A stretch of DNA of 64,000 nucleotides from an uncultured Bacteroidales bacterium (GTDB lineage Bacteria; Bacteroidota; Bacteroidia; Bacteroidales; WCHB1-69). Each line of letters starts with the position of its first letter. Positions within the stretch are counted from its first letter, which is position 1. The position numbers were made by a program, and so were the translations under genes. The notes under the pieces were generated by a model that made no database searches, was not told the DNA's origin, and saw only the letters and a list, made by a program, of their open reading frames with translations. The DNA lies in contig ONCM01000001.1 in NCBI GenBank assembly GCA_900316305.1, forward strand, positions 3,380 through 67,379. Direction: 5' to 3'. This document shows, in pieces, positions 1 through 64,000 of this stretch.

Positions 1-131
1 ATGTCGCTGATGTTCACCAGACTGAACTTACAGTTCATCAGGTTGATCAGCTGGGCGATCCCGCAGCCCGCCATGAAGAGCGTGGTGGCGGAGATGAGGA
101 GGATGGTTGTTAGTTTCTTAAGGTGTTTCAT
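1..131 (-). CDS. lipoprotein, N-terminal fragment (gene runs off the left edge)
   Basis: The reverse complement starts with ATG at 131 and reads MKHLKKLTTILLISATTLFMAGCGIAQLINLMNCKF... This is a signal peptide with lipobox FMAGC. The frame is open to position 1. Confidence 0.5.
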   Translation of the reverse strand, partial: MKHLKKLTTILLISATTLFMAGCGIAQLINLMNCKFSLVNISD

Positions 132-137
132 ATTACT

Positions 138-183
138 TAGGGTTATTATCCTAGGGCTCATAGGGTTATTATCCTAGGGCTCA
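138..183. repeat. 2 x 23-bp direct repeat TAGGGTTATTATCCTAGGGCTCA
   Basis: Two identical adjacent units read directly in the sequence. Confidence 0.9.
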
Positions 184-235
184 GCTTCGCTTCACCCTAG
201 GTTAACATAGGTCGGGCTTTCAGCCCTTTTTGGAA

Positions 236-256
236 TAACTACTAACTGCTAATTAC
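236..256. repeat. heptamer array TAACTRC x3
   Basis: taactac taactgc taattac. It contains the stop codon of 242..898. Confidence 0.85.
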
Positions 257-898
257 TCTTCCGTCTTGCAGCACGATCTTCCGATCCGACAGCTGGGCCA
301 GTTCCTCGTTGTGCGTGACGATGAGGAAGGTCTGCTTGAAGGTGTCGCGGAGGACGAAGAAGAGGTCGTGGAGTTTGCGGGCGTTCTCGGTGTCGAGGTT
401 GCCGGAGGGCTCGTCGGCAAGGATGAGCTCGGGGTTGTTCATCAACGCCCGCGCCACGGAAACGCGCTGCTGCTCGCCACCCGACAATTGGGCGGGCTTG
501 TGCCCTACCCTATCACCAAGCTTCAGAAAATCAAGAAGTTCTTGCGCTCTGCAAAAGGACTCCTTCCGACTCTTCCCGGCAATCAGAGCGGGCATCGCCA
601 CGTTCTCCAAGGCCGTGAATTCGGGCAAAAGATGGTGGAACTGATAGACGAAGCCGATGTGACGGTTGCGGAATTCCGCCAGTTTGTCGTCACTCAGCTG
701 GTTCAGATTCACCCCGTCAATGACCACCTCTCCACTGTCCGGTTTGTCCAACGTGCCGATGATGTGCAGCAACGTCGATTTGCCGGCCCCGGAAGGACCG
801 ACAATCGTCACCACTTTGCTGTTCTCAATCGACAGAGAGACCTTCTTCAGGACCTGCAGACTGCCGTAGGATTTCTCGATTTCTTTGACCTCGATCAT
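242..898 (-). CDS. ABC transporter ATP-binding protein, LolD/MacB-like
   Basis: Motifs present: Walker [10 protein letters not shown], signature LSGGEQQRV, Walker B LILADEP, H-loop VTHN. I moved the start to MIEVKEIEK (ATG 898) within track ORF 242..934. Confidence 0.85.
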
Positions 899-920
899 CA
901 ATCTAATCGTATATACACAA

Positions 921-952
921 TTGTAGAGACGCAAAATTTTGCGTCTCTACAA
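921..952. terminator. GTAGAGACG-family perfect palindrome (hairpin), copy 1
   Basis: ttGTAGAGACGCAAAATTTTGCGTCTCTACaa, lying just after the etfA stop (969) on the minus strand. Confidence 0.6.
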
Positions 953-968
953 CGTAGGTTTGTCGTAA

Positions 969-1979
969 TTATTTCTTCTCAATCTCGGAGGCCAATCGTG
1001 CGGTCAACAACGGCACCACCTTGTTCAGGTCGCAAACGATACCAAGGTCGGCGACGGAGAAGATGGGTGCGAACTTGTCCTTGTTAACAGCGATGATGAA
1101 GTCGGACTCCTCCATGCCGGCCAAGTGCTGGATGGCACCGGAGATACCGAGAGCGAAATAGAGGTCGGGACGAACGGTCTTACCGGTCTGACCCACCTGA
1201 CGGTCGTGGTCGATGATGCCGGCATCCACCATAGCACGGGAAGAGGAAACCTCTGCGTTCGGGAACACGTTGGCGAGCGCTTGCAGCTTCTCGAAACCTT
1301 CCTTGCAGCCAACACCGCGGCCACCAGAGACAAGCACCTTCGCGTCGGTGATATCAACTTTGCCCTTGTCAACCTTCACGTTCTCGACCATGCGGACGAG
1401 GAACTTGCTCTTGTCGAAAGTGGGCTTGAAAGCGATGACGTTACCTTGACGGTTGGGGTCGCGAGGCATCTTCTGCATCACGCCCGGACGCACGGTGGAC
1501 ATCTGCGGACGGTGTTCCGTACACATGATGGTAGCCATCAGGTTGCCGCCGAATGCCGGACGGGTCATCATCAACTCACCCTCTTCGGAAATCTCCAAGC
1601 GGGTGCAGTCGGCGGTGAGGCCGGTGGTAAGACGGGCAGCCAAACGCGGACCCAGGTCACGACCGATGGTCGTAGCACCAATCATCAGGATGCTGGGTTT
1701 GAATTTCTCCACCACCTGACAGATGGTCTGCGCGTATTGTTCTGTGAGATAGTCTTTTAATTCGGGCTCGTCGATGCAGATGACATCGTCGGCACCGTGC
1801 TCGATCAGCATTTGGGCGTGTTTGGTGATGTTGTGTCCAGGCAGGACGGCCACCACCTTCTCGTTCAGCACGCCGGCCAGCTCATGGGCCTTGCCGAGCA
1901 GCTCCAACGCAACAGATTGGATGACACCGTCACGTTGTTCAGCGAATACAAATACGTTTTTATAATCGGTTTTTTCCAT
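969..1979 (-). CDS. etfA: electron transfer flavoprotein alpha subunit
   Basis: 336 aa with an ETF-alpha C-terminal FAD region (VSGGRGVG, PDLYFALGISGAIQHLAGM). It lies 18 nt downstream of etfB. Confidence 0.9.
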   Translation of the reverse strand: MEKTDYKNVFVFAEQRDGVIQSVALELLGKAHELAGVLNEKVVAVLPGHNITKHAQMLIEHGADDVICIDEPELKDYLTEQYAQTICQVVEKFKPSILMIGATTIGRDLGPRLAARLTTGLTADCTRLEISEEGELMMTRPAFGGNLMATIMCTEHRPQMSTVRPGVMQKMPRDPNRQGNVIAFKPTFDKSKFLVRMVENVKVDKGKVDITDAKVLVSGGRGVGCKEGFEKLQALANVFPNAEVSSSRAMVDAGIIDHDRQVGQTGKTVRPDLYFALGISGAIQHLAGMEESDFIIAVNKDKFAPIFSVADLGIVCDLNKVVPLLTARLASEIEKK

Positions 1980-1997
1980 TTTTCTGTTGTTTTGGGA

Positions 1998-2777
1998 TTA
2001 GATGATGAATTTTTCTTTCAATTTGCTGATGATGATACCCACAGCTTCCTCGGCATCGACCTCATAGACCTGGCCAGGAGATTTCTGCGGTTTGGTGAAG
2101 GATTTCTTCACACGCGTCGGGGAACCCTTGAGACCGAGACGGGCGGGATCCACATCGATTTGGTCGGCGGTGAGGATTTCCACCTCCTTGTCGAAGGCTT
2201 CCATTATGCCCTTCACGCTCATGTAACGCGGCTTGTTGGCGGTAGCCAGCACGGTGAGCACACACGGCGTGGGAACTTCGAGGATTTGGTAACCCTCTTC
2301 GGTCTCCTTCTTCACGGTGCAGAGGCCGTTGTTGTATTTGAGGTCCACAGTGTAGGAAACCTGCGGAAGTCCCAGATGCTCAGCCATTTCGGGAGCCACT
2401 TGAGCGGTATCGCCGTCGATAGCTTGACGACCGGCAATGATCAGGTCGTAGTCGAGGGTCTTGAGCGCACCGGCCAGTGCGTAAGAGGTAGCCAACGTGT
2501 CGGCACCGGCGAACTTGCGGTCGGTGAGCAGGATGGCACGGTCAGCACCCATGGCGAGAGCCTCGCGGAGCATGATGTCGGCTTGCGGAGGTCCCATGGT
2601 GATGACGGTGACGTGGGCGCCGTACTGGTCTTTCAGGCGCAGGGCCATTTCGAGGCCGCCCTTGTCATCGGGGTTCATGATGCTGGGCACGCCGTCGCGG
2701 ATCAATGTCCCTGTTTCGGGGTTGATCTTGATTTCGTTCGTGTTCGGAACTTGTTTGATACAAACTACTATATTCAT
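1998..2777 (-). CDS. etfB: electron transfer flavoprotein beta subunit
   Basis: 259 aa with the ETF-beta N-terminus MNIVVCIKQVPNT. It lies 18 nt downstream of the acyl-CoA dehydrogenase gene. Confidence 0.9.
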   Translation of the reverse strand: MNIVVCIKQVPNTNEIKINPETGTLIRDGVPSIMNPDDKGGLEMALRLKDQYGAHVTVITMGPPQADIMLREALAMGADRAILLTDRKFAGADTLATSYALAGALKTLDYDLIIAGRQAIDGDTAQVAPEMAEHLGLPQVSYTVDLKYNNGLCTVKKETEEGYQILEVPTPCVLTVLATANKPRYMSVKGIMEAFDKEVEILTADQIDVDPARLGLKGSPTRVKKSFTKPQKSPGQVYEVDAEEAVGIIISKLKEKFII

Positions 2778-2795
2778 AATGTTCTATATTCTTGA

Positions 2796-3935
2796 TTATT
2801 TGAATAAATTACCGGCGATGACCATTCTCTGGACCTCTGAGGTGCCTTCGTAGATCTCGGTGATCTTGGCGTCGCGCATCATGCGCTCCACGGGATATTC
2901 GCGGGTGTAACCGTAACCGCCGTGGAACTGCACAGCCTTGGTGGTCACCTCCATCGCGGTCTCCGCGGCGAACAGCTTGCAGCGGGCAGCCTCGACGGCG
3001 TAAGGTTTGTGCATATCTTTATTATAAGAAGCCTCGCGCACCAGCAGACGAGCGGCCTGAATCTTGGCGTCCAAGTTGGCCAACTGGAACTGCGTGTTCT
3101 GGAAAGCGCCGATGGGCTTGCCGAACTGTTTACGTTCCTTGACGTATTTAACCGTCTCATCCAAAGCACCTTGTGCGATACCGAGCGCTTGAGCGGCGAT
3201 ACCGATACGACCACCGTTCAGGGTGTTCATAGCGATTTTGAAGCCCTTGCCCTGTTCGCCGAGGAGGTTCTCCTTCGGGATGCGGCAGTTTTCGAAAATC
3301 AGCTCGCAAGTTGCGGAACCACGGATACCCATCTTCTTCTCCTTCTTGCCGATGGAGAAACCGGGAGTACCTTTTTCAACGATGAAAGCGGAGATGCCCT
3401 TCGTGCCCAACTCCTTGTTGGTCATGGCCATCACCACATACACATGCGCGTAACCGGCGTTGGTGATGAAAATCTTCGTGCCGTTGAGCACCCATTCGTC
3501 ACCGTCCAACACGGCGGTCGTCTGCTGCATGGCAGCGTCCGTACCGGCGTTGGGTTCCGTAAGACCGAAAGCGCCGATCCATTCGCCGGCAGCCAATTTC
3601 GGTACATATTTCATCTTTTGTTCTTCCGTTCCATATTCGAGTATCGGGTTGATACACAGCGAGGTGTGAGCCGACACGATGACGCCAGTGGTGGCGCACA
3701 CGCGGGAGAGTTCCTCCACGGCCATCGAATACATCTGGTTGGTGCCGCCCTGTCCACCGTATTCCACCGGCACAGGGATGCCCATAATACCTATCTTGGC
3801 CATTTTCTCGACCGTCTCCATCGGGAAACGCTCCTGCTCATCCACTTCTGCGGCGAGCGGCTTGACCTCGTTCTCCGCAAATTCGCGGATCATCTGTAAG
3901 AAGAGTTCTTCTCTCTTTGATATTCCAAAATCCAT
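2796..3935 (-). CDS. bcd: short-chain (butyryl-type) acyl-CoA dehydrogenase
   Basis: 379 aa and alignable by eye along its full length to clostridial Bcd (MDF..REFAENEVKP, GLTEPNAGTDA, YEGTSEVQ). The gene order is bcd-etfB-etfA. Confidence 0.88.
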   Translation of the reverse strand: MDFGISKREELFLQMIREFAENEVKPLAAEVDEQERFPMETVEKMAKIGIMGIPVPVEYGGQGGTNQMYSMAVEELSRVCATTGVIVSAHTSLCINPILEYGTEEQKMKYVPKLAAGEWIGAFGLTEPNAGTDAAMQQTTAVLDGDEWVLNGTKIFITNAGYAHVYVVMAMTNKELGTKGISAFIVEKGTPGFSIGKKEKKMGIRGSATCELIFENCRIPKENLLGEQGKGFKIAMNTLNGGRIGIAAQALGIAQGALDETVKYVKERKQFGKPIGAFQNTQFQLANLDAKIQAARLLVREASYNKDMHKPYAVEAARCKLFAAETAMEVTTKAVQFHGGYGYTREYPVERMMRDAKITEIYEGTSEVQRMVIAGNLFK

Positions 3936-3971
3936 TGTTTATTTGTTTAATTGTTTATTCGTTCTGTACTA

Positions 3972-4043
3972 CCCCACACTGCGCTTCGCTTGTGTGGGGT
4001 TAATTGCACTTCGTGCGTTTTGTCCCTCCGGGACTGCTCAAGG
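3972..4043. repeat. CCCCACAC REP-like three-hairpin element, copy 1
   Basis: CCCCACACtgcgcttcgcttGTGTGGGGTTAATTGCACttcGTGCGTTTTGTCCCtccGGGACTGCTCAAGG, lying between the CoA-transferase gene and bcd. Confidence 0.85.
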
Positions 4044-4051
4044 AATAACGG

Positions 4052-4072
4052 CTAACTACTAACTGCTAACTA
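4052..4072. repeat. heptamer array CTAACTR x3
   Basis: ctaacta ctaactg ctaacta. It contains the stop codon of 4070..4732. Confidence 0.85.
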
Positions 4073-4732
4073 GTCAATTTCCATCTTTTTGAGATTCGGG
4101 GAGATGATCAGCGTGGCTTCGGTGGCAGCTTGAACATCTTCGACCGTGAACTCAGGATAGATTTCCGTTAAGACGATGCCTTTGTCGGTGACTTCCATCA
4201 CGCCCATTTCGGTGACGATGAGGTTCACCTGACCTTTGGCGGTGAGGGGCAGATTGCATTTGTGGAGAATCTTCGGGTTACCCTTCTGGGTGTGTTCCAT
4301 AGCGAGGATCACCTTGCGGGCGCCCACGAGAAGGTCCATAGCGCCGCCCATACCGGGGGTCAGCTTGCCGGGGATCATCCAGTTGGCGAGGTCACCCTGC
4401 TCATCCACCTGCATAGCACCGAGGACTGTCACATCGACGTGACCGCCGCGGATGATGCTGAAAGAATCGGCGGAGCTGAAAGAGACAGCGCCGGGCTGTG
4501 CGGTGATGTAACCGCCGCCTGAATTCACGAGGTTGTCGTCTTCCTGACCTTCGGCGGGTGTGGGGCCCATGCCGAGCAGACCGTTCTCCGATTGCAGGAT
4601 AACGTTCACGTTCTTGGGAAGATAGTTCGGAACCATGGTCGGCAGACCGATTCCCAAATTCACCACATCGCCGTCATGGAGTTCCTTTGCGACTCTCTTG
4701 GCGATAATTTCACGCATTTGATTTTTGTCCAT
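4070..4732 (-). CDS. 3-oxoacid/acetate CoA-transferase subunit B
   Basis: 220 aa with NLGIGLPT, the catalytic-Glu motif LQSENGLLG and GGAMDL. No subunit A gene is adjacent. Confidence 0.85.
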   Translation of the reverse strand: MDKNQMREIIAKRVAKELHDGDVVNLGIGLPTMVPNYLPKNVNVILQSENGLLGMGPTPAEGQEDDNLVNSGGGYITAQPGAVSFSSADSFSIIRGGHVDVTVLGAMQVDEQGDLANWMIPGKLTPGMGGAMDLLVGARKVILAMEHTQKGNPKILHKCNLPLTAKGQVNLIVTEMGVMEVTDKGIVLTEIYPEFTVEDVQAATEATLIISPNLKKMEID

Positions 4733-4805
4733 ATTACTGATATTAATAATTGTTTCGTATTCTTGTTTGACTTGCTTTTAGCCATTTGCCATTGGATAGG
4801 CTTCG

Positions 4806-4833
4806 ATAACCTATAACCAATAACCCATAACCA
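4806..4833. repeat. heptamer array ATAACCN x4
   Basis: ataacct ataacca ataaccc ataacca, in the 5' region of the CoA-transferase gene. Confidence 0.85.
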
Positions 4834-4850
4834 TTCATTAAATCAACCCG

Positions 4851-4866
4851 CAAAAATACAAAAATA
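4851..4866 (-). promoter_or_regulatory. two tandem -7 boxes (TATTTTTG x2) upstream of the CoA-transferase gene
   Basis: The plus strand reads caaaaata caaaaata, about 120 nt upstream of ATG 4732. Confidence 0.35.
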
Positions 4867-5027
4867 ATGTTCTCGCTGTATCATTTATTCATTTTCTTGT
4901 CTTATTAATTCTTTTTTCTGTACTTTCTAGATTCATAATTTCTTGAAACAAAATGAGATATCAGTTCCATGATGATTCTCCTTTTCAAAACATGCATCCC
5001 GTCCTTGCATTATATACAGAAATTGTA

Positions 5028-5035
5028 TATTTTTG
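5028..5035 (+). promoter_or_regulatory. -7 box TATTTTTG upstream of lipoprotein gene 5137
   Basis: Exact TAnnTTTG match about 100 nt upstream of the ATG. Confidence 0.35.
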
Positions 5036-5136
5036 CTGCGGAATATGTCGCCTGATAAATATTTGGCAATGGTAAAAAATATCATTCAAGAATCAAGGAT
5101 AAAATCATAGACAATAAACCAATCAAAATTAAAAAA

Positions 5137-5928
5137 ATGAAAAAAATATTTTTAGCAATGGCCGTTCTAGCGATGCTTTTTTCTGGCTGTAAAAAAGAGA
5201 ACAACACTGTCGAGAATCTATCCGAAAAGATTATGGGGATGTGGATAATGACCGACAAAAACGGGCATCCTCTGCCAACCAACGAGAAGTTTGTTTACAC
5301 CTTCGTGTCTGACACCAAAGCCTATGTCAGCGCTTCGATTACCACACATCCGGAAACGGGGACGTTTTGGAATGACCAATTAGAAACCGACGTCACCATC
5401 AGCGACAACAAGATGATGCTCACCGGTCACCCCAACGAACACACGACGGTGATGGAGTATTACACCGTTACCGCCATCAACGACAGCGAGTTTACTGCGA
5501 ACTACGAGGTGACCGTGACGATTGACGGCAACGTGGCGGGCAACGAAACGATGGTTCTTCGTTTCGTCAAGGTCAAAGTCAACTACAAGCCGGAAGTCAT
5601 CGGCTTTTGGGAATGCACGGAGCTGACGGGCATTGAGACCTTTAACGATGTTAATGCACGGCTAATGTTCTACTACGACGGAACATACAAGTACTGGACC
5701 AAGAACGCCGATGGAGAGTGGCAGCCCGTAACCACGCGCGAGTTCCAAGACTACTTTGTCGACGGCACGTTGCTTGCTACTCGCTGGAAAAACGTTGGTG
5801 AGGATGAATTACGCGAATGGTGGGAAATCACCAGCATCGCCGATTATCAGATGGAATGGACCGCTCTGCGCCAGAACCCTGACGGATCCATCGTACGGCA
5901 GGGAGCGAAATGGAAAAAAATAAAATAA
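5137..5928 (+). CDS. hypothetical lipoprotein
   Basis: Signal peptide plus lipobox MKKIFLAMAVLAMLFSGC. I recognised no catalytic motif. Confidence 0.6.
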   Translation: MKKIFLAMAVLAMLFSGCKKENNTVENLSEKIMGMWIMTDKNGHPLPTNEKFVYTFVSDTKAYVSASITTHPETGTFWNDQLETDVTISDNKMMLTGHPNEHTTVMEYYTVTAINDSEFTANYEVTVTIDGNVAGNETMVLRFVKVKVNYKPEVIGFWECTELTGIETFNDVNARLMFYYDGTYKYWTKNADGEWQPVTTREFQDYFVDGTLLATRWKNVGEDELREWWEITSIADYQMEWTALRQNPDGSIVRQGAKWKKIK

Positions 5929-6154
5929 CCATGTAAAACAAACACAAATCAACGTATTAATCTACTTGCAAAAGCGGCGTCAAAAAATCAATGAACAATA
6001 GATCCTTGCTCCTTTTAATCTTTGTCAGGTTGGTCGTTATATTCTTCCTCTGTCGTCGGGAGATAGGTGATGCCGCATGGGCCGCCACCATGCTGGAACG
6101 TATCAGGAATTGTAATAAAATGAGAACAAGATTGGAAAATAAATAATCGTAATA

Positions 6155-8938
6155 ATGAAGAAGCTGTTTCGGGTGTTTGCTGCCATCCTCACCATTTGCG
6201 GCTGTTTTTTGCTTACCGGCTGCTCCGGAATGAAGTGGAGCGTGTCTGACAGTTTTTACAACAACTTGATAGCGGAGGACCGCTACAGGATGATTCTCGA
6301 CGGCTTGCAGGTGACACTCATCATCACGTTCTGCGCCGCCATATTAGGCACCTTGCTGGGTGGCTTAGTGTGCTGGATGCGTATGAGCCGTCGGTCCTGG
6401 TTACAGAAGGTGGCCAAGGTGTATGTTGACATCATGCGCGGCACGCCCGTACTGGTGTTGCTCATGCTGATGTACTATGTGGTGATGGCACCACTGGAAG
6501 CTACAGGCATAGTGGTGGCAATAGTCACCTTTTCCATGAATATGGCGGCCTACGTCAGCGAAATGCTGCGCACCTCCATACAGGGCATTGACCGCGGTCA
6601 GACAGAGGCTGGCCTTGCTTTGGGTTACACGCGTAGGCAGACATTCATCAGGATTGTACTTCCACAGGTGGTCAAATCCGTGATGCCCGTCTATCAGGGC
6701 GAGGTGGTGAGCCTGCTGAAGGGCACCAGCATCGTGGGCTACATCGCCGTGGCCGACATGACCAGAGCCTCAGACCTTATCCGCTCGCGCACATTCGATG
6801 CCTTTTTCCCCATTATCGTGACGGCCATCATCTATTTCCTTATGGCATGGCTCATTGGGCTGCTGCTAACCTCGTTGGTGCAACGTAAGGGCATGAAAGC
6901 CATCATAGCGGCGGTGGCACTGGCCATTGGCGGAACCGTATGCTACGTGCCATCGATGCTGGCTCCAAACAAGACCGACACAACGGTGACGGAGGTCCCG
7001 GAAGTATTCAAGGCTCTCTCTGGCAAGACTGTGGGGGTCATCATCGGCAGCATACAAGACATAGCCGTCACTGAAATGGCACCCGATGCCGACATAAAAC
7101 GCGTGGCCACCTATTCCGATGTGTTGGCTGCCTTAGAAAACGGCAAGGTGGATGTGTTTGGCACCGAAAGCTTGACGCTGACATTCAACAAAGAGGTAGC
7201 AGCCAAGGTGGATTCGGTGAACGCAGGTTTGGCACCTATTCCGATAGCTGCATGTTTTCGACTTGGCAATACCGAATTGCAGCAAGATTTCAACCAATTC
7301 CTGAAAGAAATTCGTGACGACGGCACCTATCAAGATATCTTCAACCGTTGGACCAATGCCGATGACCCATCGGCCATCGGCATACCGCAGCAACGCGGAA
7401 CCGGAAAGACCCTGTGTGTGGCCACTTTCCCGGCCATGCCTCCGTTCAATTTCATCTGTTCGGGAAAACCGTCGGGCCTTGAGATAGATATTCTGACGGA
7501 GTGGGCCAATAGGCGCAACTGGAAATTGGAATTCCTCGTAATGGACTTTGCCTCGCAGATTCCTGCTGTGCAGACAGGCAAAGCCGACATGGCCATGGGT
7601 GGCATCAGCATCACCGAGGAGCGGCAGAAACAGGTACTCTTCTCCGACGGCTACTACGAGTCGCATATCATGCTTGCCACACGTAAAGGGGAAATCGGCT
7701 TGCTCTCTGGCCCCTCAAAACCGTCTGGCACAGAAAAAGACACGAAAAAATGGCCGTGGATCGTGGTCATCCTCGTTGTCGTCATCGGTAGCGGCACATG
7801 GCTCCTTATCCGCCGTAAACGCATCCTGCAAAAACGTTCCTCTCTTAACTCCCAACTTTCAACTCAACCCTCGGATAGTCCCATTATCCGCATCACTCAT
7901 CTGAAGAAAAAATATGAGAATCTTGATGTCCTGCGCGACATCAATGCCGACATACACCGCGGCGAGGTCATATCCATCATCGGTCCCTCAGGCACGGGCA
8001 AGAGCACGTTATTGCGGTGCCTGAACCTGCTGGAGCAACCCACCAGCGGCAGCATTGTCATCAATGGGGAGAAAATCCTCACCAAAGGTTATCCTGTCAA
8101 CATGATGCGCCAAAAGATGGGCATGGTGTTTCAGAATTTCAATCTTTTCGGACATAAGACCGTGCTGGAGAATGTCATGCTTGCCCCCTGCCAGTTGCGC
8201 CATGAAGATCCGGAAAAGGCACGCGAGGAAGGACTCGCGCTGCTTCGTAAAGTGGGACTGGTGGAAAAAGCCGACGTCTATCCTGGAAGCCTCTCAGGCG
8301 GTCAAAAACAACGTGTGGCCATTGCCCGGTGCCTGGCCATGAAGCCCGACATCATCCTTTTCGACGAGCCCACGTCGGCTCTCGACCCCACAATGGTCGG
8401 CGAGGTGCTCAGCGTCATCCGCCAACTGGCCGACGAAGGCATGACCATGCTTATCGTCACCCACGAGATGAAGTTCGCTCACGACGTGAGTTCTCGCATC
8501 TTTTTCATGTACGACGGGTATATCCACGAGGACGGCACCCCGGAACAGATTTTCGAAAACCCTATCCACAGTGCCACAAAAGCTTTCATCCAACGCATCC
8601 GCAAGGAGGTGTTTGAGATCGGAGGTCCAGACTTCGACTTCCGGGGCATGCATTCTGACATCGGTGCCTTCTGCTATAAATACGGCATTCCCAAAAAGCA
8701 GGAAGCCGCGGAACAGCTGTGCGACAAGATGCTCGACGAAGTGATGGCGGCCTACCGTCCCATCACCGTCCGTTTAACCCACAGCGAACTGTCAGGTGTC
8801 ACGGCCTTGGACTTCATGGTGGAGAAGATGGAATCCACGCCTCTGAATGACGCGCAGCGCAACGAACTGAACGGGCTGTGCCAACAGGTAGTGGAAGAAT
8901 CCACCAAGTTAGGCTTCCGTGTGAAATTGATATTGTGA
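6155..8938 (+). CDS. fused polar-amino-acid ABC importer: permease + substrate-binding domain + TM + ATPase + C-terminal domain (927 aa)
   Basis: Features along the chain: lipobox LTGC; permease EAA loop [21 protein letters not shown]; SBP motifs ([20 protein letters not shown]); [22 protein letters not shown]; NBD with [29 protein letters not shown]. Confidence 0.85.
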
Positions 8939-8958
8939 CGGTAATCCTTGTGGCGATG

Positions 8959-8982
8959 AATCCGTGACGGGGATTTTTTTTT
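8959..8982 (+). terminator. intrinsic terminator after the fused ABC importer gene
   Basis: AATCC-gtgacgg-GGATT followed by T9, about 20 nt after the stop at 8938. Confidence 0.55.
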
Positions 8983-8993
8983 GTCGTGTTTTT

Positions 8994-9024
8994 TTTGTAC
9001 GATCAACTAATTTTATTATTTTTG
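8994..9024 (+). promoter_or_regulatory. promoter TTTG-N19-TATTTTTG for the SpoIIE-like phosphatase operon
   Basis: TTTG at 8994-97 and TATTTTTG at 9017-24. The ATG is at 9050. Confidence 0.5.
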
Positions 9025-9049
9025 CACTTTGAATAAGTTGTGAGCATAT

Positions 9050-10927
9050 ATGAACAAACGTTCTTTTTCCAGTAGCCTGAGTTGGCGGATTATCGGTATT
9101 GTGTCGACGATTTTTTTCATCGCCATGGTGGTGATTGCTATCGTTTCGCACCAAATCATCGCAGATGAAGCGACCCGTTCCACCCAACACATCCTACACG
9201 GAACCATCAGCGAATTGGAAAAGCCCTTGAACACGGTCGAAGTCACCACCAAATCCATAGCGGCATATATATCCACCCTTCAGGCTCAACCCAAAGTACT
9301 TCAGGCCATTTCTGACCGCACGGTGGAAGTCAGCGAACTGATAAACGGATTCGCTATTCTGTTTGTCCTTCCCGATGGGAGTATTGACACTCTTCGTCCT
9401 GCCATTTTCAGTTCCTACGTCAATGACAGTGTTCACGAATTCCATCCCGACAGCCAACAACTACAGCTGTTGGCTGCCTCTTGGAATCTAGAACATATAC
9501 TAAAAACGAAGATGGCTTCTTGGACCGCCCCTTACAGGCCTCTCGATTCGCGTTCTTCACGAATCGTCTCCTACTGTTATCCTTTGGTGGACGCTAAGCT
9601 CAACGTCTATGCTGTCGTGATATCCGATATGTTTATTGACCAAATTGAGAGCACGGTGGAGGGTCTCCGCCCCTACGACAACTCCATTGCCACCCTTATA
9701 TTCAACAAGGACAACATCATAGGCATCAAGAGTTCCGACTCAGACCTGATCAACCGATACAAACACAGTTTTTCAGGAAACAGTTCCTTCCAGGAAGTGG
9801 TGGAAGATCTCAAATCGAACAAAGACAGCCTGCACCGCCGCGTGGGAAAAGGGCGCGAGATAGCATTTGTGGTGTATGGTCCCCTGCACAACGGTTGGAA
9901 ACTTAGCATCACCTGCCCTTACAAAGAGGTACTTCGCCGTTCCACGCAAATGCATATTGCCCTGCTGATTATCGGCATCTTCGGTTTGACCATCATTTTC
10001 TTCGTCTGTCGTCACGTGATACGCCGGATGACACGTCCCATCACCGAGCTTTCGGTATCCGCCCTCAACATGGCCAAGGGCAACTTCAAGGCCAAGTTGC
10101 CGGAAATCAAAAGCCAGGACGAGATGCGGCGTCTGCACGACAGTTTCTTCTACATGCAGAACTCCATCACCGACTACATCGACCAGTTGAAGACCACCAA
10201 GAACGAAAACGAGCGCATGGAGTCGGAGCTGAACGTGGCGCGCAAGATCCAGTCGGGTATGCTGAGTACCGAATTCCCGCCGCATCTCCATGCCATGGTC
10301 TCCCCTGCCCGCGAGGTGGGCGGCGACCTCTACGACTTCATCCTCAAGGGCGACTGCCTCCACTTCGCTGTCGGCGATGTGAGCGGCAAAGGCGTTCCTG
10401 CCTCCATCATGATGGCTATCACGAGGGCCACGCTGCATTTCATGGCGGGTCTGGGCCTGCCGTTGCACGAGTCGATTGGGAAAATCAACAACAGCGTGGC
10501 CGACGGCAACAGCAACGACATGTTCGTCACCCTCTTCATCGCCCGCATCGACCTGAAGACGCTGCGGATGGATTTCTGCAATGCCGGACACAACCCGCTG
10601 GTCGTTGTGCCGCCCGACGGAAAACCCTACTTTCTCAAGGCCAAGAGCAACCTCGCTGTGGGTCTCTTCGAGAACTTCCCTTACGAGACCGAGAGCATAG
10701 ACCTACAGCCCGGCACCCGTCTCGTAGCTTATACTGACGGCGTCACCGAGGCCGAGAATGCCGCAATGGAGCAGTATGGCAACGAGCGCCTGCTGGAGGA
10801 AGTCGGCAAAATGGGCCACGACATGGACAACAAAACCGCCGTGGATCAACTTTACCGCTCAGTGCTGGATTTCACCAACGGCAACCCGCAAAACGACGAC
10901 ATCACCATCATAAGTTTAACAGTCTAA
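9050..10927 (+). CDS. membrane sensor PP2C phosphatase (SpoIIE/RsbU-like) with extracytoplasmic domain and HAMP
   Basis: Two TM segments flank a ~265-aa external domain. A HAMP-like linker (RPITELSVSALNMAKGNFKAKLPEI) follows. PP2C/SpoIIE motifs are VGGDLYDF, AVGDVSGKGVPAS, YTDGVTEA and NDDITII. Confidence 0.85.
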   Translation: MNKRSFSSSLSWRIIGIVSTIFFIAMVVIAIVSHQIIADEATRSTQHILHGTISELEKPLNTVEVTTKSIAAYISTLQAQPKVLQAISDRTVEVSELINGFAILFVLPDGSIDTLRPAIFSSYVNDSVHEFHPDSQQLQLLAASWNLEHILKTKMASWTAPYRPLDSRSSRIVSYCYPLVDAKLNVYAVVISDMFIDQIESTVEGLRPYDNSIATLIFNKDNIIGIKSSDSDLINRYKHSFSGNSSFQEVVEDLKSNKDSLHRRVGKGREIAFVVYGPLHNGWKLSITCPYKEVLRRSTQMHIALLIIGIFGLTIIFFVCRHVIRRMTRPITELSVSALNMAKGNFKAKLPEIKSQDEMRRLHDSFFYMQNSITDYIDQLKTTKNENERMESELNVARKIQSGMLSTEFPPHLHAMVSPAREVGGDLYDFILKGDCLHFAVGDVSGKGVPASIMMAITRATLHFMAGLGLPLHESIGKINNSVADGNSNDMFVTLFIARIDLKTLRMDFCNAGHNPLVVVPPDGKPYFLKAKSNLAVGLFENFPYETESIDLQPGTRLVAYTDGVTEAENAAMEQYGNERLLEEVGKMGHDMDNKTAVDQLYRSVLDFTNGNPQNDDITIISLTV

Positions 10928-10982
10928 CAACACGAAATAATCAACACGAAGTCACCAATACGAAGTATATAAGAATATAAAT

Positions 10983-11390
10983 ATGAAGAAACGTTTCAAC
11001 CCCATTAAAGACAAGAGCAGCGAGATCATAGAATATCTTATGTCGTCACCCGACATTCCGGACGACGATGAGCTGCAATTCAAACTCCGCCTTTCCATTG
11101 AAGAGGCCGTCGAGAACGTGGTCAGCTATGCTTACGACGGCGGTATCGGCTGGTTAGAAGCCGACATCCATTTCGACGAGGACGCACTGCTGCTCTCCAT
11201 CGAGCTCCGCGACGCCGGCATGCCTTTCAATCCCCTTGAAAAAGAAGACCCCGACGTGAACCAGAGTGCCGAAGAACGCGAAGTGGGCGGCCTCGGCATC
11301 TTCCTCTGCAAGAAGATGATGGACAGCATCAAATACCGCTATGAGGACGGCAACAATGTGCTCACCATGACGAAGAAAGTTAATAGTTAA
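10983..11390 (+). CDS. RsbW/SpoIIAB-like anti-sigma-type Ser kinase (HATPase_c_2)
   Basis: 135 aa with N-box-like EEAVENVVSYAY and G-box REVGGLGIFL. It sits next to a STAS protein gene. Confidence 0.8.
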   Translation: MKKRFNPIKDKSSEIIEYLMSSPDIPDDDELQFKLRLSIEEAVENVVSYAYDGGIGWLEADIHFDEDALLLSIELRDAGMPFNPLEKEDPDVNQSAEEREVGGLGIFLCKKMMDSIKYRYEDGNNVLTMTKKVNS

Positions 11391-11425
11391 AAGGCATTAG
11401 ACATCTGATATTTAGACAATCAATT

Positions 11426-11728
11426 ATGGATATAAAGATAACTAAAGAGGACAACAAAACCTTCGTAGCGATTGACGGGCGCATTGACACCACCACCGTG
11501 AACCAGTTTCAGGAGGCGGCCAACGAGCTGATGGGGGACGAACATCCTGACATCGACATCGACTGCACGGCATTGAGCTACACCTCGTCTCAGGGGCTCC
11601 GCACCTTCCTCATGTTACAGAAAAGCGTTATGAAGCATGGTGGCAAGCTGGTACTTCGCAACATGAACCCTCAGGTGAAGGAGGTGTTCGACATCACCGG
11701 CTTCTCGAACATCATCACCATTATTTAG
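11426..11728 (+). CDS. STAS-domain anti-sigma-factor antagonist (RsbV/SpoIIAA-like)
   Basis: 100 aa with the conserved phosphorylatable serine context LSYTSSQGLRTFL and C-terminal VFDITGF. Confidence 0.85.
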   Translation: MDIKITKEDNKTFVAIDGRIDTTTVNQFQEAANELMGDEHPDIDIDCTALSYTSSQGLRTFLMLQKSVMKHGGKLVLRNMNPQVKEVFDITGFSNIITII

Positions 11729-11831
11729 TCAGCAGTTTGTAGTCAGGAGTTAGCCGTTAATGGGGTTATACGAAATGTATTTGGATTCACCACATTGACC
11801 ATTGGCGGCTAACTGTATAACCGTTAAACGA

Positions 11832-12803
11832 ATGAAATACATCTACATTACCAATGGTCGGGCCGACAAGGTGCCGCAATATCAGGAGCTCTACGGCCAG
11901 TTGAAGGAGACACCGCACCCGCACGAGGTTTACACCACCTTGGGCGAGGGCGACGCGACGCGTTTCGTGCGGCTTTACTGCGATCTGCACCCCGAGGAGG
12001 AGGTCTGTTTCGTGGCCTGTGGCGGAAACGGCGTCATCATCGAGGTGGCCACGGGTTTGGTGGGATATTCAGAATATCTGGCGTCGTATTCTCAAAAGGC
12101 TACCGCCTTCAATTCTGAATCCAAGAAACAAAAATCGAAATTCACCATGGCCATTCTTTACATCGGTGGCACCACGAAAGATTTCTTAATCAACTTTCCG
12201 GGACGCAACTTCTTCAGTGTAAAGGAGATGTTGGCGGGCACCGTGACTCCCGTGGATATCATCCGGGTGAACGACAGCTACTCCCTGAACGTGTGCAACA
12301 TCGGATTCAACTCGAAGGTGGCCTCCCGAGCCAACGAGCTCGTCGCCAAGGGGAAGACAGCCCACGAGGCCTACACGCGGGGCGTGGTGAACGCCATCCT
12401 GACAAGCCGCTTCAACCGCATCAAGATAACAGTGGATGGCGAGCGTATCACCCGAGGCCACATGGTGCTATGCACCCTCGCCAACGGGCGGCGCGTGGGC
12501 GGCGAATTCAACTGCGCACCCAATGCGAAAATCGATGACGGCCTCATCGACGTGTGCCTCTTCCGCAGCATGAGCCTGTTGCGACTCCTGATGCTGATCC
12601 CCCTCTACCGCAGTGGCGAACACATCGGCAGCAGACTGGGCAAGAACAAAATCATATACCGGCAGGCCCGCGAGGTGGAAGTCAGCAGCAAGGACCTCAT
12701 CGACGTTTATCTCGACGGCGAGCTTCTCACCGGTTCCCGCTTCGAAGTCAAGATTCTGCCGGGAGCCGTTCCGTTACGACTACCACCAGTCAACGGTCAA
12801 TAG
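11832..12803 (+). CDS. diacylglycerol-kinase-fold lipid kinase-like protein (YegS/BmrU family) with a variant nucleotide motif
   Basis: Layout resembles DAGK_cat: MKYIYITNGRADK...VACGGNGVIIEV (canonical GGDGT). The ATG at 11832 is preferred over the upstream TTG at 11802. Confidence 0.65.
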   Translation: MKYIYITNGRADKVPQYQELYGQLKETPHPHEVYTTLGEGDATRFVRLYCDLHPEEEVCFVACGGNGVIIEVATGLVGYSEYLASYSQKATAFNSESKKQKSKFTMAILYIGGTTKDFLINFPGRNFFSVKEMLAGTVTPVDIIRVNDSYSLNVCNIGFNSKVASRANELVAKGKTAHEAYTRGVVNAILTSRFNRIKITVDGERITRGHMVLCTLANGRRVGGEFNCAPNAKIDDGLIDVCLFRSMSLLRLLMLIPLYRSGEHIGSRLGKNKIIYRQAREVEVSSKDLIDVYLDGELLTGSRFEVKILPGAVPLRLPPVNGQ

Positions 12804-12837
12804 TCAATAGTCAAAGGTCAATGGTCAAAGGTCAGAG
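12789..12837. repeat. heptamer array GTCAANR x7
   Basis: gtcaacg gtcaata gtcaata gtcaaag gtcaatg gtcaaag gtcagag. It includes the stop of 11832..12803. Confidence 0.9.
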
Positions 12838-12840
12838 AAT

Positions 12841-13920
12841 ATGAAACTGGACATGCATTGTGAGATGATTCTCGACGAGTATCGTGAGAAACTCCCTCTT
12901 TTCGAGAAGCTCCGTTCTATCGCGATGGAACGGATAGAGCATTGTCTCAACGAGAACAAGATTGTGGTGGCGAGCATCAATTCCCGCATCAAGACCGAGG
13001 AAAGCCTTACTGGAAAGCTGGAACTGAAGGGCTACAAATACCGCACGTTGGATGACATCACCGATATTGTCGGCATCCGCGTCGTCACTTTCTTCAGCGA
13101 CGAAGTGGACGTCATCTCCGCCCTCGCCGAGCAGTTGTTCGAAATCGACTGGGAAAACACCGTCGACAAGCGCAAGATGATGGAGATAGACCGTTTCGGA
13201 TACATGTCGCTGCACTATATTTGCCGGCTGCCCCAAAAAATCTGCGATGACCCCGCGATGCCGGAGCTCAACGAGGTGCGTTTCGAACTCCAGATGCGCA
13301 GTGTCCTGCAGCATGTGTGGGCCAATATGTACCACGACATGGGCTACAAGACCGATGTCGAGATTCCGCGCGAATACCAGCGAAACATGAGCCGTCTGGC
13401 GGGAATGCTGGAGCTGGCCGACGAACAGTTCAGCAACATCCGTAAGGACATCACCGAATACCGCCGCAAGGTGCAGTCACTTGTGGCCGACGGCAATTTC
13501 GACGAAGTGCCTTTCAACGGCGACACTTTCCGCTCCTTCATCGCCCTCAACCCCTTCGAGCGGCTCGTCAACAAAATGGCCGCCATCAACCAAGCCGAGG
13601 TTTACGAGGACAGTCTGATGCCCTACTACAACGTGCTTCGACTGTTAAACATGCAGACTATCGGCGATGTCGTTCGAATGAGGGATGACTACAGCGAAAG
13701 CGCCTATCAGCTGGCGCTTATGCAACTGGCCGGCACCGGGCTCGACATTCTGGCCAGTTCCGTGGCGTTGCAGAACCTTTGCATCGTCTATATCCTGAAA
13801 AAAGGCTTCGGCGTGGCCGGCCTCGTCAAAATGTTCGACACCCTCTACGGCAAAAACGACTACAACGCCCAACGCGCCGATCGTATCTTTGAGCAGGCGA
13901 AGAAGGTGAATATTATTTGA
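12841..13920 (+). CDS. RelA/SpoT-domain small alarmone synthetase (GTP pyrophosphokinase-like), 359 aa
   Basis: Synthetase-fold motifs are present: INSRIKTEESL..KL, DITDIVGIRVV, GYMSLHYI, FELQMRSVLQHVWANMYHDMGYK. Confidence 0.85.
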   Translation: MKLDMHCEMILDEYREKLPLFEKLRSIAMERIEHCLNENKIVVASINSRIKTEESLTGKLELKGYKYRTLDDITDIVGIRVVTFFSDEVDVISALAEQLFEIDWENTVDKRKMMEIDRFGYMSLHYICRLPQKICDDPAMPELNEVRFELQMRSVLQHVWANMYHDMGYKTDVEIPREYQRNMSRLAGMLELADEQFSNIRKDITEYRRKVQSLVADGNFDEVPFNGDTFRSFIALNPFERLVNKMAAINQAEVYEDSLMPYYNVLRLLNMQTIGDVVRMRDDYSESAYQLALMQLAGTGLDILASSVALQNLCIVYILKKGFGVAGLVKMFDTLYGKNDYNAQRADRIFEQAKKVNII

Positions 13921-13930
13921 GGCGAGGAGG

Positions 13931-14040
13931 GGACGATGAAAGGCGATGAAAAACGATGAAGGACGATGAAAAACGATGAAGGACGATGAAAAACGATGAA
14001 GGACGATGAAGGACGATGAAAAACGATGAAGGACGATGAT
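13931..14040. repeat. 10-bp tandem array (RRACGATGAA) x11
   Basis: ggacgatgaa / aaacgatgaa units in unbroken register, with an A-tract in every other unit or so. Confidence 0.95.
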
Positions 14041-14056
14041 AAGATGATGTGACGAT

Positions 14057-14105
14057 TTGGAACCTGGAACTTGGATCTTGTAACTTTGACATCCCGAAAC
14101 TTGAA
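14057..14105. repeat. heptamer array TTGGAAC-like x7 (degenerating)
   Basis: ttggaac ctggaac ttggatc ttgtaac tttgaca tcccgaa acttgaa. Confidence 0.8.
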
Positions 14106-14115
14106 ACCATATAGT

Positions 14116-14688
14116 ATGATTAATACAGACCTTTTTGACCGGGCGGCGAAGTTCGCCATTGACGCCCATGCCGGTACACCGCGTAAAGGCAAGGGTTATC
14201 CCTTTATCCTCCATCCCATGGAGGCGGTGTGCATCGTGGCCGCCCTCACCGACGACCCCGAGCTGCTTGCCGCTGCCATTCTGCATGACACAGTGGAGGA
14301 CACGGATGTGACAGCCGAACAAATCCGCGAACAGTTCGGCGAACGGGTCACCAGACTCGTACTCAATGAGAGTTGTCCCCTCCCCAAAGGAGCCCCGTGG
14401 CACGACCGTAAGCAGGCGCAGCTGGACCAGCTTGCCAATGCGCCCCACGACAGTAAAATCGTGGCCATGGGCGACAAACTATCCAACCTCCGCACAATTT
14501 CCGCCGACTACCGTCAAATCGGCGACGCCCTATGGCAACGGTTCAAAGCGCCCAACGGCAAGGAGGATGTGGCTTGGTATTACCACCAGCTGGCCGAAGC
14601 CTTATCCGATTTAGCGGGCACAGCCCCCTACGAGGAATACCTGCATCTGCTTGACATCACCTTCGGCCCGGCCAAGAAATCCTGTTAG
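14116..14688 (+). CDS. HD-domain (p)ppGpp hydrolase-like protein (small alarmone hydrolase)
   Basis: The motif HPMEAVCIVA...LLAAAILHDTVEDT is the HD motif of SpoT/Mesh1-type hydrolases. The ATG at 14116 is preferred over the track start at 14071. Confidence 0.8.
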   Translation: MINTDLFDRAAKFAIDAHAGTPRKGKGYPFILHPMEAVCIVAALTDDPELLAAAILHDTVEDTDVTAEQIREQFGERVTRLVLNESCPLPKGAPWHDRKQAQLDQLANAPHDSKIVAMGDKLSNLRTISADYRQIGDALWQRFKAPNGKEDVAWYYHQLAEALSDLAGTAPYEEYLHLLDITFGPAKKSC

Positions 14689-14699
14689 CCCTTCCCTGT

Positions 14700-16181
14700 A
14701 TGAAACGGTTGTTTTATCTTCTTTGTATCACGCTCTGTCTGGTTTCCTGCAGCAAAAAACAGGAAACAAAGGACACGGATGAGCAAGAAATCCGGACGGA
14801 AAAGGATTTGGAAGGCAAAGTGGTCGGCACGCTGACCGGCACATGCTTCGAAATCGACTTTGCCGGACGCAGCGATTTCCGGTTAGTACGCCAGCCAACG
14901 CTCTCCGACCTTATCGCCTCGCTTCGCAAAGGCCGCATTGACGCCATCCTGTATGACGAAATCAGCCTGCCGGACACCCTGCTCCACAAGAACGGCATCA
15001 AAATGGCCTTCAGGACAGAGAAAAGTTACCCATGCGCATTCGCCTGCACCAAGTTGAATCAGGATTTGGTAAACAAATTCAATGAATTTCTTGCCAGGCT
15101 GAAGTCTTCCGGTGAATTGAGAGACATCACCGACAGGTGGATGAACGCCACCGACTATACGCACATGGAAATGCCCGATATCCAGAACGACAGTCTTGTT
15201 GGCGAGCCATTGGTCGTGGGCACCTCCTACACCACTGCTCCCATCTCCTACATGATTGGTAACGAATGGTACGGCCTTGAAATAGAGATACTTAACCGTT
15301 TCGGCGAATACATAGGGAGACCTGTCCAATACCGACTTTTCGACTTCGCCGCCATTATTCCGGCCCTGCAGTCTGGGAATATCGATATGGCCGGAGGAGT
15401 CATCTTCGTAACAGAAGAGCGTCAAAGAAAATTGGCGCTCACCGACGTGTATTACCACTGTCACGGCGGATTTTTCGTACGAGACTTGTCCGCCAAAACA
15501 GAAGACGAGGCTCCTGATTTCTCCAATTTCAAGGAGTCCTTCAACAAAAACCTGATAGTCGAGAATCGTTGGGTTTTCCTGGCACGAGGGTTGAAAGTGA
15601 CGCTGGAGATCACCCTGCTCTCCATGCTCTTCGGCAGCATACTCGGCATCGGGCTGTTAGCCATGCGGAGAAGCCAACGAAGCTGGCTCAACAAAACAGC
15701 AAAGATATATTCATCAATCCTCCGCGGCATCCCTATGGTGGTTTTGTTGATGATTCTGTTTTACATCGTGTTGATCGGATTCAGCGGCGTCGGGGTGGCC
15801 GTGGTGGCCTTCTCCATGACCTTCGCATCCTCTTTCGCGGCCACAATGGACAACGCCATCCTGGCTGTTGGCAATCAGCAACACGAGGCGGGAGAGGCCA
15901 TGGGCTTCACCGAAATCCAGATTTTCCGCTACATCACCGGGCCGCAGGCACTCAAACGCGCCCTCCCACAGTTTAAGGGCGAGGCGATTGCGCTTATCAA
16001 AAACACTTCCGTGGTAGGATATGTCGCTATCCAAGACCTCACCCGCGCCTGCGACATGATCCGCGCCCGCACCTTCGAGGCATTCTTCCCACTCCTTTTC
16101 ATCACCATCATCTATTTCATCCTGGCCTGGCTCATGAGCAAGTTCCTGGACTACATCTTCAAAATCGCCATCAAGATATGA
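14700..16181 (+). CDS. lipid-anchored substrate-binding domain fused to polar-amino-acid ABC permease
   Basis: Lipobox LVSC; SBP motifs (GKVVGTLTGT, GVIFVTEERQRK); permease EAA loop EAGEAMGFTEIQIFRYITGPQ. Its stop overlaps the ATPase start (ATGA). Confidence 0.85.
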   Translation: MKRLFYLLCITLCLVSCSKKQETKDTDEQEIRTEKDLEGKVVGTLTGTCFEIDFAGRSDFRLVRQPTLSDLIASLRKGRIDAILYDEISLPDTLLHKNGIKMAFRTEKSYPCAFACTKLNQDLVNKFNEFLARLKSSGELRDITDRWMNATDYTHMEMPDIQNDSLVGEPLVVGTSYTTAPISYMIGNEWYGLEIEILNRFGEYIGRPVQYRLFDFAAIIPALQSGNIDMAGGVIFVTEERQRKLALTDVYYHCHGGFFVRDLSAKTEDEAPDFSNFKESFNKNLIVENRWVFLARGLKVTLEITLLSMLFGSILGIGLLAMRRSQRSWLNKTAKIYSSILRGIPMVVLLMILFYIVLIGFSGVGVAVVAFSMTFASSFAATMDNAILAVGNQQHEAGEAMGFTEIQIFRYITGPQALKRALPQFKGEAIALIKNTSVVGYVAIQDLTRACDMIRARTFEAFFPLLFITIIYFILAWLMSKFLDYIFKIAIKI

Positions 16182-17266
16182 TCAGCATAAAACATCTTTC
16201 CAAAACATACGTCAATCCTGACGGCAGCCAGTTGGAGGTACTGAAGGATGTCAGCTGCGAAATCCACAAAGGAGAGGTAATCAGCATCATCGGTCCGTCG
16301 GGCAATGGCAAGAGCACCCTGTTGCGGACCATCAACTTGATGACCAAGCCCACCTCCGGCGAAATCTTCTTCGAAGGGGAGAACATCCTCGCCCAAGACT
16401 ACCCCATCAACAAGCTGCGGCAGCGGATGGGGATGGTGTTCCAGACATTCAACCTGTTCGAGCATCTCACGGTGCTGGAGAATGTCACGCTGGCACCCAT
16501 GAAGTTGAAAGGTGTCGAACAAGCGGAAGCGGAAAAGGAAGCCATGACCCTCCTCCACAAGGTGGGCATGGACGAGAAATGCAACGCGATGCCCGCCGAC
16601 CTCGCCGGCGGACAGAAACAGCGGGTCGCGATAGCCCGCGCCTTGGCCATGCATCCGGAAGTCATACTCTTCGACGAGCCGTTGTCCGCCCTCGACCCCT
16701 CTATGGTCGGCGAGGTGCTCACGGTCATCCGGCAGTTAGCCAAAGAAGGCATGACCATGCTCTTCGTCACCCACAAGCTCAAGTTCGCCCGCGATGTAAG
16801 CACCCGCATCTTCTTCATGTACGACAAAGGCATCCACGAGGACGGCACCCCGCAGCAGATTTTCGAGAACCCCATCCACAGTGCCACCAAAGCTTTCGTG
16901 CAACAGATTTACAAACTGCCGTTCGTCGTTGAAGGTCTGGACTTTGACATCGTGGAGATGCACTCCCAGATGCTGGGGTTCTGTATCAAATACAACATCG
17001 CGGACAAAATTGAAACCATGCAGCAAATTATCAACCTGATGGTGTTGCTTGTGCTGGCCGAGTACCGTCCGCTCACGGTGCGAATCTCCTACATCGAGCT
17101 GTATGAGCGCACCACGATAGACTTCATGATCGAAGGGTTGGAGACCTCCCCGTTGCAAACCGATGACTTCGACCCGCATCTGATGGACGAGGTCCGCACC
17201 CTCGCCAAGGAGATTATCGAGGAACCCACGAAGCGAGGATACCGGATAAAGGTGGTGCTACCCTGA
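16178..17266 (+). CDS. polar-amino-acid ABC ATPase with ~115-aa C-terminal extension
   Basis: GPSGNGKST, LAGGQKQRV, ILFDEPLSALD and VTHKL, followed by a conserved tail F.CIKYNI...YRPLTVR...EEPTKRGYRIK. Confidence 0.88.
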   Translation: MISIKHLSKTYVNPDGSQLEVLKDVSCEIHKGEVISIIGPSGNGKSTLLRTINLMTKPTSGEIFFEGENILAQDYPINKLRQRMGMVFQTFNLFEHLTVLENVTLAPMKLKGVEQAEAEKEAMTLLHKVGMDEKCNAMPADLAGGQKQRVAIARALAMHPEVILFDEPLSALDPSMVGEVLTVIRQLAKEGMTMLFVTHKLKFARDVSTRIFFMYDKGIHEDGTPQQIFENPIHSATKAFVQQIYKLPFVVEGLDFDIVEMHSQMLGFCIKYNIADKIETMQQIINLMVLLVLAEYRPLTVRISYIELYERTTIDFMIEGLETSPLQTDDFDPHLMDEVRTLAKEIIEEPTKRGYRIKVVLP

Positions 17267-17297
17267 AACTTGGAACTTGGAACCTGAAACTTAAAAT
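17263..17297. repeat. heptamer array CTGAAAC/TTGGAAC x5
   Basis: ctgaaac ttggaac ttggaac ctgaaac ttaaaat. The first unit holds the TGA stop of 16178..17266. Confidence 0.9.
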
Positions 17298-17317
17298 AAA
17301 CCATAACCCTAAAATTG

Positions 17318-17325
17318 TACATTTG
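17318..17325 (+). promoter_or_regulatory. -7 box TACATTTG for the third ABC importer
   Basis: Lies 18 nt upstream of ATG 17343. Confidence 0.4.
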
Positions 17326-17342
17326 CAACCAAAATTGATAGT

Positions 17343-18896
17343 ATGAAGATGAACAAACTTTATATCTTATTTCTGGCCTTATGCCTGGTCGGTTGCGCGA
17401 AGAAGCAGCCGGAAAAACTACCGATGAAGGAGCTGCACTCCGAGGCCGACCTTACGGGGCTTCGGGTGGGCGTTCAAACGGGCAGCACCTACGACCTCCA
17501 TCTCTCCTCCCGCAATAACATCGTCAAAATGGGATACAATTCCGTAAGCGATGCCTTGCTGGCGCTCTCGCAAGGAAAATTGGACGTGTTCGTGGATGAT
17601 GAGAGTTCCATTCCACTAGATGAACAGAAACGCCTTGGTATCAAGGTTGCTTTCTATGGCGATGAAGCCATTCCATGCGCCTTCCCCCTGCGCAAGGGAG
17701 ATAACGGTCTGCGCGACTCCCTGAGCCATTTCATTGATTCCCTGAATGCCACAGGCGAGATGAAGGAAATCCACGACAAGTGGTTCTTGAACGAAACTCC
17801 GTCTCAATTGAGGATTCCCGACCTCGGTCCCGAGCCGACAGGAAAACCCATCCTCGTGGGAGCTGTCTCAGAATTGCCGCCGCTCTCCTTTCATGTCGCC
17901 TCCGATTGGCAGGGTTTCGAGCCCGAAGTGCTCCAACGTTTTGGCCGCTATGCGGGTCGCCCTGTGAAATTCGAACATTACCCTCTTACCTCCGCCATCT
18001 CCGCCCTCCAGAGCAATAAGATCCACATCATCATCGGTGGTATTTTTATCACGGAGGAGCGGCAAAAGACCATGGATTTCACTTCCTCCCATTTTTCTGT
18101 CCGCGCCGCTTACTATGTAAAAGATGAAAACGGACAGACTGCCAGCTTTGGCAACAAGCTGAAAGACATGTTCTATAACAACCTCGTGGTGGAGGATCGC
18201 TGGAAGTACATCACCGACGGTCTGTGGGAAACGGTCAAGATTTCCTTGTTTTCCCTCCTCTTAGGCACCCTGTTCGGCGCCGGAGTCTGCGCCTTGCGGA
18301 TGAGCCGCAGCAAAGGGCTTTCCAAGATCGCCAAAATCTACATTGACCTCATGCGCGGCATCCCGATGCTGGTGTTCCTGATGATCATGTTCTACGTAAT
18401 TTTCTCGAAAACCGGTCTGGGCGGCACAGCCATCGCCGTATTGGCCTTCGCCATGAACTTCGCCGCCTACGTCAGCGAGATGTTCCGTACCTCTATCCAG
18501 TCCGTCAGCAAAGGACAGATCGAGGCGGGATTGGCGCTGGGACTCACCAAATGGCAGACCTTCTGGCACATCACCGCACCGCAGGCCGTCAAGAGCGTGA
18601 TGCCCGTCTATAAGGGCGAGGCCGTCTCATTAGTGAAAAACACCTCCATCGTCGGCTATATCGCCATCCAAGACCTGACGCGGGCCAGCGACATCATCCG
18701 CACCCGTACCTTCGACGCCTTCTTTCCCCTGCTGATCGTTACCATAATATATTTCATCCTGGCATGGTTGCTGGGCAAAGCACTCGATCTCATCGTTAAA
18801 TCCAAAAAAACAACCAAAAATGATCACCATAAACCATTTGACAAAGACCTTCTCCGATCCAGACGGTTCTACACATCAGGTGTTGAAAGACGTTAG
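17343..18896 (+). CDS. lipid-anchored substrate-binding domain fused to polar-amino-acid ABC permease
   Basis: Lipobox LVGC; SBP motifs (GLRVGVQTGST, GGIFITEERQKT); EAA loop EAGLALGLTKWQTFWHITAPQ. The last 25 codons overlap the next gene, downstream of an A7 run. Confidence 0.8.
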   Translation: MKMNKLYILFLALCLVGCAKKQPEKLPMKELHSEADLTGLRVGVQTGSTYDLHLSSRNNIVKMGYNSVSDALLALSQGKLDVFVDDESSIPLDEQKRLGIKVAFYGDEAIPCAFPLRKGDNGLRDSLSHFIDSLNATGEMKEIHDKWFLNETPSQLRIPDLGPEPTGKPILVGAVSELPPLSFHVASDWQGFEPEVLQRFGRYAGRPVKFEHYPLTSAISALQSNKIHIIIGGIFITEERQKTMDFTSSHFSVRAAYYVKDENGQTASFGNKLKDMFYNNLVVEDRWKYITDGLWETVKISLFSLLLGTLFGAGVCALRMSRSKGLSKIAKIYIDLMRGIPMLVFLMIMFYVIFSKTGLGGTAIAVLAFAMNFAAYVSEMFRTSIQSVSKGQIEAGLALGLTKWQTFWHITAPQAVKSVMPVYKGEAVSLVKNTSIVGYIAIQDLTRASDIIRTRTFDAFFPLLIVTIIYFILAWLLGKALDLIVKSKKTTKNDHHKPFDKDLLRSRRFYTSGVERR

Positions 18897-19905
18897 TTGC
18901 GAGATTGAAAAAGGCGAGGTTATCAGTATAATAGGACCTTCCGGAACAGGAAAGAGCACCTTTCTGCGCGCCCTCAACATGATGGACCCGCCCACCTCGG
19001 GCGAGATCATCCTCGACGGGGAGAACATCCTTGAAAAAGGCTATCCCCTCAACAAGCTGCGCCAAAAAGTGGGTATGGTGTTCCAAAGTTTCAACCTCTT
19101 TGAGCACCTCAATGTCCTCGACAATGTCACCAAGGTGCCCCTCCTGCTACGCGACATCACCAAGCAGGAGGCCGAGGAAGAGGCGCTCACCCTCCTGCGC
19201 AAGGTGGGGATGGCGGAGAAGGCCAACGCAATGCCGGCTGACCTCTCCGGCGGACAGAAACAGCGTGTGGCCATCGCCCGCTGCTTGGCCATGCACCCCG
19301 AGGTCATCCTCTTCGACGAGCCCACATCAGCCCTTGACCCCACGATGGTCGGCGAGGTGCTGAGTGTCATTCGCCAGCTCGCCAAGGAGGGCATGACCAT
19401 GCTCATCGTCACCCACGAGATGAAGTTCGCGCATGATGTCAGCACCCGCATCTTCTTCATGTACGGCGGCTACATCCACGAGGACGGCACGCCGCACCAG
19501 ATTTTCGAGGAACCGGTACACAGTGCGACCAAGGCCTTCGTGCAGCGCATCCACAAGCTCGTATTCGAACTGGAGGGACACGATGCTGACAGCCTGAGCA
19601 TGCTGTCCGACATGTCGAAGTTCTGCATCAAATACAATATTGCGGATAAGCGCGATGTCATCGAGCAAATCTCCACCGAGATGCTCACGAACGTGCTCTA
19701 TGACTACCGTCCGATGACTGTGCGCCTCACCTACGGCGAGCTAAAAGACATCACGGCCGTCGATTTCATGATAAAGGATCTCACCTCCTCTCCATTCCAA
19801 GCTGAAGGCTTCGACCCGAAGGTGCTAGAACCGATTAAAGCCCTCGCGAAAGAGATCATCGAGGAGCCCACGAAGTTAGGATACCGGGTGAAGGTGGTGG
19901 TGTAA
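18820..19905 (+). CDS. polar-amino-acid ABC ATPase with ~115-aa C-terminal extension
   Basis: [29 protein letters not shown] and VTHEM, with the same conserved tail as 16178..17266 and as the C-terminus of 6155..8938. Confidence 0.88.
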   Translation: MITINHLTKTFSDPDGSTHQVLKDVSCEIEKGEVISIIGPSGTGKSTFLRALNMMDPPTSGEIILDGENILEKGYPLNKLRQKVGMVFQSFNLFEHLNVLDNVTKVPLLLRDITKQEAEEEALTLLRKVGMAEKANAMPADLSGGQKQRVAIARCLAMHPEVILFDEPTSALDPTMVGEVLSVIRQLAKEGMTMLIVTHEMKFAHDVSTRIFFMYGGYIHEDGTPHQIFEEPVHSATKAFVQRIHKLVFELEGHDADSLSMLSDMSKFCIKYNIADKRDVIEQISTEMLTNVLYDYRPMTVRLTYGELKDITAVDFMIKDLTSSPFQAEGFDPKVLEPIKALAKEIIEEPTKLGYRVKVVV

Positions 19906-19943
19906 AATAGGCAACAGGCAATATTTTTCAGGTTTCCACATTT

Positions 19944-19971
19944 GTAGAGACGCAAAATCTTGCGTCTCTAC
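19944..19971. terminator. GTAGAGACG-family hairpin, copy 2
   Basis: GTAGAGACGCAA-aatc-TTGCGTCTCTAC, lying between convergent genes (19905 / 19999). Confidence 0.65.
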
Positions 19972-19998
19972 GATTCGGGATAACCGACCCCGAACACA

Positions 19999-20865
19999 TT
20001 AATCGAATTTCAGTTTCCACCTTCTGTGGCTCCAAATCCAATATTCGGGCTTGCGGCAGATGGTCTGTTCCAATAATTCCGTGTATTTCTGGGTGATGGC
20101 GTAGGGTTCCTCGTCATTGGGGTGTTCCGTAATCACCTGTACTTCAATGCGGTATTTGCCCATCCGTTCCTTGATGACCTGGTAATAGAGCACGGGAATG
20201 TCGTATTTGCGGGCGAAATATTCGGGACCGTAGATCACGCCGGTCTTCTGGTTGAGGAACTGCGTGACGTAACACTTGTTCTTGTTGCTGGGCGATTGGT
20301 CGGCGAGCATCATGTAGGCGGCGGGGATGTGGTTCTCCTCGTAGTGCGCGAAAACCTCGCGGGCGGTGTCGGCAAAGCAGACCTCCGTGCCTCTGCGGGT
20401 ACGCGCGCGGTTCACCCACTTCTCGAAAACCTTGTCGCTGTTGGCCTTCCCCACCCCAATGCCGTGGTGCAAAAACATCTCGTCCAGCGCGACAATCATC
20501 CACTCCCAGTTGTTATAGTGACTCGACATCAGGATCACACTCTTCCCCTCCTTATAGAAACGGTTCACCAGCTCCGTGTCCACACAACGGTAGCGGTAAC
20601 GCAGCGCACACCGCGGAATCAGCAGCATCTTAATCATCTCAATGGCAATCTGCGAAAGATGCCAATAGTAGCGGTTACGAACCCGCCTCCGCTCTTTAAC
20701 TGTTAGTTCAGGAAAAGCGTGCAACAAATTATCATCCACTACTTTACGTCTGTATCGCACCACATGGTTCACAATCACGTAAACCAATGGCAACAGCAGA
20801 TACAGCACGGCCAAAGGGAGTGCAGCGAGGGGGTAACAGAGGAAGAAGATGAAGAAGAAAGTCAT
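19999..20865 (-). CDS. lipid A biosynthesis (LpxL/HtrB-like) lysophospholipid acyltransferase family protein
   Basis: 288 aa with an N-terminal TM segment, the HX4E-type motif SSHYNNWEW and the C-terminal PEYWIWSHRRWK typical of the family. Confidence 0.7.
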   Translation of the reverse strand: MTFFFIFFLCYPLAALPLAVLYLLLPLVYVIVNHVVRYRRKVVDDNLLHAFPELTVKERRRVRNRYYWHLSQIAIEMIKMLLIPRCALRYRYRCVDTELVNRFYKEGKSVILMSSHYNNWEWMIVALDEMFLHHGIGVGKANSDKVFEKWVNRARTRRGTEVCFADTAREVFAHYEENHIPAAYMMLADQSPSNKNKCYVTQFLNQKTGVIYGPEYFARKYDIPVLYYQVIKERMGKYRIEVQVITEHPNDEEPYAITQKYTELLEQTICRKPEYWIWSHRRWKLKFD

Positions 20866-20868
20866 TTT

Positions 20869-20924
20869 TTATGGTTATTGGTTATTGGTTATTGAAGTTT
20901 ATGGTTTATAGTTTATAGTTTATA
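20869..20924. repeat. heptamer array TATTGGT -> GTTTATA x8
   Basis: ttatggt tattggt tattggt tattgaa gtttatg gtttata gtttata gtttata. Confidence 0.9.
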
Positions 20925-20934
20925 GGGATGGACA

Positions 20935-20990
20935 CTTTAAACTTTAAACCTTAAACTCTAAACTCTAAACTCTAAACTCTAAACTTTAAG
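20935..20990. repeat. heptamer array CTYTAAA x8
   Basis: ctttaaa ctttaaa ccttaaa ctctaaa x4 ctttaag. It contains the stop of gmhB. Confidence 0.9.
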
Positions 20991-21542
20991 CCCATCATAA
21001 TTTTTCGCAAAATCCAATAGATTATTATAATGTAATGATGTCAATTTTGCAATCTCCTCGTATTCGCCGGGGTGTTTGGCGCCGACGTGGACGGGTTGGA
21101 TGCCAGCGTTGACGGCAAATTGGATATCGGAGAGACTGTCGCCGACCATCACGGAGTCGGCGAAGTCGATGTCGGGGAAGTCGGCTTTGGCCTGCAGCGC
21201 CATCCCAATCTCGGGTTTCCGACAACCACAGCCCGTCCCTGCTTTGTGCGGACAACAATAGACGGCGTCCAACGGGGTGAGGTTCTCCTCGAAGGTAATC
21301 CGCATCCGGCGGTGGATATCCTCAATATCTTCCATCTTGCAAATACGCTTGGCCACACACTGCTGGTTGGTGACCACGATAATATGACGGAACTTCGGCC
21401 GCAGCCACTGCATGGCGGTCAGCACCCCCGGAATCAGCTGAAATTCCTCCGGCTTGCGCACGTACCCGCCCACAATCTGCACGTTGATAATGCCGTCTCT
21501 ATCAAGGAATAATGTATTCATCATCTTTTCATCGTTTTTCAT
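20979..21542 (-). CDS. gmhB: D-glycero-D-manno-heptose 1,7-bisphosphate phosphatase (HAD-IIIA)
   Basis: LFLDRDGIIN, VVTNQ, the Zn-binding cluster CCPHKAGTGCGCRKP and GDSLSD. The first 6 codons (MKNDEK) are repeat-encoded, so the start may instead be ATG 21524 or 21521. Confidence 0.75.
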   Translation of the reverse strand: MKNDEKMMNTLFLDRDGIINVQIVGGYVRKPEEFQLIPGVLTAMQWLRPKFRHIIVVTNQQCVAKRICKMEDIEDIHRRMRITFEENLTPLDAVYCCPHKAGTGCGCRKPEIGMALQAKADFPDIDFADSVMVGDSLSDIQFAVNAGIQPVHVGAKHPGEYEEIAKLTSLHYNNLLDFAKNYDGLKV

Positions 21543-21583
21543 CGTTCATTCATCGTTTTTCATCGTCTCATCGCTTCATCGCC
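21517..21583. repeat. ~10-bp tandem array TTCATCGTTT-like x7
   Basis: Same family as 13931-14040 in reverse orientation. It spans the antiporter stop and the gmhB start. Confidence 0.9.
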
Positions 21584-23302
21584 CTCCCCATTCAAATTTG
21601 TCTTGAACTTCTGTTCCAGCTTGGTGAAACGGTTCAGGTTGTGGCGGGAAAGGACAATCACGAAGATCACGGCGATGGCAATCAGTATGATGACCCACTT
21701 AGTGAATTTGAAGAACTTCACTAAAATGGTAAAAACGAAGTAGAAGACAATCGTGAAGCGGAAGAGTGTCCAAACGATGATGGCCAACATGTTGGCACGG
21801 TTCTCCTTCACCAAGTTGCGATAGAGTTCATGAACCTTCGGACTGTTGCGGACAATGCCGAAAAGGAACGGGGATACCGCCAACAGGGAGCCGATGGCGG
21901 CCATTGTGTTGAAGCCCCAGGTGGGAATCATTTCAATGTAAGGCAGCTTCTTGACAAACGGGATGAAGAACTCGAAAATGACGAACAGCGTGGCGAACGA
22001 AAGCACCGAGAATATCACCACATTGGGGATGGTGCTCTTGATGATGCTGCTCCAGTTTTTCTTGCCCTCGTTGCCCGATCCGAACAGCGCGTAGGCATCC
22101 AACGCACTTTTCGTCTTGGGCGACATCCGCTTATCCAAAGCATTATAAACCGGTGTGGCGAGCTTGATCCAGTAAGGCGTGGTGAAAGTGGTGATGACCG
22201 ACGCAGCGATGACGACCGGGTAGATGTAGGAGGACATCACGTGCTGCGCCACGGCCACGGACGCGATGATGAAAGCGAACTCACCAATCTGCGACAGCGT
22301 GAAACCGGACTTAACGGAGTCTTCCAGATTGGCACCCGCCACCAAGGCAGCCACAGTGCAAACGAACGCCTTGACCACCAACGTGATAACCACCAAGGAA
22401 AGAATGAGTTTCCAATATTTCGCCAATATTTGCGGGTCAATCATCATGCCCACCGAGACAAAGAAAATGGCCGAGAAGAGGATTTTAATACTCTCCGTAA
22501 GACGCTCAATACGATGGCTTTCAGCGGTTTCCGCAAGAATGGAACCTATTACGAATGCACCAAGAGCGGAGGAGAATCCCACGCTGTTGGCAATGATCAC
22601 CATGGCGAAGCAGAGACCGAGGGAGATAATCAACAGGTTTTCATCGTTGATATATTTTTTGAACTTCCGCAACAATGTCGGAATCAGATAGATACCGACC
22701 ACAAACCAGATAATCAGGAAGAAGACGAGTTTCACGATGCTCATCAGCATCTCCTTGCCGGGCGCGGAATGCTTACTCGCCGCGACGGTGGAAATCAACA
22801 CCATCATCACCACGGCCACAATGTCCTGGATGATCAGTACCACCATCGTGAGGTTGGCAAACGACTGCCCTTTGAGGTTCAAATCCTCGAAAGCCTTGAC
22901 GATGATGGCGGTAGAGGACATAGACAGCATACCGCCGAGGAAGATGCTTTCCATGATACCCCAGCCCATGATGACACCGAGCAACGTACCCACGCCCATC
23001 ATACCGATGATGCCGACAAACGCGGTAATGAAGGCCTTACTGCCCACCGAGATCAGTTTCTTGAAGCTAAATTCCAGTCCGACCCCGAACATCATGAAGA
23101 TGATACCGATTTCGGACCAGGCCTCCACTTCAGCAATGTCTGTGACGGTGGGGAAAATATGCAGGTGCGGTCCCACCAGGAAACCGGCCACCAGATACCC
23201 CAGTACAAGGGGCTGCTTCAGAAGCTTAAAAATCACGGTCACGACTCCCGCTGAGGTCAATATCAGCGCCAAATCCGCGACAAATTTCAAATTTTCTGGC
23301 AT
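21560..23302 (-). CDS. cation:proton antiporter (CPA2/Kef-type)
   Basis: 580 aa and polytopic. The N-terminus LLKQPLVLGYLVAGFLVGPH is typical of the Na_H_Exchanger family. Confidence 0.8.
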   Translation of the reverse strand: MPENLKFVADLALILTSAGVVTVIFKLLKQPLVLGYLVAGFLVGPHLHIFPTVTDIAEVEAWSEIGIIFMMFGVGLEFSFKKLISVGSKAFITAFVGIIGMMGVGTLLGVIMGWGIMESIFLGGMLSMSSTAIIVKAFEDLNLKGQSFANLTMVVLIIQDIVAVVMMVLISTVAASKHSAPGKEMLMSIVKLVFFLIIWFVVGIYLIPTLLRKFKKYINDENLLIISLGLCFAMVIIANSVGFSSALGAFVIGSILAETAESHRIERLTESIKILFSAIFFVSVGMMIDPQILAKYWKLILSLVVITLVVKAFVCTVAALVAGANLEDSVKSGFTLSQIGEFAFIIASVAVAQHVMSSYIYPVVIAASVITTFTTPYWIKLATPVYNALDKRMSPKTKSALDAYALFGSGNEGKKNWSSIIKSTIPNVVIFSVLSFATLFVIFEFFIPFVKKLPYIEMIPTWGFNTMAAIGSLLAVSPFLFGIVRNSPKVHELYRNLVKENRANMLAIIVWTLFRFTIVFYFVFTILVKFFKFTKWVIILIAIAVIFVIVLSRHNLNRFTKLEQKFKTNLNGEGDEAMRR

Positions 23303-23308
23303 TTTTAA

Positions 23309-23399
23309 CGGTTATAGGTTAAAGGTTTATGGTTTATAGTTTATAGTTTATGGTTTATGGTTTATGGTTAATGGTCAATGGTCAATAGTCAATGGTTAA
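23309..23399. repeat. heptamer array (TGGTTTA/TAGTTTA -> TGGTCAA) x13
   Basis: 13 units in one 7-bp register. It contains the stop of 23389..24285. Confidence 0.95.
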
Positions 23400-24285
23400 C
23401 AGTGAGGATGCCGAAGCATTTGCCACGGTTCGTCATCTGGCAGACGCGAGTGTCACCGATGACGACGGGCGGGTTGATTTCCTCGTGGGAGTGACCGCCG
23501 ACAATCACATTGATACCGGGCACTTGGCGGGCGATTTCGAAGTCGTTATCCGTCATCGTGGTGTCCACACCGAGATGCGAGAGACAGACGATCAGGTCGC
23601 ATTGCTGACGTTGCAGTTCCGCCACCATGTCGCGGGCGACCTGGAACGGATTGAGGTAGGTAACCTCGCGGGCGTTTTGCGGTGACGTGTAGCCATCAAG
23701 GTTCACCCCGAGTCCGAAGATGCCGATTTTATGACCACCGCGCTCAATAATAACGTAGGGTTTAATCACTTTCGTCAGTTTCTTGTTGGCGAACTGGTAG
23801 TTAGCGCACACCACCGGGAATTTGGCGGTCTTGAGTCGTGCGGCAAGAGCTGCGGAGCCGTTATCGAACTCGTGGTTGCCCAACGTGGCTGCATCGTAAC
23901 CCATGGCATTCATCAGATTCACCTCCACATAGCCCTTGAAAAAGTTGAAATAGGGGGTTCCCTGCGAGAAATCGCCAGCGTCGAGCAGCAGCGTGTAGGG
24001 ATTTTCCGCCCGCACCTCACGGATGGCCGCCTCCCTCCGCAGCGCCCCACCCACATTGACGTCCTCCTTGTAGGAATAGGGATCAATCTGGCTGTGCGTG
24101 TCGTTCGTGTGCATGATCACGAGCGGCTGAGCCTGCAGGGAAACGAACACGAATAGACTTAGCACAAAACATATTACATATTTCGCATCTAACGAGCTCT
24201 TGCCAATAACTACCCCGCCCTTCGGGCACCCCTTCTTAAAAGAAGGGGAATTGTCCTTCGGCCGAATTATATATTCATCATTCAT
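23389..24285 (-). CDS. metallophosphoesterase (5'-nucleotidase/UshA N-terminal-domain type)
   Basis: MHTNDTHS, GDFSQGTP and LGNHEFD, plus a signal peptide. The start is uncertain because the first ~25 codons lie on a dispersed hairpin element. Confidence 0.7.
   Translation of the reverse strand: MNDEYIIRPKDNSPSFKKGCPKGGVVIGKSSLDAKYVICFVLSLFVFVSLQAQPLVIMHTNDTHSQIDPYSYKEDVNVGGALRREAAIREVRAENPYTLLLDAGDFSQGTPYFNFFKGYVEVNLMNAMGYDAATLGNHEFDNGSAALAARLKTAKFPVVCANYQFANKKLTKVIKPYVIIERGGHKIGIFGLGVNLDGYTSPQNAREVTYLNPFQVARDMVAELQRQQCDLIVCLSHLGVDTTMTDNDFEIARQVPGINVIVGGHSHEEINPPVVIGDTRVCQMTNRGKCFGILTVNH
24206..24268 (-). repeat. ~60-bp three-hairpin element, copy A
   Basis: The minus strand reads CGGCCGAAGGACAATTCCCCTTCTTTTAAGAAGGGGTGCCCGAAGGGCGGGGTAGTTAT. 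It overlaps the annotated N-terminus of 23389..24285. Confidence 0.8.
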
Positions 24286-24329
24286 AATTCATAATTATAT
24301 TCTACATTCTTCATTCTACATTCTACATT
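24274..24329. repeat. heptamer array TTCATAA -> CTACATT x8
   Basis: ttcatca ttcataa ttcataa ttatatt ctacatt cttcatt ctacatt ctacatt. It spans a start codon (24285) and a stop codon (24328). Confidence 0.9.
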
Positions 24330-25983
24330 ATTTATAAAGGAACCTCCTAATCGACCTTTTCGGAGTCTTCTCGAACTCCTTGTCCACGGTTTCAATAGCG
24401 GAAATGCGCTCATACTTGGCCACCATAGTGTTTATGGTTTCCAAGTTCTGCTGCATCTGTTCTTCCACGGTGATCTTCGACCAGTCGAAAGCGGGATCGG
24501 GATAGACCAAGGCAACCAACTTACCCTGACGGCCCACCACCACATTTTCGCCAACGCCAGGCAGGGTACTGAGCTTGGACTCCAACTCTTCGGGATAGAT
24601 GTTCTGTCCGCCGGAGGTGAGGATCATCGCCTTGGAACGTCCACGGATGTAGAGGTTGCCCTTCTTGTCCATTAGTCCGAGGTCACCAGTATGCAGCCAT
24701 CCTTCACTGTCGATGGCGGCTCTCGTAGCTTCCTCGTTCTTGTAGTAGCCTTTCATCACGTGCTCGCCACGGAACAGGATTTCGCCGACCTCGGTTTCGG
24801 GATGCTGAGAATTGACAATCAGCTCGTTACGAGTCACCACTTTACCGCAGGAGCCCACAGGCTGCTTGTGCCAGTGCTCGTAGGTCACCAGCGGACCGGC
24901 CTCGGTCATGCCGTAGCCGACCACCAGCGGGAACTTGATGCGGCGCAACACGCGCTCCACGTCTTGGTTCAAAGCGGCACCACCCGTAATCAACCAGATC
25001 AGGTTGCCGCCAAAGGCGTTCATCAGCTGATCGTAGATTTTTTTCTCCACGATTTTACAAAGTATCGGCGTGTTCCACAATGCCTTGACACTCGGCTTTC
25101 TAAGCGCAGGGAAGATTTTAGCGTTGAAGATTTTCTCGATTACCAAAGGCACGGTCAGGATCATGTAGGGCTTGGTCTCGGAGTAGCACTTCAGCAGCGT
25201 GGCCGGTGAAGGCGTCTTGCCGAGGAAATAGACGTGACAGCCGCCGGCAACCTGATACAGGAACTCGATGGTCATGCCGAACATGTGTGCCAGCGGCAAC
25301 ATGCAGACCTCTGTCCAGCCGGCGTGGTTGGGAATCTCCTCCTGACTGTACTGCACGTTGGCGGAGATGTTGCGGTAGGTCAGCATCGCGCCGCGCGGCG
25401 CGCCCGTGGTGCCGGAGGTGTAGTTGATGATCATCAGCTCATCGAGGTTGTCGGTCGGCAGATTGATATCCTCGCGACTGAGTCCGCGCGGATAACGCTC
25501 ACGATAGATGTCACGGTATCTCGCGTAAGCCTGCTCTTGTTTCTCCGTGCGGGCGTAGAGCAGCTGGAAGTCGTCGGTATCCAGCACCAGACAGACATTC
25601 TCAAGATGTTGAACATCCAAATTTTTCCAAACATTCTGGCTTACAAACATCGCCTTGGCGTCGGAATGGTTGGTGAGGCTCTCGATGTCGGACGGGGAAA
25701 AAGCGTCCATGATGGAGACGATGACGCCCTCATTGGCGGCGATGGAGAGGAGGGAAACAGCCCAGTTGGCGCAGTTTCGACTGCAAATCACCACTTTGTC
25801 GCCACGCCCCAGCCCAGCCTGATCCAGCAGGATCTGAAGTTTGAACATCTGGGCGGCCATCTCGCCGTAGGTATAGCTTGTGGTGCCGTTGTAATCTGTT
25901 AAGGCAGGCGCGTTCCAGTTTTCCTGAATCGTCCGGTTATAGTAGGTAAAGAAATGTCTTGTAGGGTCTCCGTTTCTTTTCAT
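24328..25983 (-). CDS. long-chain fatty-acid--CoA ligase (AMP-binding enzyme)
   Basis: AMP-binding signature INYTSGTTGAPRGAMLTY, plus GYGMTEAG and HTGDLG. Confidence 0.85.
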   Translation of the reverse strand: MKRNGDPTRHFFTYYNRTIQENWNAPALTDYNGTTSYTYGEMAAQMFKLQILLDQAGLGRGDKVVICSRNCANWAVSLLSIAANEGVIVSIMDAFSPSDIESLTNHSDAKAMFVSQNVWKNLDVQHLENVCLVLDTDDFQLLYARTEKQEQAYARYRDIYRERYPRGLSREDINLPTDNLDELMIINYTSGTTGAPRGAMLTYRNISANVQYSQEEIPNHAGWTEVCMLPLAHMFGMTIEFLYQVAGGCHVYFLGKTPSPATLLKCYSETKPYMILTVPLVIEKIFNAKIFPALRKPSVKALWNTPILCKIVEKKIYDQLMNAFGGNLIWLITGGAALNQDVERVLRRIKFPLVVGYGMTEAGPLVTYEHWHKQPVGSCGKVVTRNELIVNSQHPETEVGEILFRGEHVMKGYYKNEEATRAAIDSEGWLHTGDLGLMDKKGNLYIRGRSKAMILTSGGQNIYPEELESKLSTLPGVGENVVVGRQGKLVALVYPDPAFDWSKITVEEQMQQNLETINTMVAKYERISAIETVDKEFEKTPKRSIRRFLYK

Positions 25984-26028
25984 AAATATCTGTTCTATTG
26001 ATGTTTACTAATCACATTAATTGCCGTG

Positions 26029-26036
26029 CAAAGATA
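26029..26036 (-). promoter_or_regulatory. -7 box TATCTTTG for the acyl-CoA ligase gene
   Basis: The plus strand reads caaagata, 46 nt upstream of ATG 25983. Confidence 0.45.
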
Positions 26037-26056
26037 CGAAATTTTCAGCTAAAAAA

Positions 26057-26089
26057 TTTGCGATTGTTTTGTAAAAATGTGTATTTTTG
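26057..26089 (+). promoter_or_regulatory. Bacteroidetes-type promoter (TTTG-N21-TATTTTTG)
   Basis: TTTG at 26057-60 and TAttTTTG at 26082-89. Confidence 0.5.
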
Positions 26090-26095
26090 CAGCAT

Positions 26096-26260
26096 GAAAA
26101 ATATCTGCGAAGAATAATTGTCTGAAACAGAAAAGATATTTTTACAACATATAGAACAATGAGCTTAACGCTCTTATTCTCTGTAAGATAAAATCTGGAA
26201 AATTTTTGGCGGGAGAATAAGCGAGCGAAAGGTTCACGCTTCAGGCGTGAACTGTTTTTT
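26096..26260 (+). ncRNA. candidate small RNA (~165 nt)
   Basis: A canonical promoter (26057-26089) and a strong terminator (GTTCACGC-ttcag-GCGTGAAC-tg-T6, 26232-26260) bracket it. There is an internal 9-bp stem CTTATTCTC/GAGAATAAG. No credible ORF and no downstream + strand gene. Confidence 0.35.
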
Positions 26261-26361
26261 CTGCTTATTATCGCCAAAGGTTATTCCAGTTACCTATCTT
26301 ACATGATAAGCGCTCGAAAAACGGTTTCACGCCTTTTTTCGTGCACTGTTCTCACCGCTAA

Positions 26362-28986
26362 CTACTTCACGATTTCCAACATCCGGTCCCCCACTCCGAT
26401 GTTATAGCCTTCGGAGAAATAGATGATGTTGCCTTTCTTGTCTATAACAAAGCACATCGGGCTCCTTTTTCCCAGTTCTCTACCCAAGGCTTTCGAGAAG
26501 ATTTCAACGAGTTCCGCATAGCCTTCCTCAATTACGGTCAGATTCTTAGGTTGCCCAGTTTCACTCTTCCAGGTTCCCTCTTTCTTGACGAAAAACATCG
26601 GTCCGTTCCAAGATTCGTATCCCTCCTGCTTAGCGGCCACCTCCTTCATCAGGTGATTGACGGGTTCGGTGCCGGGCGTGCCCAGACAGAGGATAATGTG
26701 CTGTTTCTTACTGGATTTTAAGATAGAAGAAAGCGTGCGACCACCCACTTCGATTTTCTTCAAATTGATGATTCCATAGACACCGAGTGGTAGAGATGAA
26801 TCTTGGATTTTGCGGAAGAAATCAATATAACGTTCAGTTGTGTCTTTTGTCACGTTGAAAAACTGCATTTGCGAAAAGACGCTGCCGTCGTCGAAACGTT
26901 TCCCGAGGGAAAGACAATAATATCCCGCAGGAACGGAAAGCACGATGGGATTGGTCTCCACACGCGGGTCGTTCTCAAAGTCGAAACTCACAAACTCCCC
27001 GTTCTCAAAGCGTTGCAGCGTGTATTGTGTGTAATAGCCCATCTTGTTGGGATTGTGCAGGATAAGCGTTTTATACTCCTCAATGGGCTTTTCCTCGAAA
27101 GTCACCAAGTTCCATTTGCCGTTCTCCCACGCATATATTTCGTTAGAGGCATTGTCCAAATAACAGGGTTTGTTCAACGCACGGCAAAGCGCTACGAAGA
27201 AAATATCGCGGGAGTGGGCGTCTGCCCGATTGAAACGTATAACGCCTACTGGACTGATCGGACAGTTATAATAGTTGCACTCATTGTCCACCACAATGGC
27301 CCTCTTGACGAAATCATAAATTGCTTTTAAGGAACGGTCCTCATCAAACAAATGAAAGCCGCGACTCATTACACCCCGCCAACCACGAATCAGTTCATTG
27401 GAAATTCGTGCCGGCAAAATGCCTTTGAAATAGACATCTAACGGATAGTCACCCTCGTGGTAGTAAGTGAGCTGTCTTTCCAAGGTCTGCCACTTCGTAT
27501 CGCGCAAATCCTTATCCGACAATGCGTTGACAAATTCTTTCAAATAAAGTCCGTCCTCCTTCTTGTCATATTTTTGCAGAAATTGGATGATTTCAAGGTA
27601 GTTACCCTCGCTCCGGCGCACGATGTCGTACAGTTCCTCGTCGGTGAAGTACTCGTTTTTCAGGTGCGCTTTCACCCACGCTTCCGTGGGGAACGTGGCA
27701 CGGTAGGCCTCGCGCAAAGAGTCCTCATACTGCTTGCGCTGGTCGCAACGCGCCTGACGGGCGGCATCCGGCGCGGGAATGTCAGGATTGCCCACGGGCG
27801 GCACAATGGTGAAATCCACATAATCATCCAGCAATTCCATCTTTTCCCAAGGTTCTTCTTTCAACGTTTTTTCTTTCGGTATAAACACAATGGTTGGATC
27901 ATTTTCAACACGACAATCCACCTTGTAGAAAGTGTACTTGTCGTCTTTGCTGACCCACACCAGCAGGTCGCCCTTGCCTGTGACGAGCGAGGCCTGACCA
28001 TTCTCGTCGGTCAACTTGGCGGCCAACGTGTAGTATTCGGCGTAGTTGTAGAGTTTGAAACGCACCAAGGCATCCTTGACGGGCTTTTGCTGCTCATCGA
28101 CCACCGTAATGGTAAGATGCACCGTATCAGCGTAATTGGACAATACATTGATGCAGGAATAGTACCGCGTCTTCTTGTTGACCTCTTCGGGACCGTCATA
28201 GCGACCGAAGACGTTGGTGTGTACCATCATGGTGCGCGTGGAGGGATAGGCGAACCAGCCCATGTTGAGGTCGGGGTCGGGCTCGCAGGCACCGAGAAAC
28301 CACCACTTGCCATCGACCCAGACCTCAACCCAAGCATGGTTGTCGTCGCAGTGCGCCCAACGCGGGGTGTAACACTGGCGGGCGGGAATGCCCACGGCAC
28401 GGAGAGCCGTCACCGTGAGGGTACTCTCCTCACCGCAACGTCCGTGCGAAGTCTTCAACGTGGCCAACGGTGCAGAAGTCCGCACGTCAGCTGGCTGATA
28501 ATCAACGTATTCGTGACACCAGTGATTCACCTCCAACGCAGCGTCGTACATGCTCATGTCCTTAATGCGGTCCTTCAGCTGGTGGAAGATATACGACCGC
28601 GCGGTGTCTAAGTTCTCGTTGTTCACGCGATAAACCACCACGAAATGGCGGAAGATGTCGTCGGGAATGGTCTTCCCCCACGAGAAGGTATTCCGCGCCT
28701 CCAACGCCACCTTCACCTGATCCTCGAAAAACTCGAAATCATAGTCAGCGAGGTCGCTCTGCGGCATATAAGCATACAAAAACGTAAGATACTGCGCCAT
28801 ATCGCGACTCTGGATATCGGACATGATGCGATAATTAGAAATCTTCTCATATATATTTTGCGACACCCCGGGACGGTTTTGACAATCCAGGTACACCGAA
28901 CTCCAGTAGTCGTCCTGAGCCACAGCCGATGAGGACAACAAGCAGAACAACAGACAATTAACAATGACAAACAATTTTTTATTCAT
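26362..28986 (-). CDS. transglutaminase-like domain protein, secreted, 874 aa
   Basis: Signal peptide and a Cys-His-Asp core (HGRCGEES..., DNHAWVEVWVDGKWWFLGACEPD). Confidence 0.75.
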   Translation of the reverse strand: MNKKLFVIVNCLLFCLLSSSAVAQDDYWSSVYLDCQNRPGVSQNIYEKISNYRIMSDIQSRDMAQYLTFLYAYMPQSDLADYDFEFFEDQVKVALEARNTFSWGKTIPDDIFRHFVVVYRVNNENLDTARSYIFHQLKDRIKDMSMYDAALEVNHWCHEYVDYQPADVRTSAPLATLKTSHGRCGEESTLTVTALRAVGIPARQCYTPRWAHCDDNHAWVEVWVDGKWWFLGACEPDPDLNMGWFAYPSTRTMMVHTNVFGRYDGPEEVNKKTRYYSCINVLSNYADTVHLTITVVDEQQKPVKDALVRFKLYNYAEYYTLAAKLTDENGQASLVTGKGDLLVWVSKDDKYTFYKVDCRVENDPTIVFIPKEKTLKEEPWEKMELLDDYVDFTIVPPVGNPDIPAPDAARQARCDQRKQYEDSLREAYRATFPTEAWVKAHLKNEYFTDEELYDIVRRSEGNYLEIIQFLQKYDKKEDGLYLKEFVNALSDKDLRDTKWQTLERQLTYYHEGDYPLDVYFKGILPARISNELIRGWRGVMSRGFHLFDEDRSLKAIYDFVKRAIVVDNECNYYNCPISPVGVIRFNRADAHSRDIFFVALCRALNKPCYLDNASNEIYAWENGKWNLVTFEEKPIEEYKTLILHNPNKMGYYTQYTLQRFENGEFVSFDFENDPRVETNPIVLSVPAGYYCLSLGKRFDDGSVFSQMQFFNVTKDTTERYIDFFRKIQDSSLPLGVYGIINLKKIEVGGRTLSSILKSSKKQHIILCLGTPGTEPVNHLMKEVAAKQEGYESWNGPMFFVKKEGTWKSETGQPKNLTVIEEGYAELVEIFSKALGRELGKRSPMCFVIDKKGNIIYFSEGYNIGVGDRMLEIVK

Positions 28987-29015
28987 AATTCATTATTCAT
29001 AATTCATAATTATAA
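28981..29015. repeat. heptamer array ATTCATA x5
   Basis: attcata attcatt attcata attcata attataa. It contains the start codon of 26362..28986. Confidence 0.9.
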
Positions 29016-29699
29016 TTACGACAGCCGTTGCAATAGCGATTTCACCGCCTCTTCATCCGTCTCCCACGCGCCATCGGGACGGGTCATCTTGCAAGAACCG
29101 TGGATTTCCGGAGCTCCGGTTTTCTGTTTCAAGGAAACCGCATTCTCGGGAGTGACACCGCTACCGGCGAGGATGGAAATCCGTCCATTCGCCTGTTTCA
29201 CCAACTGTTGCAGCATATCCGTGCCTTCTATGGCGGTGGGCTGGCATCCGGAGGTGAGGATGCGTTTGCACCCGCAGTCGATGATCTGCTCCAGAGCCTT
29301 CAGCGGCTCCTTACACTCGTCGAAAGCGCGGTGGAAGGTAACGGGCAGCGGGGCGGAGAGCTCCACAAAACGGCGAGTCAACTCCGTGTCGATAGTGCCG
29401 TCTGGGTGCAGAAAACCGACCACGATGCCGGTAGCACCCGCTTTCTTGCAGAAGGCCACATCCTCTTCCATCGTTTTGATCTCCAGTTCGTTGTAGCAGA
29501 AATCGCCACCACGGGGACGTATAAGTACGAAGACTTTCAATCCCAGTTCCTTCACCGCAAAGTCGATAGTAGCGGGCGACGGCGTAGTGCCGCCTTCCAC
29601 CAGCCCTTGACAAAGCTCGACGCGCACTGCGCCACCGGCTTTCGCGTTCGCCGCCGATTGTATCGAGCCGCAACAGATTTCGATTTGGTCTTTGTTCAT
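29016..29699 (-). CDS. cutC: copper homeostasis protein CutC
   Basis: IEICCGSIQSAANAKAGGAVRVELC...VLIRPRGGDFCY...HRAFD. The start is set at MNKDQ (ATG 29699). Confidence 0.85.
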   Translation of the reverse strand: MNKDQIEICCGSIQSAANAKAGGAVRVELCQGLVEGGTTPSPATIDFAVKELGLKVFVLIRPRGGDFCYNELEIKTMEEDVAFCKKAGATGIVVGFLHPDGTIDTELTRRFVELSAPLPVTFHRAFDECKEPLKALEQIIDCGCKRILTSGCQPTAIEGTDMLQQLVKQANGRISILAGSGVTPENAVSLKQKTGAPEIHGSCKMTRPDGAWETDEEAVKSLLQRLS

Positions 29700-29721
29700 A
29701 TTGGGTTCTTGTTTGTTATAG

Positions 29722-29790
29722 CCCCACACTGCGGCTTACGCCTTGTGTGGGGTTAATTGCACTCCGTGCGTTTTATCTCTTCGTGCTTCC
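29722..29790. repeat. CCCCACAC REP-like element, copy 2 (3' part truncated)
   Basis: CCCCACACtgcggcttacgccttGTGTGGGGTTAATTGCACtccGTGCGTTTTatctcttcg... Confidence 0.85.
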
Positions 29791-29792
29791 CA

Positions 29793-29870
29793 CCCCACAC
29801 TGCGCTCCTTCGTCGCTTGTATGGGGTTAATTGCACTCCGTGCGTTTTGCCTCTTCGAGGCTGCTTAAGG
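29793..29870. repeat. CCCCACAC REP-like element, copy 3 (tandem with copy 2)
   Basis: CCCCACACtgcgctccttcgtcgcttGTATGGGGTTAATTGCACtccGTGCGTTTTGCCTCttcGAGGCTGCTTAAGG. Confidence 0.85.
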
Positions 29871-29884
29871 AAGATGTTTTAATA

Positions 29885-30931
29885 TTATTCTTCGAAAACA
29901 TCGTCCTCCAAGGTTAACTCCCCTCTCAACGGCACTTCCATCGCCTGCTTGATTTTCTTCACGTCGTCGAAACAGCCGAGGAGGTACATCAGCTTGGTGA
30001 TGGCGGCCTCGGTGGTCATGTCGTGACCGCTGATAACGCCGATGTCGGAGAGGTTCTTGCCCGTGTAGTAACGACCCATCAGCACCCCGCCGCCGCCTTT
30101 GCATTGGGTGACGTTCACGATCACAATGCCCCGATTTACAGCCTCTTGCAGGATGCGGGAGAAGTTGGGGTTCGTGGGAGCATTACCCACCCCGAAGGTC
30201 TCCATAATTACCGCCCGCAAGCCCTTAGTCTGGAATACGTTCTCCAAAAAGACATCGCCGATGCCCGGGAAAATCTTCAACACCGCCACGTTGGTGTCCA
30301 TCTTGTCGTGCACGATGAGCGGATTTTTGCTGTTGGGGATGAAGAAATAGCGTTTGTGGTAATCGATGAAGGTGTTCACATCGGCCAACTTGGGGTAGTT
30401 GGGCGAATAGAAGGCGTTGAAGCGCGCCGCATCGTCCTTGTAGATGCGGTTACCGCGATAGAGCGCATTCTGGAAATAGACGCACACCTCGCGAATCATC
30501 GGGTGCCCGTCTTGCTCGGCCGATGCAAACTCGATGGCGTTCAGAATGTTGCGTCTTCCGTCGGTGCGAATCACGCCCAACGGCAGCTGCGAACCGGTGA
30601 GGATGACGGGCTTGGCGAGGTTCTCCAACAGGAAACTCAACGCCGATGCCGTGTAGGCCATCGTGTCGGTGCCGTGCAGCACCACGAAGCCGTCGAAATG
30701 GTCGTAGTTCTCCCCTATCACCTTCGCCAACCGGATCCAGAATTCCGGATTGGTGTCGGAGGAGTCGATCAACGGCAACAAAGACTCAAATGTCAGCTCC
30801 GTGTCCAACAGCGACAACATGGGCAACTGTTGATTGACGTCCTTGAATTCGAACGGTTTCAGTGATTTCGTTTCCGGGTCCATCATCATGCCGATGGTCC
30901 CGCCGGTATAAATAACTAATACTTTGCGCAT
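29885..30931 (-). CDS. ansA: L-asparaginase, type I
   Basis: VIYTGGTIGM (active-site Thr) and VVLHGTDTMAYTAS, in a 348-aa protein. Confidence 0.88.
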   Translation of the reverse strand: MRKVLVIYTGGTIGMMMDPETKSLKPFEFKDVNQQLPMLSLLDTELTFESLLPLIDSSDTNPEFWIRLAKVIGENYDHFDGFVVLHGTDTMAYTASALSFLLENLAKPVILTGSQLPLGVIRTDGRRNILNAIEFASAEQDGHPMIREVCVYFQNALYRGNRIYKDDAARFNAFYSPNYPKLADVNTFIDYHKRYFFIPNSKNPLIVHDKMDTNVAVLKIFPGIGDVFLENVFQTKGLRAVIMETFGVGNAPTNPNFSRILQEAVNRGIVIVNVTQCKGGGGVLMGRYYTGKNLSDIGVISGHDMTTEAAITKLMYLLGCFDDVKKIKQAMEVPLRGELTLEDDVFEE

Positions 30932-30952
30932 ATTTTGAAATAGCTATGTTGA

Positions 30953-30987
30953 GTTAGCAGTTAGCAGTTAGTAGTTAGTAGTTATTC
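30953..30987. repeat. heptamer array GTTAGYA x5 (left arm)
   Basis: gttagca gttagca gttagta gttagta gttattc. Confidence 0.9.
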
Positions 30988-30998
30988 GGCATCGGAGC

Positions 30999-31033
30999 TT
31001 AACTGCTAACTTCTAACTGCTAACTACTAACTA
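30999..31033. repeat. heptamer array CTAACTR x5 (right arm, inverted relative to 30953-30987)
   Basis: ttaactg ctaactt ctaactg ctaacta ctaacta. It contains the stop of 31031..32620. Confidence 0.9.
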
Positions 31034-32620
31034 TTTTAATATGTTTCCAAGTATGTCCCTCGAAATCTCCCTCGTGATTGTTCTCGTTGCCGCAGAGGTG
31101 GTATTTTTGATGACCTTCTCCTTGGTGGACGTTTTGGACTTGGTCTTCTTGCCGGTCACCTTGTCGCTGACGGCGGTGCCCAAAGCGGAGGCGATGGTGG
31201 CGGTTATGGCCGTGATGACGGCCTTGATCACCTTGCCGAGGACGCCCTGCTTCTTGGAGGATTTCTTTTCGGAAGCCTTTTCCTCTTTGGCGGCTTCGAT
31301 TTCCGTTTTCTCTTGCTCTTCAATAGCCAATGCTTCTTCGGTTTCCTTGAGTAGGATTTCAAAGGCGCTCTCGTTATCTACGGGAGTGTCGTATTTGCCA
31401 TAAACACGGCTCTGTTTGATGATATCGAGACGCTGACCTTCGGTGATGGCACCGATCTGTGACAGCGGGAAGAGTACCTTTGCACGTTGCACAATGCCGG
31501 GAGCACCCTTCTCGTCGAGGAAACTGACGAGCGCCTCGCCGGTCTCCAAATTCATGATGGCCTCGTCGGTCTTAAACGCCGGATTGGCACGGAAAGTGTC
31601 GGCGGCGGCACGCACGGCCTTCTGATCCTTGGGCGTGTAGGCGCGCAAGGCGTGTTGGATGCGATTGCCCAACTGTCCGAGGATGTTGTCGGGAATGTCG
31701 GTCGGATATTGGGTGATGAAGTAGATACCCACACCCTTGCTTCGGATCAGGCGGATGACCTGTTCAATCTTGTCAACCAACGCTTTGGAGGTATCCTCGA
31801 ACAACGTGTGCGCCTCGTCAAAGAAGAAGACGAGCTTCGGTTTGTCGAGGTCGCCGACTTCGGGCAGCGTGGAGTAGAGTTCGGAGAGCATCCACAACAG
31901 GAACGTACTGTAAAGCTTGGGCTGCATCATCAGCTTGTCGGCGGCGAGCACGCTCATCACGCCCTTGCCGTTCTCGGTCTGAATGAGATCGTAGATATCG
32001 AAACTCGGTTCCCCGAGGAACTTGTCCGCACCTTGCGCCTCCAACTGCAGCAACGCACGTTGGATGGCACCGATGGAGGCGGTGGAGACGTTTCCGTACT
32101 TCATCGTATATTCTTTGGCATGTTTGGAGACATACTCCAACATCGCGCGCAGGTCTTTGAGGTCGATGATCATCAGTCCGCGCTCGTCAGCGATGCGGAA
32201 GACGATGTTGAGGACACCGTCCTGCGTCTCGTTGAGACCGAGCAGACGGGAGAGCAGCTGCGGTCCCATCTGGCTCACCGTGGCTCGGATCGGATGGCCT
32301 TCCTCACCGAAAACGTCGTAGAAGCGCACCGGACAAGCCTGGAACTCAGGGTTCTCGATGCCGAATTCGGGCAGGCGTTTCTCTATAAAGCCGCTCATCG
32401 CGCCCGTCTGGCTGATGCCGGAGAGGTCGCCCTTCATGTCGGCCATGAAACAAGGGACACCAATTTGAGAGAATGTTTCGGCCAGCACCTGCAGACTGAC
32501 GGTCTTGCCCGTGCCCGTAGCACCGGCAATCAAACCGTGACGGTTGGCCATTTTAGATTGAATACTGAGCGCACCCTCATCGCAGTGCGCCACATAAAGT
32601 CCGTGATCGTTTGTGTACAT
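31031..32620 (-). CDS. HerA-like ATPase (DUF853/YjgR family)
   Basis: [40 protein letters not shown] closely mirrors the E. coli YjgR N-terminus. The C-terminal tail is Lys/Thr-rich. Confidence 0.8.
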
Positions 32621-32626
32621 ATTTTT

Positions 32627-32787
32627 AATGGTTATTGGTTATTGGTTATTGATAGTTTATAGTTTATGGTTTATAGTTTATAGTTAGTAGTTCGTAGTTA
32701 GCCGTTGCCATTCATAATTCATAATTCATAATTCATAATTATTCTACATTCTTCATTCTACATTCTTCATTCTACATTCTTCATTTC
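32627..32787. repeat. 23 consecutive heptamers in one register, morphing through five motif families
   Basis: The sequence of families is attggtt -> gtttata -> gttagta -> ttcataa -> acattct/tcattct, spanning 161 bp = 23 x 7. It contains the stop of 32753..33373. Confidence 0.95.
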
Positions 32788-33373
32788 TCACAACTATCGC
32801 CTTCAGCGTCATAAACATAATCTTAACGTCCACCCAGATCGACTGTTCCTCAATGTATTGCAGGTTGAGGGCGAGTTTGTCGGGCATGATTTCGTGGATG
32901 TAGGTTTCTTCGGGGTTATCGGAGGCGGCGAGGATCTCGTTCTCGTTGACGTAGCGGATGGAGGCGTAGTCGGTGAGGCCGGGGCGCACCGTAAGCACCC
33001 GCATCTGCTCGGGCGTGTAAAGGTCCACGTACTTGCGCACCTCAGGACGCGGTCCCACAATGCTCATCTCTCCTTTCAGGATGTTGAGGAACTGCGGGAA
33101 CTCATCGATCTTGTACTTCCGGAGGAACGTGCCCGTCTTGGTGATGCGCGAATCGTGGTCGCTCACCGTAATCTGGCTCCCTTTGTCGGCATCCGTACAC
33201 ATCGTACGGAACTTATAGAGCTGGAAATCAACATTATCGCGCCCTACCCTTTTCTGCTTGTATATCACATGTCCCCGTGAATCTATCACGATGGCCAAGG
33301 CGATCAGCAGTCCGAACGGAATGCCGATGACCAGGACAACCAGCGAGAAGAGTATGTCAAAAATACGTTTCAT
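32753..33373 (-). CDS. undecaprenyl-phosphate sugar phosphotransferase (Bac_transf family)
   Basis: N-terminal TM segment, then KFRTM, DEFPQFLNILKGEMSIVGPRPE and RPGLTDYASI. The last ~9 codons and the stop are encoded by the heptamer array. Confidence 0.85.
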   Translation of the reverse strand: MKRIFDILFSLVVLVIGIPFGLLIALAIVIDSRGHVIYKQKRVGRDNVDFQLYKFRTMCTDADKGSQITVSDHDSRITKTGTFLRKYKIDEFPQFLNILKGEMSIVGPRPEVRKYVDLYTPEQMRVLTVRPGLTDYASIRYVNENEILAASDNPEETYIHEIMPDKLALNLQYIEEQSIWVDVKIMFMTLKAIVVRNEECRMKNVE

Positions 33374-33385
33374 CGTCAGACAGGA

Positions 33386-34846
33386 TCAGTGATATTTCCA
33401 ATATTCGTCCATATCGTTGCCCCAGTAATCGACCGGATTCGGGTCATACAAATCCTGTTGTGTCTGGATCTTGCGTACCAAACGCATCTTCCAGTTGGGA
33501 TCGGAAACCTCACCGGGCATATTGGAGTGGAGCAGTTCGTAGTCGTTGCCGGTCAGCACCGGATCATAGAAGACGAATTTGACGTTGTTTTGGTTTTTCA
33601 CATAGTAGTAGTGCCAGATCTCGTACGGCAAGGTCACAGGATCGGACGGCACCTCCTTGATATCATTCGGCGGACCATACTGGAGATAGACGCGACCGCG
33701 GTCGGTGAGGTATCCGCGCACCTGCTTGCTGCCGTAGTTCGCCTCCACGAATTTCAGACGTTGCTCATACTGTCTCCATGCAGCTTCGGGGTTCGAAGGA
33801 CTGCGACGAAGCCAGAAACTGTAGAAGAACTGCTGCAACTCTTCCGTAGAGAGGGTTTTAAGGCGGTTCTGGTAGAATTCCTGTTCCGCATAACTGCTGA
33901 TCGGATACAAACTCTTCACCTGGTCAATCAGCAGCTTGCGGTTGGTGTCGGACTCCACAAACGTCCCTTTCGTGGTCACGTGCGTATAGTCGTCCAGACT
34001 CAGCTTCACCGACGGATTGCTCTTTTGGAAGAACACCTTATCAAGATGCAGGAGGCTGTCCTTATCGTCAAAGAGTTCCACTACTGCGAAATAATTGCCC
34101 GACGGAAGGTTGAAGACGTTGAACTCGTTGCATATCAGCACCACATCCTTGACCGGCATTTCCATCGTGATGATATTGTCGGTGTTGGCCGCGACAGGCG
34201 ATTCAGCGTACTCGACGTAGCATTTGGCCTTTAACTTGCTGTTACCCAATATGCGCGGAGTATTATAGACCTCCAAAGAGAAAGGCAACGTGTATTGCGA
34301 TTCAGGCACGAAATTGGAATAGAGCGGTGGAAGCTCGTAGCCATATTTGACGAAAAGACCGGGCGTGGTAGCCTTAGACAAGGATTTGTACAATGAAATC
34401 TTGGACGTGGTGACACGGTCTTCCGGAAAATCCACCAAAATGCGGTCTATATAGCGCAAAGCCGCCGTGTCGCCATTCACATCGCGAACATAGAAATAGA
34501 GGAAATAGTCGCCCTGCGGAACACGCACATTCTGGATGTCCGCAAAATCCGGCTTGGTAGCACGTACGGTGTCGGCAAACTGGTCGCTGTTCAGGATATA
34601 GTGCAACTGTTCCACCAGCGAATCCCCCTTCATCATATCGACGCGGATTTCCACGGCCGCCTCGTATTTGTGGTGCTTATTCGGCACATAGTTCACCGTA
34701 TTGCCGCCCACAATAAACGTATATTCGATGTAAGGCTGCAGGTTGTTCGTGCAAAAAGCCTTGTGACTGATAAAGATCTTCAGGCCTTGCGCAAAGGGGC
34801 TCAAGACGGCCAGAAGAAACAGAGCCAGGAGTGTATATTTTCTCAT
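33386..34846 (-). CDS. GWxTD domain-containing protein
   Basis: Signal peptide, with a C-terminal region YGPPNDI...PYEIWHYYY...FVFYD that matches the GWxTD family pattern. Confidence 0.7.
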   Translation of the reverse strand: MRKYTLLALFLLAVLSPFAQGLKIFISHKAFCTNNLQPYIEYTFIVGGNTVNYVPNKHHKYEAAVEIRVDMMKGDSLVEQLHYILNSDQFADTVRATKPDFADIQNVRVPQGDYFLYFYVRDVNGDTAALRYIDRILVDFPEDRVTTSKISLYKSLSKATTPGLFVKYGYELPPLYSNFVPESQYTLPFSLEVYNTPRILGNSKLKAKCYVEYAESPVAANTDNIITMEMPVKDVVLICNEFNVFNLPSGNYFAVVELFDDKDSLLHLDKVFFQKSNPSVKLSLDDYTHVTTKGTFVESDTNRKLLIDQVKSLYPISSYAEQEFYQNRLKTLSTEELQQFFYSFWLRRSPSNPEAAWRQYEQRLKFVEANYGSKQVRGYLTDRGRVYLQYGPPNDIKEVPSDPVTLPYEIWHYYYVKNQNNVKFVFYDPVLTGNDYELLHSNMPGEVSDPNWKMRLVRKIQTQQDLYDPNPVDYWGNDMDEYWKYH

Positions 34847-34880
34847 TTTATACTATTTTTCCATTTTAATTTTGAACCTG

Positions 34881-34888
34881 CAAAGATA
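34881..34888 (-). promoter_or_regulatory. -7 box TATCTTTG for the GWxTD gene
   Basis: The plus strand reads caaagata, 35 nt upstream of ATG 34846. Confidence 0.45.
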
Positions 34889-34937
34889 CAATTTTTGCAT
34901 TATATATTTCCTGCAAATTTGCCCTGTTTAAAATAAA

Positions 34938-34966
34938 TGTAGAGACGTGCCATGGCGCGTCTCTAC
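34938..34966. terminator. GTAGAGACG-family hairpin, copy 3
   Basis: tGTAGAGACGTGCCATGGCGCGTCTCTAC, downstream of the glyQS stop (35016, minus strand). Confidence 0.6.
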
Positions 34967-34980
34967 GATGGGGTATCGGT

Positions 34981-35010
34981 TGTAGAGACGTTTCATGAAA
35001 CGTCTCTACA
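34981..35010. terminator. GTAGAGACG-family hairpin, copy 4
   Basis: tGTAGAGACGTTTCATGAAACGTCTCTACa, a perfect palindrome 6 nt from the glyQS stop. Confidence 0.65.
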
Positions 35011-35015
35011 GGGGG

Positions 35016-36524
35016 TTACCGTAATTTTTTGAGCAATTCCACCGTCAGATCGGCGATGGGCAGGCGGTATTGGGCCATGGTATCGCGCTCGCGAACCGTG
35101 ACCGTCTGGTCCTCCTTGGTCTGGTTGTCGATGGTGACGCAGAACGGCGTGCCGATGGCATCCTGACGACGATAGCGGCGACCGATGGCGTCTTTGTCCT
35201 CGTACTGCACCATGAAGTCCTTCTTCAGCATGTCGAAGATCTCCTGGCCGATTTCCGGCAGACCGTCTTTCTTGACCAGCGGCAACACAGCCACCTTGTA
35301 GGGAGCCAACTTCGCGGGCAGACGCAGCACCGTACGGGTGGAGCCATCCTCCAAGGTCTCCTCAGTGTAAGCGTGACTGAAGACAGCGAGGAACATACGA
35401 TCCACACCGATAGAGGTCTCGATGACGTAAGGCACGTAGTTTTCGTTTACTTCGGGGTCGAAGTAGCGCAATTTCTTGCCGGAATACTGCTCATGTTGCG
35501 ACAGGTCGAAGTTCGTGCGGGAGTGGATGCCCTCCAATTCCTTGAAGCCGAACGGGAATTTGAATTCGATGTCAGTGGCGGCGTTGGCGTAGTGGGCCAG
35601 TTTCTCGTGGTCGTGGAAACGGTAGTTCTCGGGAGCAATGCCTAGGTCGGTATGCCACTGCAAACGGGTCTGTTTCCAGTAGTCGAACCACTTGAGTTCC
35701 TCACCGGGCTTCACGAAGAACTGCATCTCCATCTGCTCGAACTCGCGCATACGGAAGATGAACTGGCGAGCTACAATCTCGTTACGGAAAGCCTTGCCTA
35801 TCTGCGCGATACCGAACGGCAGTTTCATGCGGCCGGTCTTGTAGATGTTGAGGAAGTTCACGAAGATACCCTGCGCCGTCTCGGGACGGAGATAGATGGT
35901 GTCGGCGCCGTCAGCAACAGAACCGAGCTTGGTGGCGAACATCAGGTTAAACTGACGGACATCCGTCCAGTTGCGCGTACCGGAAATGGGACAAGCGATG
36001 CCCAATTCTTCGATGAGCGCTTTCAAACCGACGAGGTCGTTGTTGTTCATCAGCTCCGCAAAACGCTTGCGGATGTCATCCACCTGCGCCTGATATTGCA
36101 CCACGCGGGTGTTGGTCTGACGATAGAGAGACTCGTCGAAGTTGTTGAAGCGCTTTTTCGCCTTCTCAATCTCTTTATCTATCTTATCCTCAATCTTTTG
36201 GATATGGTCTTCAATCAGCACATCGGCACGGTAGCGTTTCTTGGAATCCTTATTGTCGATCAACGGGTCGTTGAACGCATCCACATGGCCGGAAGCCTTC
36301 CAGATGGTGGGGTGCATGAAAATGGCGCTGTCCAGACCGACGATGTTCTCGTGGTACTGCACCATCGACTTCCACCAATACTGTTTGATGTTATTCTTCA
36401 GCTCCACGCCGTTTTGACCGTAGTCATACACCGCGCTCAAGCCGTCATAAATTTCGCTGGAAGGGAAAATAAAGCCATACTCTTTCGCATGGGCTATGAT
36501 TTGTTTGAAAAGATCTTCGTTCAT
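35016..36524 (-). CDS. glyQS: glycine--tRNA ligase (dimeric class II)
   Basis: 502 aa with GKAFRNEIVARQFIFRMREFEQMEMQFF and an anticodon-binding region KVAVLPLVKKDG. Confidence 0.9.
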   Translation of the reverse strand: MNEDLFKQIIAHAKEYGFIFPSSEIYDGLSAVYDYGQNGVELKNNIKQYWWKSMVQYHENIVGLDSAIFMHPTIWKASGHVDAFNDPLIDNKDSKKRYRADVLIEDHIQKIEDKIDKEIEKAKKRFNNFDESLYRQTNTRVVQYQAQVDDIRKRFAELMNNNDLVGLKALIEELGIACPISGTRNWTDVRQFNLMFATKLGSVADGADTIYLRPETAQGIFVNFLNIYKTGRMKLPFGIAQIGKAFRNEIVARQFIFRMREFEQMEMQFFVKPGEELKWFDYWKQTRLQWHTDLGIAPENYRFHDHEKLAHYANAATDIEFKFPFGFKELEGIHSRTNFDLSQHEQYSGKKLRYFDPEVNENYVPYVIETSIGVDRMFLAVFSHAYTEETLEDGSTRTVLRLPAKLAPYKVAVLPLVKKDGLPEIGQEIFDMLKKDFMVQYEDKDAIGRRYRRQDAIGTPFCVTIDNQTKEDQTVTVRERDTMAQYRLPIADLTVELLKKLR

Positions 36525-36532
36525 TTTATAAT

Positions 36533-36560
36533 GGTTATGGGTTATCGGTTATTGAAGTTT
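36533..36560. repeat. heptamer array GGTTATN x4
   Basis: ggttatg ggttatc ggttatt gaagttt. Confidence 0.8.
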
Positions 36561-36574
36561 ACAGTGATTTGACA

Positions 36575-36644
36575 TTCATCGTTTTTCATCGTTTTTCATC
36601 GTTTTTCATCGTTTTTCATCGTCCTTCATCGTTCTTCATCGTCC
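36575..36644. repeat. 10-bp tandem array TTCATCGTYY x7
   Basis: ttcatcgttt x4, then ttcatcgtcc, ttcatcgttc, ttcatcgtcc. T5 tracts are phased at 10 bp. Confidence 0.95.
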
Positions 36645-37369
36645 TATTCGAAAATGAATGAAATTTGCAAGTTCTTGGCTTTCAAGCCAGTGACGCTGGT
36701 CGCATACATATTGTCTTCGGGCACGAGCATGTTCAGGAAACCGAAGGACATCTTGAGTTCGGTGGAGAATTTGAAGTAGGTGCAATAGAAGTCGAAACCG
36801 ACGCCCACCTGCGCCTGCACGTCGTGGGGGTTGAGTTTCAGCACGACCTCACCATTGTCCGGCGCTTTCTTCTTCTTAGCGGAAATCATGTCGAAAGTGT
36901 ATTGTCCGCCGGCCACCACGTAGGCCCGCACGTTGTTGAGCATTCGGGAAGACTTGTACTTGAGCAGGAGGGGAATATCCAAATAGACGGATTCCACATT
37001 CTTGCCGGTGACAATCTCTGTACCAGAAGAATAACGGATGGTATAGTTAATGTAGCGGTCGCCGAACGAAAGTCCGGGGATGAACCGCAGGTCAAAATAC
37101 TTACCCAATCGCACATTGGTGACGATACCGAGGCTGAAACCGCTCATGGAGTGGGTGTTGATCATCATCAAAGAGTCGTACTCCGCCAAGTCAGGCTTCG
37201 ACGAAATCATATAGTCGAACTGATTGTAACCCAACGTGAAACCAAAATGGAATGGTTTCTTGTCGTACTTCAGCAAGTTGGGCACACCGAACTGGGCGTT
37301 CGCGGTAACCGTCACGGCGAGAAGGAGTGTTGTAAGAACTATTAATCGTTTCAATCTCATAATATTCAA
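36644..37369 (-). CDS. outer-membrane beta-barrel protein (PorT / OMP_b-brl_2-like)
   Basis: Signal peptide ..VTANAQ, an alternating beta-strand pattern and a C-terminal aromatic ISFIFE. Confidence 0.55.
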   Translation of the reverse strand: MNIMRLKRLIVLTTLLLAVTVTANAQFGVPNLLKYDKKPFHFGFTLGYNQFDYMISSKPDLAEYDSLMMINTHSMSGFSLGIVTNVRLGKYFDLRFIPGLSFGDRYINYTIRYSSGTEIVTGKNVESVYLDIPLLLKYKSSRMLNNVRAYVVAGGQYTFDMISAKKKKAPDNGEVVLKLNPHDVQAQVGVGFDFYCTYFKFSTELKMSFGFLNMLVPEDNMYATSVTGLKAKNLQISFIFE

Positions 37370-37433
37370 AATCAGACTGCCAGTAACGAGATTCAGAGCG
37401 TTTTAGTATTTATTTTGTGAAAAATATCCTCAA

Positions 37434-38435
37434 TTACATATTGCGAGCCAGTTCCTCTTTGAGCTGGGCTCCGTTGATGGGCACCACGCCGACATATTCG
37501 CAAACCAAACCGCCGGCCAGGTTGGAAGCCAGACAGGTCTCTTCCACAGTATGTCCCTTGAGCAGGAAGAGCGTGGAGACGGAAATCACCGTGTCGCCGG
37601 CACCGGAAACGTCGCTCACGCGGCGATGGAAAGCCGGCTGATGATAAAACTTGTCGTTTTTGCGGTCGTAGAAGGCGATGCCTCGGGAGGACATGGTCAC
37701 CATCACCTTGTCAATATGCTGTTTTTCAGCGAAATCCTTGGCCACCTCGTGAATCTCATCCAGCGAGAGCTCCACGTTCTCCTCCATGTGGAGACCTTTC
37801 GTGAGCTCCTTCATGTTGGGTTTGAAGAGGTTGACATTCGTATAGTTGTTGAAGTTCTTCTCTTTGGGATCGACCGCCACATAGATGTTCTTCTTGTGGG
37901 CGAAAGCGATGATTTCGGAAATCAGATCCTGGGAGAAGAGTCCCTTGTCATAATCTTCAAAAATGAGGGCATCGATGTCGTTATGGTCGATAATCTGCTC
38001 CACGGTGGTGAGGAACTGCCGTTTTTCGCGCTCCTTGAGCTGCTGCACGCGCTCGTCATCGACACGCACAATGTGGCAGTCGTTACCGATGATGCGGTAT
38101 TTGATGGTGGTGCGTCGGCCGAACATCGGGACGATGGCGTCAGAGGTCAAGTCACAGTCTTCCATTAAATTATAGAACACCTTGGCTTTGGAATCGCTAC
38201 CAATGACCGAACAGAGGATCGGATCCGCACCAAGGGACTTGAGGTTGAGCGCCACATTGGCGGCACCACCCAGACGATAGCTGCGGCTCTGCACATTCAC
38301 GATCGGAACCGGCGCCTCAGGACTGATTCGGGAAACCTTTCCGGTGAGGTAACAGTCGATCATTACATCGCCGATTACCAATATCTTAGCATTTTTGAAT
38401 TCATCAAAAATCTGATCTACTTTGTCTATTTTCAT
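37434..38435 (-). CDS. D-glycero-beta-D-manno-heptose-7-phosphate kinase (RfaE domain I, PfkB family)
   Basis: ILVIGDVMIDCYLTGKVSRISPEAPVPIV and SGAGDTV. The ATG at 38435 is preferred because a -7 box overlaps the TTG at 38456. Confidence 0.8.
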   Translation of the reverse strand: MKIDKVDQIFDEFKNAKILVIGDVMIDCYLTGKVSRISPEAPVPIVNVQSRSYRLGGAANVALNLKSLGADPILCSVIGSDSKAKVFYNLMEDCDLTSDAIVPMFGRRTTIKYRIIGNDCHIVRVDDERVQQLKEREKRQFLTTVEQIIDHNDIDALIFEDYDKGLFSQDLISEIIAFAHKKNIYVAVDPKEKNFNNYTNVNLFKPNMKELTKGLHMEENVELSLDEIHEVAKDFAEKQHIDKVMVTMSSRGIAFYDRKNDKFYHQPAFHRRVSDVSGAGDTVISVSTLFLLKGHTVEETCLASNLAGGLVCEYVGVVPINGAQLKEELARNM

Positions 38436-38453
38436 CTCTAAAAAATTAGCCGG

Positions 38454-38461
38454 CAAAGATA
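38454..38461 (-). promoter_or_regulatory. -7 box TATCTTTG for the heptose kinase gene
   Basis: The plus strand reads caaagata, 19 nt upstream of ATG 38435. Confidence 0.45.
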
Positions 38462-38470
38462 CAATTTTTT

Positions 38471-38505
38471 CGGTTTCAAGTTTAAGGTTTCAGGTTTCAA
38501 TTTTT
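38471..38505. repeat. heptamer array AGGTTTC-like x5
   Basis: cggtttc aagttta aggtttc aggtttc aattttt. Confidence 0.85.
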
Positions 38506-38519
38506 TGGAGTTATGTCAC

Positions 38520-38547
38520 TGGTCAAAAGTCAATAGTCAATGGTCGA
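38520..38547. repeat. heptamer array TRGTCAA x4
   Basis: tggtcaa aagtcaa tagtcaa tggtcga. Confidence 0.85.
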
Positions 38548-38557
38548 AAAAAAAGAG

Positions 38558-38565
38558 TATTTTTG
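38558..38565 (+). promoter_or_regulatory. -7 box TATTTTTG for the NfeD gene
   Basis: Lies 31 nt upstream of ATG 38596. Confidence 0.45.
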
Positions 38566-38595
38566 CCGCTTGAATTATAGTTAGAACGAACACGT

Positions 38596-39942
38596 ATGAA
38601 AAAAGCATATTTCATCTTGGTGGCGTTATTCGCACTTAGTTTCGCCGTTTTGGCCCAGCAACCCAAAGCCTATTACTACAAAATCGACGACAACATCTCC
38701 AAGCCGGCGCTGCGGCTCACCGAGAAGGCGGTCAAGGAGGCCGAGGAGGGCAAGTTCGACTACTTGATGCTGGAGCTCAATACCTTCGGCGGCGAGTTGG
38801 AGGCGGCCGACAAGATCCGCACCCTGCTGCTGAACACCAAGGTGCCGACCATCGTCTTCATCAACAACAACGCGGCATCGGCGGGCGCGCTCATCTCCAT
38901 CGCGTGCGACAGCATCTACATGATGCCCGGAGCCTCCATCGGCGCGGCCTCTGTGGTCAACCAGACCGGCGAGATCATGCCCGACAAGTATCAGTCGTAC
39001 ATGCGCTCGCTCATGCGCACCACCGCCGAGCATAATGGCCGCAACCCCAACATCGCGCAGGCGATGGTCGATCCCGACGTGAAAATTCCCGGCATTAGCG
39101 ATTCCGGCAAAGTGCTGACCTTCACTTCCGAGGAGGCCGCCAAAAACGGTTTCTGCGAGGGCGTGGTGAGCAGCCGCGAAGAAGCCCTGTCGCACGTCAG
39201 TGAGACTCCTGTCGAAATCACCGAGCAAGAACTCTCCACCATCGACAAGATCATCAACTTCCTGGTCAACCCAGTCGTCAGCGGCATCCTCATCATGTGC
39301 ATCGTGGGCGGCCTCTATTTCGAGCTGCAGGCCCCGGGACTCGGGCTTCCCTCCATCATTGCCATTACCGCTGCCCTACTCTTCTTCGCGCCACACTACC
39401 TCGAAGGTCTTGCCGCACACTGGGAAATCCTGCTTTTCATCGCCGGACTGGTACTGCTGATGTTGGAGTTCTTCGTCGTGCCCGGATTCGGTGTCACGGG
39501 CATCTCCGGCATTGTGCTGATCGTCGCCTCGCTGGTGCTTACATTAGTATATAATGTGGGGTTCAAATTCAGCTTCGACCCCGAATTCAACGCTTCGGCC
39601 TATATCAGCAAGATGACGATACTCGTGCTAGTAAGCTGTCTGGCAGGCTTTTTCCTGTCGTTATGGCTGGGCAAAAAACTGATTCTCGCCGAGACGCGCT
39701 TCGGCTCGCTGGCGTTACGCACTGAGCTGGAGAGCAAAAACGGCTTCAACTCCCAAGACCTGACTATGAAAGAGTATGTTGGGAAAGAGGGCGTGGCGCA
39801 GACCATCCTGCGTCCCTCCGGCAAAGTCAACATCGACGGCGAAGTGCTGGACGCCACCATAGAGCACGGCTACGCTGAAACCGGCGACAAAATCAAAGTC
39901 ACCCGCTTCGAAAACGCCCAACTTTTCGTCCGAAAATTATAA
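38596..39942 (+). CDS. NfeD family membrane-bound ClpP-class protease
   Basis: Signal peptide, a ClpP-like N-domain (NNAASAGALISIACD), a 4-5 TM block and a C-terminal NfeD OB-like domain. Confidence 0.75.
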   Translation: MKKAYFILVALFALSFAVLAQQPKAYYYKIDDNISKPALRLTEKAVKEAEEGKFDYLMLELNTFGGELEAADKIRTLLLNTKVPTIVFINNNAASAGALISIACDSIYMMPGASIGAASVVNQTGEIMPDKYQSYMRSLMRTTAEHNGRNPNIAQAMVDPDVKIPGISDSGKVLTFTSEEAAKNGFCEGVVSSREEALSHVSETPVEITEQELSTIDKIINFLVNPVVSGILIMCIVGGLYFELQAPGLGLPSIIAITAALLFFAPHYLEGLAAHWEILLFIAGLVLLMLEFFVVPGFGVTGISGIVLIVASLVLTLVYNVGFKFSFDPEFNASAYISKMTILVLVSCLAGFFLSLWLGKKLILAETRFGSLALRTELESKNGFNSQDLTMKEYVGKEGVAQTILRPSGKVNIDGEVLDATIEHGYAETGDKIKVTRFENAQLFVRKL

Positions 39943-39961
39943 TTGAAAATATATCACCCCC

Positions 39962-40030
39962 CTATTCTACATTCTTCATTCTACATTCTTCATTCTACAT
40001 TCTACATTCTTCATTCTTCATTCTACATTA
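39962..40030. repeat. heptamer array ACATTCT/TCATTCT x10
   Basis: Read directly in the sequence. The last unit contains the stop of cdd. Confidence 0.95.
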
Positions 40031-40516
40031 TTTCGGCAGGAACCCCGCATGAAACGTATAAGGCAGCAGCGGGGCAACGCTATGAAAATGGTAGATTGGG
40101 CCTTCCTGACCCGAAAGAATGACCTCTATGGGGTGTCCGAACTTCTGTTCGTACTCGAAAAGCACCTGACGGCAGCTGCCGCACGGGGAGACCGGCTCCT
40201 TCAGCGGCTCTTCGGGATTGATGGCCGTGATCACAATCTTGTTGAAAGGCACTTCGGGATACATGGCCGAGGCCGAAAATGCCGCCACCCGTTCCGCACA
40301 AAGTCCGCACGGATAGACCGCATTCTCCTGATTTGCCCCAGTGACCACTTTCCCGTTGTTCATCAAGATGGCTGCACCGACCTGAAAATGAGAGTATTTC
40401 GCATACGCACGGGTGGCAGCCTCTTCCGCCTGAGCCAACAATGCCATCAAATCTTCGGGCAGTTCCTCGCGGCTCTCATACACCCGCATCTCCGTTTCCA
40501 ATGTGATTTTCTTCAT
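40028..40516 (-). CDS. cdd: cytidine deaminase
   Basis: Zinc motifs CAERVA and PCGSCRQVL, in a 162-aa protein. Confidence 0.88.
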   Translation of the reverse strand: MKKITLETEMRVYESREELPEDLMALLAQAEEAATRAYAKYSHFQVGAAILMNNGKVVTGANQENAVYPCGLCAERVAAFSASAMYPEVPFNKIVITAINPEEPLKEPVSPCGSCRQVLFEYEQKFGHPIEVILSGQEGPIYHFHSVAPLLPYTFHAGFLPK

Positions 40517-40541
40517 ATTTTACAGGATCAAAACACAGCCG

Positions 40542-40549
40542 CAAAGGTA
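40542..40549 (-). promoter_or_regulatory. -7 box TACCTTTG for cdd
   Basis: The plus strand reads caaaggta, 26 nt upstream of ATG 40516. Confidence 0.45.
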
Positions 40550-40595
40550 GAAATTTTTCCGTCATCTTTCCTCAAAAAAATATCCATAGAAATTT

Positions 40596-40603
40596 TATTT
40601 TTG
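40596..40603 (+). promoter_or_regulatory. -7 box TATTTTTG for the beta-helix protein gene
   Basis: Lies 20-35 nt upstream of the candidate ATGs at 40623 and 40638. Confidence 0.45.
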
Positions 40604-40622
40604 CAGGTTTTTAGACCCCTTA

Positions 40623-42632
40623 TTGAATTCATCGGAAATGTCACATTTTCATCATATAAAATCAATTGATATTCAAAGATTTAAGATAGTATTTATCCTG
40701 ATTTTCGTTGCACTGGCCAGCGTGGGTCAGGCACAGCATCAGGAGCGGAAAGACACTGTCACGACCGTATCGCCGTTCGATTTCGGACTGGCGGAGGCTG
40801 AGACGGACAGCGCACGCTACGACGCGCTCTACCGCACACACCTGTACGCCATCTCTATCGGGGCAGAAGTCTCCTACCAGGGCATCGGCACGCTGACCGT
40901 GGAGATCACGGAAAGTGCGCGCCCCATCCCGTTGACCCGTCACAACAACTTCAACGGACTCCAGCTGATCGTCAAGAACAGCGCCAAAGCGCAATATCTC
41001 TTCACCCTGTACGACACCGTATGGCAGGAAATCACGTTAGAACCTAAGATGGTGGATTCCAGCAACTTCCATGGCGTTGAAGAGTTGTCGAACGGCACGT
41101 ATATGCTCGTCTTGGAGGATCTCACCCCTTGGGTCGCCAACCGCGCCGGCCACAAATACGGCGCCATGCGCAAAGACATCATGCTGGTGGAGAACGGCAA
41201 GGGCAGCAACCGTCCCACCGCTTTCTACAGCACCGACTCCACCGTGCTCTTCGCCAAATTCCACCTCACCGACAATGAGATGAAGACCATCACCGACCTC
41301 TCCATCACCCGCGACACTTCTTCCACCGTCAAGACCTACTGTTTCGACATCAATGGTATCAACAATCTCAAAATCAGCAAAGTAAACATCTACACGCCCG
41401 ACACGAAAAACATGTACGCCGATGCGGCCATCAACATCGAAAACTGTACCAACCTCCGGATGGAGGACGTGCTGATTGAGGGAACCTACTCGCGCACCAA
41501 CAATTACGGCTACGGCATCCAGATGAACAATGTCTGGAACAGCAACTTCGTGCGACTCACCGGTCATGCAAACTGGGGCATCTTCGGCACCAACAACCTG
41601 AATAACACTACCTTGCGAAACTGCGACATCAACCGTTTCGACATCCACTGCTACGGTCGCGACGTCTTTTTTTACCACTGCGCATTCCATGAGCTTTACA
41701 ACCAGTTCTCGTCCCTGTTCGGCAAACTGCAGTTCGAGGAGTGCCGTTTCTCCGACTTCGTCCCGGTGTTGTTCGAGCCTTCGTACAACGCCTACACCGG
41801 CTTCGACCTCCTGTTCAAAAACTGCATCTTCGATGCCACCTATTCCCATAACTACCTAGTTTCAGCAGGAAAACTGGACAACCAACGAAATTCCCGTCCC
41901 GAACTCGCCCAGAAATGCTGGCCCAACGTCCGCATCCAGAACATGACCGTCAACGTACCAGCCAACGTCTCCCGGGTCGTCCTTTTCGCCCCGAAAACCG
42001 CCGCCAGCACGAACGTCAGCCACATCACCGGCATCACCGTTGACGGCCTGCGGTTCCACTACCCCGATTCCACGCATCTCGCCAACTTCACCATCTGCAG
42101 CACTCCGGTCACCTCCACCAAGACCATCCGCTACCAGTTCAAGAACGTCATCCTCATCCCGGATGTGGAGCGAATGAACAAACAGGCCGAGCAGAAGCTC
42201 AAATACCCCGCTTGTCTGGCCTTCAACCTCTATCGCAGCAAAAACGACGAAATCGTGGTTTCCGATTCGCGCCTCAACTTCAACGTGACCGAAAACAGCC
42301 AATACAATATCCAGTACAACAACTGCCATATCGGTCTGATCCGCTACAGTTCCAACTCCAACGGCACCAAGCGCAACTACAACCGCTGCACCCTCTATCT
42401 CAACAACTCCGACGATGCGAGATACTACATCGACAACCACGCCAATTACTACAAATGCACCTTTATTCCTTGCAGTGACAAGATGTACATCAGTTTTTAC
42501 GGGGTCAACAACGATGTCGTCATCAAAAACTGCAAGACCACCCGCAAAAGCCGCCTCTTCTACCAAGGACAGAAAGACAACATCGAGTTGAAGGGGTTTG
42601 TGATCAAGGGATCGGAGAAATACTGGAAATAA
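40623..42632 (+). CDS. secreted right-handed beta-helix repeat protein (hypothetical)
   Basis: Signal peptide ..ASVGQAQ, with repeated N-C/N-x-I/V turns (IENCTNLRMEDVLIEG, LRNCDINRFDIH, FKNCIFDA, IKNCKTT). Confidence 0.45.
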   Translation: MNSSEMSHFHHIKSIDIQRFKIVFILIFVALASVGQAQHQERKDTVTTVSPFDFGLAEAETDSARYDALYRTHLYAISIGAEVSYQGIGTLTVEITESARPIPLTRHNNFNGLQLIVKNSAKAQYLFTLYDTVWQEITLEPKMVDSSNFHGVEELSNGTYMLVLEDLTPWVANRAGHKYGAMRKDIMLVENGKGSNRPTAFYSTDSTVLFAKFHLTDNEMKTITDLSITRDTSSTVKTYCFDINGINNLKISKVNIYTPDTKNMYADAAINIENCTNLRMEDVLIEGTYSRTNNYGYGIQMNNVWNSNFVRLTGHANWGIFGTNNLNNTTLRNCDINRFDIHCYGRDVFFYHCAFHELYNQFSSLFGKLQFEECRFSDFVPVLFEPSYNAYTGFDLLFKNCIFDATYSHNYLVSAGKLDNQRNSRPELAQKCWPNVRIQNMTVNVPANVSRVVLFAPKTAASTNVSHITGITVDGLRFHYPDSTHLANFTICSTPVTSTKTIRYQFKNVILIPDVERMNKQAEQKLKYPACLAFNLYRSKNDEIVVSDSRLNFNVTENSQYNIQYNNCHIGLIRYSSNSNGTKRNYNRCTLYLNNSDDARYYIDNHANYYKCTFIPCSDKMYISFYGVNNDVVIKNCKTTRKSRLFYQGQKDNIELKGFVIKGSEKYWK

Positions 42633-42917
42633 CTGTTGGCTTTTAGCTATTGGCTGTTGGCTATTGGCTTTTGACCATTAACCATTGACCATTAAACATT
42701 AACCATTGACCATTAAACATTAAACATTAAACATTAAACATTAAACATTAAACATTAAACATTAAACTCCTAAACTTCTAAGCTTCTAAACTACTAAGCT
42801 TCTAAACTACTAAGCTTCTAAACTTCTAAGCTTCTAAGCTCCTAAACCCCTAAGCGTTAACCGTTAACCGCCATCCGTTAATAATATTCTACATTCTACA
42901 TTCTTCATTCTACATTT
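42633..42917. repeat. ~285-bp composite array: heptamers (CTRTTGG, CCATTRA, ACATTAA), then 8-mers (CTNCTAAR x11, 42767-42854), then heptamers (CGTTAAC, TACATTC)
   Basis: Counted unit by unit. It starts 1 nt after the stop of 40623..42632. Confidence 0.95.
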
Positions 42918-42922
42918 TTTTA

Positions 42923-42930
42923 TATATTTG
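42923..42930 (+). promoter_or_regulatory. -7 box TATATTTG upstream of pepO
   Basis: Lies 60 nt upstream of ATG 42990. Confidence 0.35.
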
Positions 42931-42935
42931 CCGTT

Positions 42936-42961
42936 CCCCTAACCTAGGGGCGTTTTTATTT
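42936..42961 (+). terminator. hairpin plus T-run at the end of the 285-bp repeat array
   Basis: CCCCTA-acc-TAGGGG followed by cgTTTTTaTTTT. It overlaps the predicted pepO transcription start region, so its role is ambiguous. Confidence 0.4.
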
Positions 42962-42989
42962 TAGAATACTGATTTTTAATCAATTAGAA

Positions 42990-45056
42990 ATGAAAAAAAA
43001 CATTATGATGGCGAGTGTTTTGGCACTCGGTTTTATTTTTTTCGCTAATACAACGAGTATGGCAACCCCTGCAAAACCCAAAAAACCGAAAAAACAGACT
43101 TCCGGTGTTGCGGCCAGCAACCTGGACAAGACGGTGAAACCCACCGCTGATTTCTATCAGTACGCTTGTGGCGGCTGGATGGCTGCCAATCCGCTGGGCG
43201 ACGAGTACGCCCGTTACGGCAGCTTCGATGTGCTGGCCGAGAACAACCAGGAGCAGCTCAAAGAGTTGGTGACCAAGATTGCGTCGCAGAAAAACGCTCC
43301 CGGCTCCATTGAGCAGAAAATCGCGGACTTCTACAACACAGGTATGGCCACTGGCGACCTCGACCGTGGCGGTGCCAACCCCATCCAACCCGAATTGAAA
43401 ACCATCAACAGCCTCCAACGCGACGGTCTTTCCGTGCAGCTCGCCCAGATGCTGATGAACGGCCAAACGCCCTTCTTCGCCCTGTTCGGTTCCGCCGACC
43501 CTGACAACAGCAGCATGACCATCGCCCACATTTGGCAGTCGGGTCTCGGTATCGGCGACCGCGACTACTATTTGGATAAGGACCAGCAAAACATTAGAGA
43601 TGAGTACGTTAAGTTGGTGGCGAAGATGCTCGGCATGTCGGGCTACAGCGCGATGGCCGGCTTCAAAGGCTACGAGACCGAAATGGCCAACCGCGTGATG
43701 GCCTTGGAGACCCTGCTGGCGCAATACGCCATTGACAAGACCGTGCTGCGCGACCCCTACCAGACCATCCACAAATGCACGCCCGCGGAATTCCAACAGC
43801 TGATCCCCGCCCTCAATGTGCAACAATATCTGAAAACCTTGAACTTGAAGGTCGACACGCTCAACGTGAGCCAACCCACCTATATCCAAGGCGTGAACAA
43901 CATCCTGGAAGTCATCGACTTCAACGTGGTGAAAGCCTATCTCGCCTGGAACGTTATCCGCAACAGCGCCGGCTATCTGAGCGATGAGTTCGTGGATGCC
44001 AGCTTCGATTTCTACGGCAAGACCCTTTCCGGCCGCAAGGAGAACCGTCCGCGCTGGAAACGCGTCATCGACAACCTTGACGAATGTCTCGGCGAGGCCG
44101 TCGGTCAGATGTACGTCAAAAACTACTTCCCAGCAGAGGCCAAGGAGCGCATGGAACAGCTGGTCAAGAACCTGCAATGGGCTCTCGGCGAGCGCATCAA
44201 GGCTTCCACCTGGATGACCGACCAAACCAAGAAGAACGCCCTCGACAAGTTGGCCGCTTTCACCGTGAAGATCGGCTATCCTGACAAATGGCGCGACTAC
44301 AGCGGTCTGACCATCGGTACGGAGAGCTATTACGCCAACGTGAAGAACTCCCGCCAATTCGACATGGCCTACAATTTGAGCAAGATCGGCAAGAAAGTCG
44401 ATCCCACCGAGTGGCAGATGACCCCGCAGACGGTGAACGCCTACTACGATCCCACCACCAACGAGATCTGCTTCCCCGCCGGCATCCTGCAACCCCCGTT
44501 CTTCGACATGAACGCGGATGACGCCGCCAACTACGGTGCCATCGGCGTGGTGATCGGCCACGAAATGACCCACGGCTTCGACGACCAGGGCCGCAACTAC
44601 GACAAGGACGGCAACCTCGCCGACTGGTGGACCGAGAAGGACGCTGAAATCTTCAAGGAGAAAGCGCAACTCATTGTAGATCATTTCAACAGCATCGAAG
44701 TCGCTCCTGGCACCTATGCCAACGGTGAGTTTACCTTGGGTGAGAACATTGCCGACAACGGTGGTTTGAACGTATCCTACACCGCTTTCCAGAAGGCCAA
44801 GAAAGACGGCCAGATCAAAGGCGAAATGGACGGTTTCACCCCCGAGCAGCGTTTCTTCCTGGCTTACGCTGCCGTCTGGGCCGCCAACATCCGCGAAGCT
44901 GAAATCCTGCGCCGCACCAAGAGCGACCCGCACGCCCTCGGCCGCTGGCGCGTCAACGCCACCTTGCGCCACATCGACCCCTTCTACGAAGCCTTCAACA
45001 TCCAACCCGGCGACCCGATGTACATGGCACCGGAAAAACGCTCGCATATTTGGTAG
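42990..45056 (+). CDS. pepO: M13 family zinc metallopeptidase (PepO/endothelin-converting-enzyme-like)
   Basis: HEMTHGFD zinc motif, plus ENIADNGG and NAYYDP, in a 688-aa protein with a signal peptide. Confidence 0.9.
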   Translation: MKKNIMMASVLALGFIFFANTTSMATPAKPKKPKKQTSGVAASNLDKTVKPTADFYQYACGGWMAANPLGDEYARYGSFDVLAENNQEQLKELVTKIASQKNAPGSIEQKIADFYNTGMATGDLDRGGANPIQPELKTINSLQRDGLSVQLAQMLMNGQTPFFALFGSADPDNSSMTIAHIWQSGLGIGDRDYYLDKDQQNIRDEYVKLVAKMLGMSGYSAMAGFKGYETEMANRVMALETLLAQYAIDKTVLRDPYQTIHKCTPAEFQQLIPALNVQQYLKTLNLKVDTLNVSQPTYIQGVNNILEVIDFNVVKAYLAWNVIRNSAGYLSDEFVDASFDFYGKTLSGRKENRPRWKRVIDNLDECLGEAVGQMYVKNYFPAEAKERMEQLVKNLQWALGERIKASTWMTDQTKKNALDKLAAFTVKIGYPDKWRDYSGLTIGTESYYANVKNSRQFDMAYNLSKIGKKVDPTEWQMTPQTVNAYYDPTTNEICFPAGILQPPFFDMNADDAANYGAIGVVIGHEMTHGFDDQGRNYDKDGNLADWWTEKDAEIFKEKAQLIVDHFNSIEVAPGTYANGEFTLGENIADNGGLNVSYTAFQKAKKDGQIKGEMDGFTPEQRFFLAYAAVWAANIREAEILRRTKSDPHALGRWRVNATLRHIDPFYEAFNIQPGDPMYMAPEKRSHIW

Positions 45057-45111
45057 TTAGTAGTTAGTAGTTAGCAGTTAGCAGTTAGCAGTTAGCAGTT
45101 AGTAGTTAAAC
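45053..45111. repeat. heptamer array GTTAGYA x8
   Basis: gttagta x2, gttagca x4, gttagta, gttaaac. It begins within the pepO stop codon. Confidence 0.95.
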
Positions 45112-45120
45112 GAGAACAAG

Positions 45121-45178
45121 CCGGTCGAAGGACCATTTCCCTTCTTGAGAAGGGGTGGCCGTAGGCCGGGGTAGTGAT
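45121..45178 (+). repeat. ~60-bp three-hairpin element, copy B
   Basis: CCGGTCGAAGGACCATTTCCCTTCTTGAGAAGGGGTGGCCGTAGGCCGGGGTAGTGAT, ending 14 nt before the arcC ATG. Confidence 0.8.
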
Positions 45179-45191
45179 AATTAAGATATAT

Positions 45192-46142
45192 ATGTCAGAA
45201 AAGAGAAAACTCGCCGTCATCGCATTCGGCGGCAACGCATTACTGAAAAGTAAACAAAGAGGCACCTATCAGGAGCAGATCGAGAACGTCACGGAGACCT
45301 GCCGCAACCTGATCCCGCTGATCGAGAACGGCTACAACATCGTCATCGGTCACGGCAACGGTCCGCAAGTGGGCAACGTCATGCTGCAGCACAAGGCCGG
45401 CAAGGAGACCTTCCAAGTGGAGGACATGCCGCTGAACTTCTGCGTGGCCGAGACGCAAGGCTCCATCGGCGCGCTCATCGAAGAGGGTTTGCGACACATT
45501 TTCGCCGAAAAGGGCTGGGAGAAAGACACCGTCACGCTGCTCACGCACGTGGAGGTCGATGCCAACGACCCGCTCTTCCAGAACCCCACCAAGCCCGTCG
45601 GTCCGTACGTCTCCCGCGAGGAGGCCGAGCAGTACCAAGAGGAGACCGGCGACATCTACCGTGAGGACCCGAAGGGCAACGGCTGGCGCAAGGTGGTAGC
45701 TTCCCCGAAGCCCATCCGCATCCAGAACATCAAGCTGGTGAAGCAGTTGGCCGAACAGGGCATCATCGTCATCACCGTCGGCGGCGGCGGCATCCCCGTA
45801 GCCATGAAAGACGGCTATCTGAAGGGCGTGCAGGCGGTCATCGACAAAGACTTAGCCTCTGCCATGACAGCTATGGAAATCGGCGCCGACGAGTTCTACA
45901 TCCTCACCGACGTACCGAAGGTCTATATCAACTTCCGCAAACCCGATGAGAAGGCATTAGACACTATCACGGTAAGCGAAGCTAAGAAATATCTGGAGGA
46001 GAAGCACTTCACCGAGGGCTCCATGGCCCCGAAGGTGCGCGCCGCCATCCAATACGTCGAGAAGAGCGGCAAAACCTGCATCATCACCGAGGCCGGCAAG
46101 CTGCACGACCCGAACTGCGGCACACGAATCATCGCGGGGTAA
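45192..46142 (+). CDS. arcC: carbamate kinase
   Basis: KLAVIAFGGNALL and VIGHGNGPQVG. The start is set at MSEKRK (ATG 45192). Confidence 0.88.
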   Translation: MSEKRKLAVIAFGGNALLKSKQRGTYQEQIENVTETCRNLIPLIENGYNIVIGHGNGPQVGNVMLQHKAGKETFQVEDMPLNFCVAETQGSIGALIEEGLRHIFAEKGWEKDTVTLLTHVEVDANDPLFQNPTKPVGPYVSREEAEQYQEETGDIYREDPKGNGWRKVVASPKPIRIQNIKLVKQLAEQGIIVITVGGGGIPVAMKDGYLKGVQAVIDKDLASAMTAMEIGADEFYILTDVPKVYINFRKPDEKALDTITVSEAKKYLEEKHFTEGSMAPKVRAAIQYVEKSGKTCIITEAGKLHDPNCGTRIIAG

Positions 46143-46183
46143 CCTCCCACGCGGGTTCTTCACCGCAGACCACTAAACACGAA

Positions 46184-46215
46184 ACGCACGGACATTGTAT
46201 TGGCCGTGCGTTTTT
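46184..46215 (+). terminator. intrinsic terminator after arcC
   Basis: ACGCACGG-acattgtattgg-CCGTGCGT followed by TTTT. It lies between convergent genes. Confidence 0.7.
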
Positions 46216-46260
46216 ATTCTGTATCGGGAAACAGGATTCTCCCAAACAGTTCCATTCCGT

Positions 46261-47028
46261 TCACGCCGTAAACCATTCCTTAAATTCAGGCACACGGGCC
46301 TTGCTGATCAAAATGCGTTCGGGGACTTTGACAGAAAGGGAAAGATTCAGCTTGCCGCCAAACCACATCGATATGCTTTCGATGGCCTTGTGCGCCACCA
46401 CGTATTGACGGTTGGCGCGGAAGAAGAGATGCGGGTCCAACTGTTCCACAATAATATCCAACGGTTTGCCCACCACGACAGCCCTCTCGTCAAACGTGAT
46501 GGCTCGCGACACCTTGTCCTCCAAATAGAAGCAGGCCACCTCCGCGATGGCCAAAGGAATCAACTTGTCTTTCACTGGAATCAGGAAGTAGGATTGGTAT
46601 TGCCGTGTCTGCTGGTTAAACATCTCCATCAGAGCGGAGAGCTGGCTGTTTTCCGCTACGGGGGCTTTCCCTTCAATTTTCCCGAATTTGCACAATGCCC
46701 GCTGCAAATCCTCACGACTGATGGGCTTCAGCAGGTAGTCGATGCTGTTCACTTGGAAGGCTTGCAACGCATATTGGTCGTAGGCAGTGGTGAAGATGAT
46801 CGGACAGTCAATGGTGATTTTGTCGAAGATGCGGAAGGCCAGCCCATCCGCGAGGTGGATGTCCATGAACACCAAATCAGGGGTGGGATTCGTCTGAAAC
46901 CACTCCACCGTATCTTCCACCGTTTGAAGCACTTGCACGACATGCAAATCGGAATTTTCCTCCGACAGCATCTTTGACAATCTTTGAGCCGCAATCGCCT
47001 CGTCTTCAATAATGACCACTTTTTTCAT
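46261..47028 (-). CDS. LytTR-family two-component response regulator
   Basis: Receiver domain (VVIIEDE, DLVFMDIHLADG) plus a LytTR DNA-binding C-terminus. Confidence 0.85.
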   Translation of the reverse strand: MKKVVIIEDEAIAAQRLSKMLSEENSDLHVVQVLQTVEDTVEWFQTNPTPDLVFMDIHLADGLAFRIFDKITIDCPIIFTTAYDQYALQAFQVNSIDYLLKPISREDLQRALCKFGKIEGKAPVAENSQLSALMEMFNQQTRQYQSYFLIPVKDKLIPLAIAEVACFYLEDKVSRAITFDERAVVVGKPLDIIVEQLDPHLFFRANRQYVVAHKAIESISMWFGGKLNLSLSVKVPERILISKARVPEFKEWFTA

Positions 47029-47036
47029 AGCATCAC

Positions 47037-48128
47037 CTATTCTTTCATTTTTTCAAGAATCTCCATCGCCTTCTGTCTGGGAATCAGTGGGATTTCCACC
47101 ACAAACATCTCGTTGTCGCTGTGCATGGAGATATGCTCGCCAGCAATCAGTTCGTAGCGTTTGTCCAGGTTGGTAAGGCCGATGCCCTCGGAAGCAGTGG
47201 TCTCTTTGGGACAAATGCGGTTGCTGACTCGCAATGTGCCGTTATCGGTTGCCTCAAGACGAATCTCCAACGGATGCTTGTCGCTTATCACATTGTGTTT
47301 CAGCGCATTCTCGATCAACTGCTGTAAGCTGATGGGCACCACGAAGCCCTCTACCCCATCCAACAGGCGTACCACCCTCAGATTGCTGCCGTAGCGGATA
47401 TTCATCATGTAAAGATAGGCATCCGCAAAGCGAAGTTCCTCCTCGATTGGCACCAGTTTGTTCTGCTGGATGGTGTAGCGATAGGTTGATGCCAACTGCT
47501 GCAAATATTCCTGCGCTTTGTCGTCATCCATACCTATCAGACCGCTCAGCGTGTTGAGCGAATTGAACAGAAAATGCGGATCTAACTGACTCTCAAGGGT
47601 TTCATAACGCACTAACAAGTTCTCTGACTGTAGCCGTTCATTCTCCAACATCATCTGATGGCGGTGGTTCAGACTGAAAATCAGCAGCGTAATCATGATA
47701 GTCGTGATGACAATCAACCCGTCCTTAATCACGTTGCTGCTATAGGCTTGTTCAACCATAAACCCCTCATAAATAACATGTTGCAGTCCAACAGAGAGCA
47801 GCGAGAAAATCGCGGCGATGAGCAAAGAGCCGACGCTTGCCAGCACAAATCGCCACGCCACGGGCAGTTTGCTTTTCACCACACTGAAAACAAAGAGAAA
47901 AAGGACGAAAAAGAGTCCGCAATTCAGTGCCAAACTCAATGCAGGATGATAACTGGATGCAATCGTCCAAGTGGAGGTGTCCAAATGCCCTAAGGTCATG
48001 ATTCCAGTGAGAATGATTCCCGCTGGCAAGGAGAGCCAGAGGGCGTTCCGCACCGTGAAGGGGTTTATCACGTGCAACGGCTTCAGCCGAAACCCTGGAA
48101 GTCTTCTGTTTTTCGTATTGGCAACCAT
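47037..48128 (-). CDS. sensor histidine kinase (LytS/YehU-type His_kinase)
   Basis: N-terminal TM block, LDPHFLFNSLNTLSGLI (His_kinase), and the HATPase motifs ENALKHN and GIGLTNL. Confidence 0.8.
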   Translation of the reverse strand: MVANTKNRRLPGFRLKPLHVINPFTVRNALWLSLPAGIILTGIMTLGHLDTSTWTIASSYHPALSLALNCGLFFVLFLFVFSVVKSKLPVAWRFVLASVGSLLIAAIFSLLSVGLQHVIYEGFMVEQAYSSNVIKDGLIVITTIMITLLIFSLNHRHQMMLENERLQSENLLVRYETLESQLDPHFLFNSLNTLSGLIGMDDDKAQEYLQQLASTYRYTIQQNKLVPIEEELRFADAYLYMMNIRYGSNLRVVRLLDGVEGFVVPISLQQLIENALKHNVISDKHPLEIRLEATDNGTLRVSNRICPKETTASEGIGLTNLDKRYELIAGEHISMHSDNEMFVVEIPLIPRQKAMEILEKMKE

Positions 48129-48162
48129 ATTTCTTCAAATAAGCTGCAAAATAACATAAAAT

Positions 48163-49392
48163 TCAAATACACACGGCTCTGTCTTCGTATTTGAAGAATT
48201 TCACTCTATAGAGCAGACAGGTGATCAGGAAATAGAGTCCCGACTGCACCCAAAGCATCTGATACTCAAATTGTACCTGCTTGAGGTGCGCGCCCAAGGA
48301 GTTGATTCGGATAAAGCCTTGGATGCCGTGTGTGGAGGGGAACAAGTAGGAGAAATACTTCCAGAACAGCGGCATGTTGGAGCGAGGCCAGACCACCCCC
48401 GACAAGAAGAGCAACACCACACTGAAGAAGATGCAGACGATGATGCCCGTGTCACGTTGTCGCACGAAGGAACCCACTGTCATACTGAACGCTATGGTGG
48501 CTAACAAGAACGGCAGGAAGAAGAGACAGAGGTCGTCGAGACGACCGATGTGGGGCAGTCCGAAAACCCGCGGAAGCAGCACTAAATCGATGGCCACCAA
48601 TGGGATGTAAATCATCAAGTAGGCCAACGATCGACCTATGACCACCCGATAGACACTTCTGTTGCGCAAACGTTCGGGAACGATGGCGACAGTCTGCCCC
48701 TCTTCGCGCGCCGTGCCCGAAAGGATGCCGATGCCGAGAAACAGGGTTTGATGGATGACCAACGCCAAGAGTGCCGGAACCAAGAAACTGGTGAACCCTC
48801 CCGCCGGGGAGAAGAGTTTCACATCCTCGTAAGGCACTGGCGTAATGGCCGTTTCGGCATCCTCTCCCGTCACTCCGGCCATGGCGTAGCGTTCGAGTTC
48901 GACATGTTTCATCTCGTCCAGCATCACGCTGCTGGCACCGGTGAATACGCTACGGTAGTAGAGGAAGCTGCTCATGTCGCAGAAGAGACAAAGCCGTGCC
49001 GTCTCCCCTTTCGCCAAACGGTCGCTGTAGTCGTTCGGGAAATAGACGATGCCGTTGACTTTGCGCTGACGCATCAGTGTTTCCGCTTCTGACAAGGTGT
49101 TGCAGTTGTAATTGACGTTGACCTCAGGCGTGGCATCCAACTCATGGATAAACCGCTGACTCGGAGCGCTTTGTGAATCATCAACCACCGCCACTGGCAA
49201 ATTCCGGATACATTCGTGCTTGTATATCGCCCCGAAAATCAGGGGATAGAGCAACGAACCCACGAAGAATATCAGCATCACTCCCCCATCGGTAAAAATG
49301 CGGTATAATTCCAGCGTGAAAACATCGTAAATATCCTTCAATCCCGACGTTATATTATGCCAAAAATTTTTCATAATCTTCTGTTTATCCAT
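48163..49392 (-). CDS. ABC-2 type transporter permease
   Basis: One N-terminal TM, a large external loop and a C-terminal 5-TM block. It is paralogous to the upstream gene. Confidence 0.7.
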   Translation of the reverse strand: MDKQKIMKNFWHNITSGLKDIYDVFTLELYRIFTDGGVMLIFFVGSLLYPLIFGAIYKHECIRNLPVAVVDDSQSAPSQRFIHELDATPEVNVNYNCNTLSEAETLMRQRKVNGIVYFPNDYSDRLAKGETARLCLFCDMSSFLYYRSVFTGASSVMLDEMKHVELERYAMAGVTGEDAETAITPVPYEDVKLFSPAGGFTSFLVPALLALVIHQTLFLGIGILSGTAREEGQTVAIVPERLRNRSVYRVVIGRSLAYLMIYIPLVAIDLVLLPRVFGLPHIGRLDDLCLFFLPFLLATIAFSMTVGSFVRQRDTGIIVCIFFSVVLLFLSGVVWPRSNMPLFWKYFSYLFPSTHGIQGFIRINSLGAHLKQVQFEYQMLWVQSGLYFLITCLLYRVKFFKYEDRAVCI

Positions 49393-49393
49393 A

Positions 49394-50566
49394 TTAACAC
49401 TCTATAGCCGCGTCATCCGAATTGCTCTTGGCCCATCTGTTCAGCAGCAATCCGCCAATGCAGCCTGCCATCATAAAGCACAGCAACCAACAAAGATGTG
49501 GCCAGTACTGCGTAAAGGTAGCGCCAAACATCGCCACGTCCGCATAGGTCAAGTAATAGTGACGCAGCGGGAATACGTAGCTGATGGCCTGCAAGGCGGG
49601 GGGCATACTGACTACCGGATAGGAAAATCCTGACATTGAGAATGATAGCATTCCGTAAATGGCGGCGACGCTGACTGCAAGATGTTGGTCAGGAATCAGT
49701 CCGGCAAGAAACACGCCCATTGCCTGCATCGCCATCACGAACAGCAGCAGTGCCACCGAAAGGGCAAAGAAACTACCCAGACAGACGAAATGGCTGAATC
49801 CGAACATCACCATGTTGCCGATAATGCCTATCAGGGTGAACCAACATGTATAGGGTAACAATTTGCCGATCAGTGCATTAAGCATATTGTCGCCAGCGGT
49901 TGAAAGCCAAATATTCTCGGTTTTCAGTTTATATTCGTTGGTCACCAAATAGACAGTAAGCAGCAGTGCCATCACACCGATGATGCCGGGAAGCATCGTG
50001 GTGAGCACATACGGCAGATAACTGCCCCAGGGGTTGCTGATCAGGTGCGCATCGATTTCAATGGGCTGGATCATCCCCATGATTTGGTCTTCGGAATAGC
50101 CTTTTTTCCGCATCACCTCGCGTTGCACCGCTGCGGAAGTGAGTTTTCCTATGGTGCTTAACGTTTTGTAGCTCAGGGTTCCTGCCAACAAGTAAGCATT
50201 GTTCGAATAGAGTGCGAGGTGCGGGGTCTTGAAGTCGAGCACTTCGGAATAGGTGCCTGCGGGAATTTCCAGGAAGGCAAAGATTTCCTGTCGTTGCATG
50301 GCCTCGCGCGCTTCGCTGTGGCTGTTATAGACGGCCACGACATCCACGCCCTGGGTCGCGTCAATTTCATGGCACAGTCGGCGCGAAAGGTAGCTGCCGT
50401 CCTGGTCCACCACTGCAATAGGCAGGTTCTCCGGTTGTCCTTCATGCATGAACGTCAGAAAGAAGACATAGCTGAAGAGGATGCCCGCCGTGAGCAGAAT
50501 CAGGTAGCGCGGGCTCTCTTTAATCAGCCCCAGCTCCCTACAGAAGCAGTTCCACAGATGTTTCAT
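49394..50566 (-). CDS. ABC-2 type transporter permease
   Basis: Same architecture as 48163..49392, with a 1-nt gap to it. Confidence 0.7.
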   Translation of the reverse strand: MKHLWNCFCRELGLIKESPRYLILLTAGILFSYVFFLTFMHEGQPENLPIAVVDQDGSYLSRRLCHEIDATQGVDVVAVYNSHSEAREAMQRQEIFAFLEIPAGTYSEVLDFKTPHLALYSNNAYLLAGTLSYKTLSTIGKLTSAAVQREVMRKKGYSEDQIMGMIQPIEIDAHLISNPWGSYLPYVLTTMLPGIIGVMALLLTVYLVTNEYKLKTENIWLSTAGDNMLNALIGKLLPYTCWFTLIGIIGNMVMFGFSHFVCLGSFFALSVALLLFVMAMQAMGVFLAGLIPDQHLAVSVAAIYGMLSFSMSGFSYPVVSMPPALQAISYVFPLRHYYLTYADVAMFGATFTQYWPHLCWLLCFMMAGCIGGLLLNRWAKSNSDDAAIEC

Positions 50567-50591
50567 GATGCAATGAATATGATGAACGGAA

Positions 50592-51575
50592 CTAACGTTT
50601 TATGATGACCGTCATGCCAGGACGCATGTCCGGAATCTTCTCTTGAGGAACCAATTTGACGTCGAAGCTCTTCACGTCATACTGTCCGTTGGTTTTGGTG
50701 GCGCGCCATGTGGCGTAAGAGGCCATCGCGCGGAGGTAGGTGACTTTCGCCTTGTAGGTCTGCTCGCCCAGCGCGGGAATCTGCACTTCCACCTCGTTGC
50801 CCACTTTCAAATCCTTGAGCAGGTCTTCGCGCACGCTGAAGGTGAACCAGACATCGTTCATGTCCAGGATGGACATCACGGGAGAGCCCGTCCCCAGCAA
50901 TTCCGAGCGCTTGGGGTAGATTTCCATCACCTCGCCGTCGCAGGGTGCGATGAGGAAGCGGTCGTGGATGTAGGATTCCACCTCCGACACGGCGCCGCTG
51001 GCTTGCGCCACGAGTGCCTGTGCCGCCAGCCTGTCCTGACTTTGCGCACCTTCCATGGCAAGGTCGTACTGCTGTTTAGCGGCGTTTGCTGTAGCCATGG
51101 CGGCCTTATACTGAGCCTCGGCCTCATCGCGTTTTTGCGCGGAAACCACTTTCTTGTCGTACAAAGCCTGCACGCGGTCGTAGGATTTCTTGGCGATATC
51201 CACGCCAGCCTGCGCCTTTTGCCACATTTCGTAAGCAGAGGCTATCTGTTGTTGACGAGCGCCGCTGTTGGCCTTGCTGCTCTGCGCGGATGCGGCGGTG
51301 CGGGCGGCCTTCGCCTGCGTGAGCTTGGCATCCACCTCGGGGCTGCTGATGAAGGCCAGGGTGTCGCCGGCATGCACTTGCGAGGACTCCTGCACGTAAA
51401 GAGTGTCTAACCGGCCAGGCACCTTGTTGGCGACACGGTATTCGTTGGCCACAACCTCGCCCATCAGAACTTCCGGCTCGGGGCGCAAGGCCACCACTCC
51501 AATCAAGGCGACGATGAGCACCACGGCAATCACCACACCAATACCAATCCATAAGTTTTTGTTTGTCTTTTCCAT
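50592..51575 (-). CDS. HlyD-family membrane fusion (periplasmic adaptor) protein
   Basis: N-terminal TM, a long Ala/Gln-rich coiled coil and a beta-barrel C-terminus. Confidence 0.8.
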   Translation of the reverse strand: MEKTNKNLWIGIGVVIAVVLIVALIGVVALRPEPEVLMGEVVANEYRVANKVPGRLDTLYVQESSQVHAGDTLAFISSPEVDAKLTQAKAARTAASAQSSKANSGARQQQIASAYEMWQKAQAGVDIAKKSYDRVQALYDKKVVSAQKRDEAEAQYKAAMATANAAKQQYDLAMEGAQSQDRLAAQALVAQASGAVSEVESYIHDRFLIAPCDGEVMEIYPKRSELLGTGSPVMSILDMNDVWFTFSVREDLLKDLKVGNEVEVQIPALGEQTYKAKVTYLRAMASYATWRATKTNGQYDVKSFDVKLVPQEKIPDMRPGMTVIIKR

Positions 51576-51606
51576 ATCTGTTTGTTTTTTCGTATTCTAC
51601 ATTATA

Positions 51607-51669
51607 TGGTTTCAGGTTTCAAGTTTCAGGTTTCAAGTTTCAGGTTTCAAGTTTCAGGTTTCAGTTATT
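51607..51669. repeat. heptamer array AGGTTTC/AAGTTTC x9
   Basis: Strict alternation of aggtttc and aagtttc. It contains the stop of the TolC gene. Confidence 0.95.
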
Positions 51670-53130
51670 TCCCAGGGCTTGCTGCAGATAGAGGTAGTCC
51701 ATACGGATTTCAATTTCCGCGTCCACCACTTCCGATTTCGCCGACATCCAGGCCGTCTGCGCCGCCATCAGGTCGCTGCTGTTGATGACGCCCGCCTCGA
51801 ACGACTCATTCGCCAGACGAAGGTTCTCCTCCGCATTCAGCAGGTTGCTTTGCGCCTGCACGAGTTTCTTGTTCGCCACCTCCAACTCATAATTTAGCTT
51901 ATTGACTTGCAGCTCGATAGCGTTTCGCGCTTCCTCCAACTCATACTGCACCTCATTGCGTTTGTGCTTGGCCGCCTTCACGGCAAGGAAATCCTCCGCA
52001 TGGCAAATAGGGATATTGACGACCACTCCGGCGGTGAACATTCCGGCAAACTTATTCCTGAAACCGTTGAAAACGTTGGGATTACTCACCAAATACGACC
52101 CCGTCACCGCCACATTCGGCAGCAAGCCGGATGTAGCCATCTTCACATTCGTCTTGGCCATCTGATCGCCGATTTCCAGTAGTTTGATCTCTTTCCGCTT
52201 ATTCCAAACATTCTGCATGTCAAGTGTTTGCTCAGGCTGAAAAGACCTCATGCCCTCTTCTTCGGCAATCTCGTAATCGCCTGTCAGGTTCAGTCCGCAA
52301 AGCTGATAAAGCACCATTTTCGACAATGCCAAGCCGTTTTCCGCTTTGGTCAGACTCATCTGCGCTTCGTTAAGTTTCACACGCACTTGCGTCAGGTCGC
52401 TTTGCGTGGCCACGCCCTCGGCCACCATCGCTTCCACGTTTTGATTCAACGTATCCAAAAGATTGCAATATTGACGGGCAAGTGATTGTTTGTGTTGCAA
52501 TGAAATCACCCGCCAGTAGGCTTCATCGACCTGAATGAGCAGATTTTCCTGTGTCTGGTCCGCCTGCAGGAGTGCCGCCTGGTTGGTGAGTTTTGCGGTT
52601 TTATACATGGCACGGATTTTGCCGCCCAGATAAATGGGTTCCGATACCGTGACCGCTCCCGCGAAGATATTTCTCGTATCGATGTTGAAGGCATCCGTAA
52701 TCTCATGACCAACGCCGTTTAACGCTTCTTCCACATTCATTCCAGCCAAACTCTGCGCTAACGTCATGGCTAACTGGGGGTCGCTTTGCATCAGTTGCAT
52801 GACGACCGGTTGCATGGCCGGGGTCACCTGCGACATCACCGTGGTGCCCATGTTGTTGATGGCGCCTTGCTGTTCGTCGCTCAGCAGAGAGATGTTTTTC
52901 TGATTCCAGTTGTAAGTGCCGTTCACACTGACTTTTGGAAAGAACTGCGCCAAAGCAGCCCCTTTCAGCGCTTCCGTTTCCTTGACACGCTCCTGCGCGA
53001 TTTTCAGATGGCTGTTCGAGGCGAGGGCCAATTCATGGCATTTTTCCAAATTCAAGACCTGTTGTGCCAAAACCGCAGGCATCGCACACATCATAACTGC
53101 CGTAATAATCAATACTTTAACGTTTTTCAT
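51661..53130 (-). CDS. TolC-family outer membrane efflux protein
   Basis: Signal peptide MKNVKVLIITAVMMCAMPAVLAQQ and two-repeat helical TolC architecture. The track N-terminal extension (to 53259) is rejected. Confidence 0.8.
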   Translation of the reverse strand: MKNVKVLIITAVMMCAMPAVLAQQVLNLEKCHELALASNSHLKIAQERVKETEALKGAALAQFFPKVSVNGTYNWNQKNISLLSDEQQGAINNMGTTVMSQVTPAMQPVVMQLMQSDPQLAMTLAQSLAGMNVEEALNGVGHEITDAFNIDTRNIFAGAVTVSEPIYLGGKIRAMYKTAKLTNQAALLQADQTQENLLIQVDEAYWRVISLQHKQSLARQYCNLLDTLNQNVEAMVAEGVATQSDLTQVRVKLNEAQMSLTKAENGLALSKMVLYQLCGLNLTGDYEIAEEEGMRSFQPEQTLDMQNVWNKRKEIKLLEIGDQMAKTNVKMATSGLLPNVAVTGSYLVSNPNVFNGFRNKFAGMFTAGVVVNIPICHAEDFLAVKAAKHKRNEVQYELEEARNAIELQVNKLNYELEVANKKLVQAQSNLLNAEENLRLANESFEAGVINSSDLMAAQTAWMSAKSEVVDAEIEIRMDYLYLQQALGNN

Positions 53131-53418
53131 TTCCTCATTTTTTATGGCCGCGAAAATAGAATCCCTATGGATCCGGGAAAAGAAAAATGGGCCGAAACGG
53201 CCAAAAACAGGGCTGAACCGACGGAAAGAAGGGCTGAAGCGGATGCGCACGCAGGTCATTTGCCCGTGTTTTGCAGGGCACTGGGATTCGCCTGTGGTGA
53301 AAAGGGGAGGTCACACGGCAATCACGGAAAGCACAGAAAGGTTCGCCTGCGGCGAGTGTGGGTGGTCATGCGGATTTCACGGGTAGCATGGTTTTGGGGG
53401 CGGGAAAGGTTAAAGCGC

Positions 53419-54333
53419 TCACCCATTCAGCTTCCACACCGTCTTGCCGATGCGGGAGATTTCCTTGCGCAACGTCTTGGGAGCCAGCACCTCGGCGGTT
53501 TCGCCCAACCCCAGCAGCTCCTGGACGAAGTCGAAAGTGGGACGGAGGAAGTAGGTGAAAATGGAATAGTCTTCCGTGCGCTCGACCTCCTTTTGCGACG
53601 GGTGCAGCGGCAGCGAGCGCAAGTACTTGGACTGGAAGGCATCGACCTTCAGCCGGATCAGCTGCGGCTCCTCGTCGCCAACAATGATGCCGAAGCAGGT
53701 GCCGAAGAACTCCGCCGCATTGAAGTCGGCGGGCAGCGTGAAGCTCTCAAACTCAATGTCGATATCCTGCATCCTGTCCAGCGCATAGACCTTCAGCGGG
53801 CTGTCACCATATTTGCCCAGCAGGTACCACCGCCGCTTGAATACCTTCAGCGCATAGGGTTCCACATGGTAGAAATTCGACATGTAGTCATCTTCCACCC
53901 AGAACGGTTTGTAACTGAATGTCAGCATCTTGTTGTCGCGCATCGCCTCCAGAACGGTGGGCAGGAACTCCTTGCCGGAGGGGATCTCTTCTATGAGGAT
54001 GCGATCTTTCAGCTGGCTGCTCTCCTCCAGTTGGCTGTTGAGCGAAAGCGCATCCAAAAGCCACCCCTTGAAGCCAGAACTGTCCTTGAGGTCGTGACTG
54101 TTGGCGATATAATAGGAGTTGGTGTTCTTGTGGCAGGCAATCTCGATACCGAACAGCTCGCGCACCGCCGCCACATGGTTATGGAACGAGCGTCTCGGGT
54201 ACTCCTCCCCGCCGGAAAGCCGGTCGTTCCGCTCCCATTTGGCGGAGATCTCTTTCAGGGTAATTCCCGACCATCCCGCCGTGTTAATCGTGTCTATCAG
54301 CCAGATATACTTTCTTATAAGGTCTTTTGTCAT
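53419..54333 (-). CDS. WYL-domain transcriptional regulator
   Basis: N-terminal HTH-like region (YIWLIDTINTAGWSGITLKEI) and a WYL-type core KRRWYLLGKY. Confidence 0.65.
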   Translation of the reverse strand: MTKDLIRKYIWLIDTINTAGWSGITLKEISAKWERNDRLSGGEEYPRRSFHNHVAAVRELFGIEIACHKNTNSYYIANSHDLKDSSGFKGWLLDALSLNSQLEESSQLKDRILIEEIPSGKEFLPTVLEAMRDNKMLTFSYKPFWVEDDYMSNFYHVEPYALKVFKRRWYLLGKYGDSPLKVYALDRMQDIDIEFESFTLPADFNAAEFFGTCFGIIVGDEEPQLIRLKVDAFQSKYLRSLPLHPSQKEVERTEDYSIFTYFLRPTFDFVQELLGLGETAEVLAPKTLRKEISRIGKTVWKLNG

Positions 54334-54360
54334 CGTCTGTGGATTCAAAATTCAACGCGG

Positions 54361-54394
54361 CAAAAATAGTCAATTGGTGTGAAAGTTTGTGGCA
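54361..54394 (-). promoter_or_regulatory. island-type promoter TGCCAC-N20-TATTTTTG (WYL gene)
   Basis: The minus strand reads TGCCAC (54389-94), then 20 nt, then TATTTTTG (54361-68). Confidence 0.5.
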
Positions 54395-54427
54395 CAGTTG
54401 AAAAGATGGTGAAGACAAACAATAACA

Positions 54428-55864
54428 TCAAAACAAACAATCCATCGTGAGACTGCGTTGGATGCGGCTGGAATATTCGTTGTTCTTCAGACCGTACGTG
54501 GTCATCATGGTCAGATGAGGCGTTTTCCTGTTTCCGACTTCTTCCATAAATGCCTGTGCTTTTTCGCGTAATTCCTGGTCGTATGCTTTGGTAATGGTGT
54601 ATTCGGCATTGGAGAATTTCATCTCACAAATGTTCACAATTCTGTCTGCACGGTCAATGACCATGTCAATCTGATGCGCCGGTGTGACCTCTTTGCTCCT
54701 CCACGGGGCTATTTCTGTGTGTACACCACTGATTCCGAGAGCCGCCTTTATCTTATCTGAATGTTCAAAACAAACGGTCTCGAAGGCGAAGCCTCGCCAT
54801 GCATTGAGTTTGGGTGACAGCAGGTTGTCCTGCCAAAAAGTACGGGAGAGATTTTTCACATTGTCGATGAATTTGAGATAGAAAAGGCAGAAATTATCAA
54901 CCAGTTTGTAGCATTGGTAGCGTGAAGAACGGTTGTAGGGTGTGTAATCGGTGATAAAATCGCTGGCTGTAAGCGATTTCAACAGTTTGGTCAGCCCTCC
55001 ACCGTAGGGTATCCCTGTCAGTTCTGCAATCTTTTTTCTTGGAAAACCTTCGCGGCGGGTAGCCAACAACCGCACCACTTTTTTGCAGTCCTCGTGGTTG
55101 GTGAAAAGCGAAGCGAAAAGCCGGTCGAACTCGTTGCGCAGCTGAGCGTGGTGGTCGAAAAAAAGGCTGTCGATATTTTGTGCCAAACTTTTTCCTTTTT
55201 GCAGACCATCCATATAGAAGGGCACCCCACCCATAATCATATAGCATTGCAGTTGGTCGTATCTGTCCATCACAATTCCTTTACTATGGTAATAGTCGGC
55301 ACATTCTGACAGCTTGAATGGTTCAAGATGTATCTCGCAGGTCACGCGGTCGTACAGACCACCTTTGTTGTTAATCAAGCTGTCCTCCATCCAAGATGTG
55401 GCAGAACCGCAAACGATGAGCATCAGGTTCTTCTGTGCGGATGCCCAGCCGTTCCAGAAATGCTCGAAGGCTGTAATGAACCCCGATCTTTCGGTGTCCA
55501 TCCAAGGCAGTTCGTCAATGAACACCACGCAGCGTTTTTTGCGGCTGTGCTTTTTCAAAAGAGCAATAAGCATGTCGAAAGCCTCCATCCAGTTTGTCGG
55601 AACTGTTTCGATAGCAGCTCCGAACTGTCGTAGCGATGAGGCAAAATTCTGCAACTGGAGACCCAATACGCTGAATTTCCCATTCTCTGTTTCAACAGGG
55701 GAAAGTCCTGTATGGTAAAAGCACCATTCCTCCTGATAAAGTTCGCGTATCAGATAGGTTTTCCCGATCCTTCGTCTCCCATACACGGCAACCAGCTCTG
55801 CTTTTTTAGAGCAATAAATTTGATTTAGTTTTTCTATAACAGGCTGTCTTCCAATAATATTCAT
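54428..55864 (-). CDS. ATP-binding protein (Arch_ATPase/DUF234-type AAA)
   Basis: Walker A YGRRRIGKTYL and Walker B VVFIDELPW, with a C-terminal DUF234-like region. Confidence 0.7.
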   Translation of the reverse strand: MNIIGRQPVIEKLNQIYCSKKAELVAVYGRRRIGKTYLIRELYQEEWCFYHTGLSPVETENGKFSVLGLQLQNFASSLRQFGAAIETVPTNWMEAFDMLIALLKKHSRKKRCVVFIDELPWMDTERSGFITAFEHFWNGWASAQKNLMLIVCGSATSWMEDSLINNKGGLYDRVTCEIHLEPFKLSECADYYHSKGIVMDRYDQLQCYMIMGGVPFYMDGLQKGKSLAQNIDSLFFDHHAQLRNEFDRLFASLFTNHEDCKKVVRLLATRREGFPRKKIAELTGIPYGGGLTKLLKSLTASDFITDYTPYNRSSRYQCYKLVDNFCLFYLKFIDNVKNLSRTFWQDNLLSPKLNAWRGFAFETVCFEHSDKIKAALGISGVHTEIAPWRSKEVTPAHQIDMVIDRADRIVNICEMKFSNAEYTITKAYDQELREKAQAFMEEVGNRKTPHLTMMTTYGLKNNEYSSRIQRSLTMDCLF

Positions 55865-56003
55865 ATTATATTGCGATTTGCTTATTCTGCCGCAAATATA
55901 TAAAAAACATCAATTGCGGCAAAATAAAGGAGCATGGTATGATCGGATATTTTGTGGCAGAGTTAAAAAATGATATTGCCAAAATTTTTCATTCAGTATT
56001 TTT

Positions 56004-56042
56004 CACTGTGCTTCGGAATGGCACAGTGGCGTTTTATTTTTG
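56004..56042 (+). promoter_or_regulatory. island-type promoter, degenerate -33 (TGCTTC-N20-TATTTTTG), with palindrome CACTGTGC-N9-GCACAGTG
   Basis: The -7 box is at 56035-42 and the 8-bp inverted repeat at 56004-11 / 56021-28. The core is near-identical to that of the 59075 promoter. Confidence 0.45.
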
Positions 56043-56145
56043 CAGCGTCTTAGGAGCTGCGGCATTCCTGCCGCACACATAGGAGATTCGACATCCTTGC
56101 CGCGCCTAAACAAATAACAGTTGTTACATTATTAATATTGTCGTT

Positions 56146-57918
56146 ATGAAAAAAGAAAACAACCTAATTCAGATCCTGAGCTTCCTCGCCGTACAAATGG
56201 AAGACTCTGAAACGCAATTGATTAACGCCATTGCACCGGGTACACTGCCGGAATACGAGCGCCCAAGACGACGCAACGGGAAAAGAGAACCATTGGAGCC
56301 GGAAGAGCCTCGTTACAAATCCGAAATAGTGGAACAAGCGGTGAAGGAAAACCAATTATTAGCCGAATTTTTAGATGTCACGCCGTTACAGGCAACCATC
56401 TTCGTGGCGGGATTCGCCCAAAATGTTGACCGCAACGACTTCGACAAAGACAACATCAGTTCGTTCTTCGGCATCAAAAGCATGGAATTTCTGATGATGA
56501 GAAACGACTTTGAAGAACTGGTTCGCAAACGCATCTTTTTGGACGAAAAGACACATCAGTTCAGTGATAGAAACAACTATATTATTAATCCGCAGGTGAA
56601 AGAGGCTATTTTTGATGGCAAAAAGTTGGATTTGAAAACGCTTGAAGCATCTGATTTTGACCGTTACCAGTTTGTGAATGCGGTTTCGAACCTCATCGAA
56701 AGCCGGGAAAATGAAAAAGTGTCCAGTTTTCGGCTATTCAGACATATAGAGCCTTTGGAGAACCAGCACAAAAATCTCACTTTCTTGAAAAACTTCCTCA
56801 AATTGAATTTTGACGTAGAGGTTCGCACACTTTTCTACGAAATCTGCGACGATTTCGTCACCACACGCGATCGTGAAAGCGACATAGAGTGCACCTTGAA
56901 AGACATCTATAAAGAGACGTACCAGAGAATGGATGTGGCCAGAGAACTCAAAGATGGAGAGCATGAACTGCAAAAAGCCGGACTCATTGAGGTGACCCAA
57001 GACAGTATGTTTTCTGATGCCTCCATCGTACTCACCGACAAAGGCAAACAGCTGTTTTTGGAAGAGGATTACGATCTTTTCAGCACCAACAGTCGCAGTC
57101 AAAGCTTGATCTATCCCGACAAAATCGCCGAAAAGCCCCTGTTCTACGACCAAGAACTGTCCAAACAGTTGGAACTTTTCAAGGAGAACCTTGCCGATGG
57201 AAAATTCTCGGAGCTGCAGCAGCGGTTGGAGAAACAGGCATTACCCAAAGGTGTTGCTGCCTTGTTCCATGGTCTGCCTGGCACCGGAAAGACCGAAACG
57301 GCGATGCAGATTGCACGCGCCACAGGTCGGGCGGTATGCCATGTGGATATTAGCTCAGCAAAAACTTGCTGGTACGGCGAGAGCCAGAAGCTTGTGAAGG
57401 GCATCTTCACCAACTACCGCAGACTTTGCGAAAAGGAGAAGCTGAAGCCCATCCTGCTTTTCAACGAGGCCGACGCGCTGTTGAGCAGCCGCCAGAATAT
57501 CAACAACATTAATGGTTCCAGCAGTGTGGCGCAGACCGAGAACGCCATCCAGAACATCATCTTGGAGGAGATGGAAAAGCTCGACGGCATCCTCATCGCC
57601 ACCACCAACCTTACCGAAAATCTCGACAGCGCCTTCGCCCGCCGCTTCCTCTTCAAGATCAAGTTCGGGCAGCCGACCGAGGAGGCCAAGCAGAGCATTT
57701 GGAAGAGCAAACTTTCCTGGCTCACCGATGACGACTGCCGTCAATTAGCTGCCCACCACGACTTCTCCGGCGGCGAAATCGACAACATTGTCCGCAAGGT
57801 GGTGATGGAGGAGGTTCTCCACGGCACCCGCCCTACTTTGGCGGAGATCGAGGAACTTTGCCGACATGAGAAGATTGGGGACGGAGGAAAAGGGAGTAGT
57901 ATTGGTTTTCAGGCATAG
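56146..57918 (+). CDS. classical AAA+ ATPase with an unassigned ~340-aa N-terminal domain
   Basis: Walker A GLPGTGKTE, Walker B ILLFNEADAL and a second region of homology LDSAFARRF. Confidence 0.75.
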   Translation: MKKENNLIQILSFLAVQMEDSETQLINAIAPGTLPEYERPRRRNGKREPLEPEEPRYKSEIVEQAVKENQLLAEFLDVTPLQATIFVAGFAQNVDRNDFDKDNISSFFGIKSMEFLMMRNDFEELVRKRIFLDEKTHQFSDRNNYIINPQVKEAIFDGKKLDLKTLEASDFDRYQFVNAVSNLIESRENEKVSSFRLFRHIEPLENQHKNLTFLKNFLKLNFDVEVRTLFYEICDDFVTTRDRESDIECTLKDIYKETYQRMDVARELKDGEHELQKAGLIEVTQDSMFSDASIVLTDKGKQLFLEEDYDLFSTNSRSQSLIYPDKIAEKPLFYDQELSKQLELFKENLADGKFSELQQRLEKQALPKGVAALFHGLPGTGKTETAMQIARATGRAVCHVDISSAKTCWYGESQKLVKGIFTNYRRLCEKEKLKPILLFNEADALLSSRQNINNINGSSSVAQTENAIQNIILEEMEKLDGILIATTNLTENLDSAFARRFLFKIKFGQPTEEAKQSIWKSKLSWLTDDDCRQLAAHHDFSGGEIDNIVRKVVMEEVLHGTRPTLAEIEELCRHEKIGDGGKGSSIGFQA

Positions 57919-57927
57919 AGACGTGCG

Positions 57928-57957
57928 TGTAGAGACGCGGCGTGCCGCGTTTCTACA
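57928..57957. terminator. GTAGAGACG-family hairpin, copy 5 (one stem mismatch)
   Basis: tGTAGAGACGCGGcgtgCCGCGTTTCTACa, lying between convergent genes (57918 / 57981). Confidence 0.6.
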
Positions 57958-57980
57958 GCCCCCATAGGCCAAAGTTAGTG

Positions 57981-58808
57981 TTAAGCCAGTATTGTGTCAG
58001 ACAACATCCTATGATTCCCATAATGCTCCAGCACACTCATTTGCTGAATGGCAATCAGGTTCAACTTCTCCAAACGTTCGCTTTGGGGGAGCCCTTCGTT
58101 TATGAACACAGCGTTCAAATTTTCCAAATTGGAGAGACAAATCAGCTGGTTCATCGTGGCGTAGTCGCGAATGTTTCCCTTCAGTTCAGGGTTCGCATCG
58201 CGCCACTCCTTGGCGGTCATCCCGAACATCGCCACATTCAGCAAATCCGCTTCGTCGGCATACACGTAAGACTTCTGCTCAGGGGTGAGTTTTTGGGGAA
58301 TCAGATGCTGCTTAATGGCACTGGTGTGAATGCGATAGTTGATCTTCGCCAGTTCTCGCTTGACACTCCATCCCAACTGCTTCTGCTCTGCCTCTTTCAG
58401 ACGTTGGAACTCTTCAATGAGATACAACTTAAAGGACACACTGATGGCAGACCCGAATTCAAAAGCGATGTCCTTATGCGCGTATGTCCCTCCGTAACGG
58501 CCTTTTTTGACAACGATTCCTATGGCGTTGGTGCTTTCAATCCATTCGCTACAACTAAGCACAAAAGACGGAAGTCCCGCTTGTTTTCTAAAGTGGTCAA
58601 ATTCGACCACTTTAAAATCTGGATTATGGATGATTTCCCATACACCGAGAAATTCTATCGTGTATCTATTTCTCAACCAGTTCTTTATCACATCAGCTGC
58701 ACGAGATTCATAGCCTTTTGCTCCTGCCATATCAGTCAGACTAATAAAATCCTGATCCCCATTTGTGATAATTGTTATTTCCGTGTCTTGTACTTTAATT
58801 TTTGCCAT
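57981..58808 (-). CDS. KilA-N domain-containing protein
   Basis: MAKIKVQDTEITII..DFISLTDMA...IKNWLRNRYTIEFLGVWE..NPDFK. The ATG at 58808 is preferred, with a -7 box 28 nt upstream. Confidence 0.65.
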   Translation of the reverse strand: MAKIKVQDTEITIITNGDQDFISLTDMAGAKGYESRAADVIKNWLRNRYTIEFLGVWEIIHNPDFKVVEFDHFRKQAGLPSFVLSCSEWIESTNAIGIVVKKGRYGGTYAHKDIAFEFGSAISVSFKLYLIEEFQRLKEAEQKQLGWSVKRELAKINYRIHTSAIKQHLIPQKLTPEQKSYVYADEADLLNVAMFGMTAKEWRDANPELKGNIRDYATMNQLICLSNLENLNAVFINEGLPQSERLEKLNLIAIQQMSVLEHYGNHRMLSDTILA

Positions 58809-58835
58809 ATCATTGTTTTTAAAATTTCCAAGCCA

Positions 58836-58843
58836 CAAACATA
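58836..58843 (-). promoter_or_regulatory. -7 box TATGTTTG for the KilA-N gene
   Basis: The plus strand reads caaacata, 28 nt upstream of ATG 58808. Confidence 0.4.
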
Positions 58844-59044
58844 CAAAATCCCTTCAATAAAATCAATGCAAATATCAATTTAACTCATTAAAAATCAAAT
58901 ATATAAAAATGACATTTTTCGATGTAAAAGTGGCAGATTTCGTGATAAAAATGTCAAATTGTAAAAAATGTGCGAAACCGAATGGGGGCGCGCATCGAGC
59001 GGAACTAAAGGATTTCTGGAAGAATATGGCGTGAAGACGTGCAT

Positions 59045-59072
59045 GTAGAGACGCACGGCCGTGCGTCTCTAC
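59045..59072. terminator. GTAGAGACG-family hairpin, copy 6
   Basis: GTAGAGACGCACGGCCGTGCGTCTCTAC, a perfect palindrome immediately upstream of an island promoter. Confidence 0.55.
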
Positions 59073-59074
59073 GG

Positions 59075-59108
59075 TGCCACGGACCGGCGCAGTGTCGTTT
59101 TATTTTTG
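59075..59108 (+). promoter_or_regulatory. island-type promoter TGCCAC-N20-TATTTTTG
   Basis: TGCCAC at 59075-80 and TATTTTTG at 59101-08. The ATG is at 59133. Confidence 0.5.
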
Positions 59109-59132
59109 CAGCGTTGAAAAAACAACAAAGAT

Positions 59133-59816
59133 ATGAATAAAGAATTGAAAGACAACAAAGAATGGATTGAACTGAAAGCTACGCTACGTTTTGTGGAGGA
59201 AAAGATACTCGGCATTATGGATGTGAATGGATGGATGATGAACAGAGAGCTCGAAGAGCAGGTGAAAGATTTGCTCTCCGACCGGCATGTGATTATGAAC
59301 AAGATGTTCAGGATACATGTGACAGACCAAGAGGTGGCGCGGTTCCGCGAGGTGAACGACCACCTGCTGGATTTGACCCAACAGTTGTACGATGGACACG
59401 ATGTCTTGATGGACTTCCTCTGCGTCAATTTCATTGAAAGTTGCTGTCCTGGTACAGTTATACAGGTGGAGAGTCGGCTGGATGTGGACGAGGCTGCCGA
59501 AGTGTTGCATTTTAATGATGATGGAGATTACGGCTCCAATTTTGCGCAGATGCTTGATGCCCTTGCCTGGACTGAGGACATTGAAATCCGTTCCTTTATC
59601 ACCAATCTCGGAGAAAAGCCCGAGCCTGATAATCTTGACGACGGCACCACTTGGGCAGAAGGCTGTTTGGACATACCGCAATTCAAAGACATCGTGGTCT
59701 GCTATGCTATCCACGACCTTTGTACTCACAAGAGCTATTCCGTGCCAGATCTGCTCCGGATTCAGTCATACAATATCCGACATTGCCTTGAAAGTAATAG
59801 AAAGCACCCTGCATAA
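59133..59816 (+). CDS. hypothetical acidic protein
   Basis: 227-aa ORF directly behind an island-type promoter. No motif recognised. Confidence 0.55.
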   Translation: MNKELKDNKEWIELKATLRFVEEKILGIMDVNGWMMNRELEEQVKDLLSDRHVIMNKMFRIHVTDQEVARFREVNDHLLDLTQQLYDGHDVLMDFLCVNFIESCCPGTVIQVESRLDVDEAAEVLHFNDDGDYGSNFAQMLDALAWTEDIEIRSFITNLGEKPEPDNLDDGTTWAEGCLDIPQFKDIVVCYAIHDLCTHKSYSVPDLLRIQSYNIRHCLESNRKHPA

Positions 59817-59897
59817 TAGAAAATAAAAGGCAGTTTCAAATTATTATTGTACTTTTGCACCTTGAATAGATTAACTTAATCAACAAAATCATACGTT

Positions 59898-60116
59898 ATG
59901 TTATACAGAGTAACAGTAAAAAGCAATAGGATTGCCAATGGTATCCGGTTAGAAAAGGGAATGTCTGTTGAAGTGGTATCCCAATCATTTCCTTTATTAA
60001 GCACTCAACAAGGGAAAGAACAAGTAAACAATGCTTTTAAAGCCAAGTATGGAGTTGACATAAAGAAAGCGTGTGCGGATACATCCCTTTATTTGGATGT
60101 GGTAAAAATCAATTAA
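59898..60116 (+). CDS. small hypothetical protein (72 aa)
   Basis: ORF in an AT-rich block, 12 nt upstream of the next gene. Confidence 0.45.
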   Translation: MLYRVTVKSNRIANGIRLEKGMSVEVVSQSFPLLSTQQGKEQVNNAFKAKYGVDIKKACADTSLYLDVVKIN

Positions 60117-60128
60117 AACATTTGTGAT

Positions 60129-60983
60129 ATGATAGACTATATTGCCGAAAACGAACGCATTCTCAATGAATGGAGAAAAAGTAATGAAGAACGTGGGGAA
60201 ACAAACTTTGCCGACGATGGAATAATGAATAAAGGAAATTACTATCTTGATAAGGATTATGATAATGCAATACGCCGTCACCGACATGAAAGCAAATTAG
60301 AAAACACGATGTGGAGTCAGTGCCCATTGCGAGTTCTTTTTTTGACTAAGGATGAGAATACCGATGGTAACGATGCTTGGGATGTTCGAACAGAAACTTT
60401 TTATAAAAAAGGAGGAGAGATTCCCCCAAGTAATAATATTGTGTCAGATAGTTTCTTTTATCAAAATGAGGCATGTCTTTTTTATGGACTACGTAATACA
60501 AAGCCAGAAAAGATGATATTGTATGATGGCTTTTCTTGGGAAGAAGCCTTGAAATTTTCTGATGAAAAGATTTTTGCACGAATTAATTGCAAAAAAGAAG
60601 CGGGGGATCCAACAATATTGGATAGTGTATTAGGAGATGCGATAAAAGAGAACTATAAATATCTAAAGGAACAAATCTTGACATTAGATGCCGATATTCT
60701 TGTTTGCTGTGGACATCAAAACGACAACAATTTAATACTAAACACCGTCTATGATATATATATAGATGAGTTTAAATACGTGGATTGTGTTGATGGCAAA
60801 GGGACTGGAATGCATTACAACAAAAAACGAAACAAACTGGCAATTGATGCCTATCATTTGGCGTTTTTTAAAGGCGGATTAGAAGCAAGATATGATGAAA
60901 CTGTAGGAATGTATTATGAGTTTTTAAAATACCTAAAGAAGACAGAGAGTATTGACTTTTCCGCATCACATCGCATAAAATAG
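60129..60983 (+). CDS. hypothetical protein (284 aa)
   Basis: Long ORF in the AT-rich block. The motif order RVLFLTKDEN / NCKKEAG / ILVCCG / YHLAF is faintly reminiscent of the uracil-DNA-glycosylase superfamily, which is speculative. Confidence 0.5.
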   Translation: MIDYIAENERILNEWRKSNEERGETNFADDGIMNKGNYYLDKDYDNAIRRHRHESKLENTMWSQCPLRVLFLTKDENTDGNDAWDVRTETFYKKGGEIPPSNNIVSDSFFYQNEACLFYGLRNTKPEKMILYDGFSWEEALKFSDEKIFARINCKKEAGDPTILDSVLGDAIKENYKYLKEQILTLDADILVCCGHQNDNNLILNTVYDIYIDEFKYVDCVDGKGTGMHYNKKRNKLAIDAYHLAFFKGGLEARYDETVGMYYEFLKYLKKTESIDFSASHRIK

Positions 60984-61148
60984 CTGGGAATTCTGCACTG
61001 CCCAATTGCATGTTTTTTAGCAAATAATAGCATTTTCTACATTGACCCCTGTCGCTAGTAGGCGGAGGTTTTCGTTTTCTTCTTGCCATATAATCATGAA
61101 AACAATGTGCCGACAGGACGATATTGACATAAAAAATATTTCGAGATG

Positions 61149-61182
61149 TGCCACAAATTGGCATACCCTTGTTGTATTTTTG
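61149..61182 (+). promoter_or_regulatory. island-type promoter TGCCAC-N20-TATTTTTG with palindrome TGCCA-N5-TGGCA
   Basis: TGCCAC at 61149-54, TGGCA at 61159-63 and the -7 box at 61175-82. It is flanked by the 8-bp inverted repeat TCGAGATG/CATCTCGA. Confidence 0.5.
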
Positions 61183-61223
61183 CATCTCGAAAAGAAGCAA
61201 AAAACATATTAAACAAGATTATT

Positions 61224-61421
61224 ATGAAAAGTAACGAAAAAGAAGAATATTACGAATACCTTCAACTAACAGTATACGATGAGGATGGACAATATGGCTG
61301 AGATGTGTGGTTGGATCAACTACTGGACGATAGCATGGGAGATCGTACAAAAGAAGAAAAAATTGACTATTTGAATGCTATTATTCGCGACATTGAGCAT
61401 TACAGAGATTCATTATTGTAA
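61224..61421 (+). pseudogene. small ORF (64 sense codons) interrupted by one in-frame TGA at 61299-61301
   Basis: It reads MKSNEKEEYYEYLQLTVYDEDGQYG-TGA-DVWLDQLLDDSMGDRTKEEKIDYLNAIIRDIEHYRDSLL-TAA in a single frame. An island-type promoter lies 42 nt upstream. Confidence 0.45.
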
Positions 61422-61504
61422 TTGATAGTGAATCGGCAAGCACTGCAAGGCTTGCAAACGGCGGGAGTTCTGTTCGGATCCGATAGCATGATTTGTCAAC
61501 GAGG

Positions 61505-61541
61505 GTGTGCCATAAACTGGCACACCCTTGTTGTATTTTTG
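61505..61541 (+). promoter_or_regulatory. island-type promoter TGCCAT-N20-TATTTTTG with palindrome GTGTGCCA-N5-TGGCACAC
   Basis: The 8-bp perfect inverted repeat is at 61505-12 / 61518-25 and the -7 box at 61534-41. Confidence 0.5.
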
Positions 61542-61571
61542 CGTTTCGAAAGAAACGAAAACATCAATAAT

Positions 61572-61931
61572 ATGGAACTATATGTTGAATCTCGCATGAA
61601 GGGAATGTATGAAGTAGGTACAGCAACAGAAAAACTGACACCAGAGTATCTGGATAATTTTATTAACGACATCGCTGCTGTCGAGAAACTCGGTTTCTCA
61701 ATACAGCCTATAGCTAATCTGATAGCATCTGGATATCCGAGCGAGAAAAACCTTGTGTGGCAGCTCATGAACCGTTACGGAATTACCGACCGGCAGGCTT
61801 TGCTGATGGTGAATCTACCATCTCACGATATCCCTCTGTATTTCGACAAGAAGGAATATCCTCGTCAGATAGAGCGACTGAAAACCATACGGCGACTATT
61901 GCAAGAGATGAAAGCTGTTTTAGATAAGTAA
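61572..61931 (+). CDS. hypothetical protein (119 aa)
   Basis: The ATG at 61572 lies 31 nt after an island-type promoter. The track ORF 61422..61931 would read through that promoter. Confidence 0.5.
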   Translation: MELYVESRMKGMYEVGTATEKLTPEYLDNFINDIAAVEKLGFSIQPIANLIASGYPSEKNLVWQLMNRYGITDRQALLMVNLPSHDIPLYFDKKEYPRQIERLKTIRRLLQEMKAVLDK

Positions 61932-62053
61932 GTAGTGATAATTAAATCAAATAAATTACTGCTTTGAAAGAACTTTTTTGTAACATTTTTGTTTTTAGCA
62001 TACTTTATTGGTGAGAACAATATTAGTGAGAACAATAAAAAAACAAAAAAGTT

Positions 62054-63031
62054 ATGAAAAACATTGAAGAACAGATTGTTATCTATCAAACTGAAGACGG
62101 CAAAACAGCAATTGATGTACGTTTAGAGAACGAAACCGTTTGGCTCTCGCAAGCCCAAATGGCAAACTTATTCCAGAAAGACCAGTCGGTGATCGCTCGG
62201 CACATCAGCAATGTGTTCAAGGAGGGGGAGCTTGACAAGAATAGTAATATGCAAATTATGCATAATACTTTGTCTAAGTACAAACCCACCACGCTCTATT
62301 CCCTCGATGTCATCATCTCCGTAGGCTACCGCGTGAAGAGCCAGCGGGGTGTCGATTTCCGCAAGTGGGCGAACACGGTGCTGAAGGCCTATCTGATCAA
62401 CGGCTATGTGGTGAATGAAAAAATCCGGAAAAAACAGATTGGCGAACTCAGACAGCTCGTTCAAATGCTCGGAAGAACCATTCAAAACCAGCCGTTGCTA
62501 AAGAACGACGAGAACCAGGCACTGTTCGACATTGTGGTTGACTACACCTACGCGCTCGACACGCTCGACAATTACGATTACCAGCAGTTAGTGGTGGGTG
62601 GAACCACCCAAGAGGAAATGTTTCAGGCCACTTACGACAACGCGAAGCAAGCCATCGCGGCTTTGCGGGAGAGATTCGGCGGCAGCCCCCTTTTCGGCAA
62701 CGAAAAGGACGGTTCCTTCAAGAGCTCCATCGGCCAAATCTATCAAACCTTCGACGGTAACGACCTTTATCCCAGCGTGGAGGAGAAAGCGGCCATGCTG
62801 CTCTATCTGGTCACCAAGAACCACTCGTTCAGCGACGGCAACAAACGCATCGCCGCCACACTGTTCCTTTGGTTCCTCAACAACAACGGCATCCTCTATC
62901 ACGAAGACGGCAGCAAGCGCATCGCCGACAACACTTTGGTGGCTCTCACCCTGATGATTGCGGAAAGCAATCCTGAGGAAAAGGATGTGATGGTCAAGGT
63001 GGTGGTGAATCTGATCAACAAGAACAACTGA
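62054..63031 (+). CDS. RhuM-family N-terminal domain fused to Fic/DOC domain protein
   Basis: The N-terminus WLSQAQMANLF...ISVGYRVKSQRGVDFRKWA is RhuM-like. The Fic motif is HSFSDGNKRIAA. Confidence 0.8.
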   Translation: MKNIEEQIVIYQTEDGKTAIDVRLENETVWLSQAQMANLFQKDQSVIARHISNVFKEGELDKNSNMQIMHNTLSKYKPTTLYSLDVIISVGYRVKSQRGVDFRKWANTVLKAYLINGYVVNEKIRKKQIGELRQLVQMLGRTIQNQPLLKNDENQALFDIVVDYTYALDTLDNYDYQQLVVGGTTQEEMFQATYDNAKQAIAALRERFGGSPLFGNEKDGSFKSSIGQIYQTFDGNDLYPSVEEKAAMLLYLVTKNHSFSDGNKRIAATLFLWFLNNNGILYHEDGSKRIADNTLVALTLMIAESNPEEKDVMVKVVVNLINKNN

Positions 63032-63064
63032 TACGGGCGAGGACATCGGGACGACATCCCCACC

Positions 63065-63089
63065 GTGGAGACGCAGGCCGCGTCTCCAC
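63065..63089. terminator. GTAGAGACG-family hairpin, copy 7 (variant GTGGAGACGC)
   Basis: GTGGAGACGC-aggcc-GCGTCTCCAC, 34 nt after the stop of 62054..63031. Confidence 0.55.
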
Positions 63090-63091
63090 TA

Positions 63092-63125
63092 TGCCACGCA
63101 CTGGCACACCCATGCCTTATCTTTG
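63092..63125 (+). promoter_or_regulatory. island-type promoter TGCCAC-N20-TATCTTTG with palindrome TGCCA-N5-TGGCA
   Basis: TGCCAC at 63092-97, TGGCA at 63102-06 and the -7 box at 63118-25. Confidence 0.5.
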
Positions 63126-63175
63126 CCGCGTTTTTCAGTATTCACCAAAAGTTGCGCCCGACACGTATCAGGGTT

Positions 63176-63319
63176 ATGATGATGTACACATTAAATTTTC
63201 CGAACGGCATGAGCCAGACGTACTCCACGTCCGGCGAACTGATGAACGCAGCGCACAAGATGGGCGGCACCGCAAAATCGATAGGCAACAAGACCTACGT
63301 GTTCGTGCCGAAGAAGTAG
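63176..63319 (+). CDS. small hypothetical protein (47 aa)
   Basis: MMMYTLNFPNGMSQTY... begins 50 nt after an island-type promoter at 63092-63125. Confidence 0.35.
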   Translation: MMMYTLNFPNGMSQTYSTSGELMNAAHKMGGTAKSIGNKTYVFVPKK

Positions 63320-63367
63320 AACGAAGGGCGGGAGCAAATTCCCGCCTTTAATTAAATTGCAAAAGGA

Positions 63368-64000
63368 ATGGACATGCTGGACGAAACCAAATCTTCCGTA
63401 TCCGACTTCACCAACGACCTGAAACTCATCAAAGCCTTACTGCTGCACGAGAACAATTGCAGCCGTACGGCTCTTGTTTACAAGCAAATGAACGCTGACG
63501 AGTGGAACCGTATGGAGGGGAAACTTCAGGATGAAGCCTTCTGGACATTCATCAACCCCAATCCGGATGCCCCAAGATACGAGTTCTCAAGAATGGGTTT
63601 TGTATTTGAGATGCTGTTGCGTTGCGAGAAGGATGAAAACGACAACTTCGTGGACGTGGGTGCACAACTGAGCCGGAACAAGCATTATCTGTCAGAGCGG
63701 TGCCTGTCCGCCATGATGGAAACCGAGACCAAGGAGGTGCCGTTCCTCCAAAGCGACCAGTCCCTAAGCGAGCTGATATACGAGGAGTTTGGCCTTCCGG
63801 TTGTCCCTAAAGAGATCACCTGCGAGGAGATCCGTCCCGGGTACACGTTTCAGGAGAGCTGTCAGGGCACGGTGCCGGAAGCCATCATCGCCTTCCTCGA
63901 CAGCACGGATTTTGAGACCGCTGTCCGCTTAGCCGTCTCGCTCGGCGGCGACAGCGACACCCTCGCCTGCATCACCGGCGGCATCGCCGAAGCCTACTAC
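63368..64000 (+). CDS. chimeric protein: unknown N-terminal ~150 aa + C-terminal segment of ADP-ribosylglycohydrolase family (partial, runs off the right edge)
   Basis: The frame is open from ATG 63368 to 64000 (211 codons). The end reads EIRPGYTFQESCQGTVPEAIIAFLDSTDFETAVRLAVSLGGDSDTLACITGGIAEAYY, which is the ARH C-terminal signature. Confidence 0.6.
   Translation, partial: MDMLDETKSSVSDFTNDLKLIKALLLHENNCSRTALVYKQMNADEWNRMEGKLQDEAFWTFINPNPDAPRYEFSRMGFVFEMLLRCEKDENDNFVDVGAQLSRNKHYLSERCLSAMMETETKEVPFLQSDQSLSELIYEEFGLPVVPKEITCEEIRPGYTFQESCQGTVPEAIIAFLDSTDFETAVRLAVSLGGDSDTLACITGGIAEAYY

Follow-up and report, generated by a model that had tools for sequence, protein, structure and literature searches.

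How can a run of seven-nucleotide units keep a single register across a whole intergenic spacer while the unit itself changes from one family to the next? The question is raised by the tract at 32627-32787 of the window (the whole stretch of DNA that was analysed, 64,000 nucleotides in length), which we place in the Prevotellaceae of the rumen, where this family is dominant among the bacteria. The tract, its parts and its neighbours are as follows:

32627..32787, minus strand: compound array of 23 heptanucleotide units that share one register (unit reading, TRF, lag identity, strain alleles)
32627..32654, minus strand: start-proximal sub-array, sense ATAACCA x3, G-free; 2-4 copies across strains
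32655..32682, minus strand: sub-array, sense ACTATAA/ACCATAA x4, G-free; 4-7 copies across strains
32683..32710, minus strand: GTTAGYA-type units (sense ACTACTA/ACTACGA; 1-3 copies across strains) plus two junction units
32711..32745, minus strand: sub-array with the C-free sense unit AATTATG x4, and a junction unit; AATTATG is present in 4, 5 or 12 copies across strains
32746..32787, minus strand: stop-proximal sub-array, sense (GAAGAAT GTAGAAT) x3, C-free; 2-10 pairs across strains
32753..33373, minus strand: upstream gene, bacterial sugar transferase (PF02397), whose stop codon falls within the array
31031..32620, minus strand: downstream gene, HerA-like ATPase (PF05872), the protein being identical across 10 conspecific contigs

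Read in 7-nt steps from 32627, the 161 bases form 23 heptamers in a single phase, as the first-pass annotation had stated. The units run AATGGTT, ATTGGTT x2, ATTGATA, GTTTATA/GTTTATG x4, GTTAGTA, GTTCGTA, GTTAGCC and GTTGCCA, followed by TTCATAA x4, TTATTCT and (ACATTCT TCATTCT) x3, the final unit being TCATTTC; the drift through successive families in phase, also described in that annotation, is thus borne out unit by unit. Self-identity is 0.78 at lag 7 and 0.71 at lag 14, with the remaining lags at or below about 0.44, and TRF recovers identical sub-arrays. This is not a CRISPR array, in which repeats of ~24-40 nt alternate with unique spacers of similar length, since the units here are 7 nt long and directly abut, with spacers absent.

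The array occupies the spacer from the sugar-transferase stop to the HerA-like start and overlaps the final 35 nt of the transferase coding sequence (CDS). There, the stop-proximal sub-array encodes the non-conserved tail of the transferase, CRMKNVE, together with its TGA stop. The codons for the conserved C-terminal ...NEE of the same protein, AATGAAGAA, match the GAAGAAT unit, which indicates a local seed; going by this match, the stop-proximal sub-array was apparently seeded by those codons. At the other end the sense order is ATAACCA x3, then AAAAAT, then the HerA ATG. Within the AATTATG sub-array, ATG and TGA recur each 7 nt on the sense strand.

In the 10 conspecific metagenome contigs (all strain comparison sequences are metagenome assemblies) the tract varies from 22 to 43 heptamers, despite an identical 529-aa HerA-like protein. 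Its length between fixed anchors is 155, 169, 211, 218 or 302 nt, all differences being multiples of 7. Each sub-array varies independently, over the copy numbers listed above and in whole 7- or 14-nt steps; the junction units stay fixed, with those of 32683..32710 (sense AATGGCA ACGGCTA) invariant across all strains. The sugar transferase has 206 aa in every allele, three contigs match the window exactly and the 155-nt allele recurs in several. In the related locus L003 the orthologous HerA gap is nearly without an array, so the array is dispensable.

The same holds elsewhere in the window. All 10 of the 10 array-bearing gaps that are comparable between strains are polymorphic in length, at ~1% coding divergence and by indels of 7, 14, 21, 35, 42 and 98 nt, whereas the array-free 169-nt proS-GWxTD gap has a constant length and 1 SNP. 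With every locus examined differing at that divergence, the arrays are the fastest-changing sequence between strains, and can be used directly as strain-typing markers.

The tract is therefore a compound heptanucleotide variable-number tandem repeat (VNTR) remodelled by slippage. Change by whole units, independent sub-arrays, fixed junction units and stable flanks together explain how one phase is kept while the motif changes: the shared register is inherited, and the apparent morphing is point mutation followed by local re-amplification. All 23 units descend from one ancestral array, in which point mutations gave variant units that slippage then amplified locally. The length changes solely in whole 7- or 14-nt units, which is what slipped-strand mispairing or unequal exchange would produce.

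Arrays across the window and in related loci

Scanning the window by lag identity reveals 17 strict period-7 arrays, 5 at period 14 (double units) and 1 each at periods 8 and 10, with zero at periods 2-6, 9, 11-13 and 15. In 20 dinucleotide-preserving shuffles, with coding and intergenic DNA shuffled apart, there are zero strict arrays at any period, so base composition does not explain their frequency. About 91% of period-7 array bases are intergenic, compared with an intergenic share of 11%, and array units are ~72% A+T.

All ten unit families listed by the first-pass annotation are present and recur at distant loci, and its view of the arrays as pervasive and beyond chance holds. Its count of at least 25 array-bearing junctions is too high: there are 33 arrays, but these fall in 18 of 47 inter-gene gaps, while TRF (score at least 30) gives 19 junctions and a 2-copy threshold 20 of 49 gaps (shuffled gaps, ~6). 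About 40% of gaps thus carry arrays, and several are mostly array DNA. Arrays that enter the argument below, or that extend it, are:

3935..4071, minus strand: 8-mer TTGTTTAT x2.9 and CTAACTA x2.9 (TRF)
4806..4832, plus strand: ATAACCA/ATAACCC x3.9, divergent gap (TRF)
12789..12834, plus strand: GTCAATG/GTCAATA x6.6, filling a 37-nt gap (TRF)
13934..14039, plus strand: 10-mer GACGATGAAA x10.6, immediately 3' of the stop of a RelA/SpoT-domain gene (TRF), in the same sense orientation as the window's two other 10-mer arrays
17267..17290, plus strand: AACTTGG x3.4, immediately 3' of a stop codon (TRF); a related TGGAACT array lies at 14058-14080
20872..20989, minus strand: TGGTTAT, GTTTATA and ACTYTAA arrays, filling the gap upstream of an acyltransferase gene; polymorphic across strains
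21517..21566, minus strand: 10-mer TTCATCGTTT x4.8 at the stop of a Na/H exchanger gene; 21-nt insertion in strain L093
23310..23393, minus strand: GGTTAAT/GGTTTAT/ATGGTCA, 12 units that take up 79 nt of an 86-nt gap; strains differ here by indels of 14 and 21 nt
24273..24329, minus strand: ATTCATA then ATTCTAC arrays, filling a 42-nt gap; junction nearly as at 32710-32785
28981..29011, minus strand: ATTCATA x4.4 in the 29-nt CutC-to-transglutaminase gap, which it fills; anchor-to-anchor allele lengths of 33 and 40 nt
30952..31033, minus strand: two inverted arrays of complementary units, AGTTAGC x4.7 and TAACTGC x4.9 (TRF, fold)
36533..36642, minus strand: start-proximal GGTTATG x2.9 (sense CATAACC) and stop-proximal 10-mer TTCATCGTTT x6.8 (sense AACGATGAAA), in the gap between an OMP gene and proS
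38473..38545, no strand assigned: GTTTCAG x3.9 and GTCAATA x3.4, divergent gap (TRF)
39964..40029, minus strand: ATTCTAC/ATTCTTC x9.4, convergent gap, abutting a deaminase gene stop; 7-nt deletion in strain L094
42639..42916, plus strand: five consecutive arrays (TTGGCTA x5, AACATTA x13.4, 8-mer TAAACTTC x11.4, TAACCGT x2.9, ATTCTAC x4.4), 271 of 357 nt of the gap upstream of an M13 peptidase gene; 88-nt deletion in L094
45053..45108, plus strand: GTAGTTA/AGTTAGC x8, overlapping the M13 peptidase gene stop; ~14-nt insertion in L094
51608..51664, minus strand: GGTTTCA x8.1 (sense TGAAACC), overlapping the upstream gene's stop codon (TRF)

A scan of the window for tRNA and tmRNA gives no match, and Rfam none at any array; its single match in the window is Acido-Lenti-1 at 173-227. 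A 687-aa minus-strand ORF at 42984-45047, which as a real gene would have rescued the orientation of two arrays, was rejected: the plus-strand ORF is the M13 peptidase, and no family matches the antisense ORF.

The arrays are not confined to the window. With the identical detector, 53 of 80 related Prevotellaceae loci yield 138 period-7 arrays in all, and other periods are represented by 2 arrays of period 5, 13 of 6, 25 of 8 and 4 of 10. Array density in Prevotellaceae runs from 0 to 3.6 per 10 kb. The vocabulary is diverse, with 57 unit classes among 98 intergenic arrays. In addition, it is shared between species, with 67 identical pairs compared with 8-14 expected from composition.

Position, orientation and folding

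Across 81 sequences, 98 of 144 arrays lie in intergenic DNA, which makes up 10% of the total, and 68 of these 98 are in co-directional gaps. Per-gap rates are similar, at 9.8% for co-directional, 12.1% for divergent and 5.8% for convergent gaps. Please note that gene calls in the related loci are crude, being the longest ATG ORFs with a codon-usage score. The Bacteroidetes -7 motif TAnnTTTG is found on the sense strand in 9 of 42 array-bearing co-directional gaps versus 150 of 300 array-free ones (p = 5e-4). It is absent from the target gap; within 28.9-36.7 kb its sole gene-strand intergenic occurrence is at 34888, in the array-free gap.

A relation to gene ends is also evident, as is one to gene orientation; the first-pass annotation had stated that lack of the former would tell against significance. 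Of 68 arrays, 33 abut or overlap the stop of the upstream gene, where the null gives 23 (P = 0.0016), and in gaps of at least 150 nt 9 of 27 do so versus 2.6 expected (P = 0.001). The ATAACCA family ends 4-9 nt 5' of the ATG at several genes, and in three species NATAACC-type units recur directly before the starts of HerA, proS and ansA. TAACTRC arrays are found 20-83 nt from starts, or at stops.

The sense strand has more A than T in 45 arrays and more T than A in 21 (p = 0.004). In stop-proximal arrays it has more G than C in 20 of 24, whereas array-free gaps are unbiased. A G-poor sense strand before starts is seen in the ATAACCA family and the window's clade, but is not a rule for Prevotellaceae at large (G>C 14, C>G 13). 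Metagenome sequences were also sampled independently, solely by the presence of (ATAACCA)3; here sense ATAACCA was nearer the start in 15 of 19 cases, and for sense TGGTTAT the stop was the nearer end in 12 of 14 (p = 4e-4). This signal emerges only once position relative to stop and start is considered; by strand of the next gene alone, (ATAACCA)n in metagenomes gives 31 same and 30 opposite, with no simple bias. We also considered ORF-calling bias as the source of the rule. Ten arrays had been absorbed in ORFs, and a worst-case correction, which counts 5 near 5' ends as exceptions and 4 near 3' ends as conforming, leaves the rule standing (corrected table [[15,4],[7,16]], Fisher p ~0.004, estimated by hand). 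Exceptions to orientation do exist, for example ATTCTAC at 42886-42916.

Direct arrays are not structured RNA. The predicted minimum free energy of the sense RNA is 0 for 60% of arrays, the target spacer has z = +0.40, and the mean z of the arrays is -0.45 relative to their own dinucleotide shuffles. Since the arrays are no less structured than these shuffles, their low structure follows from composition, and selection is not required. A stable fold is confined to 30952-31033, whose RNA is predicted to form a hairpin of ~30 bp at -44.1 kcal/mol (z -8.3), and whose alleles show a 7-nt difference and a loop inversion. Initiation regions of array-preceded genes are less folded than those of other genes (-2.6 vs -5.5 kcal/mol, p = 3e-4) and richer in A (49% vs 38%).

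Origin and possible role

We give a probability of roughly 0.55 to an explanation that combines the slippage-driven VNTR with an operon-internal, fold-free spacer under an orientation constraint at the RNA level. Arrays would persist mainly in promoter-less spacers between co-directional genes, a location from which they would be transcribed within operon mRNAs. Constraints on the RNA may then choose the surviving orientation, with a C-poor, purine/A-rich sense strand directly after stops and a G-free, A-rich one (ATAACCA type) directly before starts. The intercistronic spacer and translation-initiation region that result would be unable to fold. Prevotella and other Bacteroidetes lack functional Shine-Dalgarno (SD) pairing and rely on low mRNA structure for initiation (PMC3155529, PMC6847099), and an unfoldable spacer would suit this mode. 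Copy-number change would, at most, tune expression, and complementary arrays placed head to head would give a long hairpin such as that predicted at 30952-31033. A structure-free intercistronic spacer or leader is the most likely function; array transcription and a translational effect would be part of it. The orientation rule also occurs in SD-using Xanthomonas, so SD-independent initiation is not its general cause.

Several other explanations must be weighed against this one. The arrays may be a mutational by-product, a possible but less likely account in which heptamer-biased replication slippage litters unconstrained DNA to no benefit, and patterns of position and orientation reflect only the purging of harmful insertions (such as those that hit promoters or CDS, or whose orientation lengthens an ORF). 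The polymerase-footprint slippage idea of Mrazek 2007, as relayed in PMC4692102 and PMC4679880, speaks for it. Copy number appears free (2-12, hypervariable), orthologous gaps of related species lack arrays, folding equals that of the arrays' own shuffles, and units indivisible by 3 are kept out of CDS, all of which favour this account. C-free units are rich in stop codons, and part of the stop-proximal bias could reflect ORF ends, yet TGGTTAT contains no stop codon and is stop-proximal as sense strand in the 12 of 14 cases above. Slippage alone also sits poorly with a vocabulary shared between species far beyond composition, with the A-rich, weakly structured initiation regions, and with an orientation rule found in three phyla (PMC4692102). 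Composite blocks may instead have been copied between loci, by ectopic gene conversion or as a small mobile cassette, rather than arising independently. Some 60 nt upstream of the HerA start (32621-32685) are nearly identical to 20866-20925 upstream of the acyltransferase start, where the first two arrays of 20872..20989 (TGGTTAT, GTTTATA) reproduce the start-proximal block of the target; 24273-24329 shows the [TTCATAA][ACATTCT] junction again; within sequences there are 14 identical-unit pairs versus 0.7 expected; and GTAGAAT follows the stop of a different gene in L002. We nevertheless consider copying unlikely. Each exact junction string occurs once in the window, even at 3 mismatches, so that copy-paste of blocks is unproven by sequence comparison, and the 20.9-kb copy differs by a 1-nt indel; terminal repeats, target duplications and a transposase are all absent, and local seeding is evident at the transferase 3' end. 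A 22-nt start-proximal string recurs in conspecific strains only, at the two known loci.

The restricted, shared vocabulary and the recurrence of composite blocks with near-identical junctions at unrelated genes would also fit repeated sites for a sequence-specific DNA- or RNA-binding protein in a regulatory network (candidates being an iteron-like regulator, a nucleoid protein, ribosomal protein S1, Csp or CsrA). Location directly 5' of starts agrees with MacGregor's proposal for TAACTGA (PMC4679880), and heptamer repeats influence recO/recF expression in Nostoc (bioRxiv 10.1101/2022.06.06.494920). We think this decidedly improbable given the 57 unit classes, the drift of units inside one tract, copy numbers unconstrained between strains and neighbours that are unrelated housekeeping genes, with no candidate binding protein tied to the arrays. 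Contingency loci, in which copy-number change toggles neighbouring genes (phase variation), would share the high-frequency change in whole units, and a sugar transferase is among the neighbours. The target lies between stop and start, however, outside reading frame and promoter elements, in a gap without the -7 motif and beside a transferase of constant length; most flanking genes have housekeeping functions (proS, HerA-like, asparaginase, CutC, Na/H exchanger), and arrays in ~40% of gaps far exceed a contingency set, all of which makes phase variation very unlikely. Artefacts of short-read metagenome assemblers in low-complexity DNA deserve a word because assemblies are known to go wrong in repeats and the sequences are, without exception, metagenome assemblies. 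The chance of this is negligible: identical alleles come from independent samples and assemblers, alleles differ cleanly by multiples of 7 while their flanks are intact, and the arrays, mostly <100 nt, are generally shorter than reads.

The fold-free spacer explanation could be extended to a cross-phylum, RNA-level "polar spacer" system, in which one and the same double-stranded repeat is retained with a C-free mRNA strand after stops and a G-free one before starts; we offer this as speculation, with long odds against it. Untranslated intercistronic RNA might in this way evade one process, an example being the loading of Rho at unstructured, C-rich stretches, and structure-free, SD-independent ribosome loading would be favoured. 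If so, slippage would provide heritable, finely graded tuning of operon-internal expression, and the restricted shared vocabulary and copied composite blocks would be a signature of selection. Together with the orientation rule, the alleles found in nature (2-12 copies per sub-array) offer a handle for testing action at the RNA level.

Comparison with described repeats

The target tract is a heptanucleotide simple-sequence repeat or VNTR, an already described class, and the heptamer array class itself is not a new kind of element. As expected of VNTRs, the short head-to-tail units exceed chance (the 17 strict arrays above), units indivisible by 3 are concentrated in non-coding DNA, and whole-unit copy number is polymorphic among close relatives. 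Contingency repeats, mostly with 1-5-nt units, are placed in surface or antigen genes, either within the reading frame or between the promoter elements. The window arrays share slippage-driven copy-number change with such loci of host-adapted pathogens, but are situated between stop and start of housekeeping genes. The STRR units of heterocystous cyanobacteria are, as reportedly described by Mazel et al. in 1990, CCCCAGT (STRR1), TTGGTCA (STRR2) and CAACAGT (STRR3). They resemble our arrays as tandem heptamers that are intergenic or operon-internal, with many copies per genome. They differ in phylum (ours being Prevotellaceae) and in unit: the STRR1-3 units are absent from the window as tandems (x2), the closest being ATGGTCA at 23364-23396, and the TTTTGAT tandem heptamer family is absent as well.

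The first-pass annotation did not recognise these arrays as a described class, and this part of its interpretation must be given up, although a beyond-chance, pervasive, positioned and oriented array system with a restricted vocabulary stands. Precedents exist in Mrazek 2007, in cyanobacteria, in MacGregor 2015 and in Rehm 2015; our literature search found no description of such heptamer arrays for Prevotellaceae. As summarised in PMC4679880 and PMC4692102, in most prokaryotic genomes heptanucleotides outnumber every other category of long simple-sequence repeats (LSSRs; Mrazek 2007), and in the former summary the ten genomes richest in 5-11-nt repeats belong to Burkholderia, cyanobacteria, actinobacteria and Xanthomonas. 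The likeness to the LSSRs of Mrazek, Guo and Shah (2007), as so summarised, is close (5-11-nt tandem units, 7 dominant, beyond chance, intergenic, slippage dynamics); unlike LSSRs in those summaries, the window chains many different AT-rich units in phase inside one gap. Tandem heptamers are likewise cited in PMC4692102 for the cyanobacterium Calothrix PCC7601.

MacGregor (2015, PMC4679880) reported TAACTGA repeats in Beggiatoaceae, cyanobacteria and a few Bacteroidetes, forward and just 5' of starts in SD-poor lineages, and suggested a translational role. In those few Bacteroidetes, TAACTGA and other heptamer "assemblages" fill intergenic regions, much as several different arrays do within single gaps here, and repeats of this sort reportedly cause contig breaks in draft assemblies (PMC4679880). 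TAACTGA x2 has 0 occurrences in the window, the nearest family being TAACTRC, one base off (at 236, 4053, 30957-31033 and 45053-45108). In contrast to that report, hypervariability is shown directly by strain-level alleles in the present window.

A parallel in behaviour exists with the GGGAATC and GGGGA(T/C)T repeats of Xanthomonas and Nostoc, which are transcribed and follow the same rule of position and orientation (Rehm et al. 2015, PMC4692102). They are over-represented between co-directional ORFs but under-represented in CDS and in gaps between divergent genes, with the G-rich strand as sense within 50 bp after or overlapping a stop and as antisense within 50 bp upstream of an ORF; their length differs between related genomes, and inverted pairs are present (PMC4692102). 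Their units carry G3-4 tracts that can form G-quadruplexes (PMC4692102), unlike the window, where neither strand has phased G-tracts and GGGAATC and GGGGATT tandems are absent. The window arrays follow the same stop/start orientation rule, vary in length and include an inverted pair. The excess of G over C on the sense strand of stop-proximal Prevotellaceae arrays and the ATAACCA/TGGTTAT rule agree with the orientation reported by Rehm et al., and so the position-dependent orientation rule is now found in Bacteroidota, besides Xanthomonas and Nostoc.

A compound heptamer tract and its remodelling among strains

The 161 bases at 32627-32787 read stepwise as 23 heptamers in a single phase (lag-7 identity 0.78), just as the first-pass annotation had described them, and TRF recovered the same sub-arrays. 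On the forward strand, units 1-8 are AATGGTT, ATTGGTT x2, ATTGATA, and GTTTATA/G x4; units 9-12 are GTTAGTA, GTTCGTA, GTTAGCC, and GTTGCCA; and units 13-23 are TTCATAA x4, TTATTCT, and (ACATTCT TCATTCT) x3. Two genes flank the tract:

32753-33373, minus strand: bacterial sugar transferase, stop codon within the array
31031-32620, minus strand: HerA-like ATPase, ATG six bases past the array

HerA shares 92-93% identity with proteins from rumen Bacteroidales/Prevotellaceae MAGs and ~80% with that of Xylanibacter ruminicola. The codons for the conserved transferase C-terminus, ...NEE, read AATGAAGAA, the GAAGAAT unit, and are visible as a putative seed of the array; the array then supplies the next residues (CRMKNVE) and the stop codon.

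Searching for the exact HerA protein led to ten conspecific contigs, drawn from independent rumen metagenomes. Between fixed anchors, their tracts measure 155, 169, 211, 218, or 302 nt; the alleles comprise 22-43 heptamers, and every length difference is a multiple of 7. The sub-arrays change copy number independently of one another, and the junction units AATGGCA ACGGCTA are constant in all strains (here and below, sense refers to the strand of the flanking genes).

Copies of each unit of the tract among strains, sense strand
GAAGAAT GTAGAAT pairs: 2, 3, 4, or about 10
AATTATG: 4, 5, or 12
ACTACTA: 1-3
ACTATAA/ACCATAA: 4-7
ATAACCA: 2-4

When the window was aligned pairwise with 15 conspecific loci (coding divergence ~1%), all 10 comparable array-bearing gaps carried indels, of 7, 14, 21, 35, 42, or 98 nt; the proS-GWxTD gap, which is array-free and 169 nt long, keeps that length in all strains, with one SNP. 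The tract is a compound VNTR, remodelled via slipped-strand mispairing or unequal exchange. Because only whole units come and go, the register is inherited, and the apparent morphing of the motif is point mutation in one unit followed by local amplification of that unit.

Strain comparison also bears on gene calls. At 24177-24296, the metallophosphoesterase call is 298 aa long in the window strain, and two conspecific contigs have it at 266 aa; the former extends into an ATTCATA array, where alignments differ by 92-99 nt, and the true start probably lies downstream of that array. Synteny with L094, a conspecific contig, stops just past the amino-acid kinase gene, and ~46100-64000 is likely a strain-variable accessory region, with heptamer arrays nearly absent (the sole one at 51608-51664) and a drop in GC over 54-62 kb, to 0.37-0.46.

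Abundance, period, and unit vocabulary

TRF reports ~45 short-period arrays across the window besides those of the tract. By lag-identity scan, period 7 stands apart: the window holds 17 strict arrays of that period, five at period 14 (double units), and one each at periods 8 and 10, with none at periods 2-6, 9, 11-13, or 15. No array appeared in any of 20 shuffles in which coding and intergenic segments kept their dinucleotide composition. Under a looser threshold, 18 of 47 gaps hold arrays of period 7, 8, or 10, 33 arrays in all. Several gaps consist almost wholly of repeats: arrays take up 79 of the 86 nt at 23303-23388, 118 of the 132 nt in the gap of the tract, and 271 of the 357 nt at 42633-42989. 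Every unit family named by the first-pass annotation was found in the window and recurs; its count of at least 25 array-bearing junctions was too high, since even a 2-copy threshold gives 18-20 of 49 gaps (~6 in shuffled gaps).

The same detector, applied to 80 related loci (1.4 Mb), found 138 period-7 arrays in 53 of them, together with 2 arrays at period 5, 13 at period 6, 25 at period 8, and 4 at period 10. Heptamer arrays are therefore a family-wide phenomenon and are not confined to this region; their density ranges from 0 to 3.6 per 10 kb across the related loci, with the window near the top. Over the 81 sequences, 98 of 144 arrays fall in DNA called intergenic, which makes up 10% of the total.

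Those 98 arrays use 57 unit classes. Identical-unit pairs numbered 67 between different genomes, where random intergenic or composition-matched heptamers would give 8-14 (at most 31 in any of 1000 trials), and 14 within genomes versus 0.7 expected. The ~60 nt 5' of the HerA start are nearly identical to those preceding the acyltransferase gene, which starts at 20865, and another [TTCATAA][ACATTCT] junction lies at 24273-24329; exact junction strings are each unique, with no second exact copy. Composite blocks may have been copied between loci.

Other repeats are present as well. Two copies of a dispersed ~71-74 nt element (CTTCCTTAAGCAGCCTCGAAGAGGCAAAACGC...GCAGTGTGGGG) lie at 29730-29884 (minus strand); it looks MITE- or REP-like, varies in copy number among strains (conspecific indels of 71, 74, and 165 nt), and occurs in other gaps of related species (L002 11579-11775, L003 9846-10000). 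At 138-183, a perfect 23-nt x2 direct repeat runs into the only Rfam match of the window, Acido-Lenti-1 sRNA (173-227, plus strand; 38.5 bits, gathering score 37).

Placement, orientation, and RNA structure

Arrays are tied to gene ends: in 33 of 68 cases they adjoin or overlap the stop codon upstream, versus 23 under random in-gap placement (P = 0.0016), and in 9 of 27 versus 2.6 expected for gaps of at least 150 nt (P = 0.001). The Bacteroidetes -7 motif, TAnnTTTG on the sense strand, occurs in 9/42 array-bearing versus 150/300 array-free co-directional gaps (p = 5e-4). Between 28.9 and 36.7 kb, its single intergenic occurrence on the gene strand is at 34888, in a conserved array-free gap that also contains two hairpins. 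We infer that GWxTD, transferase, HerA, and the genes downstream share one transcription unit, in which the arrays would be transcribed spacers.

At 34847-35015 (minus strand), the palindrome GTAGAGACG-loop-CGTCTCTAC is present twice, between proS and a conserved promoter-like TAtcTTTG. It recurs in a different gap of the related locus L003 (11588-11664), and the orthologous post-proS site of L001 (7669-7824) has an analogous palindrome (GTAGGGCTG...CAGCCCTAC); these look like a family of terminator-like hairpins. Elsewhere, a 687-aa ORF at 42984-45047 (minus strand) lies antisense across the entire M13 peptidase gene (42990-45056, plus strand); it matches no Pfam family and scores lower for coding, and is probably not a gene but an antisense frame free of stops.

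On the sense strand, A exceeds T in 45 arrays and T exceeds A in 21 (p = 0.004), and A/(A+T) is 0.59 in arrays versus 0.53 in non-array intergenic DNA. Stop-proximal arrays are C-poor in sense (G>C in 20/24; G 24%, C 6%), a G>C bias of a kind that array-free gaps lack. The three 10-mer arrays all have AACGATGAAA/GACGATGAAA as their sense strand, and in three species of the window's clade, G-free NATAACC-type units immediately precede the start codons of HerA, proS, and asparaginase.

An independent test came from an (ATAACCA)3 scan of public metagenomes, from which 80 loci (GC 17-66%) were taken out of more than 120 contigs among the matches listed. In these 80, of 19 co-directional gaps with sense ATAACCA, 15 have the array closer to the downstream start, and of 14 with sense TGGTTAT, 12 have it closer to the upstream stop (Fisher p = 4e-4), a relation between orientation and flanking genes that holds after worst-case correction for arrays absorbed by over-extended ORF calls. 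The arrays of these loci span 20-209 nt on contigs of very different environments, and several adjoin other heptamer arrays.

As sense RNA, 60% of arrays have an MFE of 0; array folding does not differ from that of their own shuffles, and the whole spacer holding the tract gives z = +0.40. Initiation regions (-40 to +20) of array-preceded genes fold at -2.6 kcal/mol versus -5.5 for other genes (p = 3e-4), with 49% versus 38% A. This fits the Shine-Dalgarno-independent initiation of Prevotella and Flavobacterium (PMC3155529, PMC6847099), and the low structure may be merely a consequence of composition. One array pair is predicted to fold:

30952-30984 and 31000-31033: head-to-head arrays of complementary units, predicted hairpin of ~30 bp (-44.1 kcal/mol, z = -8.3)

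In the orthologous gap, L001 has a heptamer-built hairpin of other units and L003 an ordinary palindrome. The loop (30985-30999) occurs in both orientations among strains, inverted in the conspecific contigs L085 and L089, which suggests recombination or template switching between the arms.

With moderate support, we read the arrays as structure-free, orientation-constrained operon spacers or leaders, which may tune expression. That they are a neutral by-product shaped by purifying selection is a serious rival to this reading.

Relation to known heptamer repeats

The observation made in the first-pass annotation stands, apart from the junction count; its interpretation as an undescribed element class is unsupported. 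According to Mrazek 2007, as relayed in PMC4679880 and PMC4692102, heptanucleotides are the commonest long-SSR category in most prokaryotic genomes, with slippage the proposed explanation for long SSRs. Tandem heptamers are on record in the cyanobacterium Calothrix PCC7601 (as cited in PMC4692102), and assemblages of TAACTGA and other heptamers in a few Bacteroidetes (PMC4679880). The named units of previously described families are absent from the window, and the literature searched contained no published account of such arrays in Prevotella or Bacteroides.

What is new here is a lineage with high array density, and direct population evidence of whole-unit variation, independent in each sub-array. 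A further comparison is with the heptamers of Xanthomonas and Nostoc (Rehm et al., PMC4692102), which concentrate between aligned ORFs, in many cases overlapping the stop codon, and most of which are transcribed. Those repeats are G-rich, whereas the units of the window are AT-rich; both follow the same orientation rule, which is hereby extended to AT-rich units.

Follow-up and report, generated by a model that had tools for sequence, protein, structure and literature searches.

A WYL-family transcription factor and a palindromic promoter element at fixed distance from the -7 box in a Bacteroidales island

The window analyzed here is a stretch of 64 kb from an uncultured Bacteroidales bacterium, in which 53 kb of core sequence are followed by an island at 53-64 kb. 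The first gene of the island adjoins a TolC-like core gene and encodes, on the minus strand (53419-54333), a WYL-family transcription factor of 304 aa with a winged helix-turn-helix (wHTH), a helical linker, a WYL and a WCX domain. On the plus strand follow an AAA+ ATPase gene (56146-57918; 590 aa, Pfam AAA at 1e-21, IetA-like according to PADLOC), a gene for a 227-aa protein (59133-59816), a small gene (61225-61421), a gene for a 119-aa protein (61572-61931), a gene for a 47-aa protein (63176-63319) and an ADP-ribosylglycohydrolase gene (63368 onward). In related loci the AAA+ ATPase gene is directly divergent from the WYL gene (synteny in L005, L007, L018 and L063). The island cargo matches the PADLOC candidates PDC-S27, S22, S23 and S05. 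The 21 kb examined contain an IS4-type transposase and no integrase or transfer genes, and an Rfam scan of 52-64 kb returned no RNA family.

The original prediction had placed a TGCCAY element exactly 20 nt upstream of a perfect -7 box at five island promoters. All five were recovered as exact matches to TGCCAY-N20-TAnnTTTG, at 54361-94 on the minus strand and at 59075, 61149, 61508 and 63092 on the plus strand. This compares with 0.01 matches expected from shuffled sequence, and none of 100 shuffles reached five. Every match in the 64-kb window is confined to the 53-64 kb island; the 53 kb of core sequence yielded no site with up to 4 mismatches tolerated. The core promoters that had been cited for comparison indeed carry the canonical TTTG, separated by N19 and N21 from the boxes at 9017 and 26082. 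At least two further sites are present on the source contig outside the window. Including a sixth, imperfect site at 56009-42, all six sites of the island are followed by an ATG 25-60 nt downstream, on the correct strand in each case.

The promoter of the WYL gene itself (54361-54396, minus strand) consists of the operator TGTGCCA-caaac-TTTCACA (54378-54396) and the -7 box TATTTTTG (54361-54368). Its proximal half-site is imperfect. This imperfect right half is retained in the sampled orthologs of at least 60% identity, barring single-base variants and locus L078, where the WYL promoter has the perfect variant palindrome TGACA-N5-TGTCA. The sixth site, in the AAA ATPase promoter (56004-56042, plus strand; -7 box at 56035-56042), had been described as a degenerate copy. 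Of the 14 operator bases that the motif specifies it does miss 3, but it is still palindromic: positions 56004-56028 form a palindrome with 8-nt arms, CACTGTGC-N9-GCACAGTG, and the site is therefore not simply degenerate. In orthologous AAA ATPase promoters TGCCA-N5-TGGCA is present (L059). The promoter of the 227-aa gene (59073-59108, plus strand) carries the operator GGTGCCA-cggac-CGGCGCA and a -7 box at 59101-59108.

As predicted, three copies are perfect at the core, and TGCCA-N5-TGGCA occurs within the 64 kb only at 61149, 61508 and 63092. These are the plus-strand promoters of the small gene at 61225-61421 (61147-61182), of the 119-aa gene (61497-61541; -7 box at 61534-61541), and of the 47-aa gene together with the ADP-ribosylglycohydrolase gene (63090-63125). 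At 61508 the palindrome arms reach 16 nt, giving CAACGAGGGTGTGCCA-taaac-TGGCACACCCTTGTTG (61497-61533). Hairpins lie upstream of two promoters, at 59045-59072 before the 59073 promoter and at 63065-63089 before the 63090 promoter. An ssDNA-promoter or hairpin function of the motif was considered and dropped by reasoning, given the shortness of the dyad, its position ahead of the start site and the exclusion of the -7 box from it.

What the sites have in common is a 19-bp dyad, TRTGCCA-N5-TGGCAYA, centered at about -31. It spans -40 to -22, at the place of the Bacteroidota -33 box, with half-sites at about -38 to -35 and -27 to -24, and it lies 8 nt upstream of the -7 box. The center of the dyad is T-rich. 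Positions -40/-39 mirror -22/-23 though they lie outside the search template, which supports dyad symmetry. A TTG at the canonical -33 place was found in 0-6% of the motif promoters versus about 25% of others (summed over gaps of 18-21), a weak test of a missing -33 box because ordinary promoters of the same genomes conserve this box poorly as well. The downstream element of the motif promoters is the housekeeping TAnnTTTG box. A dedicated sigma factor, one of the options originally put forward, would read TGCCAC as the -35-like element of an ECF or sigma-54 promoter. The resemblance of TGGCAC to the sigma-54 -24 box and the missing canonical -33 box would fit such a factor, but the downstream box is of the housekeeping type, the upstream dyad has a two-fold symmetry that sets it apart from sigma recognition elements, and the island genes are without any sigma gene or domain that we could find. 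We therefore regard a dedicated sigma as scarcely credible. The sigma-54 consensus TGGCAY-N5-TTGCW (-24/-12) was unmatched at every island promoter with one mismatch allowed, and the GG is absent from the WYL promoter.

When 185,579 genomes were scanned for the pattern, 64 matches were obtained, almost all of them in Bacteroidales and with unrelated flanks, while viral contigs gave no match to the pattern. Contrary to the original claim, the architecture is thus not island-specific but recurs across Bacteroidales wherever this WYL family occurs. For a second sample we used metagenome loci that were picked solely by homology to the island WYL protein (80 loci, 940 kb), the scan for WYL homologs being based on a 10-sequence alignment. 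In these loci 75 sites had the N20 spacing, 2 had N21, 1 had N18 and no other spacing occurred; a reversed-sequence control of the same 940 kb gave no site. All 22 perfect palindromes in these loci have their -7 box at N20.

These two samples also bear on the possibility that the promoter cassette was merely copied along with cargo genes by common descent within one mobile element, with no dedicated factor involved. Within the island, two pairs of sites are indeed similar: 61149/61508 share 84% identity over 56 nt, 5' UTR included, and 56009/59075 share 84% over 44 nt. Among the 64 genome matches and the 75 metagenome sites, however, the flanks, the central N5 and the -21 to -13 spacer are unrelated, and the dyad and the -7 box alone are kept. 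Furthermore, positions are mirrored across the dyad and the sites follow the presence of the WYL gene. Copying without a factor is very improbable and is already contradicted by these observations.

We then considered the WYL protein. Its WYL domain matches Pfam PF13280 at 2e-10, above the cut-off, and W169-Y170-L171 aligns to N191-Y192-L193 of DriD. The C-terminal WCX dimerisation domain matches PF25583 at 7e-9 and is modelled with a pLDDT of 79-96 over residues 221-304. The N-terminal DNA-binding region has no Pfam match; in the AF2 model it forms a winged HTH with helices 3-18, 26-35 and 47-61 and a beta-hairpin at 65-76 (block-mean pLDDT about 64-89). Since the overall confidence of the model is low (pLDDT 65), we keep structural statements to the domain level. 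Two residues of the putative recognition helix, R48 and F50, show almost no variation. A PDB profile search ranked PafBC (3e-21) and DriD (about 1e-17) far ahead of CapW (1e-4) and BrxR (1e-3), placing the protein outside the CapW/BrxR sequence cluster. Foldseek gave the order DriD, PafBC, CapW, BrxR, with DriD as best full-length match at 4e-10.

Several observations connect this protein to the dyad. A homolog of the WYL protein is encoded in 29 of 63 motif-selected 8-kb loci, and a WYL gene lies downstream of 56 of 194 motif sites. Conversely, 33 of the 80 protein-selected loci have an own-promoter site with at most 3 mismatches, and about 10 more have weaker sites. Sites become sparser away from the WYL gene, their density dropping from 0.69 to 0.09 per 10 kb. 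For about one third of the sampled WYL homologs a recognisable site was absent; many of these genes are in operons behind another gene. Recognition helices with xRx go with TGACA/TGTCA, and those with HKW go with TGCAA. From sequence comparison, operator variants thus appear to follow changes in the recognition helix, a suggestive pattern with few independent lineages behind it. Because the site stands before WYL genes in many genomes and clusters around them, resembles the operators of DriD and DdaA, and varies with the recognition helix, the WYL protein very probably reads the motif. The original prediction had allowed for an activator as well as a repressor and had named the WYL protein as candidate for the repressor. 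Its claim of a genuine regulatory element, shared by otherwise unrelated cargo genes and co-regulating them, is supported. Operators described for LexA-like regulators of Bacteroidetes, GGA-N5-TCC and CTAA-N5-TTAG, differ from the motif (PMC8565304).

The island factor was compared with characterised WYL regulators. DriD of Caulobacter crescentus is a WYL activator that works as a homodimer in a DNA-damage response independent of SOS. Both proteins share the domain order wHTH, helical bundle, WYL and WCX, and both have a site at the regulator's own promoter, which for DriD was found in 68 of 69 homologs (PMC10853764). The DriD sites, CGACA-N5-TGTCG, overlap the -35 region at constant distance from the -10 element in all regulated promoters, which lack a -35 element (PMC13004042). 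Both operators are palindromes with equal half-site spacing, a common CA-N5-TG core and a T- or AT-rich center. By count on the printed sequences, GTCG lies at -27 to -24 in the DriD promoters (PMC13004042), the same register as GGCA here. The two systems differ in phylum and in the half-site letters, and the proteins share only about 18% identity. The island promoters use the Bacteroidota TAnnTTTG -7 box, not a proteobacterial -10 element, and the island targets are local and variable, in contrast to the chromosomal recA, recJ, dnaG and didA of DriD. Of the nine ssDNA contacts of DriD, four are kept or conservatively replaced (Y168, Y192, R204, W206), which makes the ligand assignment uncertain; R176, R178, K202, R207 and Y240, several of them arginines, are not conserved. 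While activation is established for DriD, it is predicted for the island factor.

PafBC and SiwR of actinobacteria are sigma adapters that act on hybrid promoters carrying a -26 element. These promoters have, like those of the island, a canonical -10-type box and no -35 element, and PafBC is the best sequence match to the WYL-WCX part of the island protein. PafB contacts -23 to -28 (PMC8635444), and this contact region of PafBC and SiwR is the exact place of the proximal half-site TGGCAY here (PMC8635444, PMC10693628). PafBC differs in being a fused heterodimer with a non-palindromic site and no DNA binding without polymerase, whereas the full dyad of the island implies a homodimer on both half-sites. 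DdaA of Moraxellaceae is a homodimeric WYL factor with a 5-N5-5 site as here (CGWCA-N5-TGWCG), and it activates DNA-damage, repair and anti-phage defence genes (PMC12392091). About 50 bp separate its motif from the transcription starts downstream, in contrast to the position at -31 here, and its regulon is genome-wide and replaces SOS, unlike the island regulon, whose genes cluster no farther than about 10 kb from the regulator.

BrxR and CapW are WYL repressors of BREX, CBASS and other defence islands, and WYL regulators at defence-island edges such as these two are repressors. The same operator could therefore serve a repressor of this type, which would sit over -40 to -22, block polymerase at otherwise constitutive promoters and free them when its WYL domain senses a signal, for example phage infection or DNA damage. 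Here too the WYL gene marks the edge of a variable island with many defence candidates, as does an ortholog of 82% identity, and a palindromic operator that overlaps the core promoter is found at the regulator's own gene. The -7 boxes are perfect. Since even ordinary promoters show little conservation of the -33 box, such a -7 box might by itself give the basal activity that a repressor needs. The weaker half-site kept at the own promoter would suit negative autoregulation. Against this stands that occlusion needs no base-exact phasing, as seen in 75 of 78 sites and in all perfect palindromes; such phasing is typical of activators that must contact polymerase. BrxR and CapW usually have one operator per system, whereas the island has many promoters in one exact register. 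In geometry and register its operators match those of DriD. Both in sequence and in fold, the island protein is also many orders of magnitude less similar to CapW and BrxR than to DriD and PafBC. We rate repression as unlikely, at a level that still commands attention.

An activator of the DriD/PafBC type is favored because of the base-exact phasing to the -7 box and because the protein is closer to DriD and PafBC than to CapW and BrxR; on phasing and similarity to known activators, the sign of regulation would be positive. The palindrome is most likely the docking site of the island WYL factor, in which we see a counterpart, within Bacteroidales, of DriD and PafBC as activators in the DNA-damage response. 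With some reservation, we consider it probable that the palindrome is the operator of this factor, an autoregulated, DriD-like activator that replaces -33 recognition and co-regulates unrelated cargo. The factor would bind TRTGCCA-N5-TGGCAYA as a homodimer via its N-terminal winged HTH, the operator being embedded at one fixed register in promoters of housekeeping type. A ligand in the WYL domain, by analogy probably a single-stranded nucleic acid, would cause the dimer to dock on the operator. The docked dimer would then aid the RNA polymerase holoenzyme at promoters with a good -7 box and without a -33 box, in a mode like that of DriD, PafBC and SiwR. This would switch on the WYL gene itself and a local set of otherwise unrelated genes: in the island those for the AAA ATPase, the 227-aa and 119-aa proteins, and the 47-aa protein with the ADP-ribosylglycohydrolase, and further along the contig those for a P-loop protein and a DnaB_C-like protein.

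To our knowledge, sequence-defined regulator-operator pairs are very few for Bacteroidota promoters outside carbohydrate utilisation, and a literature search did not find a WYL regulon described for Bacteroidota. Our analysis yields a precisely defined putative operator, the family of its probable regulator with more than 1,600 homologs, and a predicted regulon. It raises the questions whether the divergent sigma factor of Bacteroidota, with its -7/-33 promoters, also supports activation in the DriD/PafBC mode, and which signal switches on variable defence and repair islands in gut and rumen Bacteroidales. More tentatively, and held less firmly than the activator assignment, we propose that the WYL factor, an activator borne by variable or mobile islands, reprograms the unusual Bacteroidota housekeeping polymerase by base-exact replacement of -33 recognition, in the manner of DriD and PafBC in other phyla. 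It would thereby act as a nucleic-acid-sensing switch for a portable regulon of defence, counter-defence and nucleic-acid repair in gut and rumen Bacteroidales (AAA ATPase, DnaB_C-like protein, RtcB, exonuclease, ADP-ribosylglycohydrolase). If so, any cargo gene could join the regulon by gaining a 34-bp promoter cassette. For the engineering of Bacteroides, the operator with its -7 box is a candidate part from which to build inducible promoters.

Genes downstream of the motif elsewhere overlap with the island cargo. Genes resembling that of the 590-aa AAA ATPase follow 28 of the 194 motif sites and are the commonest non-self target, and homologs of the 47-aa small protein follow 11. The module of the 47-aa gene and the ADP-ribosylglycohydrolase gene is shared with L005, L007, L033, L055, L057 and L063, and homologs of the 227-aa protein were found in other motif loci. 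Targets in other genomes include RtcB, a DnaQ-like exonuclease and a SpoU methylase. The small gene at 61225-61421 is apparently frameshifted, and intact homologs of 77-78 aa are present in L004 and L058.

Pattern search of the window returned five exact matches to TGCCAY-N20-TAnnTTTG, one on the minus strand (54361-94) and four on the plus strand (59075, 61149, 61508 and 63092), compared with 0.01 expected from dinucleotide-preserving shuffles. This bears out the original observation that five promoters of the variable island carry TGCCAC or TGCCAT exactly 20 nt before the −7 box. The claim that TGCCAC forms the left half of a palindrome in three copies also held, since TGCCA-N5-TGGCA occurs at only three places within the 64 kb (61149, 61508 and 63092); at 61508 the arms reach 16 nt. 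The sixth site, at 56009, had been described as a degenerate copy. It has three mismatches to the operator template but is still a palindrome, with 8-nt arms (CACTGTGC-N9-GCACAGTG). Alignment of the six promoters revealed a common module, (C)TGTGCCAC-NNN-CTGGCACACC-N7-TATTTTTGC, with unrelated sequence on either side. An ORF lies on the correct strand a short way downstream of every site. No motif site was found in the 53 kb of core sequence, even when four mismatches were allowed.

When 185,579 genomes, one for each species, were scanned with the pattern TGCCAYNNNNTGGCAYACNNNNNNNNTANNTTTG, 64 matches turned up in 63 loci, where a calculated 4 or so are expected by chance. Rumen and gut Bacteroidales account for nearly all of them, with two or three matches on several single contigs. 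Because the sequences around the element vary among the matches, as do its central spacer and the −21 to −13 spacer, the element is maintained by selection and not merely by descent. The first downstream ORFs include about 12 WYL proteins with the N-terminal signature LIRKYVWLxDTI of the window protein, and tblastn identified an encoded WYL homolog in 29 of the 63 8-kb motif loci. Two motif loci stem from MAGs labelled Methanolobus (L019, which also encodes a WYL homolog) and Eubacterium (L009). Since their promoters are of the Bacteroidota −7 type, at odds with the archaeal and Firmicute labels of these MAGs, both contigs are probably mis-binned.

For an unbiased sample, 80 metagenome loci (940 kb) were selected solely by WYL protein homology (40-92% identity). 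Sites with at most three mismatches in 14 specified bases were counted as operator-like, for each spacing from N14 to N27 before a TAnnTTTG box. We found 75 at N20, two at N21, one at N18 and none at any other spacing, and none in the reversed sequences of the same loci. All 22 perfect TGCCA-N5-TGGCA palindromes have a −7 box (at most one mismatch) at N20. The WYL gene itself follows 33 sites and other genes follow 42. Sites thin out with distance from the WYL gene: there are 0.69 per 10 kb over the nearest 2 kb and 0.09 per 10 kb at 8-10 kb. Of the WYL genes that lack a site, many are immediately preceded by another gene of an operon. In the logo of 72 distinct sites, T-40 and R-39, which lie outside the search template, mirror A-22 and Y-23, so that the dyad extends over 19 bp, TRTGCCA-N5-TGGCAYA; with the TA of the −7 box numbered −12/−11, its centre falls at −31. 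The unrelated flanks and spacers, the dyad logo, the N20-phased perfect palindromes and the lack of a sigma-54 consensus match among the island promoters contradict three other readings: spread of the motif by copying and descent, an alternative sigma factor, and sigma-54. In L031 (~5190-5270) and L047 (~1610-1690) two divergent genes have a single palindrome between them. It stands at N20 from the cargo gene's −7 box and at ~N25 from the WYL gene's putative box, and so is probably in phase in one direction only; the arrangement recalls driD/CCNA_03891.

A family profile of the WYL protein encoded in the island (53419-54333, minus strand; WYL and WCX domains) matched the activators PafBC (3e-21) and DriD (~1e-17), and far more weakly the repressors CapW (1e-4) and BrxR (1e-3). 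The protein's AF2 model is weak overall (pLDDT 65), with a confident N-terminal winged HTH and WCX domain; full-length Foldseek ranked DriD best (4e-10), followed by PafBC, CapW and BrxR. DriD binds as a homodimer to ATACGAC-N7-GTCGTAT with an AT-rich centre, a site present in the promoters of 68 of 69 homologs (PMC10853764). By our count on the promoters and the optimised −35 construct printed in PMC13004042, its CGAC would lie at −38 to −35 and GTCG at −27 to −24, the register of TGCC and GGCA in the motif promoters. At hybrid promoters that lack a −35, PafB contacts −23 to −28 (PMC8635444); SiwR, too, relies on the −26 region (PMC10693628), and DdaA, with the site CGWCA-N5-TGWCG, activates repair and anti-phage genes alike (PMC12392091). 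Bacteroidetes LexA-like operators differ from the motif palindrome (PMC8565304), and no WYL regulon of Bacteroidota came up in our literature searches. We conclude that this Bacteroidales operator, with the WYL family as its probable reader, is real, widespread and, as far as those searches show, previously undescribed, and that its architecture matches a known kind.

The best-supported reading, from sequence and analogy, is that the dyad is the predicted operator of the island's autoregulated WYL factor, a DriD-like activator that would take the place of −33 recognition where the −7 box is perfect. The main rival, a BrxR/CapW-like repressor, draws support from the WYL gene's place on the border of a defence-type island and from the general weakness of the −33 box in these genomes. 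Three results favor activation: the operators are phased to the exact base, the motif promoters have no TTG where the canonical −33 box would lie, and the protein is akin to activators. The ligand of the putative activator is uncertain, since four of the DriD ssDNA contacts are retained or conservatively replaced and five are not.

Operators of the WYL genes' own promoters change along with the recognition-helix triplet that follows R[ST]F: TGCCA accompanies xNx, TGACA/TGTCA accompanies xRx (three lineages) in four of five operators, and TGCAA/TGTAA accompanies HKW. This covariation is suggestive of direct readout, in few independent lineages. The operator of the window's WYL gene (54378-54396) has an imperfect proximal half-site, TTTCAYA for TGGCAYA. 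With few exceptions the sampled orthologs (60-100% identity; promoters in L068-L079 and L148) retain it, whereas the target promoters of these islands are perfect; the contrast looks like a conserved difference in affinity.

The first ORFs after 194 sites were clustered. They comprise the WYL gene (56 sites), ATPases like the island's 590-aa AAA ATPase (28), a mixed cluster resembling DnaB_C or the 227-aa island protein (15), a 47-aa protein (11), RtcB (7) and an RNase_T-type exonuclease (6); ADP-ribosylglycohydrolase, SpoU methylase and many orphan genes also occur. An ortholog of 82% identity again lies at a core/variable border, but of a different island, where the only site is in the WYL gene's own promoter.

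The window's island begins immediately behind a TolC-like outer-membrane gene. Two imperfect direct repeats, ggattcgcctgtggtg... and ggttcgcctgcggcgag..., lie in the intergenic region that separates it from the WYL gene (53160-53400), which may be the island boundary. Besides the WYL gene, the island encodes an ATPase_2 protein (54428-55864, PADLOC PDC-S27), the 590-aa AAA ATPase, a KilA-N protein (PDC-S22), proteins of 227, 72 (DUF6140), 284 and 119 aa, a RhuM-Fic protein (PDC-S23/S05), a 47-aa protein and an ADP-ribosylglycohydrolase (63368-64000, running on in the source contig, L064). On this rumen metagenome contig the island extends beyond the window end, with PDDEXK_4, IS4-type transposase, PLDc_2 and DnaB_C genes and two further motif promoters. 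As the WYL and AAA ATPase genes are directly divergent neighbors in close relatives (L005, L007, L018 and L063), the PDC-S27 gene that separates them here seems to have been inserted recently between regulator and target; it has an ordinary promoter of its own. The ADP-ribosylglycohydrolase gene is split (L064 11321-13804), with an AAA_14/DUF4143 ATPase gene (L064 12218-13567) between its two parts, and in related loci its N-terminal 152 aa and hydrolase domain likewise map 1-2.5 kb apart. The small gene after the 61149 promoter (61225-61421) has an apparent frameshift, with a 25-aa ORF followed by a second frame; L004 and L058 have intact homologs of 77-78 aa. A GC-rich hairpin, GTAGAGACGC-N8-GCGTCTCTAC, is repeated in core and island (923-950, 19944-19971 and 59045-59072), with variants at 57929-57957 and 63065-63089. 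It lies directly 5' of several motif promoters in the window and in orthologous loci (L005, L007, L018, L033, L055, L057, L059 and L063), and resembles a terminator or REP-like element used genome-wide, one that would insulate the promoter cassettes.
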